Positions 1 to 64,000 of a stretch of DNA of 64,000 nucleotides are shown here, piece by piece. Location of the stretch: assembly GCA_964016885.1 (NCBI GenBank), contig OZ024740.1:66340001-66404000 (forward strand). Direction: 5' to 3'. The position numbers and the translations under genes were made by a program. The stretch is from Eledone cirrhosa (taxonomy: Eukaryota). The notes below the pieces were generated by a model. That model saw nothing but the letters and a program-made list of their open reading frames with translations. It was not told the origin of the DNA and did not search any database. Within the stretch, counting starts at the first letter, position 1. Each line of letters begins with the position of its first letter.

Positions 1-113
1 CTTATGGGCTAAAACCTGTCTTAGTGAATATTACAAATATTTAGACATCCATTCCACTAACGCCTCAATAGAGGCGTATACATGTTTTAACTTCCATAGA
101 ATTTTTAATTTAA

Positions 114-332
114 CCCTTTAATGTTCAAACCGGCCAAAACCGGCCAGAATCCTCAACTCTTTCTGTTCAAAGTGGCTGTAACTGGCCACTCAAACTGATA
201 TTAAGGTATTGTCCTCAAAATAAATACTTTCAAAATATCATAGATTCGATATGATGTGAGATAATTGTGTGAGGTAAAGTCTTTACCACAAAAATGCAAT
301 AGTGTATATAGAATAATGTAAATGTTAAAGGG
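114..332. mobile_element. piggyBac-like MITE
   Basis: Termini CCCTTTAATGTT / AATGTTAAAGGG form an imperfect inverted repeat. Flanks are TTAA (110-113) and TTAG (333-336). Confidence 0.6.
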
Positions 333-1015
333 TTAGCTGTTATTTAGACCCATATCAACTTTCACAAACCCAAGATCGCTCCAAAAGAAATGTCACTTCA
401 GCGTTTCATTCACAAATGTGTTTGTATTTTCTCTTTCTCTATCTCTGGCATATCTGCCATTACCCCAAGCTTCTCTGCTTCTTGGTTCTGGCTGCTGTAG
501 AATATTCAATAAACACAATTTTCTCAAGTGACCAGGCTGCCTAAAGAAAGATATAAAAGAAATAAACAATATGACATCATAAAGTATTCATTTCATATCC
601 GTTTAAAATCCTACCTAGTTCGATAGTAATCAAATATTGCTTCATAAAAAAAGAGAAAAAACGGCTACGTTATAAATTATATTGCGTCGATCCTCCTTTT
701 ATAAATACTTCTCGTACACAAACTTACAAGTATGAATGCAGTTTTCAGCATTCACATATACATATAAAAATAAAAAACAACCGCTCATACACACACATGC
801 AAGACAGCATCTACATATCTATATATACGGCTAAATATAAGATTTGTAACTTCAATATCTATCAGCATTTGTTTTTGTAATATTTTGCGACCTACGGAGA
901 GATCGATAAAATTAGTAAATTCGCCATAAATGAAAATCTTCTGTGGATAACAGTTATTGTAGAATCAATTCTACTTCGGATAAACAAAACTAAATTTAAC
1001 CGGTTGCTACACTTT

Positions 1016-1075
<60 letters not shown>

Positions 1076-1220
1076 GGCACAAACATACACGCACCCGCGA
1101 ACCCACATAAAGATCTATTGTCCGAATCATAAAGACACTTCTCCTACTATATCGAGCGTTAAAATAACGTATATCTTTATTTTATTGTGTTGTTTGCTTT
1201 GTTGTTTCCGTTTACTTTTT

Positions 1221-1257
<37 letters not shown>

Positions 1258-1286
1258 CCCCGCTCACACACATACACACACACACA

Positions 1287-1437
<151 letters not shown>

Positions 1438-1576
1438 CAGTTACTTTTTAAGTATTTATTGAATGGAATGTTTTTATTTCAAGTTTTTCTTTAAATAAAT
1501 AATTGAATTTATAATCTTTAATTGAACAACCATGATTCTACTTATATTCATAACAAATGGTTATTCTACGTATAAT

Positions 1577-1607
<31 letters not shown>

Positions 1608-1737
1608 GTATAAGTTCTATTTAAATTGTTGGGATACAACAAGAAAATATTGTTATAACTGATATAAAGCACTCAACAAATAATTGGAGTAAAAATACGA
1701 TATTAACAAACGGAAACTATATTTATAAAACCATATT

Positions 1738-1802
1738 TATTTCATTATACATATTTCAAGGACACCAAGTTAAATTATGGTGTGCTTTCATCAGATAAAA
1801 TA
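1738..1802 (-). ncRNA. Type I hammerhead ribozyme
   Basis: Minus strand: ATTTTAT-CTGATGA-AAGCACACCA(10-nt loop)TGGTGTCCTT-GAAA-TATGTA-TA-ATGAAAT. Intact core, 9/10-bp stem II, stem I of at least 7 bp. Confidence 0.75.
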
Positions 1803-2976
1803 TAATATGGAGCAGTTTTATAAATAAATATTAACATACCATTAAAGAATGCGACCATTACTGTTGGAAGTTCCGGGAGTATCCTAGGTTTTGAAATAGC
1901 GAGAGTGAACATTTTAATTGGAAATCGAACAGTGTGACTCCAAATAAGATGTAATAAAATATTTTGAATCACCGCCTCCGACTCTCTCCCTCAGTATTAT
2001 GAGCAAATGGGGCCGCATGCTCTGGCTGTCCCATGGCCCCGACGGACGGAAAAGAGAGGGCGTTTCCCTGGAGGAACGTGAGTGAGACGCTTTGGAAAAA
2101 CTATTCTAGCTTACGAAGCTCACACCTGCTGTTAGCCAAATCCGTGTCAATGGTGGTGAGTAAGGAGGTGGTAAAAGACAAGGACACCAGAAGTCACAAC
2201 TGCTACATGCCCGACCGCAAACCTGTCGGAGAACGTACGTCGTTCTTCAATCATAACATTAATGGCATACATTTAACCATTTAGAAAGCTGTATTACATA
2301 TTTCTGGAAACGTGTGTTTTATTTTTAGTCATTCAAGTATTATGATTGCTTGTCTAAAATTGCGAATGATTTTACACTACACAACCGTTAATAGTTTACA
2401 ACATTCCTTTTGTTAACGTATAGTGTGGCTTGTTTTCAAATGATACGAGACATTTTGATCGACATTACCAAATCGGCAATGATTTTCTAACGGTAAATAT
2501 ATAGTGATCATGAGAGACTTAGATTTAGTTTAAAATGGCAGTTATGTGTCAAACGCAATACACAATTCAGTCTATGTATAATTTACATTTATAAGTTTAT
2601 AAGAGTAATCTAAAGGGATTGTTGCGATCAAATATTCCCTATCAATAAACATTTTGAGACATTTGCCATTATAAGCCATCTATATGAATTATTTATGAAA
2701 GTATATTTGATATCTAATAAAAGGGGCTGTAGTTATATACTTATACAATATCGGTGCTTAGTTTATTGGTTGTCCAGTGCAGAGATATGTGATCTGCATT
2801 TGATTTCCTCGACTGCATGCCTCAGCGTCAATGTAAAATTTGGTTGACAAATAAAAATTAGATATTTTTCATTTTGTAAAACAAACCTCACATTATAATA
2901 TGGCGGTATGCCAGTTGAGCACAGTGTAATAATATTCTTCGTTTTCCATATTATTTTTATATATATATGCATGTAG

Positions 2977-3056
<80 letters not shown>

Positions 3057-3079
3057 TATGTGTGTGGGGGGGTATGTGG

Positions 3080-3146
<67 letters not shown>

Positions 3147-4544
3147 CGTGCGTGTATATATATACACATACAATCATCTTCTGCTGCCCCAAGGATCGAG
3201 TACTCTGTTAAATAATGGTCTAACAAGTTTAAAACTGATTCCATTTTGACTAATGTATATATATATATATACATGTGTGTGCGCTTTAACAGAGGGCAGA
3301 ACAGTTCATTCCGGTAGATAAACCATGATGTAATATTAAGGAACTCTACGTCAAGCAACTCATCCATCGTGGATGCTGAATCCTTTGACAACAGAAAGCA
3401 GGACTGGAAATATCCTTTTAAAATTTTAATGCTGCAAAATACACTATTCTTATTTCAATGGCTATATTATATCGTCAGGTCTTGATGACGTCGTCAGGCA
3501 GAGATTGCAAAAGGATTAATCAATTAAGGCGACGTACGTTAAACACAAACAGCGAATATATATTATACTTGATCCGGAGATGACTCAGGAAATTTGGTTT
3601 TTAGTTTTGGGACAAACCCTCTCTGAATAACACACTCGTCAATGCTTAGTAATTTGAGTTTTGTATGAGCAACCAAGAGCGTAGATGTTGTTTGGTGACG
3701 ACATAAATTCTGCTGTTAATAAATTATCAGAACCAAATGGTCTGATGCCACGAAAGGTAGAGTTACTAACCAATGTCTAATTAAAACTTGGCCGGAAACC
3801 AGCGCAGCGTGACGGCGAAGAAAATAAAATGAGGTGAGTGATGTAAATGTATAAACCATAAATAGTATAAAGAGTAGTGATAAATATCACGAGAAATAAA
3901 TTAAAGAGAATGAATAACGAAAAATACATCAAGAATAAATAAATTAATACGAAATATAGTTATAAATATTAACATTAATAGTAACTTCAATATTATAAAG
4001 TAATTATAATTTTAATGTCAATTATTCGTTAAAAGTAATTGAGTAAAGAGTACATAACCTGATTCCCTGTTATTTGTCAGTGTTTGTATGGTGAAAGAAA
4101 GGAAGGAAACGTAAAGAAAGTGAGGCAAAGCATTCCAGTGAGAGTGACGTAATAACCCTCTCCATCACTGCAAGGTCAACAAATGAAAAACCAGTACGAA
4201 GAGTAATCAAATATCGAAGAGGAGGAAATTATTTAATAAATCAATTCTAAGTAATCAAGAAATGGAAATAAAATTTGGCTTCTTATATCTAACTCGAAGA
4301 CACAGCAGACGGTCAGTCGGTGGTGTAACGCATAGCAGATAATGTTTAATTGTAGTAATGTTAATGAAACTGGTGATGAAATTACATAGTGTGGATTAAA
4401 AGTCCAAGTACATAATTGAAGGTAAAATTGAGGATAAATAAAATATTGGAGATACATATTGGATAAATAAGATATTGGATTAAATGGGACATTTAATATC
4501 AGACTATGAAATACATTATAATAATAACCTATACGATACAATTT

Positions 4545-5100
4545 GAGAAAATATCGAAAAGTAAAGAGTGTGTCAACAGTTTCAAATACTTGGAAGCAAT
4601 TATTTCAGATGAAGTATCTAAACCCAAAATACTCGCCAGATCTGCCCAGTCAACTGCAGCACTTACAGCAGCACTTATAAAACTGAAGACACTCTGGAAT
4701 GAAAAAAAAAACATAGTCCTCAGATTGGTGAGCTCTCTGGTTGAGTCCATATTCTGGTTTGCCTGTGAGGCTTGGAAATTAACAGCAGATCTGGAAAGAA
4801 GGATAAAGGCTATGGAGATAAAATGCGTGAGAAAGATTCTTGGCATAACATACAGAGAGTGCATCTCCAATGAGGGGGGCGGGAGCGAAAGAGAATTTGA
4901 CAATATCTACAGTGCTTGTCAAGACTGGGAACATTACAAGAAAGGAGGAGATGAGGCAAACATAAAAAGAGGTAGGAGAACATCATCTCAGAATGGGCAG
5001 GCATGAAGGTGGGTGTAAATATGAGGTTCGTGTAGAGGCCAAATGAATCGAAGGAACTCGTTGCCAGTTCATCTATGGCACCCAGACGGTGCACGTGACA
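4545..5100 (+). mobile_element. RTE-type LINE 3' fragment (degenerate)
   Basis: ORF 4506-5006 contains FKYLEAII...ACEAW...KAMEIKCVRKILGI, the C-terminal RT/post-RT region typical of RTE elements. Confidence 0.7.
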
Positions 5101-5766
5101 AATGGTATATAATATATATATATATAATATGTTGAAAAGGTAACACTAGAGAGGGATACAGTGCGCTATCAATAAAACAGGGAAAAACCACCAGTGTATG
5201 GAATCTATAACCAATGAAAGGCAGAGTATACACAGGATAATTAAAAATATAAATTAAAGCGTAAATAAATACCTCTATAACTATATAACAACGTACAAAT
5301 CCATATTTACAGGGAATGGCGAGAGTCTGTGGCCCCGTTAATGTATCGTGATATATATATATATGTGTGTGTCTGTGTTTATACATATATGTGTGTCTGT
5401 GTATGTGTTTGTATGCGGGTGTATGTGTATGGTGTGTGTACGTGTGTGTGTGTGTGTGTGTATGTGTGTGTGTGTGTGATGTGTGTGTGTGTGTGTGTGC
5501 GTGTGCGCGCTTGAATGAGTTTATCCATATCACTATGTATATATTTATATGTCACATTAAACTGGTAATACTATCATTCAATAGATTAGACGATACTTGC
5601 GGTAATAGAGTGTAAATATATTAGAGATTCATGACCCGACGGCTGAGCTCTTGCCATTTCAGTAGCTAAATGCATGTTCAATTTGCTGTCGGTACCGCAA
5701 GAGCTGAGCCGTTAGGCGCCGCCTCTCTAGTATATAAACACACACACACTCACACACACACACACA

Positions 5767-5832
<66 letters not shown>

Positions 5833-5833
5833 A

Positions 5834-5881
<48 letters not shown>

Positions 5882-7006
5882 ACTCTCTCTCTTCTCAACA
5901 TTTCGCTTGCGAAAAATGGTTTCGATTTATAAATATTTTGGTTAATGAACAGCCTTCAGATACAAATCAGGTTCGGGACAGCAAACAAACCGAATATTAA
6001 TAATAGTATTATATAATTATAATATTATCATTATTCACTCACGAACACACACACACATACACACGCACACATACATACATACACACACACACACAAACAA
6101 ACAAACACACAAACACGCACACACACACGCACACACACACATATATATCTATATCTACATATATATATATATATATAACCAAAGATTAGCATGGTTCGTT
6201 GATTACCCAACGAATACAATTTTACAATAGATTAGAAGCACTCAACAAAGAAGTTTTCCTGGAGTTTTTAATATTATTCAAAATGTTAACAAATGAAAAT
6301 ATTCGCATAATCAAAATATATACTTTATTATATGTATTTCAAAGGTACTGTGTTGTTTGTTCAGTACGTTTTCATCAGAAAAAATATATGATTTGATATA
6401 TGACATACCGTTACCGTCTTGATTATTCAAATCCAGTATTGGCAGTCATATTCCAGTATATATATATATATTAACAATAGCAAACACAAACACTACAGGG
6501 AGCCTCACCCCAGAAAGAATTTCTATAGACTTTTGACTGAGGAATGCTCTCAAAACTGACCAATGTGAAGAGTGACCTTACAAATCTTTATAACATTGAG
6601 ATGGGTATAACACACACACACATTTTATTCGATTATTTTATTTTATGTTGTTCCTTTACCATCTTATTCCTTCTACCACTTTATCATTTTTTTTAGCTGA
6701 CTCCAACAACAACACCACTACCAACATAAGAATAGAGGTCAGGTGTACCTAACAATAACAAGAACAACCAATACAGATTGGCTTGCCTCAGAACGAATTT
6801 CTATAGACTTTTGACTGCGGAATGTTCTAACAACTGATCAATGAGAGGAGAAGAGGCCCTTTGACTCTGAAATTCATTTGTTTAAATTCATATGATTCCA
6901 GTTCCTCAGTGAAATAACAACCCAACCAGGAACTGGGCATATCAGAGTATTGAGAAAGTTAAACACTTCAACAACATGTGTACTCGTCCCTACCACACTA
7001 ATTCGG

Positions 7007-7061
7007 ACTGCCTGAAGAGGTGATAGCCAAATATGGCTGTCACCGAAATATATATAGCAGT
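7007..7061 (+). ncRNA. Type I hammerhead ribozyme
   Basis: ACTGC-CTGAAGA-GGTGATAGCCA(AATA)TGGCTGTCACC-GAAA-TATATA-TA-GCAGT. Perfect core, 11-bp stem II, 5-bp stem I, palindromic stem III. Confidence 0.85.
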
Positions 7062-7129
7062 AATAAACGAAGCCAAATTTTAAACATTTGACTAATTTAT
7101 TTTATTTTTTTTAATATATATATATACAT

Positions 7130-7530
7130 ATCTAGGTCGGGTAAAATTCCCGAGATCCATGGACGAGATCTCTCCAGCGGTCTCTGTCCCTCATTATCGC
7201 TGCCATGTCCTGCGTCTGCAACAGACCAGTGTCGATCCTCAGGGCATCAACATACGTTAACCTTGGTCTTCTTCTTCAAGTGTGTCCATGTAGGGTCTCC
7301 CACAGGAGCACTGAGTGCAATGTTGACTCTGGATGTCGGTGAGCATGTCCAGCTAACCTCAGTTTCCTCTGTGTCACTTATGAGCTGACTTTTGGAAGGC
7401 TCTCATACAGCTCTGAGTTTTTCATCGTCAGTGTATACTGATTAATGTTCAGAGCCACACTCAGCATTCTCGTGTAGCACCTATCCACCATCTGAGTGAG
7501 TTTCTTGGCGCCGGTAAGATATTGTCAGCC
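7130..7530 (-). mobile_element. LINE (RTE-like) 3' fragment
   Basis: Minus-strand reading gives CYTRML.VALNI...RKLRLAGHAHRH-type C-terminal LINE motifs with disruptions. Confidence 0.6.
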
Positions 7531-7645
7531 ATTGAAAAGAAATATGGGGAGTCTATATATATATATATATATAAATGGGGTTGGATGCCTAAAGCGACCG
7601 TATGAGCACTCAATGCCCTCTTAGATCAGAGTATGATATCACAGT

Positions 7646-7993
<348 letters not shown>

Positions 7994-8326
7994 CTTAAAA
8001 ATATAATGAGAATAAGAAGAAAGCAAGAATGAGGGAGGGGGTTTCCTCATCACTTCTATACTGGCGGTCCCGGATATCTCAACGCTTTAAAGACAATACA
8101 TCTAACCACAGAGTGTTCAATATGCGTGTAAGTTATTCGGAAAACAGAGGAAGGACAGTAGGAAAATAGAAAGAAAAATGGGAAAAGGGAAGAAAAGGGA
8201 AATAGTGAAAAAAACAACAAACCGAAGGGAGTGCACCAACTGACGGCAAGAAAATCCAAGCCTACAGTGTTAACAGAACATAAGTTCAAGCGTGTGATCG
8301 AACAAAAAAAGACGTGACTGACCCAA

Positions 8327-8384
<58 letters not shown>

Positions 8385-8390
<6 letters not shown>

Positions 8391-8963
8391 CTGAGGATGT
8401 CTGTCTGTATGTGTGTGACTTTGAATCACTAAAACTAGAGAAGCACCCAACCGACTGTTTTTAAACTTTACGCATGTAATACTTATGTTGAAGGGAGTGT
8501 TCTGAGCAAAAATAAATTTAAAATTTTCAATGCCTTAGAGACCGCAATAGGCGATTTATCGATCTCTCTCTATACTTCTTAGTATTTCTCTTTTTAGATA
8601 CATACATATAACGTCACGCCCTTATAATATATGTCTGTATGTCTGGCTGTCTGCATTACGTCACTTCCTACGATTCGCTCTGCGTCCAAAACGCGCCCTT
8701 ATAATATCTGTCTGGATGTATGGCTGTCTGCTTTATTCGGTTATTCTGCCAGCCTTGCTGAAGACAAATCCCACTCTCATTCCCCAAACAGTTGGTAGGT
8801 GCACACAACTTCTTCCTCACGTTTTAAGCCACAGTGTTGCTTACTCACGTACCACCAGACCCTTACTTCTTTTCCAGTCGTGGTTGTGACAATACTAAAC
8901 TTAGCTAAGGCGGTTATATATTTCACAATAACTTATCCCGTGCAACGCCGGGTACCACTGGTA

Positions 8964-8964
<1 letters not shown>
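8385..8964 (+). mobile_element. Non-autonomous Helitron-like element
   Basis: 5' ATGTCTGTCTGT...GAAGCACCCAACCGA block is shared with 38239-38490. The 3' end has a CCCG-TGCAACGC-CGGG hairpin, then ...GGTAG|T, a variant of the Helitron CTAG|T end. Confidence 0.6.
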
Positions 8965-9016
<52 letters not shown>

Positions 9017-9964
9017 GACGCATTGTCACAGAAAAATCCGATAGCAAGCGATAAATTGATAAAATTTCAATTATTTTTAAACCGCATAGCAAGTAAAAAA
9101 AATACTTAAGAATGGTATATTGACCATGGAAACACCAGGCACCCCGATGCACTCACCCTCTTCCTATTAGATGGAGTTAGATCTCTCATCTGTGACTCCA
9201 CATGTGATACGTGCTCTGCGGTCCGCTATTTTGATGAAAGGAAGATTAACAAATACCGATGATTGTCTGGGGGCTTCTACTTCGCACCGGTCGACGTCTG
9301 GACCTCAGGCATACCTGGAACCCATACTACTGAGCTTCCCCGCAAGATCGGAACGTCGGGGGCCCATCTGAATGAGGAACCCCTCCAAGTGGGATAACTG
9401 TTGCAGCGCGTGTCGCTGGCCATTTTCCGCGTTAATGCTTTTGCGATTCTCTCCAAGGGGAGCAGCCCCAGTAGCACCACGCCCTATGCCCAGAGTCCAA
9501 TCATACTGAAACCCACTTCCCCATTCTTCTGTGACACTAGAGTTATTGACTTTCCTTTCCTTTTTCCGTTTTTTTATATTTTTATATTTTAAATTCCATT
9601 CTTTCATATCAATCATTTTTTTTCCGATTTCAATTAAATTGTATTTACACGATATATTAATTCAATTGTATGGATATAATGGATATTTTCATATTCTATA
9701 CCGTGCTATTTCATGAATGAAAAACGGAATTGCAGAGCCACGTGATTACCACTCAATCATCAGTAAAATGTTTTCATCTTACTAGACACAAATATACGAC
9801 TGTTCCCCATATCGTCAAAAGAGGTTCTGAACGCACATGGGGAGAAAAATAAATAATATGTTGATGCAGAAAAGTGAACGGGAATACTGAAAATGGCAAT
9901 GCGTTTGCTCCTATAAAATCAGATGTTCTTATACCATTGCGCCCATAACATTCGTAAAACACTA

Positions 9965-10355
9965 ATAATTGTTTCTACTTTGGCACAAGGCCAGCAATTA
10001 TTCCAGTGTATTACTGGTGCTTTATTTTATCGAACCCATAAGGATGAAAGGCAAAGTTAACCTCGGAGGGATTTGAACTCAGACAATAATTGGCCGTAAC
10101 TCTTTGCTGCAAAGCATATCGTCAGACCCTCTACCGATACTGCCCACCGGCCTAACACACTAATAATTGTTTCTACTTTTGGCACAAGGCCAGCAATTAG
10201 CCAGTGCATTACTGGTACTTTATTTTATCGACCCCGTAAGGATGAAAAGCAAAGTTAACCTCGACGGGATTTGAACTCAGAATGGCAGGGGCCGTAACTC
10301 TATGCGTCAAAACATAGCGTCCGACCTTCTACCGATCCTGCCAATCCACCGCCCC
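9965..10355 (-). mobile_element. Two tandem tRNA-derived SINE copies
   Basis: Reverse complement of the 15748 family: A-box-like TGGCAG.ATCGG, B-box GTTCAAATCC, conserved TTTCATCCTTACGGGGTCGATAAAATAAAGTACC core. Confidence 0.85.
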
Positions 10356-10696
10356 TCACACACTAATAATGTGGATATATTTGCCTCGACAATAACACAC
10401 TCTTGCATATACATATATATATATATTTGTGTGTATGTGTGTGTATGTGTGCGTGTGTGTGTTTGTGTGTGTGTGCGCGCGTGTGTGTGTGTGATTGTCT
10501 GTATGTGTGTGCGTGTGTGTATGTGTGTGTGTGTTTCCGTAGAAACAGTAAGAGAAAGAAGAGTGCTCTATGTAAATTACAGAGCTAATTAATTACATAA
10601 TAAACAACACACTATAATTATTCCATTACTTTCTTTGAACTTTTGTAAATGGAATAATTATATTGTGTTGTTTATTATGTAATTAATATATAAATA

Positions 10697-10760
<64 letters not shown>

Positions 10761-11094
10761 TATATCGAATGTATAAAAGTAACACACGAGTTGATATATA
10801 TAAAAATCCTAAGCTATGAGCAGAGTAGCATTGACAGAAAAATGAACTCTCTTCTCTGAATGAACATGTACGTGAAAATTAATTTTACTTCCTCTTTTTA
10901 TTTTCATTTTCTTCATTATTATTATTATTATCACTATTTGTACAATTATGCAACTTAACAATATTCTGCATATTCGCAATTGACAATGCATTTAATGGTG
11001 AAACCGGTATTGTAAATAAATTGATTTGATATCTCACTGAAAAAAATCTCTTCAATATTTTATACTGAAAGACTGTTTTTCCTTTCTACTATTT

Positions 11095-11134
<40 letters not shown>

Positions 11135-11140
<6 letters not shown>

Positions 11141-12160
11141 GTATGTATCTATACGTACATACATATATGTATACAGACGTACAGTAGTATGTATATATAT
11201 ACATACATGCACACATATATATACATGTACGTATGGGTTTACCGGACATTCATTATAATGTTCGGTTTGTTTGTTTGTAAGCAAACAAACAGCCCGAATT
11301 ACGCCGTACAGTGCTCGGCAACCATCGTCGCCCTTTTGTTCAACACTGACATAGGAACGATGTACTAATTTCAAGCGTATTAGCTATCGTCAGCATCGTA
11401 TACCTTTCTACCAGATGATTGAACGTCTGAAAGTATATACTTTCTTTATGCATATTAACGGCTGAGCAGCCTAATTTGCATATCGAGTGGGTTAATCGGT
11501 CAGGCGCATCGAAAATGATAAATGGAAAAGAATAAAACGAAATTTCATTTCTCACTTTTAGTACGGCTGATACTTAAATGTAAGTATTTATGTATACGTA
11601 ATACATATATGTATAGAGACGTAAAGTAGTATGTATATATATACCTACATGCATATATATATATATGTCGGTATCGGTTTACCAATCATTTATTATAATG
11701 TTCGGTTTGTTTGTTTGTAAACAAATGAACTGCCCGAATCACGCCGTACAGTGTTCAGGCAACCATCGTCACCTTTTTGTTCAACACTGACATAGCAACG
11801 ATGTACTAGTTTCAAGGTTTTTAGCTATGGTCAGCATCGTATACCTTTATGCCAGATGATTGAACGTCTGAAAGTATATATTTTCCTTATGCACATAAAC
11901 GGCTGAGCAGCCTAATTTGTATATCGAGTGAGTTAGTCAGCCGGGCGCACCGAAAACGATAAATGGAAAAGAATGAAACGAAATTTCATTTCTCACTCTT
12001 AGTGCGGCTGTTACTTAAATATAAGTATGTACACGTACATACATATACGTATACAGACGTACAGTAGTATGTATATATTTATACATACATGCACACATAT
12101 ATATGTGTACGTATGGGTTTACCGAACATTATTATTATGTTCGGTTTGTTTGTTTGTTTG
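11135..12160 (-). mobile_element. Tandem ~441-bp hammerhead-containing repeat (retrozyme-like), family A
   Basis: About 2.3 tandem units. HHR motifs on the minus strand at 11357-11399 and 11798-11840. No meaningful ORF. Confidence 0.75.
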
Positions 12161-12184
12161 TTTGTTTGTGACATACCCTTGTGA

Positions 12185-13290
12185 CATACCTTCTTTCGCC
12201 GAAAAGAAGTAAGTGACATAGTTACTACTTTAAAATGATAGCGTATGGTCTTCTAACTGTTTTTAAATAAACATATGGAATATTGCCAAATCTGCTATAC
12301 ATACATTCATGTATACATCACTATTTCAGGGCACTAATCCTAATACCTAATTTTTGCTGGATCCGCAATCGCTCTGTATAATCAGCTCCTGATTATTACT
12401 GGAATTCTATAAGAATCCAGCTCCTATAATTTTCGATTGAAGCAGGGGTGTGTGTGTCTCTGATGGACGCCAACCAGCGTGAAATATACTGTCAGCTTCT
12501 CTCCCTTCTTTCGCCGAAAATATGTAAGTGACATAGTCATTACTGTAAAATGCTAGCGTATGGTCTTCTAAATGATTTTAATTAAACATACGGTATATTT
12601 CCAAATCTACTATACATACATTCATGTATACATCGCTATTTCAGAACACCAATCCTAATACCTAATTTTTGATGGACCGCCAATCGCTTTGTATAATGAG
12701 CTCCTGATTATTACTGGGATTCTATTAGAATCCTGCTTCTATGATTTTCGGGGGGAGACGGGGAATGCTTGGCTCTGATGAATGTCAACCAGCGTGAAAC
12801 AGACTGTCAGCTTCTCTCCCTTCTCTCTCCGAAAAGAAGTAAGTGACGTAGTCACTACTTTAAAATGATAGCGTATTGTCTTCTAAATGTATTTAATTAA
12901 ACATATGGTATATTGCCAAATCTACTGTACATACATGCATGTATACATCGCTATTTCAGAGCACTAATTCTAATAGCTATTTTTGGCTGGACCGGCAATC
13001 TCTCTGTATAATCAACTCCTGAATATTACTGGAATTCCATAACAATCGGGCTCCTATAATTTCAGGCGGAAGCAAGGGGAGTTCGTGGCTCTTTTGAACG
13101 CCAACCAGCGTGAAACTGGCTGTCAGCTACACCCACTTCTTTCGCCGAAAAAGAAGTAAGTGACATAGTTACTATTTAAGACGATAGCGTATGGTGTTCT
13201 AAATGTTTTTAATTGAACATACGGTATAGTGCCAAATCTACAACACATCCATTCATGTATACATCGCTATTTCAAAGCACCAATCCTAAT
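12185..13290 (+). mobile_element. Tandem ~315-bp hammerhead-containing repeat (retrozyme-like), family B
   Basis: About 3.5 units. HHR cores start at 12460, 12775 and 13091 (periods 315 and 316). Confidence 0.75.
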
Positions 13291-13401
13291 ATATATATAT
13301 ATATACTTATGTATGTAAAAGGTAAACAGAAATAACAATCCAATCGGTACAGTGTCTGGAAGGTATATATTAGGTTAACGCTTGGTATAGCAGGAAGAGG
13401 G

Positions 13402-13437
13402 TCTTAACGTTTCGGACGCTAGTCCTTCACCAGAAGA
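13402..13437 (-). ncRNA. Minimal PLE-type hammerhead ribozyme (core variant CUGGUGA)
   Basis: Minus strand TCTT-CTGGTGA-A-GGAC(TAGC)GTCC-GAAACGTT-AAGA. Confidence 0.65.
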
Positions 13438-14153
13438 AAGAATGAGAAATAAAATAGATTAAGGGGACGGGCTGGTTGGAATTTGAAAAATTGTCTTTAG
13501 ATAAAAATAATAGGTTGACATCTCTTGCAAAACTGTTGCTGCTGGCGTTTTGTGTATGGTTTGTTTTTTAGAAATAGTGGGTTATGGCGCGCGTCTACCT
13601 GAAATGGAAAAAAACGTTTTATAAAGAGAGCTATACGTGAGCACGTGCGTAAGCATGAGTGTGTGCGTGTGTGTACTAAAGTAAAAGTTAAGTGGAAATA
13701 TCCATGCGTAAGAGCCCTCAGTCCAAGGCACTGCCTCAACACAAGTCACGACTGCTTTGGCGGTTGTTCCCAAGTGAAGAATTACATTGAGAATAAATGG
13801 CCTAGGCCAGACTAACAGGTCTAGAAGTATCTTTTGATTTATTTACTATATTGTAATTCAGTGAAATTAGATATTTTGAGTCAACTAGAAGAAATTATTG
13901 TGTTTATATTTTCATTCAAAATTGACTGTGTTCTCTCAAGAGTTACCTCCCCGCTCTTACCCTATAATTGTAAAAAAAAACATCTTTCTAAACTGTTTTC
14001 TAAGTTACCTGCTTCTGCGTAAATGTCATATTCCTATAAGGAAAGCCCAATCATCCCTAGGCGGCCATCTTCGTTGTTATTTTTCTCATGACAGGCTGAA
14101 TGAATTGGGAACCAGACCCCAACGAAGCTTGAGTACTTGTTTATTCACTTTGG

Positions 14154-14197
<44 letters not shown>

Positions 14198-14201
<4 letters not shown>

Positions 14202-15053
14202 TATGTATACGTTCATAAATATATGTATACATACGTACAGTAGTATGTATATATATATACATACATGCACACATATATTTATGTACGTATGGATTCACCG
14301 AACATTTATTATAATGCTCGGTATGTTCGTAAACAAACATCCCGAATTAAGCCGTACAGTGTCTAGCCACCATCGTTGCTCATTTGTTCAACACTGACAA
14401 AGGAACGCTGTACTAGTTTCAAGCTTATTAGCTATCGTCAGCAACGTATACCCTCCTGCCAGATGATTGAACGTCTGAAAGTATATACTTTCCTTATGCA
14501 TATTAACGGCTGAGCCGCCTAATTTGCATACCGAGTGAGTTAATCGGCCGGCGTACCGAAAACGATAAACGGAAAAAATGAAGCGAAATATCATTTCTCA
14601 CTCTTAGTACGACTGCTACTTAAATATAAGTATGTATACGGACATACATATATGTATACATAGGTTCAGTAATATGTGTATATACATACATGCACACATA
14701 TATATATGTACGTATGGATTCACAGAACATTTATTATAATGCTCGGTGTGTTTGTAAACTGACGATAGCTAATAACCTTGAAACTAGTATAGCGTTCCTT
14801 TGTCAGTTGAACAAATGAGCAACGATTGTTGCTAGACACTACGGCTTAATTCGAGATGTTTGTTTACAAACACACCGAACATTATAATAAATGTTCGGTG
14901 AATCCATACGTACATATATATATGTGCGCATGTATTTATATATATACATACTACTTTACGTCTGTATACATTTATGTATGTACGTATACATACTTATATT
15001 TAAGTAACAGCCGTACTAAGAGTGAGAAATGAAATTTCGTATCATTTTTTTAC

Positions 15054-15058
<5 letters not shown>
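14198..15058. mobile_element. Family A hammerhead repeat, direct plus inverted segments
   Basis: Homologous to 11135-12160. HHR on - at 14405-14447. Orientation flips at ~14759, where a + strand HHR core begins. Bounded by (AT)n. Confidence 0.75.
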
Positions 15059-15130
<72 letters not shown>

Positions 15131-15437
15131 CAATATATTAATAAATGGAAACTATATTTATAAAACCATAATTATTTTATTATATATATTTCAAGGAGAT
15201 AGTGTTATATAGTTATAGAGGTACGTATACACATTTTAATTTATATTTTTAATTATTGTGTGTCTACCCTGCCTTTCATAGGTTATAGATTCCATACACT
15301 GGTGTTGTTTTCCCTGTTTTGTTGATGGCGCACTATGTCTCTTTCAACATATTGTATTTTAAAGAGCTCGGGATTCCTTTTCTTTTGAGCACATTATTGA
15401 CAGGGAATAGTGAGAGTATATGGCTCCGTTAATTTAT

Positions 15438-15480
<43 letters not shown>

Positions 15481-15747
15481 AAAATGAGTTTTCCTTTTAA
15501 TTTAATAAAATGAAATGCCCTACACGGTTGAAAGTGTAAGGAAAAGAAATTAAAAATGCAAATGGAATCTTTTTAAAAATATTTATTTATTTCCTTTACC
15601 GGTTTCACAGTTCTTATACTTTTCAAAAGTAGAATTGAGATGGATATGTTGTGGATTTTCTCACCTTTGTTTGGTGTTCAAATGTTCTTCCTGATTTCTG
15701 TGGAAACTGTAGCTCGAATTGCAGTTTGTTATATATATATATATATA

Positions 15748-15931
15748 AGGGCGGTGAATTGGCAGTATCGGTAGAGGTTCGGACGCCATGCTTTCCAGCA
15801 TAGTTACGTCCCTTTACGATCTGAGTTCAAATCCCGCCGAGGTTGACTTTGCCTTTCATCCTTACAGGGTCGATAAAATAAAGTACCAGTAATGCACTGG
15901 GTAATTGCTGGCCTTGTGCCTAAAGTAGAAA
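15748..15931 (+). mobile_element. tRNA-derived SINE
   Basis: GGGCGG...TGGCAGTATCGG (A box)...GAGTTCAAATCCC (B box), then a conserved core resembling the MetaSINE domain. About 14 copies or fragments in the window. Confidence 0.88.
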
Positions 15932-16639
15932 GAGTTATATATATATATATTTGCTTGGTTGATGACTGCCACGTGAATAAGTACGATAAATTACGCACCA
16001 GTTTGCGTTCCAAAGTTCTTGTTGTATTGCCTTTAAAAATGTGACTCGATTTGTTTTTGTTTTTTTATAAGTGTAATTGACTGTCACATGAATGAGTACA
16101 ACACATTTCGCGCCATTTCGTGTTTGAGGGTTCTTAAATGCCATTTACACAGTCACATGACTGGCCATATAATATAGGATCCAGAAAAGGATGGTTTGTC
16201 ATTGAAAGTTTCGTGCCAAACAAAAGATAATGGTCAAGAAATGGGAGTGGGAGAAATAGTTCTGGTTCAATAAGTACAGCTTATGTCGAGCTGAAGTGTC
16301 ACATTTCAGACTTTTTCTTGAAATAAATTGAATATTTGTGTCGATAGTGGCAGCGGCGCCGATGGTGGTGGCTGGTGGAAAAGAGAAATATATATATTTT
16401 TTTTTTATGTGTAGCAAAGCAGTTTATAGTCTTGATAATAGAAATAAAAAAGATTCCATTAGTGGAAACGGCGAACGAGGTTATGTGTGTGTATTGGTTA
16501 GCATGTTAAGGTGTTAAAATATTAACGAATGTTAAAGTATATTTAACTCTGTTCTATTATTTTCGAATATAGGGACGGGTGTGTGTGTGTACGTGGATGG
16601 TTAGCATGTTATGGTGTTAACATATTAACGTATATTAAA

Positions 16640-17800
<1,161 letters not shown>

Positions 17801-18021
17801 TAATACTTATATATTATAAGTATTAGTGTATAAATATTTTATATATAGAGAGGGAAATATTTCTATTATAATGTTAGCGATTGTATATTCAATATGCCAG
17901 ACACAATGTGTCATATTACCAGAGGGATTCATATTAAATGTCAATGTTTCGTATAAACATAAATTGAAGGATATGTGAATATTTATTAAACACACACACA
18001 CATACACGCATACACACAGAG

Positions 18022-18109
<88 letters not shown>

Positions 18110-18474
18110 GCCAGTTTCAATTGCTTGTGAGATATATTGAAACCGACATATATAAGCGCGATTATACTTACTTTCACATACAGACACATGCACGCGCACA
18201 CACGCAAACACACACGTACATGTATATTGCATTATATATCAAATATATTATATATATCTTGCTATATTTGGTGATGGTCATATTTGATTGAGAGTGTGCG
18301 AATGTGTACGTATATAAGTTATTCAGTTGAAGTACCTCAATCGCAAGATACAATATGAATTATAACATCAACTTTAGACAAATCATTCAAATAGATATAC
18401 TCTCACCACACATAAATGCACACTCACACACAAGCACACAGACACACACTCACACACATATATATATAATAGTA

Positions 18475-18685
18475 GTAATTGTTTCTACTTTAGGCACAAG
18501 CCAGCAATTTTGGGAGGGGAGTAATATTGATTAAATCGACCCCAATACATTACTGGTGCTTTATATTATTGATCCCGTAAGTATGAAAACCAAAGCTAAC
18601 CTCGATGGTATTCGAACCAATACCGTAAAGGGGCATACCTCTACGCTGCAAAGCATAGTTTTCTACGCTCTACCGATACTGCCAT
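18475..18685 (-). mobile_element. tRNA-derived SINE (diverged)
   Basis: Reverse-complement similarity to the 15748 family. Confidence 0.75.
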
Positions 18686-18869
18686 TGAAATGTTTCCCTC
18701 TGGAATGTTATAAATACTGATATTTCTATTCTGTTTTTGGAATACTTTTATACTGCTATTCAATGTATATTACAAATATCAATGTGCTTATGCGTTGTTA
18801 ATGTCTAAATATATTTGCTTTCGAAATGACTTTCTACCGAAGCGTCTTTTGAATAACGATACTTGATAG

Positions 18870-19336
18870 TGAGCCTTACTGGGAGATTAGAGAGTCACTC
18901 ATGGTAGAGCCACTTCTTTGCCTAATTGAAAGGTCACAGGTCATGTGTGCAGAATGTCTCAGGAAAAAATCGCTGGACATATTTTACGCCTAAAATATCC
19001 GGGCAGAAGAACCGGGAGTAGACCCCGAGCAAGATAGTTGGATAACATACACGAGCCTGGCTGGTCAGGCTGCACCCGCTTGGGGATCCAGCCGAATGAG
19101 TTGGAGAAAAATTGCTTCTGACATTACCCGCTGGAGGGAGTATTTCAGGATTTTGCCCCCACGACCATCTCAGGAATAAGTGGACGAAGAAGAAGAAGAA
19201 GAAGAAGAAGAAGGCGGAGGAGGAGGAGGGGGAAAGAAGAAGAAGAAGAAGAAGAAGAAGAAGAAGGAGAAGAAGAAGAAGAAGAAGAAGAAGAAGAAGA
19301 AGAAGAAGAAGAAGAAGAAGAAGAAGAAGAAGAAGG
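18870..19336 (+). mobile_element. RTE-type LINE 3' end with (AAG)n tail
   Basis: GHVCRM...WR...LPPRPS-like C-terminus immediately followed by (GAA)n. Confidence 0.6.
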
Positions 19337-19363
19337 AGGATAATAATAATAATAATAATAATA

Positions 19364-19394
<31 letters not shown>

Positions 19395-19398
<4 letters not shown>

Positions 19399-20482
19399 CT
19401 CGTTTTGAAACACGAAAGCACCAAAAGATCATATTCCATTACAAAAGATGCACAAAGATACAGTAATGGACTACAAATTTCAGAAGTCCCATTTACTGCT
19501 GAAATGGAAAACACAGAAAAAGCAAAGCAGGTAAAAGTAACTGCAAAGAAAGAACTGCTACAGAAACTGGCTAAGAAATGGCAAGAAAAGCCTCTGTATG
19601 GAAAATACCCAGAGCGAGCTAACAATCCTGATGTTGACAAAACTTTAACCCATCAGTGGTTGGCATCCTCTGGACTGAAATCGGAGACTGAAGGACTGAT
19701 TATCTCCGCACAAGATCAGTGTCTGCCAACAAAAAATTACCAAGCCAACATAATAAAAAATGGGTGCAGCCCATTATGCCGTGTATGCAAAAAACAACCA
19801 GAGACCATTGACCATATAATTTCAATGTGCAGTCCTATAGCTCCAACCGAATACCTAAACAGGCATGACAGAGCTGCACAATACATACATTGGATAATGT
19901 GTAAGCATTTTGACCTGCCCCATCAAAAGAACTGGTGGGAGCATCAACCACCTCCCATACTTGAAAAAGATCACATCTCAATCTTGTGGAACTTTAGCAT
20001 CCAAACAGACCGAAAAATAGATGCAAATAGACCTGATATAATATTGAAGGACTTTCAAAGGAGGGTATGCCTGCTAATTGATATGTCTGTTCCAATAGAC
20101 AAGAATGTATCTATAAAAACATTTGAAAAATTGAGCAAGTATAAGGACCTGGAGATAGAAATTGGAAAAATGTGGAAATTGAGAACTAAAACAATACCAG
20201 TGGTTGTAGGCGCTCTGGGAATGATACCTAAGGGGTCTAACGACTACTTATCGCAAATCCCAGGAAACCCGCGTATAGGAGAAATACAAAAGATAGTACT
20301 AATGGGAACTGCCCATATACTAAGGAAGATCCTGTCAATATAAGTACATCACAACTCTAAACACTAAGGATGCATGTGTGAATATGTGTGTTCTTTCTTG
20401 AACATGGCGGACCTTGTTGTCTCTTGAGGTCACTGGTTGTGACTTGGTGATAACTCGTATAAACATAAAGCAAGATAAATGC
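19395..20482 (+). mobile_element. R4/Dong-clade LINE, 5'-truncated (CCHC finger + restriction-like endonuclease)
   Basis: Open frame to 20343 with CRVC...ETIDHIISMC, RHD, RPDII...IDMSVP and K..KY motifs. Flanked by (TAA)n on both sides. Same family as 57234-59867. Confidence 0.92.
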
Positions 20483-20506
20483 AAATAATAATAATAATAA
20501 TAATAA

Positions 20507-20537
<31 letters not shown>

Positions 20538-20779
20538 AAGGAGAAGAAGAAGAAAAAGAAGAAGAAGAAGAAGAAGAAGAAGAAGAAGAAGAAGAAGAAG
20601 AAGAAGAAGAAGAAGAAGAAGAAGAAGAAGAAGAAGAAGAAGAAGAAGAAGAAGAAGAAGAAGAAGAAGAAGAAGAAGAAGAAGAAGAAGAAGAAGAAGC
20701 AGATAAACGAATTTTATATGGATGCCTTCACAGAATCGTACATATATACACACATAATATTAACTTCAATAATAATAAT

Positions 20780-20930
20780 AATGCTTCCTGATTTAGACAC
20801 AGGTCAGCAATTAAGGGGAAGACGAAAGGGGATAAATTTGACTCCACTGCATTACTGATTCTTTATTTTATCGACCCCATATGTATTAAAGGCAAAGCTA
20901 ACTTCGGCTAGATTTAAACTCAGAAAGTAC
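20780..20930 (-). mobile_element. SINE fragment
   Basis: Contains the family core TTTATTTTATCGACCCC...AAGGCAAAG...TTTAAACTCAG. Confidence 0.65.
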
Positions 20931-21059
20931 ACAGACGCAAGTCTATGCCGCAAACCAAATAAACCGCTCACAGGTTGACACTTTGCAAGGTTTGTGAAAG
21001 AAGCAGAATAAAATGAAGTCTGAAATAATAATAAATATATCTTTATATTATATTGACTA

Positions 21060-21345
21060 CAAATGGGAGAATGAAAAAGATAAACAATAAACATTCCTCA
21101 ATGTGGGGAGGGACCTCCCCGTGGAATCCTAGGAGCCCCACGTATCCTAAACCTCTCTAAACTTCAAGAAACCACAATAAGCTGCCATTCTCTTGAAATT
21201 CTCCATTCTACTTATTCACTCGAATTTTCTCCCTACATCCACCCTTCATCTAACAAATGTCCTATTATGTAGCACTTCCCTCTCCAGCGTCACCTTTTCC
21301 AATTGGAGATTGATAAAGGCTTGGACGAGAAGGAACGTAACTGCG
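21060..21345 (-). mobile_element. Tx1/L1-like LINE 3' remnant
   Basis: Minus strand resembles the ORF2 end of the Tx1-like copy at ~56800-56930 (LEREVL motif). Confidence 0.4.
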
Positions 21346-21999
21346 TTTAATTCTTTCAGCCGCATTTGCTATAACTTTTTCTTCCTCCAGCCACAAGGCA
21401 GAAGAACAAAAATTGGCCCCAAGGCGTTACTGGTGCATTATCTTATCAACCTCGTAATGATAAAAGGAAAAACTAACCTTTGCGAGTTTTGAACTCAGAA
21501 CGTATAAGGAAGTAAATTTACGCCACAAAGGCATTTTGTCTGATGTTTTAGTCAATCTGACCAAAAGTTAGAAAATAATAAATCAGACATAATAGTTGTT
21601 GAGAAGATCAGATAACAGCAATGACTGTGATATCAAAGTAATAATACGAAATAATGATACTGATAATAATAATAAGGAAATTGTGTAAGTAAAGTAAAAT
21701 CAAAAACAACACATGGATTGTAGTGACAGAGAGGGAAAAGAAGAAAGCCCAACGGGCCAGCAAACGTAGGTAGGAGAAGTGAGTTAAGAAAGAGAGGCAA
21801 TACCACCATCGCATATTGGTAGATGAAATAAAATGAACTAAAATGAAATTAAATATAACATTTTATATAAAATTGTATTACCTTTTGCAATCTGAAATTT
21901 CGGAAGTTGAAATGAAATTATGGTTATAATACAGCTATTAGTCAAGATAAGTGCTGATTAAGAAAGGGCTGTAGGAAAAGGAAAATGAAAAACAACACA

Positions 22000-23015
22000 T
22001 CGATTCTTTCCTGAGACATTCTAACTACATTCCGATAATATCGGAGCTGTATTCTCTCTATACGGAGAAGTAGTGCCTCGACCTGGAGCAACATTCTGAT
22101 CTCCGAGTTACTCACTATATCGAGTAACGTTACTTCAAATATCCTTCGGAAGAATTCAATTTCGAAAGCTTATATTTGCGATCTTTCGTTTATCAACCGA
22201 ACATCATGGTCTTAGGTAAGGGTTGGCTCGAATACCGAAGTATATAACAAGTTCGGCATTTACACCTACCCCCATTCTTCTGATTACAGCACAGCTACTG
22301 CAATTCTTACTTTTAATTCAACCTCCCCCCCTCTTTCACTCGGGAACACGGTCCGGAGAGACTTGAATTTCTACACCTGCTTCAGTTGAACTCTATTCAC
22401 AAGTAGACTGCACTACGCAAGCTACCTTGAGAGGAGGATACTGCCAGTTTTCGCAGCTCTAATTTTCATTTCAGCCATGCAGCACTCGGCAGCAAACCTA
22501 TCAATTAGATGTTGGAGATCATCTTCTGACGAATTAAGTAACACCATGTTATCTGTAAATTCTAGTCGACTGATTTTTACACTTGATAGTCGTGATATGA
22601 CTTCCAACTCGGCATGCCAATCCTGTTCATGACAACAATTAATAGGAGTGGTCACAGTACGCATCATTGGCAGAGTCTGACCCACACTTTGAATGGTTTC
22701 GATTTAGCACCATTAATCGAAAAAATATTCAGATTTTTGTATAGAGATGGAAGAGAAGCAAGAAGCTGACGTTTGATCCCATATTCCTGCAAAACATTCC
22801 ACAGCTAGTCGAGGAGAATCCGAACATATGCCTTTCTGAGTTCTGCAAAGAGAGATTAAACCTCTTGCCAATACTCGCACGATTTAACGAAGACCTGCAA
22901 TACTGTGAATATTTGGTCGTCTGTGCTGGATCCGGCACGAACGCTGCACTGCTCATCAGCTACTTGCACTCAACAATCTCCCTACATCTCTTTGCCAGAC
23001 AATCTCAGAAAACAA
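22000..23015 (-). mobile_element. RTE-type LINE RT fragment (degenerate)
   Basis: Minus strand EQCSVRAGSSTDDQIFTV and LEFTDNMVLLNSSEDDLQHLIDRF (decayed FADD motif). Confidence 0.75.
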
Positions 23016-23029
23016 TATCATTATTAGTC

Positions 23030-23205
23030 AGTGGGTGGATTGGCAGTATAGGTAGAGAGTCGGACACCATGCTTTGAAGCATAGAATTACGTCCCTTTAT
23101 GATCTGAGTTCAAATCCCGCCTTTCATCCTTACGGGTTCGAGAAAATAAAGTACCAATAATACACTGGGTAATTGCTGGCTTGTGCCAAAAGTAGAAACA
23201 ATTAT
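23030..23205 (+). mobile_element. tRNA-derived SINE
   Basis: Same family as 15748; A and B boxes present. Confidence 0.85.
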
Positions 23206-24499
23206 TAGTCAGGCAAAATAACAAGAAAATGACGGCTGCATTTAGAATATAGATTGTAACTGTGATGGCAGGCCAGCGCTTTGGGGAAACGGGAAATTCG
23301 ATTATATCAACCACGGAATTTGACTGGTACATTATTTTGTCGACCCAAAAGTTTGACACCAGACGGCGATAACGGGAAAGGCTCAAAATATCAGATCTAA
23401 CGAAATAAATAATATTTGCATTGATATTTCCATTGGAAATGGGCAGCGTATTAGAAAGTAAAAATACTATATCGATTTTCTATCTCCCAGCGTGCTCACA
23501 GCACACCAATTATCACAAATGAGGGTAGCTGAGTCAAACTTCTTCATGCAACAATAGTAAAAAAAAAAATGCAAGAATGTTATAGAACCTGCTGCTCCAA
23601 TGGATGAACATCAGCATAATCATATACCAACGGCTGGAATAGGAAAAATATAAATCATAAAATAACAATGATTGTAATGGTTCCTAATTTAGGCACGAGA
23701 TCAAGCATATTTTCGAGCGACAATAGATATTTCCAAGGCAACCAAGACATAAATATATATATATATATAAAGATGGGATTCAAACAGAGTAGCAAAGTGT
23801 AGTAGGTATATCCTCGAAAGCAAATAGTGTGAGAGAAGAAGAGCACTCTAAATATGAATATACAAAGAGTAATATGAAAATAACAAGAACTGAAAATATA
23901 AGTTCAAACCATCAAGAGCATAAACTAGGAAGATAAATCATGCACATAAAATATGATTAAAATATGATAAAATGGCGCAACTAAAACAAACTCTTCATAA
24001 TGCTGACAAACAAACAAAAACTGAAATGTATCAGCATGTCTGCTAAAAAGTAACAAGCTCGCAGTTAGAAGATATCTTTTCCCGCCACCTGATATAATGG
24101 TTATTTGCGATATAAGCGGGCTCCTGTTGACGGATTAGAAGTCTCGGAACAACAGCAATAAAATACTAGGGGGAAATGGAGCAATGGTTTACTATGTTAG
24201 CTCACTACAAACCTCCCACAACCCAGTGATATGGCTACGACAATGCTGATTCTAAAACAACGACGGAAACTGAAAAGTTATCCATACCACATGGTATTCC
24301 AGGCAGAATAACTAGAGACGGTCTTCAGGTCTGAGGTCAAACTTCTTCAATATATTGCTATCACCATCCAACGATGCAAGAACTGGCGACGGGACTACGA
24401 CATGTCCTACGAGGCGTGCTGTCAAAGTGCAATGGATGCGTATTTCATGGCTCTAGAGATTGTCCCAAAATGAGAACACTTTGAAGATTGTAATCTGAA

Positions 24500-25045
24500 A
24501 TGTTACAGCCATTACAGAGAAGTAGCACGAATTAGTGAGGGAGACCAGATATAGTCGGTGGTTCCTCAACAAAGTTACCTGGCCCTGGTACTGCAGATTT
24601 GGATGGTGGATGGAAACTCCACTATTCAGGTGCTTCTACAGAAAATACTGCCCAGGTAAAAGTGGGATACTCACAAGCTCCTGGCTGTCAGAATATGATA
24701 TGAACGGGATCCAATTGGGAGGGAAAATTTGCGTTTCGATTCTTAGAAAAAAGGTCTTTATAAGTTGTTTTGCAAGTTAAGTGCCAAATAGAAATCCGAA
24801 TATCAACACTTCCTTGCTAATGTCACTGCAGCGTTAGATGTAGTTAAGATTCAGTCATATACCCTATATGGAGGATTCAATGCACATGTTAGCATAGACC
24901 ATCTGGCATGGAAAGGAGAGATTGGAAGGAACGGCGATCTTAATCCAAATGCAAATAGAGAAGTATTATTAGACTTCTGTCCAAGCAATGGACATTGTGA
25001 TGTGAGCACCTTCTTACAGTAGAAAACCATCCACAAACATGTATG
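24500..25045 (+). mobile_element. LINE AP-endonuclease remnant (RTE-like)
   Basis: GGFNAHV (decayed GDFNAHV)...IGRNG...LLDFC motifs around 24870-24990. Confidence 0.6.
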
Positions 25046-25199
25046 CTATAAGGGGAATCAGAAACAATTATAAACGAAATTATTATACTTATAAAAAGAA
25101 CATTTAAAAACGAAAATTGTGTACTACCTTAAATAAATACATATCAAAGCCAAACAACTATTTTGGAAAACTATCTATCTCACACATACACTCCATTTA

Positions 25200-25277
<78 letters not shown>

Positions 25278-25693
25278 ATCTCTCCCTCTCTCTTTCTCTC
25301 TCACTATTTCACTCTCTCTCTCTCACTCGCTTTCTTTTTGTGGATGGGAACGAAAAACAATTAGGCAGAATGCCAGCAAATAACAAAATAATGTAACTGA
25401 AATCGAAAACTACTGGAGTAAAAAAGATCATCGATAAGTTCAAAATATTCCCCTAAAACAATTGTACAGAGTAAAGAGCTACATTCCAACTCACAGAGCT
25501 ATACTCCACGTCAAAATAAAGCGAAAATAAATACAATTTCAACAGTGAGAGAAGTAGAAGTATTTTAAAGTAATGCAGCTTCATAGTAGGCCTGGTAAAC
25601 GTATATATGTAAAATATATGCTTCAAATTTCTTGCACCATTTGATACATATATAGGAATACACACTGAAAATAACTTTCTTTTAGTATTTTCC

Positions 25694-25775
<82 letters not shown>

Positions 25776-25874
25776 AAATTGAGGTTGGTAATGGCACATG
25801 GAATATATAAGAGACAGAATACTTTTTTGTGAAAAAACATAATTTTATAAGGTAAGGAAATAATAAAGGGTATA

Positions 25875-25924
25875 AAAAATGACCGGTTTCGATGGGTCTG
25901 CAAAAGCCATCTTTTCAAATGTTC
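25875..25924 (-). ncRNA. Hammerhead ribozyme in 3' pseudo-LTR (U3-A8 core variant)
   Basis: TTGAAAA-GATGG(CTTTTGCAGAC)CCATC-GAAA-CCGG-TC on the element's sense strand. Confidence 0.7.
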
Positions 25925-26195
25925 ATTAATATTAAGAAAAATTAATAATACGAAGAGTTAAAATTTGAGACTTGAAAATTCAAGTATAAAATTCATTGTG
26001 GGATTTCATAGCAGTTTTCATCTAGGTAGCAACAACAGGTTGACTGCTGTGTCCCTTTCTGGTAGTGAATGAGAAGTTATTTGGGGTGTGGGTTATTTTA
26101 TAAAGGTCAGATTTAGCAATAGCCAGCTGCTGGTCAGTGAGGGGGTGGAAGCAATATACACACACATACCTTCATCCACACATACATACACATAC

Positions 26196-26248
<53 letters not shown>

Positions 26249-26317
26249 CACACATACATACACACACACATACATATACATACACACATACACACACACA
26301 CACATATATATACACAT

Positions 26318-26374
<57 letters not shown>

Positions 26375-26405
26375 TATATATACATACACATACATCCAGA
26401 TACAC

Positions 26406-26454
<49 letters not shown>

Positions 26455-26459
26455 CACAC

Positions 26460-26507
<48 letters not shown>

Positions 26508-26559
26508 CCACACATACATACACACACACATATATATATACATACACACATACAAACAT

Positions 26560-26590
<31 letters not shown>

Positions 26591-26796
26591 CACACATACA
26601 CACACATATATATACACACACACACACACACATGCATATATATATATATATATACACATACGCATACATCCAGATACCCACATACATACACACACACACA
26701 CACACACGCACACACAATACATACATCCACATGCACACACATACTCACACACACACACACACACATACACACACCCACACACAGAGAAATGGCCTT

Positions 26797-26832
<36 letters not shown>

Positions 26833-27065
26833 CAGACACATATATTTTTTCCATAATATAAGAAGTTGGGGCAGTGAAATTAAAATAATTCTGTGTGCGC
26901 ATATATATATAGATATACGTGTGTGCACGTGCAGGGTTTAACATGGATGTGTTGGTCACACAAAGGCATGGTCTGTCAATGAATAAACCTGATTCTACAG
27001 AATTGGTCTCTGGTCTTTAATAGTAGTGATTCCGTGCGTATGTGTGTTTATATTTTATGACAATT

Positions 27066-29342
27066 CTATTGGGGTGATAACCCGTTTAGTTTTGGTTTAA
27101 ATTTGTTAAGGAATAGATTTTCTTTGTTTATTCTTTGTTGTTGTGTGAACGAATCTGAGCACTTGTAGAAGGAGAAGATTTTAAAGTTGGGTAGTGTCAT
27201 TCCTGCGCAGTTCGCAATATGGCTGCTCAAGGGGATTTTTCTTGTGTTAGCGTCCCGGATTTGTTGGCGGTGGATGGTCATTCTTTTGCGTAATGAGGTG
27301 CCCGTCTGTCCTATGTAGTTGTGTTTGCACCCACCGCAAGTTATTGCGTAAATCAAGTTCTCCGAGTTGCAGGTGAAATTGTTTTTTACTGTAAATGTTT
27401 GGCCATCTTTGAATGTAAATGTTTGTCCTTCAGTGAGGTAGAGGCACGTTCCACAGTTTGTTCTACCACATTTGGTAACTGTAGGGTTGAGGATTGGTTT
27501 GGGTATATTTGGTCCAGTGAGAATGCGTTTAAGTGATTTGGGTTGTCTTTTACTTTTAAGGATCTTGTGTGTTTCAAGAATAGACTTCATTTTTACATCT
27601 TTAAGTAGGATGGGGAGGTTTTTGTGTAGGTGATCAAACATTTCGGTATTTCTGGGGTTGAAAGTGGATACATATGGCAGGGTGTTGAGTGTGGTTTTCT
27701 GTTTTGGATTGTTAAGTTGATGGGGATTTAGGTGTTTTGCCCTGTCTATTCCATTGTTGATTATTTCAAGTGGAAAGGCTCTTAAGATAAGGGTGTCTTT
27801 TAGTTCCTTTAGTCTTTGCTCCCGTTTAGGTGGATCTGATACTATGGTACATATACGTTTGGCCAAATTGTAAGGAATGTTAAGTTTTGTATGTTTTGGG
27901 TGACTTGATGTGAAAAAGAGGTATTGCTTGGAATCTGTGGGTTTATAGAATATATCTGTATCTAATTTCCCGTCTATTACAGAGATGAGAATATCCAAGA
28001 AGGCTAATTCCTTAGGATTGGATTCCATTGTGAATTGTATGTTATTATCTATGTTGTTTATCATGTTTTTAAACGTAGTAAGTGAGTTCATGTCTTCTTG
28101 CCATAGGATAAAGCAGTCGTCTAGATATCTTTTCCAATTGGCTTTGAGGTGTGTGTGGAAAGAGTCTCCAAATAAGAGAAGGGACTGACTGTATATTTGT
28201 TGTTCATGGAATCCCATGACTAGGTTGGCATATGTGGGTGCTACTTTCGTGCCCATTGCCGTACCTGATACTTGTCTGTATGTTGAACCATTGAATGTGA
28301 AGTAGTTATTTTGTAGGATAAAGCGGAGTCCGTCAGTGATAAAATCTGTGTTGATGCGTGTCGGTATTTCTGATGGGTGTGTGTTAAGCCAGTATTGGAC
28401 TGCTGTTATTCCATAGTTGTGAGGTATGTTTGTGTAGAGGTTTATTACGTCAAAGGAGACAAGAATTGTATTTGCACTTACTGTTTTAGGGAGGTGTTTC
28501 AGCATGTCAAGGTCATCTCGTATGTAGCTCTGTATATGTTGTAGAAAGGGTTTCAGTAGGATGTCCAGAAAGTTGCTAAGTCTGTGGGTTTCACATGTAG
28601 GGCCTGCTATAATTGGCCTGAGTTTTAGGTCTTCTGGTGGTGTTAGTTCAATGTAATTGTTGGTTGAGGTGTCACATGCATCGTTTATGGGTTTACATTT
28701 GTGAAGTTTCGGTAACCCGTAAAAAGAGCTTGTATTGCATTTGAAGTGGCTTATATAGTTAAACTCTTTTGTGGTTAAGCTGTTGCGGTATTTATTCAGT
28801 AAGGTCAAAAGGTTCCCCATTGTTTTGGTGTGTTTGTAGTTTTCTGTTTTTTCATAGTATGTGTTGTTTTCTAAAATGTTAAGTGCGAGGGTCCTATAGT
28901 AGTCCGTATTCATAATCACAACAGTACTGCCTTTATCGGCTTCTTTGATAGTTATCTCAGGGTTGTTTCTAAGTGTGAATAATTCTTCCCATTCGTGTGT
29001 AGATAGGTTTGATTTCGTGTGTTTATTTGTAATTGTTTCATAGGGAAAGTTGGTGATGTGTTCGCAGTACGTGTCCAGTGCTTTATTTCTTCCCTTTTGT
29101 GGGCAGAAATTGCTTTTATTTCTAACCAGTGATTCGTCTTCAGTGTTGGTGTCGTTGTGGAAGAATTCCGTTAGTCGCAGCTTTCGGCAGTATTCCATGA
29201 TGTCATCCTTCATTTCGGGGAAGTTTGGTTTACGTGGTGTAGGTGTAAATTTCAGGCCCTTACTTAAAATGTTGATTTGTGTGTTGGTTAGAGGTGTCTT
29301 TGAGAGGTTGATTATTTTTGGTTTCTCCTGAGGGGGGGCCAT
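27066..29342 (-). CDS. PLE reverse transcriptase + GIY-YIG endonuclease (ORF2; probably translated as a -1 fusion entering at 29372)
   Basis: 758-aa uninterrupted ORF. RT motifs FDVINLYTNIP, GTAMGTKVAPTYANL, WKRYLDD, FLDI, YKPT and SSHP; Cys linker CGRTNCGTC; NLIYAITCGGCKHNYIGQT (GIY-YIG). Confidence 0.96.
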   Translation of the reverse strand: MAPPQEKPKIINLSKTPLTNTQINILSKGLKFTPTPRKPNFPEMKDDIMEYCRKLRLTEFFHNDTNTEDESLVRNKSNFCPQKGRNKALDTYCEHITNFPYETITNKHTKSNLSTHEWEELFTLRNNPEITIKEADKGSTVVIMNTDYYRTLALNILENNTYYEKTENYKHTKTMGNLLTLLNKYRNSLTTKEFNYISHFKCNTSSFYGLPKLHKCKPINDACDTSTNNYIELTPPEDLKLRPIIAGPTCETHRLSNFLDILLKPFLQHIQSYIRDDLDMLKHLPKTVSANTILVSFDVINLYTNIPHNYGITAVQYWLNTHPSEIPTRINTDFITDGLRFILQNNYFTFNGSTYRQVSGTAMGTKVAPTYANLVMGFHEQQIYSQSLLLFGDSFHTHLKANWKRYLDDCFILWQEDMNSLTTFKNMINNIDNNIQFTMESNPKELAFLDILISVIDGKLDTDIFYKPTDSKQYLFFTSSHPKHTKLNIPYNLAKRICTIVSDPPKREQRLKELKDTLILRAFPLEIINNGIDRAKHLNPHQLNNPKQKTTLNTLPYVSTFNPRNTEMFDHLHKNLPILLKDVKMKSILETHKILKSKRQPKSLKRILTGPNIPKPILNPTVTKCGRTNCGTCLYLTEGQTFTFKDGQTFTVKNNFTCNSENLIYAITCGGCKHNYIGQTGTSLRKRMTIHRQQIRDANTRKIPLSSHIANCAGMTLPNFKIFSFYKCSDSFTQQQRINKENLFLNKFKPKLNGLSPQ

Positions 29343-30577
29343 CGAGTATCCTGGTATTTCAGGCTTTTCCCTAAAAAAGGAATGTAGTTTTGTGTGTGAT
29401 TATATTTTGTTGGTCTGTTGCGTGTGGGTCTGTAGCTTGTTGTTTCATGAGGGTGAATGTGATGGTGGGGGTGGTATGTGTTGTGGTTGTTGATGAGCAA
29501 GGGTTCTGTTGTTGGTTCATGTGGTCTGGGTGCGTTATTTCTGTGGTACAGAGTGTTAAGGCTGGGGGGTTGTCTTTTGTTGGATTGAGGGTGATGTCTG
29601 GTGTGGTTGTGGGTAAGTTCTGTTGTGATTTCAAGTGGCCTGGGTGGATTTCTTCTGAGGAATGTGGTGTGTGTGTTGTGAGTTGGATCTATGTTATTTC
29701 GTCGTTGGTTTATGTAGGGGGCATTTCTACGGAAACCTGTGTTGTGGTGGTTGGGTGTGTTTCTTTTGGTGTAGTTGGCCGTATTTGGTTTGTGTTGGTG
29801 GGGGATGTGCCTGTGGTTAGTGTGTGTTGGGTTTGGTGGTGTAAATGTGTCTGTTGTAGTTCTTGTTATGTTCAAATGCTTTATAAAGGGGTTACCTGTT
29901 TGGTGCGTCCTTTTAAAGTCTTCTTCATATTTGAGGAACCAGTTTTCGGATTTTTCCCACCGTTTAAGGGAAATAGTTTCTGCATTCTCGCAGTCCTGTT
30001 TCCACGATTTGATTAAATTTTGTAGGGTTGTTCCCTCGGCCTTTTTAGTGCATTCTTCCTCCATATTTTTATCAGTATCCTTATACTCTTGCTCGTTTGA
30101 GGTGGCCCTTAATTTTAGGAGTTCTATTTCCATGTTTATCCTGTTGAGTGACATTTGTTCACGGAGTTTTCTTTCTGGTTCAGGTTCGTTTGTAATATGC
30201 TTTATTTGGAATTTACGTGGTAAAACTATCGGTGTTGAGTTAATCCATTTTTGGTAAATTCCAGCTTTGTTGAGGTTTTTTATCATATTCCAGAAAGTGA
30301 ATTTTCTGGTTTTTAGATGTTTTTTCCAGAGGTGTCCCATTTGGTTTTTGATATGGAGCAATGTCGTTTGTTCTGTGTTGGTATTCATAAGTTTTTCGAT
30401 GGATTTGCATACGTTTTGAACGTTTAAATAAATTTGGTCGTCAGTCGGTGTGGTGGTTTGGGGTATATCCTGTTTTTTTGTCAGAATGGTGAGTTTTCCA
30501 TTTATCTCTTTTAGGATTTTCAGGATTTCCTCATTGATATTGGAGTTTGAAGTGGTGTTGTCTTGTTCCAGTGCCAT
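29312..30577 (-). CDS. PLE ORF1: helical/coiled-coil-like N-terminus with His/Thr/Asn/Pro-rich tail
   Basis: 421-aa uninterrupted ORF starting just inside the 5' pseudo-LTR and overlapping ORF2, which lies in the -1 frame. Confidence 0.8.
   Translation of the reverse strand: MALEQDNTTSNSNINEEILKILKEINGKLTILTKKQDIPQTTTPTDDQIYLNVQNVCKSIEKLMNTNTEQTTLLHIKNQMGHLWKKHLKTRKFTFWNMIKNLNKAGIYQKWINSTPIVLPRKFQIKHITNEPEPERKLREQMSLNRINMEIELLKLRATSNEQEYKDTDKNMEEECTKKAEGTTLQNLIKSWKQDCENAETISLKRWEKSENWFLKYEEDFKRTHQTGNPFIKHLNITRTTTDTFTPPNPTHTNHRHIPHQHKPNTANYTKRNTPNHHNTGFRRNAPYINQRRNNIDPTHNTHTTFLRRNPPRPLEITTELTHNHTRHHPQSNKRQPPSLNTLYHRNNAPRPHEPTTEPLLINNHNTYHPHHHIHPHETTSYRPTRNRPTKYNHTQNYIPFLGKSLKYQDTRWPPLRRNQK
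29372..29378 (-). promoter_or_regulatory. Candidate -1 ribosomal frameshift slippery site U_UUU_UUA
   Basis: Minus strand CCT TTT TTA GGG AAA, correctly phased in ORF1. The -1 frame is open into ORF2. Confidence 0.7.
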
Positions 30578-30745
30578 TTTCCGGATTTGCGTAGGTTAGT
30601 ATATATGAAAAGTGTAATTTTCTACACAAAACGAAGGTTATAGAGAAAATTGAGGTTGGTAATGGCACATGGAATATATAAGAGACAGAATACTTTTTTG
30701 TGAAAAAACATAATTTTATAAGGTAAGGAAATAATAAAGGGTATA

Positions 30746-30795
30746 AAAAATGACCGGTTTCGATGGGTCTGCAAAAGCCATCTTTTCAAATGTTC
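30746..30795 (-). ncRNA. Hammerhead ribozyme in 5' pseudo-LTR (U3-A8 variant)
   Basis: Identical to 25875-25924. Confidence 0.7.
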
Positions 30796-30998
30796 ATTAA
30801 TATTAAGAAAAATTAATAATACGAAGAGTTAAAATTTGAGACTTGAAAATTCAAGTATAAAATTCATTGTGGGATTTCATAGCAGTTTTCATCTAGGTGG
30901 CAACAACAGGTTGACTGCTGTGTCCCTTTCTGGTAGTGAATGAGAAGTTATTTGGGGTGTGGGTTATTTTATAAAGGTCAGATTTAGCAATAGCCTCT

Positions 30999-32852
30999 AC
31001 GTAATAAACCTCTACACAAACATACCTCACAACTATGGAATAACAGCAGTCCAATACTGGCTTAACACACACCCATCAGAAATACCGACACGCATCAACA
31101 CAGATTTTATCACTGACGGACTCCGCTTTATCCTACAAAATAACTACTTCACATTCAATGGTTCAACATACAGACAAGTATCAGGTACGGCAATGGGCAC
31201 GAAAGTAGCACCCACATATGCCAACCTAGTCATGGGATTCCATGAACAACAAATATACAGTCAGTCCCTTCTCTTATTTGGAGACTCTTTCCACACACAC
31301 CTCAAAGCCAATTGGAAAAGATATCTAGACGACTGCTTTATCCTATGGCAAGAAGACATGAACTCACTTACTACGTTTAAAAACATGATAAACAACATAG
31401 ATAATAACATACAATTCACAATGGAATCCAATCCTAAGGAATTAGCCTTCTTGGATATTCTCATCTCTGTAATAGACGGGAAATTAGACACAGATATATT
31501 CTATAAACCCACAGATTCCAAGCAATACCTCTTTTTCACATCAAGTCACCCAAAACATACAAAACTTAACATTCCTTACAATTTGGCCAAACGTATATGT
31601 ACCATAGTATCAGATCCACCTAAACGGGAGCAAAGACTAAAGGAACTAAAAGACACCCTTATCTTAAGAGCCTTTCCACTTGAAATAATCAACAATGGAA
31701 TAGACAGGGCAAAACACCTAAATCCCCATCAACTTAACAATCCAAAACAGAAAACCACACTCAACACCCTGCCATATGTATCCACTTTCAACCCCAGAAA
31801 TACCGAAATGTTTGATCACCTACACAAAAACCTCCCCATCCTACTTAAAGATGTAAAAATGAAGTCTATTCTTGAAACACACAAGATCCTTAAAAGTAAA
31901 AGACAACCCAAATCACTTAAACGCATTCTCACTGGACCAAATATACCCAAACCAATCCTCAACCCTACAGTTACCAAATGTGGTAGAACAAACTGTGGAA
32001 CGTGCCTCTACCTCACTGAAGGACAAACATTTACATTCAAAGATGGCCAAACATTTACAGTAAAAAACAATTTCACCTGCAACTCGGAGAACTTGATTTA
32101 CGCAATAACTTGCGGTGGGTGCAAACACAACTACATAGGACAGACGGGCACCTCATTACGCAAAAGAATGACCATCCACCGCCAACAAATCCGGGACGCT
32201 AACACAAGAAAAATCCCCTTGAGCAGCCATATTGCGAACTGCGCAGGAATGACACTACCCAACTTTAAAATCTTCCCCTTCTACAAGTGCTCAGATTCGT
32301 TCACACAACAACAAAGAATAAACAAAGAAAATCTATTCCTTAACAAATTTAAACCAAAACTAAACGGGTTATCACCCCAATAGAATTGTCATAAAATATA
32401 AACACACATACGCACGGAATCACTACTATTAAAGACCAGAGACCAATTCTGTAGAATCAGGTTTATTCATTGACAGACCATGCCTTTGTGTGACCAACAC
32501 ATCCATGTTAAACCCTGCACGTGCACACACGTATATCTATATATATATGCGCACACAGAATTATTTTAATTTCACTGCCCCAACTTCTTATATTATGGAA
32601 AAAATATATGTGTCTGTATGTATATATATATATATATATATATTTGAAGGCCATTTCTCTGTGTGTGGGTGTGTGTATGTGTGTGTGTGTGTGTGTGAGT
32701 ATGTGTGTGCATGTGGATGTATGTATTGTGTGTGCGTGTGTGTGTGTGTGTGTGTATGTATGTGGGTATCTGGATGTATGCGTATGTGTATATATATATA
32801 TATATATGCATGTGTGTGTGTGTGTGTGTGTATATATGTGTGTGTATGTGTG

Positions 32853-32883
<31 letters not shown>

Positions 32884-32935
32884 ATGTTTGTATGTGTGTA
32901 TGTATATATATATGTGTGTGTGTATGTATGTGTGG

Positions 32936-32983
<48 letters not shown>

Positions 32984-32988
32984 GTGTG

Positions 32989-33023
<35 letters not shown>

Positions 33024-33062
33024 ATGTATGTGTGTATCTGGATGTATGTGTATGTATATATA

Positions 33063-33123
<61 letters not shown>

Positions 33124-33190
33124 ATGTGTATATATATGTGTGTGTGTGTGTATGTGTGTATGTATATGTATGTGTGTGTATGTATGTGTG

Positions 33191-33239
<49 letters not shown>

Positions 33240-33695
33240 GTATGTGTATGTATGTGTGGATGAAGGTATGTGTGTGTATATTGCTTCCACCCCCTCACTG
33301 ACCAGCAGCTGGCTATTGCTAAATCTGACCTTTATAAAATAACCCACACCCCAAATAACTTCTCATTCACTACCAGAAAGGGACACAGCAGTCAACCTGT
33401 TGTTGCTACCTAGATGAAAACTGCTATGAAATCCCACAATGAATTTTATACTTGAATTTTCAAGTCTCAAATTTTAACTCTTCGTATTATTAATTTTTCT
33501 TAATATTAATGAACATTTGAAAAGATGGCTTTTGCAGACCCATCGAAACCGGTCATTTTTTATACCCTTTATTATTTCCTTACCTTATAAAATTATGTTT
33601 TTTCACAAAAAAGTATTCTGTCTCTTATATATTCCATGTGCCATTACCAACCTCAATTTTCTCTATAACCTTCGTTTTGTGTAGAAAATTACACT

Positions 33696-33706
<11 letters not shown>
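30999..33706 (+). mobile_element. Inverted 5'-truncated copy of the same Penelope-like element
   Basis: Starts mid-RT (mirror of 28450), stop codon at 32383, then 3' UTR and pseudo-LTR ending in (TA)n. Near-identical to the minus copy, with one S/P change (KIFSF vs KIFPF). Confidence 0.95.
33511..33560 (+). ncRNA. Hammerhead ribozyme in pseudo-LTR of the inverted copy
   Basis: GAACAT-TTGAAAA-GATGG...CCATC-GAAACCGGTC-ATTTTT. Predicted cleavage after 33554. Confidence 0.7.
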
Positions 33707-33785
<79 letters not shown>

Positions 33786-33999
33786 CTTTCTGTGCGCGCG
33801 CGTGTGTGCGTGTGTATGGCTATGTGTATATGTGCTTATGTGTGTGTGTGTGTGTGATTCGATACGTCCGTTCGAATGGGTGTAATGTTGTGTAACGTGT
33901 AACATGAAGCGTGTTACCGAGTGACTGATAATATCAGTGGATCAATGAGTGAAAATAACAGAAAGAAGAACAAAGGACAGAACGTGCGATAATAAAAAA

Positions 34000-36480
34000 A
34001 AACACCATACTACTTTCTGATTCACATTTCTGTAAATCTTTGAGCTCTAATTTAACATCTGCACAATTGGTCTTTGTGCTTGAAAACTTCACTCAAATTG
34101 AATATATGCTGATCTATAGGGTCATATAATTTATTGGCTGCATATATCAGATTCATCGGAAGCAGGCCCCAAATATTTAGCCAGTATTAACTCCATTTTG
34201 TAATGGTTGATATATTTTTCTTTTGCTTGAGAATTAGATCCAAGAAGACAAGTGGAAAGGGTAATAATATGAAACTAGTGATGGGTTAGATATATTGATT
34301 TGGAGCAAAATTAACTAAGACCATCCTCTCGAAATTACGTCCGAAATTTACTGAAGGGACAGTGGAAAAAATAATTTGAAAGGTTAGCAAGTATTATAAC
34401 TACTTATTGGTAGTAAGTTACATATCGCAATAAATCATGAGAAATCTAGAACTTTAGAATCTAAGCTTATTCTTGCCATACATGATTCATCAACAGACTC
34501 CTTTTCTTTTCACATTCCAACTAGCTAGATATATACCAATGCACCGTTACATATTCATATCCCGATTACTTTCCTAGACGAGACATAGAAGCTTAAAATA
34601 ATAGGTCTCATTAGGCAGTTTGATGGATGAGGTAGGTATATCGATGATATATTTGTTCCTAATTACAGGCATTTGAAGACATACTGCACAAGTTCTATCC
34701 TATGAGGTTAGAAGTGATTAGGAATGGATATGACTCTCGAAATAGGTGGTGAGACTACAATAAGTCTAATGACTTTAGCTGTAAGGTGGCTGGGATGCCT
34801 TTTGTTTAGTTGTGTGCATATTTAGAATATAACGTGTTTTCTAGCCAAGCTATACACTATGGTATGACAAGTAGCCAGATAAATGGTTTTACCGAGATAG
34901 TGAAAAAACTATTAAAACATATGGCAGAAAAAGGATACAAGCGAAAATTTCTGATATGACGTTTTCGTAGGTACCTTGGCGCTAAAAGGGAGATTCTTGG
35001 AAATCTGGGGATTATTTTTAATTTGCAGATCAAAATTAACTTATTTACATTAAGGTAATAAAACCTTTGAAAGCGTATGGCTTTCGAATACAATTCAATT
35101 TAATCTTAATTTTGCTTTATTTTATATGGGATCTAAGTTAAGTTAGTATTTTTGCCGTGAATTAATAATTTATTTATTAAAATAAAATAAAAGCTCTGTA
35201 ACTTTACATTGAAACTAGAGAAATTTAATCTATTTACACTGAAGTAGTAATTAAAGGGATATCTCTACTTCCCTCTATGATCTACTTAGGAGAAAATGTA
35301 GCTTTCTTTAGAGTTAATATAATTCAAAGGCTTTTTTTCGTCTATTAATTTGACCAAGGAGGGCATTTGCTACTGGTGCATTATTCTTTACTTTCTCACT
35401 TTCTCTGCGTTGGCCTTGTAAAATGATCCAAGTTTAGTTAAGATAAAAAATCATCTCATAGTGAAGAAAATAAATTTAGTTCCGAGGAAGTTTCGATTCC
35501 ATTAATTTATTTTGTTGTAAATTTCTGATTACGTGGTTGAAAATCTGTATAAATGTAGGTTTGTGTACATATTATTTAATCGTAATTATGTTTTGCATTC
35601 GGGTGTATATTTTATATTCATGTTATGTAAATAATGGTTTCTGATTTAGACACAAGGCCAACACATTTGTGGGAGGGGAAAATCAGTTAAATCGACAGCA
35701 GTGCATTATTGGTACTTTATTTTATCAACCTCGTAAGAATGAAACCAAAGCTAACCATGGTGGGATTTGAACGCATACATTAAAGGACCTTATGCTGCAA
35801 AACTCGTTTTCCGACGCTCTATCGATATTGCCAATCCACCGCCCTGATGTTATGTAAATAATAAGACTGAGGTTTATACCTTTTGCAGCGCCCTTTGTTA
35901 TCGTATTTTCTGATATATTCATAATTTTCATCATGGTTTCATTCCACTTTTTTCTTTAATAGATTGTGTATTTACTTGATTATTTTTATTTTGGTTTTCA
36001 GTTTGTGATGAATTACTTTCATTAATTGTTTTAATAGATCCGGAATTTTCTTGATTATTAATTGTTTTTTTTGTGTTATGTTGTGAGGGTTGAACATCAC
36101 TATACACGGTATTGCATTGAATTGGTCGATGTTTTGAGGATCTAGGGTCGAAGGTATACGGTAGAGTATACGGGAGGATGTGTAGGAATAGTCTGTTACA
36201 TAATGGGGTGGTAATCGGTGCAGATGATAATACACTTGGCTTCATTATAACAGGAACTACATAATATGACAGCTGCAGTTTGATAACACCTTCTTGCACC
36301 ATTAGGTTGCTGCTAAGTTCTGGTTGTGTGTACTGAGTTGGTTGTATGTATGGTCTGCGTATGATTTGGCGAATTTGGAGGGCGAGTACGGTTTTTTTTC
36401 GCTGGAATCATGAGTGCAGAGTGACGTTCGACTTAAGGAATTTGATGAAGGTGTGTAGACTGATTGTAGCAATAACGTTC
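34000..36480 (-). pseudogene. Highly decayed LINE remnant (zinc-knuckle-like and AP-endonuclease-like traces), interrupted by a SINE
   Basis: Minus-strand traces RCY...C.NEAKCII...HP (~36200-36295), and SIYLP plus a DMN (GDxN-like) motif (~34555-34650). Many disruptions. Confidence 0.35.
35635..35845 (-). mobile_element. tRNA-derived SINE
   Basis: Family core, and GCCAATCCACCGCCC (reverse complement of the 5' end). Confidence 0.8.
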
Positions 36481-36520
36481 TTATTTACCCATATACACAT
36501 ATATAGACACACGCACACAC

Positions 36521-36566
<46 letters not shown>

Positions 36567-36580
36567 ACACTCACACACAA

Positions 36581-37028
<448 letters not shown>

Positions 37029-37171
37029 ATTAACTCCGTACTCGCACCACCAACTACACAGACGAACACGGTTGAGCTGCTTTACGTTGTGTACTCTCCA
37101 TATTATTACATCAAGATTGACCACACGGAATGACCAACACTATCCAGTGGTGAACCTTCACACCTAAATAA

Positions 37172-37287
<116 letters not shown>

Positions 37288-38238
37288 GTGTGTGTGTGTG
37301 TCAGTGTGTGTGTGTGTGTGTGTGTGTGCTTTGTTTCTTTTGTGTGTGCGTATGATAGCAGAACTAATCCGATACATACCAAAAATATTTTTTTTAAATA
37401 TCTAAACTATGGTAGGAGAAAGAGAAAACACGAATTATTTTATTATGCCAATTATTTTCGGCGCTTTTTACTTCTCGGCCATAAATCTTTTCATCAGAAG
37501 AAGATAAAATAAATTCTGATGACATATTTGTTTTTAATTATAGAAAAACATATACACATATTCAAAATGCTGCAATACTACAATTGTCTTAGATATGCTG
37601 AAACAATATATTTAACAAAAGTATATGTAATTATATGAAAGTTATATGCACGCTATACATACACTTCATATACAAAAGTAGAAACATATTGTTTACGCTG
37701 TGAATAAAATATAAACAATACTGATTTGACGTATCGCCTGTAACGATGAACAAAAGCAAAAGTTCTACTTTTCAGGGTAAGTTTTAAAATGTTCAACGAT
37801 AAAAAAATTAACTGTTAAATTGTGTATGACCTAATCATCTCTATTAGATTTTCCTTTAAACAATCATATTTATAGACGCCTTGCGAGGGCCACGGGGTAT
37901 CGGAAAGGACAATTACTTCTAAATACGCGTTACTCTCTACCAAAAAAAAGATGAATATGGCTGATATCTGTTTTTTTATCTTCAATTGTGCTAAGAATTG
38001 ATACATCCTGTGTATTTACGAGTGATGATGTGACATATCATCTCCCCAAGCACTTAGCAATATTTACTTTGCGTACGAGTGACTCAAATTCACTTGAATT
38101 TTGCATGCCAAAATATATTTTGACTGATTGAATTTTTATATTGATAATATTTTTAGTTATGTTGTTTTTAAGTTGTCGGTGCATGTCTTGATTCAACAAT
38201 GACTCTTTTCGTTTCCATATATTTTCATATTTATCATA

Positions 38239-38490
38239 TCTATATATCTAAAACAAAGAATGTCTGTATGTCTGTCTGACTCCCTAAACCTCGTGAAGCA
38301 CCCAACCGATTGTTTTCAATAATATAATACTTATGGTCGTGTGAGTGTTTTGAACAAAAACATTCAAATTTTAGTGATCTTTATCTATAATTTTTAGTCT
38401 TTCTCTTTAGATAGATACATAGGGACGACGTCGCGTACTTATAATATATGTCTGTGTGTATGGCTGTCGGCATTACGACATTATGACGCT
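38239..38490 (+). mobile_element. Helitron-like 5' fragment
   Basis: A|TCTATATATCTAAAA start; homologous to 8385-8730. Confidence 0.55.
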
Positions 38491-38491
38491 A

Positions 38492-38553
<62 letters not shown>

Positions 38554-38726
38554 TATATGTATATATAGTGTGTGTCTGTGTGTATATATGGATATATAGT
38601 GTGTATATATATAGTGTTTAACGTTTTTCGAAATATTTACTCCTGCGTTCACTGATTGATCTTTTTTAGTTTCAAAAGATCCCGTTAATGGTGAAAGCAC
38701 CGATTCTTTGCTTAAACTTTAATCTG

Positions 38727-38860
<134 letters not shown>

Positions 38861-39918
38861 AGATAATTATATATTCGTGTACAGATATTTTTGCATACAC
38901 AATAACAAAATATAAACAAACGTATTTATTTCACGAGGCCATTTTGCTCGTATTATATAACATTGTGAGGCTTATTTCAACAAAGCTGCAACGCTCCTCA
39001 TATTATAATGTGCTCTAGCTAATAATGATAGAATTTGACAATTTAACAATAGCATAAGATTTATTCCAAATAGCATTACAAAAATTTGGTATTTTATATA
39101 ATTTACCCGAATAATATACATTCCACAAACATATCCATCCTATTTCGTAACACATACCGCAAATATAGATTTGTTTCAAAGCCAGAGTGGATTCTTACAA
39201 ATGTATAAAATATATTGTTATGATTTAAAATAATAATGTTTTGAATTATAAATATCCCCGTACATAAGAGTTTATCAGTGTTGGAAAGTGTCTCAATAAC
39301 AATTAAGTTGCACCCACTATCTCTGAATAAATAATACACATTTCACTTTGCTATGTATTTTTAACAAGTTACAACAGATTATAAGAAATGAATATTCATT
39401 CAGAATGATATTAATTGACATTTCTGAGATTTCAAATTAATTCGCATTTCATTACATTTTAGTATTTGTTTTTCATCTTATTAAAGTATTATTGAGTTAA
39501 AACATAAATATTTCATGTTATAGTGATATTAAAATAGATTCATATTACAAGAAATCAATATTCATTTAGGAAGTGCACATAATGATGATATAATTGAAGA
39601 TTGATTAATTTTCCATTTCATACAGTCACAAGTGTAGTACTTAACCGATTCGCACACTTCAAACAACTCTTACAATCGACACCATTCTAATACATATAAG
39701 GCTCATATCAAACAAAGTACGCGCACGCATATAGATACAAACGTTTGGCATATATCATTGTTTTTATTTCGTTCGCTTACTCATCAAAATCCCCTGCTGT
39801 TGCTGCCATTTCGTTTTCCATCTGTCAGTGGTAGGCTAAATAATTTATAGTAGATTAAAACTTCACTGGTGCTTGTGAGTTTATTGGCAGCCTGACCCAC
39901 ACAGGGTAACAAGGTGTA

Positions 39919-40044
<126 letters not shown>

Positions 40045-40089
40045 CATACGTTCAGTAATATGTGTATATACATACATGCACACATATAT

Positions 40090-41046
40090 ACTAGACATGA
40101 AAAATGCGCAAGCTCAAAAGTGCCACAGAATGTTATAATAAACCTTCAAAAGTGTGGGACTAGAGTTGTTGCTAAAAAATATTGTAATCATTATATATCG
40201 TACATTCTGTGGCATCCTTTATAAAAATAGCTTAAACCAACGAAGCCTTTATTTTTACGCTATTTCACTTAGTTAATTCTTAGAGTGTAACATATAAAAA
40301 TATGATTTACAACTATAAAATAAATTAATTAATATAATAACAGAGCTGCGGAGCTGAAATTTAGGAAATAATGGAGTATCGGATCCTGAGTTGGAGCCAG
40401 TCAATTTTTGGCCGACTCCGCAGCCCTGTATAATACATTTCATATTAAAGTTATTAATAAACCTATTTTACACTTCATGCAAATTACCACGAGATATTGA
40501 TATTAGATATAAGATACAGCGCAATATCTACAGCTGTAAAAGTACGAAAGCGAAGTAATAATAAGTGGCTTAAGGTAATTCCAATATGAAAGTTTGTAGT
40601 GATAAAAATTTGATAATGCAATACGATTGTTAATATTATAGTTCTATGAAAATGTAACAATAGATAACTAAATTATTTTACTATTAGTATATTTAAGAAA
40701 TTATCATTATAGATTTGATCGTTCATATAAGCATCATATTAATTTTCAACACAATTATTTTGTTACTATGAGTATATGATAATAATATTACGTAATTATT
40801 TATAGCTGTTATTACATTAAACATAGATGTATTTATTTTTATATGTTACACTCTAAGAATTAACTAAGTGAAATAGCGTAAAAATAAAGGCTTCGTTGGT
40901 TTAAGCTATTTTTATAAAGGATGCCACAGTATGTACGATATATAATGATTACAATATTTTTTAGCAACAACTCTAGTCCCACACATTTGAAGGTTTATTA
41001 TAACATTCTGTGGCACTTTTGAGCTTGCGCATTTTTCATGTCTAGT
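40090..41046. mobile_element. Foldback/MITE-like element with ~210-bp terminal inverted repeats
   Basis: 40090-~40301 is the near-perfect reverse complement of ~40835-41046 (ACTAGACATG...CATGTCTAGT). Confidence 0.8.
40341..40428. mobile_element. hAT-like miniature element
   Basis: TIRs CAGAGCTGCGGAG / CTCCGCAGCCCTG; 8-bp TSD TATAATAA / TATAATAC. Confidence 0.75.
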
Positions 41047-41604
41047 TTAATATTTTTTTAAGGCAACGCTTGTAATAACTCTAGTTAAACAGGATATATA
41101 TTAATAATAAATTATCGTTGTAATGTAATTACATTATGTAATTGTTATTATAAATTAACTTATAAATATTAGTGTAAGATGTATAAAAATATTTTCAGAC
41201 TTTTAATATAAACAACTACAAAAAACAATCAATATTAAATCAATATATTATACATAATAGAAAACATAAAATATACAATACAAAAACAAAATATTTACAT
41301 ACAATTGCAATTATCAGTTTATATACATTTTCTTTATATTCCCTGAGCAAATTAATAAGATTTGTTTTTATTGTACATAATTTGATGACTTGTTGGAGTG
41401 TATTAAAAGATAGCAACAATTTGTGATTAAATTGTTATCTTAAGCAACTCACTTTTTAATAGTTGTTGGCTGAGCGAAATTGTAAAAGCCTATGAGCAAA
41501 TATAAAAAAAAATACACAAACAACATTTCCTTGTGTTATTACAACATTAGATAAAATAATTGAGCCATGTCGTTATATTTTGCTCTTATTGCACATTAAT
41601 AGTG

Positions 41605-41770
41605 TTTCTATTTTTCGGCACAAATCCATTACGACAGTCCATTACTGGTACTTTATTTTATCGAATTAGTAAGTATGAAAGTCGAAGTTAACCTCGGCAG
41701 GATTTGAACTTAGAATGCAAAGGACCATAACAATACTGCAAAGCATGGTGTCTGACGCTCTACCAATACT
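41605..41770 (-). mobile_element. tRNA-derived SINE
   Basis: Family core in reverse complement. Confidence 0.8.
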
Positions 41771-42160
41771 TGTGTTGAGCTGGTCATTAATTTATGGTGG
41801 TCGTGCGTGGAGTAGAGCAATCGCTAGTTGAAATATTATGAACAAAACATTTTTATTTGCCGAAGAACATATTTTCAATACTGTTTGTGAATGTGACGAA
41901 GGAAATACATTCTGATATGGAACAGTGTACAAAGTGTGTCTGTGAATAACATAATGTTACCTCATGTTGTTGTCAAGACATAATGGATTTCGTATATCCA
42001 GTTAGAAGATGAAACCTAGCCATCTCGGATTAGTTATATTTCATGCCATGTGTAAACGTGTTTGAGGATAGCAAAATATGCGCGTTAATTATAATAATTA
42101 GTTAATAATATTACAAAATATACCTAATTAAACTCTTTGCTTGAAATGTTATCATTCTTC

Positions 42161-42225
<65 letters not shown>

Positions 42226-43637
42226 GAGATTTATCTAGTCCTTCGCTCAAGATTAATCTATAAGTTTAGATGTTTGCCTTCGTTTAAGTAAATATTACAG
42301 TAAGATTTTTAATATAAACAACTACAAAAAACAATTAATATTAAAACGAAAAAATTATCAATGATAAAAGAAGCGGATGCAACTTTTTTTTTTATAAAGT
42401 TATATTCCTGTTTCTTTAAAGAACATTTCATTTTTGTTCTATTGTAGGCGAAATAATGCAATGGTTTAATAGGGAAGATATAACTTACGAATTATGTCTC
42501 TAACCGTGTAACGCTTTTTAAGTAGATAACTACAATTGAAAATACTAAAGAAATGGAACCAACAATTCAATTTGAAAGTCGTCTAGTGACAGTGTATTAC
42601 TGGTACTTTATTTTATTGACCCCGTAACGATGAAAGGCAAAAATGCAAATGCTTAAAATTTAAATTGCCTTAATTCTATCGTCTGCTGTTTCATTAAAGG
42701 GAGATTCTCGTCTGTATTTAATTCTATCGTCTACTGTTCCACTAAACAGATATACCTCCACTATCGTCTCTATTTATACATTTTAACTTATAACTTATAC
42801 ACATTTGATTTGAAATATTTTATCTAGTCCCCCCTCTCAATATTATGATGATTTCTTTCGAATGAAACAGTTCTAGTCCTGTAGAAGCCATTTATATATA
42901 TAATTGAACTGAGTTAAAAATTCACAATATTTATAATTAAATAAGCTCATATATATATGTGTGTATTTATCTGTTTATTGTATTATATATAATGTGTGTA
43001 TATACAGGATGTCCCTCAAAAATATATACACACTTCAACAGCATTCTAATAACTATTGCCTGTACAGGTAATCAAAGTGTCAATCGAATGTTAGTTTCGT
43101 GTTTTGACGGTACAGATTTACAATACACACATAAAACCAGTGTATATACATACATGAGTGTGTATACACATACATGAATGTGTATATACAATATATATGT
43201 ATATATATATAGACACATATATTCACGGTGCAACGGTACATTAAAATATAGATGCGGGAGAGGGGGGGGGGGTGTATATATAGGGGCGCTGGGGATAAAG
43301 GAGTGTAAAGCGTGTGTAATTGATATATTGAAGGAGAGGAGCGTGCAGCGATAGAGTAACAAATATATAGAGAGGGGGAGAGATGGTATTGAAGGGGAGG
43401 AGTGCAAAGCGAAAGAGTAAGAGATATATATAGAGACGGAACAGATAGAGAGAAACAGGCGTAAGTAACAGTGGAAGAGATATAGAGAGAGGTACTCTGA
43501 TTGGTTGAAAATTAGCCAATGACATACGATCACCACCACCACGGCTATCCCCGAAAATTTTTTAAAGAAGCTAGGCATATATGTTAGAACACGAAAAGTG
43601 AACATTCTGTTGTTTCACACTTTTCGTGTTCTAACAG

Positions 43638-43991
43638 ATATATGTACGTATGGATTCACCAAACATTTATTATAATGCTCGGTGTGTTTGTAAACTGACG
43701 ATAGCTAATAACCTTGAAACTAGTATAGCGTTCCTTTGTCAGTTGAAGAAATGAGCAACGATGGTTGCTAGACACTACGGCTTAATTCGAAATGTTTGTT
43801 TACAAACACACCGAGCATTATAATAAATGTTCGGTGAATCCATACGTACATATATATATATGTGTGCATGTATTTATATATATACATACTACTGTACGTC
43901 TGTATACATTTATGTATGTACGTATACATATTTATATTTAAGTAACAGCAGTACTAAGAGTGAGAAATGAAATTTCGTATCATTTTTTTAC

Positions 43992-44058
<67 letters not shown>

Positions 44059-44712
44059 TATAATTATATATGGAAAAAATGAAACGAAATTTCATTTCTC
44101 ACTCTTAGTATTAAATATCAGTATGTATATATACGTACATACATATATGTATACAGACGTACAGAAGTATGTATATATATACATACATGCACACATATAT
44201 ATATGTACGTATGGATTTACCGACCATTTATTATAAAGCTCGATTTGTTTGTAAACAAGCATCCCGAATTAAGCCGTACAATGTTTAGCAACTATCGTTG
44301 CTCTTTTGTTCAACACTGTCAAAGGAACGATGTACTAGTTTCAAGCCTATTACGTATCGTCAGCACCGTATACCTTCCAGCCAGATGACTGAAGTCTGAA
44401 GGTATATACTTTCCGTATGCATATTAACGGCTGAGCAGCCTAATTTGCATATCGAATGAGTTAATCGGCCGAGCGCACCGAAAACGATAAATGGAATAAA
44501 TGAAACGAAATTTCATTTCTCACTCTTAGTACGGCTGTTACCTAAATATAAGTAATTAATTCGGGATGTTTGTTTACAAAGAAACCGAGCATTATAATAA
44601 ATGCTCGGTAAATCCATACGTACATATATATATGTGTGCATGTATGTATATATATACATACTACTGTACGTCTGTATACATATATATATGTACGTATATA
44701 TACATACTTATA
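43638..44712. mobile_element. Family A hammerhead repeat with multiple inversions
   Basis: 43640-43997 nearly duplicates 14705-15058. HHR core on + at 43695-43730 and on - at 44327-44369. Confidence 0.75.
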
Positions 44713-44808
44713 TTATAGTTATATATTCTTTTACTCTTTTACCTGTTTCAGCCATCCGGCTGAGGCCATGCTGGGTCACCACCCTTGATATCTATATATA
44801 TACAACAA

Positions 44809-45505
44809 GGAAGTACAGCATAATCGATGCTCTGGTTGCAGCCAAGCTAACGAATGCAGTCTGGATGTACAGCTAAGCACTCGATAAAAAATGTTACCAT
44901 GGAGTTATAACATTACTTTTAAACAGCCATGCAAATTGAAGACAACGACCGATAAGCAAGTCGCTAGGACCAGAACAACGAACAAAACCGATTCAGGAAA
45001 ATGTTGAGACACCTGGACCATCGTGTTGATTTTATATATCTCCGCTAGGTTTCTGTAAATCTGAAATCAAAAAAATCCAGTTGCAGGTGCCTGCACATTA
45101 TTGGTCTTGGAAGATAGAACAGTGGAATTTACTTCGTCAACTAGTTTTCGTCCTGCCACCCCGGTTGTGAGAACTAGCAGTAAAAACCGCGAGTAGTCAC
45201 GTGGTTTTCCCGAAAGGAGGTAAAGCCCTGTTTTGGCGGTCAAATTTAAAATGTGAACAAAGGAATTAAATCCTTTACACAACCCGAATAAAAGTTCTCA
45301 ACTAGATGTTATTTAACAAACAATTAACCAATCTATAGAATTGTCTAATTAAATTAATCAATTAATCATTGTGCCTAGGGCTTAATAATACAAAAAAGGG
45401 AAGTACAGCATAATCACGCTCTGGTTGCAACCAAGGTAATGAATGCAGTCGAGAGGTGCAGCTAAGCACTCAATAATGAATGTTACCTTAGAGTTATAAC
45501 ATTAC
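44809..45505. repeat. ~108-bp direct terminal repeats (period 590) between (TA)n tracts
   Basis: 44809-44916 resembles 45399-45505. Confidence 0.7.
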
Positions 45506-45822
45506 ATATATATATATATATATATAAGTGGAAAATAGAAATAGAAATAAATACACCTGGAATGTCTGGTTCTGTCAATGGAAATTAAGTGCAAAGATAT
45601 CGTATTCCGGAGCTTAATAACATGGCAATACTTCAGAAGCAACAATACATATGAGAAGGCATATTATAATAAAGAATAAAAACTTATTACTTACATTACT
45701 ACACAGACACAGCCACACACACACACTCTCACAAGTGCACACACGCACACACACGCACACACACACACACACACATACACACACACACATATATATATAT
45801 ACATACATACATATATATATAC

Positions 45823-45853
<31 letters not shown>

Positions 45854-46338
45854 CACACACTTACACACACACACACACATGCATCTATATATATATATAT
45901 ATAAATATAAATTCAGCGACAATCGTATTTCGGCTGGTAGAAAAAGCGAAACGAAACGCGAAATCGTAGTAATGCTGGCAAGCGCTGCAATAGTTAAGAA
46001 AACTAGAACTAAACAATCTCTTGAAACGCCATACAAACTGAAAAGTGGTCAAGAAGGCATTAACAACCTAAGCCAAAAACCAAATCAAGCTAAACAGGTC
46101 AAACAAAATAAATGATAAAAACAGACCTGGGCCCAAGTGGAATTGATGGTAAAATCCAAATGCAAGGTTTCTATGACACGTAAATCAATAATACTCTCTG
46201 CTTAAAACTATAAAATTTCAGCATAAAGATCGAACAAGGAATATCACGTTATCAACAGGTATTTTTCTCTGTAACCAACTTTGCGAGTAACGCAGAAACT
46301 TTGTAAAAGCACATGTGTAAGTCACAAGGGGACATTCC

Positions 46339-46376
<38 letters not shown>

Positions 46377-46411
46377 AAATGTGGATCCCGACGGCTGAGC
46401 TCCGGCCGTCT

Positions 46412-46459
<48 letters not shown>

Positions 46460-46484
46460 TATATATATGATATATATATATATA

Positions 46485-47400
46485 TATGATGGACTCTCCC
46501 GTCGACATCCGACGTATGAGTGTGCAAGAAAAGTTCAGCTCTCTGGATGGCGGTGTCTCATGTGACATTTCAATCCCACCAGTGCCTCACAGACCAAGCC
46601 ACTTAGGTCTCAAGTGCAAGAGTTTATGGAGAGTATTGCAGGTATCAAGGCCCGTTGCTTCGTCCCTGTTCGGTCAACACGCATTTTCTCTATGCGACTG
46701 GATTCAAAGCTCTTGATCGCACCATGGCACCTTTCTCTGCAGTCCATTCTGTCAGCAGCAATTTCTTCACAATCACGGAAAAGGGATTGCAAGAGCAGTG
46801 AGATTTGATTTTAACTGATATCGTAGTCATGGTCTACCAACCTCCCTGTTTTCGCTGCTAAGATGACCATACATGAGGACGTTTGGAATTCTGTCGTCAC
46901 TCATGCGAATGACATAGCCAGCCCAACGAAGTTGAGATTGCATAAAGAAAGTTTCAATTCCCCCAATGCTGCATTTGGTTAGGCTATCGGCGTTGGAGAT
47001 TTTATCTTCTCGTACATGACCACAGATGAATTTCAAACCTCTCTCGTGGAACACATCCGGCTGGTTTATGTGTGACCTGTATGGTGTCCTGGATTCTGAT
47101 CCAAATAGTATGTGGTGAGAACAACTGCCTTATACAATTGCACTTTCATATTAAGTTTTGGTCTCTTTCATTCCAAAGACGATGATTAAGTTTACCAAAC
47201 GCAGAGGAAGCTTTGGAGGTGCGGTTGGTGACATCATCATCAAGCGAAGCAGTGGGGTTCACCTTGCTTCCTAAGTATGTGAAATTATCATCATAAATCT
47301 ATTGCTTCTCCTTTACCATCTGTTAGATGATAATCCATGAACCGGTGGTTTCTGCTTCACACCTCTTATGGTTTTCGGAGAAGGATGAGATTGATGTACG
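46485..47400 (-). mobile_element. RTE/BovB-type LINE 3' fragment
   Basis: YLGSKV...KASSAFGKL...SQLRWAGYVIRMSDDRIP motifs on the minus strand. Confidence 0.85.
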
Positions 47401-47544
47401 ACCGAGGTGTTCTTAATACTGATAGTAATTATATATATATATATGGAATATATATATATATATAATAATATTACTATTTATAGTTATGTATATAGTATAT
47501 AAACAACTATAAAAAAAGGAAAGGTCAGTAATTTTCTACTACCT

Positions 47545-50500
47545 TATTACCAGTAAGAGATATAGCTCAATATACAAGGAGGGATATCAATCTTACAGAG
47601 ATAGTGCTCTTCTCAATACGTGTGCAGTCAAAACAATTTTTTTGCACCTCGTTACGTTGATCTTTTATAATGATGTCAGGTCTATTTGCATTTATGGTCC
47701 TGTCAGTATTTACAGGAAAGTCCCAGAGAATTGTTACTTTTTCTCCTTCAGTTACAGCCTCAGGGTGATGATTGTGCCACCTGTCTTCAGCTTTGATTTT
47801 GTAATGCCGACATATTACCCAGTGTAGATATTGGCCAACTCTGTCATGTCTATATTTGTATTCTACTGGTTCTAAAACTTTACATCCAGTGACTAAGTGA
47901 TCCACTGTTTCACCCCAGCATTGCAGAATCGGCACTTTGGGTTTATTCCGTTTCCCACACATTGGCCTGGTAATTACGAGTCAATAAGCTTTGATCTTAG
48001 GCAGCTAAGATGAAGACTTCCCTCTCCGCCTTTAGCCCTGAACTACGTAGCCACTGATGGGTGTGCTTTTGGTCAACATCAGCTTATTTGCTACGGACCA
48101 CATATTTGCCATGCAGAGGTTTCTGCTGCCAATTTTCTGCTAATTGTCCTTGCCTTTTTGCTTTTGTCAGTGATTTTATGTGCCTAGCAGCATCAGTTGC
48201 AACAGTTTCTTTAGTCTGTCCAGCCGGGGTATCAAGCATGAGATCAGTAGCATATTTTTTGCTCACCTTCTAGATAGAATGAAGCTTCTTACTTCTCTCA
48301 TGCTTTTCACAAGTTTCAGCATACAGTCGTTAGTTGTTTCAAAGTATTTGGCCAGTCCAATGATGGTGGTCTTGTAAGATAGTTCAAATTGGATCAGTTC
48401 ACGGTCTGCTTGAGTTCTAGGAAGGTAAAGACAATCCACATCTGCTTTTGGGTGGTGCATCTTATTACAGGTCTGTAGCTTATGGACTTTGCTGTCGATT
48501 ATTTTGATTTCACTCATATTCCAGTCCAACACACCGAAGCTATATGTGACAGCTGGGACTGCCAAGGAATTTATGGTTAGCACCTTGTTACGAGCGTTTA
48601 GTTCTGATCTCAGAACTGCACGTACTCTCCTGTAACATTCTTTCCTTATCATCTCTTTTATACTTGCTTGCGCTATGCCAGAGCCCTCATTAATACTTAA
48701 GTATTTATAAGTTTCTTCTTGCTCAAGTTCCTTTATGATTGTTTCAGCATCCAATTCAACTAAGTCTGAGTTGACAAGCTTCCCCTTCTTGAAAGTGGCG
48801 TTTGCACACTTGTCAAGTCCAACCTCCATCCTGATGTCATCGCTAAACGTTTATACTGTCCGCAAAAGGCCTTCCAGTTCGTCATTATCTTTGCAATATA
48901 GCTTCAAATCATCCATATAAAATAGGAGGGTTCTTTTGTTGTTGTCTATTTTATAACCGTACCCAGTTCTATTAAGCTCGGATGTAAGGGGTATTAAAGC
49001 TATCCAGAAAAGCAAGGGTGAAAGTGAGTCACCCTGGAATATACCACAGTTGATGTTTATATTCCTAGAGCACTGTACCCCAGTGGAATGAGACAGTTTG
49101 AGATTTGTGTTCCATAATGACATATTGTGTTTCAGGAAGTTTGAGATCACAGGTGAGATTTTGAAGATGTTCAGTGATTTCAGAATCCATGAGTGTGGTA
49201 TGCTGTCAAAGGCTTTTTTACAATCGATACATGCAGAACTGAGATGTCTGTGTTTATTATTACCGTTCTCAGGGATCATACGATTAATCAAAAGTTGATC
49301 TTTGCAACCATATGAACCTCGTCGGCACCCTTTTTGTTCAATGGGCAAAATATTGTTCTCCAAATACACGTATGCTTTTTCCATGAGAATAGAGGTTACT
49401 AGTTTATAAGTGGTGGACAAGCAGGTTATGGGCCGATAGTTTTTTGGATATATGGTTTCGTTATTCTTTGGTAGAAGGTAGGTAATGCCACTTGCTATCC
49501 AATCAGGTGTATTTTTTGGATCTTTCATAATTCCATTAAACAGCTTGACCAATAGATTGTGATTGCACGGGAGTGAGGAAAGCCAGAAATTTGGCACCCT
49601 GTCTCTACCAGGAGATTTCCATTTAAGAGATTTATTTAGTGATGTCCTTAAGTCCGCTATAGAGATGTCTTCCCACGCCTGTTCTTCTGAATTTGTGTAG
49701 GATTTTTCCAGGCGACTAATCTAATCTACATTAGTATTATATGGCTTCTCCTCACTCCAAATCTTAGTCCAGATGTTTTTGTTGGAACTATTGCTTCTCT
49801 AGAAGACAGTCCATATTTTCTCTTTAGCTTTATTACCTTCTTGGATCTTATATAATTTCCAGCGGTTAACTCACTCAATAAAGATATTTCTCCTCTCATT
49901 ACGTCAATCTCCCTTTCGATTCTACTCCTCCAAATTGGTTTATCTCGATTGTTCGACTCTTTTGTTTTTTTTTGGTGGTAAACAACTTGTTTCAATTACT
50001 CTAGCAGTTGGATAAATTATTTCATTTAACTCAGTAATATCACGTTCTTGTTCTTCTATGCTTTCTCTTGTCACAGAATTACCAATCATTATTTGTTTTC
50101 TATTTTGGATTGTATTTGGGAGTGTTTGAAGTGGTTCTCCATCATTTATACTAGAATGTCTTACTACTGCAAGCTCATTCAGTATTTTTTGCTTTAATTC
50201 CTTCATAGTCTCCCTGTGTTCTTCAGCAGATATTTGGATTTCAATTACTGTTTCTAAGTCCCTCTCCTGGCTATTTTCAGCGGGTTCAATAAGGCTTATC
50301 ATTTCTACAAACCTATTTGTATTTGGTCAGATGGAGGTCTTTCACTAAATACTTAGGACTTGTTACTATCTCTATGAGATTCTTCAGTTATTTCATCATT
50401 TATATTTATGTCATTCTCCACAGCCTGCTTGGTCGCAGTTAGTTCAGTGTCTGTGAGTCTATTATTTCTGAAAATATACCTCCTTACATTTGTCAACTTA

Positions 50501-50860
50501 TTTCCATCCATATCACGTCTGCTAGCTTGATTCCGAGTTTTCCAGCTTTTGTAGAAGTTTAAAGTGTGCCTGTCTTGTGATGGCTTACCTAATGCATAGT
50601 AATATGCATATGTTACTTCTTTATACTCTTCTCGGGTCCATTTCATCCTTTTAGGTTTTTCTTTTTGAGGTGGTTTGGGTGGTGGATCTGGAGGGCTCGA
50701 GTTGGGGCAATCCCCGATCAAGTGACCATCCAGTCCATAATTGGAGAAGAGTTTGTGCTAGAGGAGGACTTTTCGATCTCAGGTTGGCACCTTCCTGAGG
50801 GATGCGCTTCCTGATTAACCATAGGAAAAGCGATTTGGTATTGTGTATTAATTTTTTATT
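47545..50860 (-). pseudogene. Degenerate R4/Dong-clade LINE (second subfamily)
   Basis: Fragmented ORFs: KRMKWTREE, NYRPITCL, GIFQGDSLSPLLF, FYMDDLKLY, ETVDHLVTGC, RHD, RPDII. Confidence 0.9.
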
Positions 50861-51764
50861 TGTTCATCTCGCCGTATTACATGCTTGCGTTACGCATGTT
50901 ATTGGACGTACATGAAATGTTGCCCCGCTCTTTGGGTAGTGCATTTGCTGGCTGGCACTGAGATCACTATTACTATTATAACAGTATAGTTATGGTCATT
51001 GCTGTTGTTGATTGAGGTGATATTGATATGGTTGCTGCTGTAAGAGGTGTACAATAATTTTCTCAACTGTTCTTGTTGTGTGAGTGGTGTTGGTGTTGGT
51101 GGCAGGGAGATTAATGCTGGGGGTGGAGGGTGCTGGGAGTGGTGGTTGGTAGGGTGAGATTGTAGCTTATAGAAGTTGTTTCTCCTGTATTTTGGGCGGT
51201 GGATTGACAGTATCGGTAGAGTGTCGGTCGCCATGCTTTGACGCAAAATGTTACGGCTCTTGCCATAAATGGTGTAAATGGAGGAGTGGGGCTAGTATTC
51301 TTTTTTTTCTTCCCCTTTGTTTTGTCCTTTGTGTGGACTCGATACATATACATAAATATACATTCACATGTGCATACTTCACACACGTATGTATATACAC
51401 ACATATATATATACCCACACATTAGACGCTGAGAATGGAGGTAGGTAGCATTTAGTGGCATTAGTCTAAAAATAGATTGGGGATTTACTGGTGTGAATGT
51501 GTGAGGAGGTGGTTGTGAATGTGGTGGTGAGACAGTGGAGTGATATTTCAACTGTCTCTTTTCCTTTCAAAATCTGAAATTCAGCCTCAATCGACCAAAA
51601 TGTAAAAAAAGAAAAAAACTTGTATTGGGGAAATATTTAAAAATATATATATGCACCTTTCACATCTTCATCCACAGAGATGATTGCATAATAATTAGTC
51701 GGGCTTTTGATTAAACAACTTATCCCCAGAACTAAACAGTGTGTTTTCCGTTTCTTTTCTTCAA

Positions 51765-51952
51765 ATAATTGTTTCTACTTTTGGCACAAGGCCAGCAATT
51801 AATCCAGTGTATTACTGGTACTTTATTTTATCGACCCCGTAAGGATGAAAGGCAAAGTTAACTTCGGCGGGATTTGAACTCAGATCATAAAGGGCCGTAA
51901 CTCTTTGCTGCAAAGCATGGCGTCCGACCCTGTACCGATACTGCCAATCCAC
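51765..51952 (-). mobile_element. tRNA-derived SINE
   Basis: Near-consensus copy in reverse complement. Confidence 0.88.
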
Positions 51953-52602
51953 AAATAATAATATGTAAACAGCGATTGTAATGGGTAAATATATACAAAT
52001 ATTTATGCAGTTCTCACAAATAGTGTCAAATTATTTGTAGAGATAAGTGGTGAAATAATTTGTCGAATTTTTGTGTTAGGGAATACCAAATTAAACAAAA
52101 TTTACTCCTCGAAGAAAGCACCTGTGTCATCCGGTCTACGACAGTTTCTCTTCTTCAAATAGTTTATTTTTAAGTTCAAAGAGCGAGCGTCTGTATGTGT
52201 TTTGTGTACATTTTACGTTTTGTTTATAACACATGTATGTGTAATATAATCAATAGAGTCTGTTACTTACGTATATCGTATAGAGTATGTTACTTACGTA
52301 TATCGTATATCGTTTTTTTTACGTATATCGTTTTTCTTTTTGTTTTGATTTAAAATTCTGAGTAGTGGTGCGGCTGATATTCAGTTTCTATATTTACACA
52401 TGTGGTCCGTTATTTTATGAAGAAAGTCATGATCTAAGGACGATCCGTGTACAAAATTTATTTCTTGTAGGCTTCTTTGGAATTCGTCCATTGTTTCCAC
52501 TTCGTTTTCTTAGTGTTTTTATTATTGTTTTGTCGATGGTGTTCGGTTTATTTCAAATCTTGTGGGGAGCTTCGTTATGGGCGTCCATGATGTAATTATT
52601 AT

Positions 52603-52766
52603 TGGACGCCTTCCAGCATAGTTACGTCCCTTTACGATCTGAGTTCAAATCCCGCCGAGGTTGACTTTGCCATTCATCCTTACGGGGTCGATAAAATAAA
52701 GTACCAGTAATGCACTGGTTAATTGCTGGCCTTTTGCCTAACGTAGAAACAATTATTATTATTATT
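52603..52766 (+). mobile_element. tRNA-derived SINE (5'-truncated) with (ATT)n tail
   Basis: B box and family core, directly followed by a Tx1-like element. Confidence 0.85.
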
Positions 52767-55700
52767 GGCGACCTACGTGGGAAATCGTATTATCGTGAGC
52801 TCCGCAAAAGTTTGTTTTCCGTTGTTTCAAATTACCAGTTATGGAAAATGTTTGTTGTTAAGTGTTGATAAGTTCACATATATTGTTTTCTGAAAAGGCC
52901 AGAAACAAATATTGGGGCTTTGAGCCCAAACTTAAACTTTTTATTTATCAAACAAAATATTTCTTTGTAAAAAAAACATGGACGACAAATTTACTGTTTT
53001 TAACAGACCAACACCCGCTCCCCCACCACCATCAACACCAACACCATTGTAAGCCTTGCCACGGTTCCCACTGAAAATAGAATTAATAGCAGTCTGAATT
53101 ATTTAGAATTGCCGCATAATGACATGGATTTCCTGCCATTACCAATAACTGCAGGTGTTAAAGCCGCCACCCCACCAACACAATGTCAAAAAGAACAACG
53201 AACACCACTGATACCACCACCACCACCACCACCACCACAACAACGACAACAGAAACCAAACAAATAAATTATTATCTCGTGACATCAAAATAGAATCACC
53301 CAGAATCGACTCTTCAACGCCGAACACCACTGACACCATCACCACCGCCACCACAACTGAAACTAAAAATAACAATAAAAACAACAGTAAAAAACAACAA
53401 TGAGAATAACAAGAAAAACATCAACACCACCGCAAATGTGTCTTTTGCCAAAGCAGCCAAGAAAAGCGAAACAATCGAGGTAACTCAGGATGAATTAAAT
53501 GAAGCCAAGAGAATGGTAAAGAAAGATGGGTACAGGGTCAGTTTCAGCCCCCCACCCCACACACACACTCACACCTAATACCATGGAGCATCGACGCCTA
53601 TGCACCGTGTCTTATCGGACAATTAACCCAAAATCACGCCGAGTGGAACGGGCATCCGAGTCCCAAATCCCAAAAGCTTTGGGACATGCGTGGGCGGAAA
53701 AACACCACATCAGACGTGGTTAGAAATATGGAACCGTGGACGTGTTCTTTGGAACACCACAGGTGGCCAGCGAACACTCCATGGCCCCATTAAGAAATGA
53801 CGACTTCACACTCGTCTCAAGCGATTGTGGCCAGAAACTCGTGAAAATCAGGGTGACCCACGTTCCACCGGCCATCGAAATTCCCTGGCTAATGGCAGCC
53901 GTACTCGACGGCATCGAGGCCAACACCAAGATAATCGAAATAGCAAACGAAAAGCAGGAGAACTGGTCCGGATCTGGGATGGAGCTCCTGATCCAAGTGG
54001 ACCAAAAAAGAATTGAGGAGATCCCAGAGGTAAAAGACATCACCTACGGCAGCCACCTCACCGTATTCGTCGAGGGCAGAAGGCCTAGGTGTGTCGTTTG
54101 TGGTGAAGGAACCCACCTAAGGCATTCTGCCCTCAGGCTAAAAGGTTGAGGCCACCTCTCTTATGAACTCCAGTGACTCAACCATCAACACCACCAGCAG
54201 CAGAAATGGCAGCAACAAATGTAGCAGCAACAACAGAAGCAACTGTAACAGCCACAACCACAGCAACAGTAGCAAAACCAACACCACCACCACCCAACAC
54301 GCCAGCACCAGCACCAGCGTGTGGAGGATATTCCACTCCCCGACCTATCGCAACTGGAGACAGACTGTGACGACGAGGAGTTGGAAACGGTATCAGGAAA
54401 AAATAACCCAAAAAAGAAAAAATTCTCATCCTTCCCCATCCAAAAACAAAATACAGAGGGAAACAAATAAATTATCAAACAAAAAAGTTAGGACATATAT
54501 GCGACCATCCACACCAGCATCACCAACCCCATCACCCACCACAAACACCAACACCATCACCATCATTAACCCCAACACCACCATCACCAACACCACAAAA
54601 GTCACCAAAAGGCGTAACAGAAACAAACCCACAACAAACGCAAACAAAACAAAACAACCAAAACGATACACACTACACAGCATTAAATTTGAATAACAAC
54701 CAATTATTATACTACATGCAACACAACACCAGCATCACAGAAAAAGACTACACAACAACCCAAAAGTTCACACCACCTCAAACATACAAATCACTCGCAT
54801 CACACAGAAAACGTACACGACATTAAAAAAAAATTCCCCAAAGACATCGGAGATTTCCGACAAACACTCTCCAGGAGGATACATAACGACATCCTTCCGG
54901 AGGAGGCCACAAGCAGTGAAAAGGATGGACAAACCGTCCTTTCTCTACGAGAAGAAAGGTAAGTGTTCTTTCATATCTTTTCCACTCCATTTCAAGATGA
55001 CCTCACTCAGAATAGGCAGCATAAATGCGCATGGTTTGGGGTCGTCATGGAAGCAGGGCCACCTGCTCAACGACCTCAGGTCAATAAACATAGATGTAGT
55101 GGCCATCAGCGAGACCAGAATCTCCGAAGCACGGGCTTCGCACCGATCGTCGGCGGCTACGATGTGTACGCATCTTCCAGCCGTCCGGTATCAGTGGGTG
55201 GATTTGCTGTCTTTTCCGGAGAGGTTTGGATCTCGGCATACGGGACATCTTCCTTGACCCAGAGGGTAAGTAGATGGTGCTGGACGTGACCAGCGGAGAA
55301 GGGCAAGCTTTCAGGCTAGTGGCCGTCTATGCCTCGACAGGAGCAGGGCGGCCTGATTTCTTCCGGCGTCTTGAGACCATTCTTGGAACGTCCCGCTCTT
55401 TAGTGTTAGTGCGCGACTGGAACGGGATCTTAGATGCACGCTGGGACTGTGTGGAATTAGCGGATAGGGGAGGAGGGTGCAATAGCCTCAGCAACCTGCT
55501 CAGGCGTTTTGAACTGTCTGACAGGTACCGATTGGATTTCCCGAATGTGCCAATGTGGACTTGGACAAATCAAATAGGGTCATCCAGATCATATCTAGAT
55601 AGAGTATTTTGTATGGAAATAGGTAGGTCTAGCATAGGCTGTCCACTATTCAAGATAGTCAGCTACACGGACCACAAATTTGTGATCTGTGTGCTTGTAT

Positions 55701-57195
55701 TAGATAGGCTTCATAAACGAGGACCCGGCTACTGGAAGCTAAACGAGTCCTTACCAGTGCGCAAGGCCTACAGAGACCGGATTAGCGAACTAGTTAAGCG
55801 GGCGTTGACGGGGGACATCGTCAACAACAAGTGGTGGTTTGCTCTGAAAAGAGCGATTAGAATAGAGTCCATTAGGTTTAGTAAGGCTTTAGCTATAGAG
55901 AAAAATAGAGCAGAGGGAGAACTAGTTAGAAAATTAGATGCGGTGCTTAGCAAAGGCTTCGCGACCGACGTACTTGTGGCGAAATTGGCCCTTGACCAAT
56001 TCTTCAATACAAAGAACGAAGGTTGCATTGTCAGAGCTAGCGTGCGTGCTCTCAGGCACGAGGGGTCGAAAGCCGTTCAATGGGTCCGAGCGGGGGAGGC
56101 GCGTATGGCAACAAAGCCATTATCCGGTCTTTGGTGTACCACGACGGGCGCATGCTACTCGATCCCGAGCAAATGTGTGAAGCTTTTCAGCGACACTTCG
56201 CCCAGCTGTTCGGGGGCAGCGGCGGGCCGGATCGAGGGATGGACTTTAGTGTCTACCTCCACGGACTGCCGCAGCTCTCGGCCACTGAGGCGGAGTGTTG
56301 TGAAAAGCCGATAACAGCCGCTGATGCACGGGAGGTAATGACTGAAGGGAACAGCGTCGACTTACTTGGGGAAACTCTAGGCGTCGATGAAAATCAACTA
56401 GCCATCTCTTCGGAAGGACTTTCGCACCGGGGCCCATGGACAATTTCCAGAAATCCCTGGCCTAGCAGTGCTACCGAGGAGCTTTGCTAGTTCGGGATAA
56501 ACTCAACAGGCATGGAGGTGCCGTCAGCCGGGCATGTCTGAGATGCGCGAAGGGCGACGCAACCGTCCTGCACGCATTCGCCCAGTGTCCGAGCATTGCT
56601 GACTTGTGGGTTTATGTCGAACATCTTCTGTAGCGTGTAGGACGGATCCAGCTATCAGCTGAGTCCATCGTGAGGAATGCCCCGCCCTCTTCCTTTTAGC
56701 TGGGAAGGGCAGGCCGTTTTTATATGTCTGGTGGCCATGGCGAAAGAGATAGTATGGTGGACACTTTTGAAAGGGCTGAAGACGAGCACTTACCTCTTCG
56801 GTGATTAACTTTTTCAAATTTCATTTGAAAAAGAAAATCTGGGTAGAAAGGGAAGCGCTCTCTTCCCAGCATTAGGTTGAAGGATGGGTGAGAGAGGCAA
56901 GAATGGCCCGAGTGAATGGGCATACTCTGAGTATGTGTCTGTAAATTAAAGGTCGAAAAATGGGAGAAGGCACTTGCCCAGGTGGTCATGGTCACTGTGG
57001 CTTTTTAATGGGCTTTCTCCACGAATGTCCCTCGGAAGTCTCCCCCGTATTGGTGAATTTTTCATTAATATTTCTTTGTTACATCCTCTGTTTTTGTTGT
57101 TTACACGCAGAAATGCTCATTTGTACCGCCCTGTATTGTCATGCACTGTCCATAATGTCTACTTTCTATAAACCCTTGTGGTTAATAAAGAAAGC
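52767..57195 (+). mobile_element. Tx1/L1-clade LINE, decayed, RT internally deleted
   Basis: ORF1 remnants with CVVCGEGTH and an APE domain (SET, YLDR, YTDH). Departs from the second copy at ~56343 and jumps to the C-terminus. AATAAA 3' end; (ATT)n on both sides. Confidence 0.88.
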
Positions 57196-57233
57196 ATTAT
57201 TATTATTATTACTAGCATTATTATTATTACAGC

Positions 57234-59867
57234 TGCATTTATCTTGCTTTATGTTCATACGAGTTATCACCAAGTCACAACCAGTGACCTCAAGAGACAA
57301 CAAGGTCGGCCATCTTCAAGAAAGAACATACATACTCTCTCATGCATCTTTAGGTGTTTAGACTTGTAATGTACTTATATTGACAGAATCTTCCATGGTA
57401 TATGGGCAGTTCCCATTAGTACTATCTTTTGTATTTCTCCTATACGCAGGTTTCCTGGGATTTGCGATAAGTAAACATTAGACCCCTTAGGTATCATTCC
57501 TAGAGCGCCTACAACCACTGGTATTGTTTTAGTTCTCAATATCCACACTTTTCCAATTTCTATCTCCAGGTCCTTATACTTGCTCAATTTTTCAAATGTT
57601 TTTATAGATACATTCTTGTCTATTGGAACGGACATATCAATTAGCAGGCATACCCTCTTTTTAAAGTCCTTCAATATGATATCAGGTCTATTTGCATCTA
57701 TTTTTCGGTCTGTTTGGATGCTAAAGTTCCACAAGATTGAGATGTGATCTTTTTCAAGTATGGGAGGTGGTTGATGCTCCCACCAAATCTTTTGATGGGG
57801 CAGTTCAAAATGCTTACACATTATCCAATGTATGTATTGTGCAGCTCTGTCATGCCTGTTTGGTATTCGGTTGGAGCTATAGGACTGCACATTGAAATTA
57901 TATGGTCAATGGTCTCTGGTTGTACACGGCATAATGGGTTGCATCCATTTTATATTATGTTGGCTTGTTAATTCTTTGTTGGCAGACACTGATCTTGTGC
58001 TGATATAATCAGTCCTTCAGTCTCCGATTTCAGTCCAGTGGATGCCAACCACTGATGGGTTAAAGTTTTGTCAACATTAGGATTGTTAGGTCGTTCTGGG
58101 TATTTTTCCATACAGAGGCTTTTCTTGCCATTTCTTAGCCAGTTTCTGTAGAAGTTCTTTCTTTGCAGTTACATTTACCTGCTTTGCTTTTTCTGTGTTT
58201 TCCATTTCAGCAGTAAATGGGACTTCTGAAATTTGTAGTCCATTACTGTATCTTTTTGCATCTTTTGTAATGGAGTATGATCTTTTGATGCTTTCGTGTT
58301 TCAAAACAAGTTTGATCATCCAATCATGTGATTCCCTTAGATATCTAGATAATCCAATTGTTGCAGTTTTCAACGCAATGTCTAACTGGATTAACCCACG
58401 TCCTCCTTCTTTCCTAGGGATATATATTCTATCTGTATCTGCCTTAGGGTGATGCATTCTGTGCATGGGTAAGAATTTTCGAATTTTTGTATCGAGCCTA
58501 CAGATCTCTGTGCTTCACCAGTTGATGATATTGTAAATGTAGGTTAATACTGGTATGGCAAGCGTGTTGATGGTATCGATCCTATTCCTTGCATTCAATT
58601 CCGTTCTTAAGATGGCTCTTACTCTGCGGTAATATTCTTTCCTTATCCCTTCCCTCATTGTCGAGTGATTGATTCCGTCTCCTTCACAAACGCCTAGATA
58701 TTTGTAAGTTTCCTCTTGATCAAGTTCTCTTATCACATTCCCCCGATCAAGATTAATGTCTGAACATTTCAGCAGCTTTCCTCTGGTGAACGTTGCTTTG
58801 GCGCATTTATCTAGTCCAAACTCCATTTTAATGTCAACACTGAACTGCTCCACAGTGGATAATAGCCCTTGCAATTGTTCATCATTTTTTGCAAATAGTT
58901 TCAGGTCATCCATGTAGAACAAGTGATTAATGGTTTTGTCATAGACTTTATATCCATGTTTTGTTTCATTGAACATTTTACTTAATGGTATAAGTGCGAT
59001 GCAGAATAAAAGCGGTGATAAAGAGTCACCCTGATAAATTCCACAATTACTATTTACTTCTCCAGCTTCCAGTGATTTTATTTCACTATTCAAAAGGAGT
59101 GTCGTTTTCCATGTCTTCATACTGAATGACAAAAACCTCCTGACAACGGGAGATATTTTGAAAATCTCTAAACATTTCTCAATCCAACTGTGTGGCAAAC
59201 TATAGAATGCTTTTTTATAATCTATCCAAGCAATTGATAGATTTTTGTGTCTATTATGACAATCTTCCAGTATCATTTTGTTAACCAAAAGCTGATCCTT
59301 ACACCCATATGAGCCTCCTTTACACCCTTTCTGCTCAATGGGAAATAGGTCATTTGTTATCAGGTGGTCATATGTATATTCAGTTAGGACTGATGTTAAA
59401 ATGTTATACATTGTGGTCAAGCAAGTTATCGGTATGTAATTTTTGAGATTGTTTGTCTCATCATTCTTCGGAAGCAGGAATGTAATGCCGTTAACTAGCC
59501 ATGATGTTATCTGTTCTGGCTCATTAACTATTTCATTGTAAAGTTGGGCTAACAGCTCATGAGACTCTGAGAAGGCATTTATCCAAAAATGTTGTATTTT
59601 ATCTTTTCCTGGGGATTTCCATTTGCTGGTTTTTCTTAGAGCCAAACTCAACTGTTCAACTGTTATATTTTCCCATATTTGTTCCTCAAGGTGAGCTGTA
59701 TCTTTCATTTGTCTGTCTATCCATGGGGCATATATATTGTGAACTTTTTCTTAGGCCCAGATCTTTTCCCTAAATTCTTGCACTTCCTCCTTGGGTGGTT
59801 TTGATTTAACAGTTATTGTTGACTTACCAATTTTTCTGTAGAAGTTTCTTTGGTTGTTTTTGAACAT
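57234..59867 (-). mobile_element. R4/Dong-clade LINE, 5'-truncated and frameshifted (RT + RLE)
   Basis: ORFs 58515-59708 (GIYQGDSLSPLLF, FYMDDLKLF), 58086-58466 and 57375-57890 (RHD, RPDII). (TTA)n flanks. Confidence 0.93.
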
Positions 59868-59912
59868 ATTATTGTCCTTATTATTATTATTATTGGTAGT
59901 AGTAGTATTATT

Positions 59913-60099
59913 AGGGCGGCGGATTGGCAGTATCGGTCGATGGTCGGACGCCATGCTTTCCAGCATAGTTACGTCCCTTTATGATCTGAGTTCAAATCCC
60001 GCCGAGGTTAACTTTGCCTTTCATCTTTACGGGGTCGATAAAATAAAGTACCAGTAATGCACTGATTTAATTGCTGGCCTTGTGCCTAAAGTAGAAACA

Positions 60100-60133
<34 letters not shown>
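59913..60133 (+). mobile_element. tRNA-derived SINE, full length with (ATT)n tail
   Basis: A box, B box, core and tail. Confidence 0.9.
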
Positions 60134-60958
60134 GTATCGTTTTCCATGTCTTCATACTGAATGACAAAAACCTCCTGACAACGGGAAATATTTTGATTAT
60201 TATTATTATTATTATTATTGGCGACCTACGTAGGAAATCGTATTATCGTGAGCTCCGCAAAGGTTTGTTATTTCCGTTTGTTAAAAAATTGCCATTTATG
60301 GAAAATTTTATTGTAAACTGTTTATAAGCACACATACATTGTTTTCCGAAAAGGACACCCAAAAAGATTGGGGCCTTGTGCCCAAAATTTTAACTTTTAT
60401 TATTATCCAAAAATTTCTTTGAAAAAAAAATGCCTAATTCCCCTCTGCACGAAGCAGCTGAAAGCCTTCCTCACAAAATAACACCTCACACCGACACCAC
60501 CATTGTAAATGTTACTACGTTTGCCAACACAAAAAAAATATAAGCAGTAGCAATATTTTAAATTTGTCTCAGGCAGACATTCATTTCCCGCCATTACCAA
60601 TGACTGCAGGTGTTAAACCCACCACCACTAAAACCACCGCAACAACCACCACCACCACCGCGACAACAGAAACAAAAGAAGAAAAAAATAAATTAACTCG
60701 TGACGTCGAAATGAAATCAAGCAAAATGGACTCTTCCCCACCAAAGACGACTGACGTCACCACCACCACAACTGAAAATAAAATTAATATTAACGATAGC
60801 AACAACAACAACAATGACATTATAAAACCGACCCTCAGTTTCGCCATCGTAGCAAAACAATTCGAAGCGTTCACGGTAACCCAAGAAGATTTAGAAAATG
60901 CCAAACAAATGGTAAAGAAAGATGGGTACAGGGTCAGCCTCACCCCCCACCTAATAAA

Positions 60959-61906
60959 ATGGAGCATCGGCGCCTGTGCACCGTGTCGTATAGAACAATA
61001 AATGTAAAATCGCGCCGAGTGGAACGGGCATCCGAGTCCCTATTCCAAAAAGCTTTGGGACATGTGTGGGCAAGAAAAACCCACATCAGACGTGGGCAAA
61101 AGTATGGAACCGTGGATGTGTTCTTTGAAACACCAGAGGAGGCTAGAGAACACTCCATGGCCCCATTAAAAAGTGACGACCTCACACTCGTCCCAAGCTA
61201 TTGTGGCCAGAGACTCGTAAAGATCAGGGTGACCCACGTTCCACCGGCCATCGAAATTCCCTGGCTAATAGCGGCTGTCCTCACCGGCATCGAAGCCAAC
61301 ACGAAAATAATAGCAGTAGCAAAAGAAAAGCAGGAAAACTGGTCCGGATCTGGGATGGAGCTCCTGATCCAAGCGGACCAAACAAGCATTGAGGAGATCC
61401 CAGAGGTAATAGACCTCACTGACGGCAGCCACCTCACGGTAATTGTCGAGGGCAGAAGACCTAGGTGTGTCGTTTGTGGTGAAGGAACCCACCTAAGGGC
61501 TTTCTGCCCTCAGGCTAAAAGGTTGAGGCCACCTCTCCTACCCACCCCAGTGACAAAACCATCAACACCACCACTAGCAGAGATGGCAGCAACAACAGAA
61601 GCAACTATAACAGCAACAACCCCAGCAACAGTAGCCAAACCAACACCACTACCACCACCAGCAAAACCAACACCACCACCACCCAACGCTTCAGAACTAG
61701 CACCAGCGCCTACACCATCCACCACACCACAACCAAAACTAACGGCTGTGGAGGATTTTCCACTCCCCGGTCTATCACAACTGGAGACAGATTGTGACGA
61801 CGAGGAGTGGGAAACGATATCCGGAAAAAAAAAAGAAACCAAAAAAGAAAAAATTCTCTTCCTTCCCCCTCCAAAAACAAAATACAGAGGGAAACAAATA
61901 AACTAA
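60959..61906 (+). CDS. Tx1-like ORF1 central part with CCHC zinc knuckle (frameshifted on both sides)
   Basis: CVVCGEGTHLRAFC = CX2CX4HX4C, then a Pro/Thr-rich linker. Continues in 60564-61001 and 61807-62391 in other frames. Confidence 0.75.
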   Translation: MEHRRLCTVSYRTINVKSRRVERASESLFQKALGHVWARKTHIRRGQKYGTVDVFFETPEEAREHSMAPLKSDDLTLVPSYCGQRLVKIRVTHVPPAIEIPWLIAAVLTGIEANTKIIAVAKEKQENWSGSGMELLIQADQTSIEEIPEVIDLTDGSHLTVIVEGRRPRCVVCGEGTHLRAFCPQAKRLRPPLLPTPVTKPSTPPLAEMAATTEATITATTPATVAKPTPLPPPAKPTPPPPNASELAPAPTPSTTPQPKLTAVEDFPLPGLSQLETDCDDEEWETISGKKKETKKEKILFLPPPKTKYRGKQIN

Positions 61907-62425
61907 GAAACAAAAAAGTTAGGACAGATATGCCACCATCCACACCAGCATCACCAACCCCATCAACCCAAACACCAACACCATCACCATCATTATCCCC
62001 AGCACCACCATCACCTACACCACAAAAGTCACCAAAATTCGAAACAGAAACAAACCCACAACAAACGCAAACAAAACAAAACAACCAAAACGATACACAC
62101 TACACAGCATTAAATTTGAACAACAAGCAATTATTACACTACATCCAACACAACACCAGCATCACAGAAAAAGACTACACAACAACCCCAAAATTCACAC
62201 CACCTCCACACATACAAATCACTCGCATCACACAGAAAACGTACATGACACTAAAACAAAAATTCCCCAAAGACATCGGAGACTTCCGACAAGCACTCTC
62301 CAGGAGGATTTATAAGGACATCCTTCCTGAGGAGGCCACAAGCAGTGAAAAGGATGGAAAAGCCCTCCTTCCCCTACGAGAAGTAAGGTAAGTGGTCTTT
62401 CCCATCTTTTCCACTCCTTTTCAAC

Positions 62426-64000
62426 ATGACCTCACTCAGAATAGGCAGCATAAATGCGCGTGGCTTGGGGTCGTCATGGAAGCAGGGCCACCTGCTCAAC
62501 GACCTCAGGTCACTAAACATAGATGTAGTGGCCATCAGCGAGACCAGAATCTTCGAAGCACAGGCTTTCGCACCGATCTTCGGCGGCTATGATGTGTACG
62601 CATCTCCCAGCCGTCCGGGATCGGGGGGAGGAGTTGCTGTGCTTTTTCGGAGAGGTTTGGATCTTGCCATACGGGCCATCTTCCTGGACCCAGAAGGTAA
62701 GTTGGTGGTGCTGGACGTGACCAGCGGAGACGGGCAAGCTTTCAGGTTAGTGGCCGTCTATGCCCCGACAGGAGCAGGGCGGCCTGATTTCTTCCGGCGT
62801 CTTGAGACCTTTCTTGGAACGTCCCGCTCTTTAGTGTTAGTGGGCGACTGGAACGGGATCTTAGATGCACGCTGGGATTGTGTGGGATTAGTGGATAAGG
62901 AAGGATGGTGCAAGAGTCTCACCAACCTGCTCAGACGTTTTGAACTGTCTGACAGGTACCGAATGGATTTCCCGAATGTACCAATGTGGACTTGGACAAA
63001 TCGCATAGGGTCATCCAGATCATATCTAGATAGAGTTTTTTGTAGGGAAATAGATAGGTCTAGCATAGGCTGTCCACAATTCAAGATAGTCAGCTACACG
63101 GACCACAAATTCGTGATCTGTGTGCTTGACATAGATAGGCTTCATAGACGAGGACCCGGCTACTGGAAGTTAAACGCGTCTTTACCAGCGCGCAAGGCCT
63201 ACAGAGACCGGATTAGCGAACTAGTTAAGCGGGCGTTGACGGGGGCCATCGTCAACAACAAGTGGTGGTTTGCTCTGAAAAGAGCAATTAGAATAGAGTC
63301 CATTAGGTTTAGTAAGACTTTAGCAATAGAGAAAAATAGAGCAGAGGGAGAATTAGTTAGAAAATTAGATGAGGCGCTTAGCAAAGCCATCGCGACCGAC
63401 GTGCTTGCGGCGAAATTGGCCCTTGAGCAATTCTTCAATGCAAAGCACGAAGGCTGCGTTGTCAGAGCTAGGGTGCGTGCTCTCAGACACGAGGGGACGA
63501 AAGCCGTTCAATGGGCGCGAGTGGCGGAGGCGCGTCGTGGCAACAAAGCCACGATCCGGTCTTTGGTGGACCACGACGGGCGCATGCTACTCGATCCCGG
63601 GCAAATGTGTGAAGCTTTTCAGCGACACTTCGCTCAACTGTTCGGGCGCAGTGGCGGGCCGGATCGAGGGATGGACTTTAGTGTCTACCTCGACGGACTG
63701 CCCCGGCTTTCGGCCACTGAGACGGAGTGTTGCGAAAAGCCGATAACAACCGCTGAAGTACGGGATGCAATGACTAGTTGCACAAGGGGTAAATCGCCTG
63801 GTTTGGATGGTCTGCCCTATGAACTTTACGTACAAATGCAAAACTTGTTCGGAGGCCTCTTGGCGGACGTCTACTGCAACTGGCAACAGAACGGGAGAAT
63901 TCCCAGCTCTGTGAGCCGAGGAGCGGTGGGGCTGCTGAGAAAGGATCCGAACAAGGGGGATAACATAGATAATTTTAGGCCCATAACTCTGCTAAACACA
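62426..64000 (+). CDS. Tx1-like ORF2 (AP endonuclease and start of RT), 3'-partial; absent from the supplied ORF track
   Basis: ATG at 62426: MTSLRIGSINARGL...SET...GGGVAVL...YAP...GDWN...YLDR...YTDH...KSPGLDGLPYELY...NFRPITLLNT. First and last motifs are in the same frame (525 codons). Confidence 0.88.
   Translation, partial: MTSLRIGSINARGLGSSWKQGHLLNDLRSLNIDVVAISETRIFEAQAFAPIFGGYDVYASPSRPGSGGGVAVLFRRGLDLAIRAIFLDPEGKLVVLDVTSGDGQAFRLVAVYAPTGAGRPDFFRRLETFLGTSRSLVLVGDWNGILDARWDCVGLVDKEGWCKSLTNLLRRFELSDRYRMDFPNVPMWTWTNRIGSSRSYLDRVFCREIDRSSIGCPQFKIVSYTDHKFVICVLDIDRLHRRGPGYWKLNASLPARKAYRDRISELVKRALTGAIVNNKWWFALKRAIRIESIRFSKTLAIEKNRAEGELVRKLDEALSKAIATDVLAAKLALEQFFNAKHEGCVVRARVRALRHEGTKAVQWARVAEARRGNKATIRSLVDHDGRMLLDPGQMCEAFQRHFAQLFGRSGGPDRGMDFSVYLDGLPRLSATETECCEKPITTAEVRDAMTSCTRGKSPGLDGLPYELYVQMQNLFGGLLADVYCNWQQNGRIPSSVSRGAVGLLRKDPNKGDNIDNFRPITLLNT

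Follow-up and report, generated by a model that had tools for sequence, protein, structure and literature searches.

Judged from its sequence, the 441-bp repeat that we call family A is an animal non-LTR retrozyme, a new member of a class already known, and the ends of its copies look PLE-type, which supports the mobilisation of retrozymes by PLEs. Our preferred explanation, to which we assign a probability of roughly 0.78, is that family A was copied into (AT)n by a PLE RT/GIY-YIG protein through two-ended target priming. The evidence base is one window, i.e., the whole 64-kb stretch of Eledone cirrhosa DNA that was analysed (Table 1).

Table 1 Features of families A and F and of the neighbouring PLE in the 64-kb window
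Feature	Position	Strand	Description
Locus A left arm	11139..12170	-	2.3 units; 3' end site 1 (~222-229) into (AT)n 11098-11137
HHR A1	11352..11406	-	intact core; predicted cut GUA^ after 11363
HHR A2	11793..11847	-	core G8C and C.C mismatch in stem II
A/F head-to-head junction	12168..12188		without (AT)n; filler with two copies of an F-unit 8-mer
Family F, locus A right arm	12189..13291	+	315-bp unit, 3.5 copies, one type I HHR-like motif per unit
Locus B left arm	14198..14758	-	1.3 units; 3' end site 1 (221-229), (AT)n 14158-14199
HHR B1	14400..14454	-	sole copy with every element intact; predicted cut after 14411
Locus B right (inverted) arm	14759..15059	+	starts at C3 (unit 411); 3' end site 2 (~286)
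PLE	25770..33699	left arm -, right arm +	left arm 30995-25770; inverted 5'-truncated right arm 30999-33699; arms ~99% identical
Fragment D	40014..40090	-	lacks HHR; left end indistinct against (AT)n; right end unit 142
Second copy of locus B inversion junction and right arm	43638..43997	+	96.7% over 425 bp with AT tail
12-bp AT-rich direct repeat around locus C	44051-44062 and 44714-44725		no other occurrence in the window
Locus C left arm	44063..44555	-	1.15 units, unit 214-218 to 286-290 (site 2)
HHR C1	44322-44376	-	2/3 stem II pairs broken
Locus C right (inverted) arm	44556..44713	+	unit ~62-227; 3' end site 1

Structure and distribution of family A

The ~441-bp tandem repeat of the preliminary description was confirmed by Tandem Repeats Finder as a period-441 array at 11141-12157 (2.3 copies, 87% matches). 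Self-comparison of the window recovered the unit at 14198-15059 (locus B) and 43638-44713 (locus C), and a short HHR-less piece at ~40014-40090 brings the number of places to four, one more than the three loci listed before. Units lie head-to-tail and in register (2.3, 1.3, and 1.15 units at loci A, B, and C, respectively). The unit therefore recurs as had been claimed, but arrays of more than two units are found at 11.1 kb only, with inverted arms added at loci B and C. Full copies are 86-90% identical, and the two units of locus A (A1 vs A2, 89%) are no closer to each other than are dispersed copies.

The array has a GC content of 35% and contains no M-started ORF >59 codons on either strand at locus A, in agreement with the earlier view of the arrays as non-coding. 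There is no ORF start within the unit, nor do ORFs separate the units of loci A, B, and C. The window has no tRNA genes, and family A carries no tRNA-derived head. When unit A was compared with 10 targets and unit F with 8 (PLE parts, other HHR ends), all z values were <1.4 except a single z of 3.1 between unit A and a remnant at 6.2-6.7 kb. Unit-A words were partially present in 20 rows from 12 studies among the sequencing runs listed, none holding at least half of them (best 0.42), and one other coded organism in that list held 0.21; the remaining shares were small and carry no evidential weight, and the list named no RNA run.

Non-LTR retrozymes are described as non-coding, AT-rich, head-to-tail repeats of a few hundred bases with a type I hammerhead (HHR) (PMC7229834), and the proposed match of family A to this metazoan class holds for unit, GC content, HHR, and head-to-tail order. 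Its 441-bp non-coding unit falls within the published range (150-450 bp; PMC7229834; 10.64898/2026.07.22.740005), its GC content is below the 50% that bounds the class, and it shares with animal non-LTR retrozymes one type I HHR per unit, a candidate target-site duplication (TSD) of >4 bp, and the presence of PLEs in the genome. Unlike the animal retrozymes described in these texts, family A consists mostly of two-armed inverted insertions of 1-2 units with defined 3'-end sites, has no homology to the PLE at hand, and is known from DNA alone.

Anatomy of the insertions

All three loci are head-to-head, two-armed insertions, with left arms on the minus and right arms on the plus strand; the truncated 5' ends meet centrally, and the RNA 3' ends point out to (AT)n or AT-rich targets on either side. 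Positions within the unit are numbered from the base after the cut. The 5' end of A-left lies in a short (ACAA)n run at unit ~88 and that of B-left at unit ~89, and the 3' end of B-right runs into (AT)n 15057-15126. The earlier statement that arrays are mostly bounded by (AT)n is correct for A-left, B-left, and B-right, whereas both ends of locus C lie in the AT-rich 12-mer beside (AT)n. For comparison, an (AT)4+ run lies no more than 15 nt away from ~5% of window positions. The 12-bp direct repeat around locus C is a candidate TSD.

The 3' ends fall at two sites ~62 nt apart: site 1 (unit 221-229) in A-left, B-left, and C-right, and site 2 (286-290) in B-right and C-left. At both loci made of family A only (B and C), one arm ends at site 1 and the other at site 2. 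These ends avoid the longest AT runs of the unit (138-152, 161-171). For the five arms, clustering has P=0.014 if 10 AT-rich sites are taken as available and P=0.059 if there are 6; a uniform-model value of 2e-5 for six ends was dropped, the end of fragment D being blurred into a microsatellite. Family A arms cross the cut sites, no 3' end lies at a cut, and the ends show short AT microhomology with the target. In 13 of 14 hand-listed HHR-like motifs, the nearest (AT)6+ run is closer downstream than upstream, two of these runs falling inside the family A unit itself.

PMC8557442 counts among PLE features inverted copies with a 5' truncation, a one-ended tail, and insertion at (TA)n. According to PMC11167929, the PLE protein makes a nick in each strand of AT-rich DNA, two internal initiation sites bound the tail, and initiation proceeds without homology to the target, so that the AT microhomology at the family A ends speaks against a PLE origin. 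Based on their inverted arms, two 3'-end sites, and (AT)n targets, the family A copies thus support the PLE mobilisation that the preliminary description had proposed. Tails, inverted arms, and two-family insertions of retrozymes are undescribed in the literature covered, from which the supplements of PMC7229834 and of the preprint (10.64898/2026.07.22.740005) and most subscription papers fall outside; those supplements may list family A or its ends. In the text of the preprint (Li et al.), the word 'tail' occurs 0 times and 'inverted' solely in a reference.

Hammerhead copies and their state

The minus strand of each full unit reads CUGACGA-U-AGC-loop-GCU-U-GAAA-CUAG-UA between two 6-nt arms, with C3 at 11393, 11834, 14441, and 44363 (positions in the motif follow hammerhead numbering). 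This geometry is that of the canonical metazoan type I HHR, for which PMC4209133 gives 6 bp in helix I, 4 bp in helix II, and 1-2 bp with a palindromic loop in helix III. Six family A copies hold the HHR core, one intact, one weak, and four broken; hence one HHR per unit, as previously described, is right for the presence of the motif in each full unit, but B1 alone has it intact. In A1, stem I has 6 bp with a UAU/U loop, the base of stem II is U.U, and stem III is a weak AUUAGU (self-duplex -0.2 vs -4.8 kcal/mol); the palindrome ACUAGU, attributed earlier to stem III in general, is found in B1 and not in A1. A2 is predicted to be inactive because G8C abolishes hammerhead cleavage in PMC11167929. 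Both inverted copies (14759 and 43695) start only at C3, with the 5' arm missing from stem I.

Because only one of the six HHR copies is intact, no locus in the window can release a monomer by two cuts, and the processing to a ~440-nt circle proposed in the preliminary description would have to start elsewhere if it relies on two intact HHRs. Li et al. (10.64898/2026.07.22.740005) define an 'active' retrozyme by two consecutive units with complete HHRs and saw cleavage in only 1/9 of the dimers tested; the window holds no such pair, its sole dimer having a G8C unit. The window copies of family A appear to be mostly decayed products rather than sources.

A second ACGAUG, identical to the 5' arm of stem I, lies ~30-45 nt after the cut (e.g., 11315-11335, minus strand). 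In the modelled circular fold, its pairing with the 3' arm can block the HHR; alternatively, it hides in its own small hairpin, the loop of which varies among copies. This extra arm could possibly work as an on/off switch.

Evidence for the hammerhead fold

Five exact-core motifs, two of them in family A, were detected in the window by a generic descriptor that demands the exact core and a stem I of >=5 bp and tolerates a mismatch at the stem II base; 30 simulated windows gave 0 each. A descriptor demanding a pair at 10.1-11.1 misses family A. With a pattern drawn from the family A copies themselves, five exact cores were found in the window and 0 in 100 shuffles, the sixth copy carrying G8C. 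Rfam gave 0 hammerhead hits at the gathering threshold across the whole window, and its 65 matches at E<=5 within 11100-14640 did not include a hammerhead. Its miRNA matches fall in the AT-rich part and were taken as composition effects.

One scan of metagenome contigs with a pattern of core, stem II, and stem III returned one locus, L001. This contig of 1153 bp contains a ~1075-bp direct repeat (92%) as well as four TAACCC words, and it has only 31 nt (the HHR core) in common with the window. Its stem I, which lies outside the search pattern, differs in sequence and pairs over 6 bp, the same UAU/U loop, and 4 bp (chance of the 6+4 pairs, 7.7e-5). The HHR fold is supported because L001 keeps the core with a different yet fully paired stem I, a support that comes from one independent sequence. 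In the non-coding repeat of this contig (L001:740-960), the same HHR variant is followed by the TAACCC words, recalling telomere-attached EN-minus PLE ends. Pattern scans of viral contigs gave 0 strict and 3 loose matches (stem I in 0/3, best model score 11.6 bits), and 0 matches were found in prokaryote genomes.

When covariation was checked in a five-row alignment that includes L001, stem I was paired in 30/30 cells, and all six of its pairs showed two-sided changes, five via L001 and one via B1. The stem I variants CGATG/CATCG, CGTTG/CAGCG, and CGGTG/CATCG are as first written and do keep pairing between copies, but covariation within family A amounts to two wobble changes at one pair. Slid controls pair at 29-45% vs 91% for the alignment; 12/15 stem II cells are paired in addition to U.U, and A-U with CUAG is kept in stem III in 4/5 rows. 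The expectation that the HHR core is better conserved than the rest of the unit was not measurably borne out within the window: 1/48 core cells differ (expected ~3; P=0.15), and 11/172 cells differ in the stem-to-stem region against a background of 6.8%. Decaying copies would be expected to show such a lack of excess; still, it lends the HHR no support.

A double-HHR model of B1 reaches -22.6 kcal/mol vs -2.9 (stem III closed) or -8.3 (open) for the monomer. Unconstrained folds of all four full copies favour a non-HHR structure by 1.4-4.1 kcal/mol, and as circles the units fold better than shuffles (z -3.2 and -5.2; 40 shuffles). Taken at the level of sequence, the type I hammerhead motif of family A is real.

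By description, family A resembles axolotl HHR_Amex1 in its single-pair stem III with a palindromic tetraloop as its cap and the active HHR_Amex2 in the U.U at the stem II base, both of which are more active as dimers (PMC7229834). In contrast to these two, the family A motif unites the two weakening features and carries a GUA triplet.

A duplicated inversion junction

The stretch 14702-15124, with the inversion junction of locus B, recurs at 43638-44062 at 96.7% identity. Since the junction recurs between unrelated flanks, a composite whose HHR is disabled has been copied, either through retrotransposition or through conversion between (AT)n tracts. The break in fragment D, at unit 142, coincides with the start of the 43638 copy, and by eye the fragment is closest to the partial unit of locus B. 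It is probably the missing left part of the 43638 copy, split off by 3.5 kb of later insertions. Beside it lies an element with 216-bp inverted ends that are 98.6% identical (40087-41049). Directly left of the duplicated junction is a small palindrome with perfect 19-bp arms (43578-43640), unrepeated in the window.

Family F and the A/F junction

The right arm of locus A consists of family F, which has no sequence in common with family A and no second copy in the window. Its HHR-like motifs have C3 at 12460, 12775, and 13091 (exact core in 12775 only), with A-U at the stem II base and a GUC triplet. The 5' end lies ~10 nt past a cut site and the 3' end at (AT)n 13289-13304. The filler at the A/F junction appears to be templated from the F unit, and end-joining is a process that can leave templated filler. 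As the simplest reading of the 12.17 kb junction, A and F would have been co-inserted from two RNAs; alternatively, there may have been two successive insertions, with the intervening AT lost. Other stretches between (AT)n runs (13306-14157, 15127-15441) may be further head-to-head pairs of different elements.

The neighbouring PLE and other elements

The PLE at 25.8-33.7 kb has (AT)n at both ends and a ~32-nt tail on the right arm only. Its left-arm frames (30595-29312 and 29399-27066) cover RT, a CX4CXXC linker, and GIY-YIG, with domain matches at E 4.6e-7 for RT and, in the inverted arm, E 6.3e-6 for GIY-YIG. The frames overlap at U UUU UUA GGG (29355-29385, minus strand), a slippery-site pattern, with a predicted hairpin 8 nt downstream; the frame change may be a programmed -1 shift or a homopolymer indel in the run. 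In the literature searched, frameshifts in PLEs surfaced in a figure legend only. The linker is a Neptune/Nematis feature (PMC8557442). The intact helper PLE announced in the preliminary description is thus present with both RT and GIY-YIG, but in two overlapping frames instead of one ORF.

In anatomy, this PLE matches family A (a minus arm, an inverted truncated arm, outer (AT)n, and extra nucleotides on one end). Its proposed role as the helper found no backing in sequence: unit A has no detectable similarity to its pLTR (z -1.1) or body (z 1.2), and when the two tails were compared, 70% of shuffles were as good, with no common tail motif. No resemblance was found between the 3' ends of family A and the window PLE. 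The nearby PLE is one candidate helper only, because it has no detectable sequence in common with unit A and other PLE remains exist in the window. An older remnant at 16644-17674 (minus strand) has 39-47% amino acid identity to the young PLE. PLE-type HHR-like motifs were seen at 1746-1794 (-), 6328-6378 (-), 7012-7056 (+), 9699-9763 (-), 13395-13427 (-), 15128-15197 (-), 25880 (-), and 33520-33557 (+); most point to a nearby (AT)n, and 15135-15197 is 92% like 1700-1762.

In addition, a ~200-bp SINE-like family occupies about ten places, several ending at microsatellites (9955-10370, 15744-15938, 18466-18684, 20843-20960, 23020-23209, 35632-35860, 41592-41770, 51764-51952, 52608-52766, 59907-60114). 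Two LINE-type RT fragments were noted (48854-49720, minus strand; 57197-59750, minus strand, with 19395-20515), and 52752-56343 and 60205-63775 are a 3.6-kb duplicate at 84%.

Discussion

The unit, the HHR fold, the ORF-less head-to-tail junctions, the two-armed insertions, the two 3'-end sites, and the AT targets are read directly in the sequence. In the proposed mechanism, a source copy elsewhere would be transcribed on the HHR strand and HHR cleavage would take place at GUA; with a stem III of a single A-U pair and a palindromic cap, the HHRs would probably act as dimers. The template for copying would be a multimer or a circle. The PLE protein would nick both strands of the (AT)n target, and reverse transcription would begin at an internal position of the RNA, either ~225 or ~288 nt past the cut. 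Two cDNAs would grow towards each other, their truncated 5' ends being joined by end-joining.

The same architecture is described for PLEs and their dependants. Like the EN+ PLEs Neptune and Nematis, family A has partial tandems, an inverted 5'-truncated arm, a one-ended tail, and (TA)n as its target (PMC8557442, PMC11167929), as well as an HHR 100-290 nt before the 3' end (PMC8557442, PMC11167929, PMC4209133). It differs from them in the absence of an ORF and in its canonical rather than minimal HHR (PMC4209133), and its tail is ~62 nt vs the 30-40 nt described for PLEs. Non-autonomous Chlamys elements such as MRC1 are comparable in being non-coding, depending on PLEs, and building pLTRs and head-to-tail copies, but they mostly lack an HHR, and their 3' ends are like those of the autonomous partner (PMC8557442).

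A rival that differs from the preferred explanation solely in the template is that family A moves as a linear, uncut, non-autonomous PLE transcript, with the HHR inherited and occasionally needed. We consider this possible, though doubtful. It would account for the lack of a 3' end at the cut site, the four broken HHRs among six, and the disabled-HHR inversion junction present twice at 96.7% between unrelated flanks, and it agrees with PMC11167929, in which HHR mutants insert unimpaired in vitro and no PAc RNA ends at the cut. However, in-register arms of more than one unit at three loci fit a circular template, the 5' end of family F lies ~10 nt past a cut site, the units fold better than shuffles when circular, and related repeats yield circles in coral, mussel, and axolotl (PMC7229834). 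It is improbable that family A is instead the detached pLTR of a coding PLE family outside the window, the arms being 5'-truncated PLE ends. The insertion anatomy equals that of PLE ends, several other HHR-bearing ends in the window sit at (AT)n, and 24/57 Xenopus retrozyme families are TE-homologous, nearly all to PLE termini (Li et al., 10.64898/2026.07.22.740005). Against it, the ORF-less in-register junctions at loci A, B, and C and the lack of an ORF start in the unit uphold the earlier position that the unit is not merely such a pLTR, and the HHR is canonical, not the long-stem-II minimal form of metazoan PLEs (PMC4209133). Derivation from a pLTR is possible for family A; being one now is not supported.

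Explanations that leave PLEs aside fare worse. A minisatellite spread at the DNA level by unequal exchange and (AT)n conversion, with the HHR as a relic and the inversions as repair products, could explain why A1 and A2 resemble each other no more than they do dispersed copies, and 43638-44062 could be a DNA-level copy. We regard it as very improbable given that all 3' ends point outward, the end sites recur at two positions, a candidate 12-bp TSD is present, and the loci have no homologous flanks; this polarity is also seen in the PLE and family F. Hardly any credence attaches to mobilisation by a LINE or to the HHR motif as a chance match. LINE-type RT ORFs are present in the window (48.9 and 58.5 kb), but self-comparison gave no common 3' end or other similarity with family A, and internal two-site ends with inverted arms are described for PLEs (PMC8557442, PMC11167929). 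A chance match is excluded by the descriptor counts, the five-row alignment, and the stem I probability.

A further and tentative proposal, which we think rather less likely to be true than not, is that PLE integration is a two-template event, in which the two nicked (AT)n strands each prime on a separate RNA, one at each of the two internal sites. RNAs of unrelated families could then be joined (A with F at 12.17 kb), composites with a disabled HHR could be recopied (14.7 and 43.6 kb), and neither cleavage nor a circle would be necessary for spread. If this proposal is true, retrozyme ends would map the RNA signal that the PLE protein reads in trans, without common sequence, and two-family insertion would explain the origin of the inverted PLE structure.

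Rfam misses the variant HHR of family A, with its U.U at the stem II base, one-pair palindromic stem III, and GUA triplet, implying that such families are under-counted. PLE mobilisation of animal retrozymes has so far been argued from co-occurrence, common HHRs, and pLTR homology (PMC7229834; 10.64898/2026.07.22.740005). The insertion ends of family A provide more direct evidence for it and point to two testable initiation sites, and family A lends itself as a template to the in vitro PLE system of PMC11167929.
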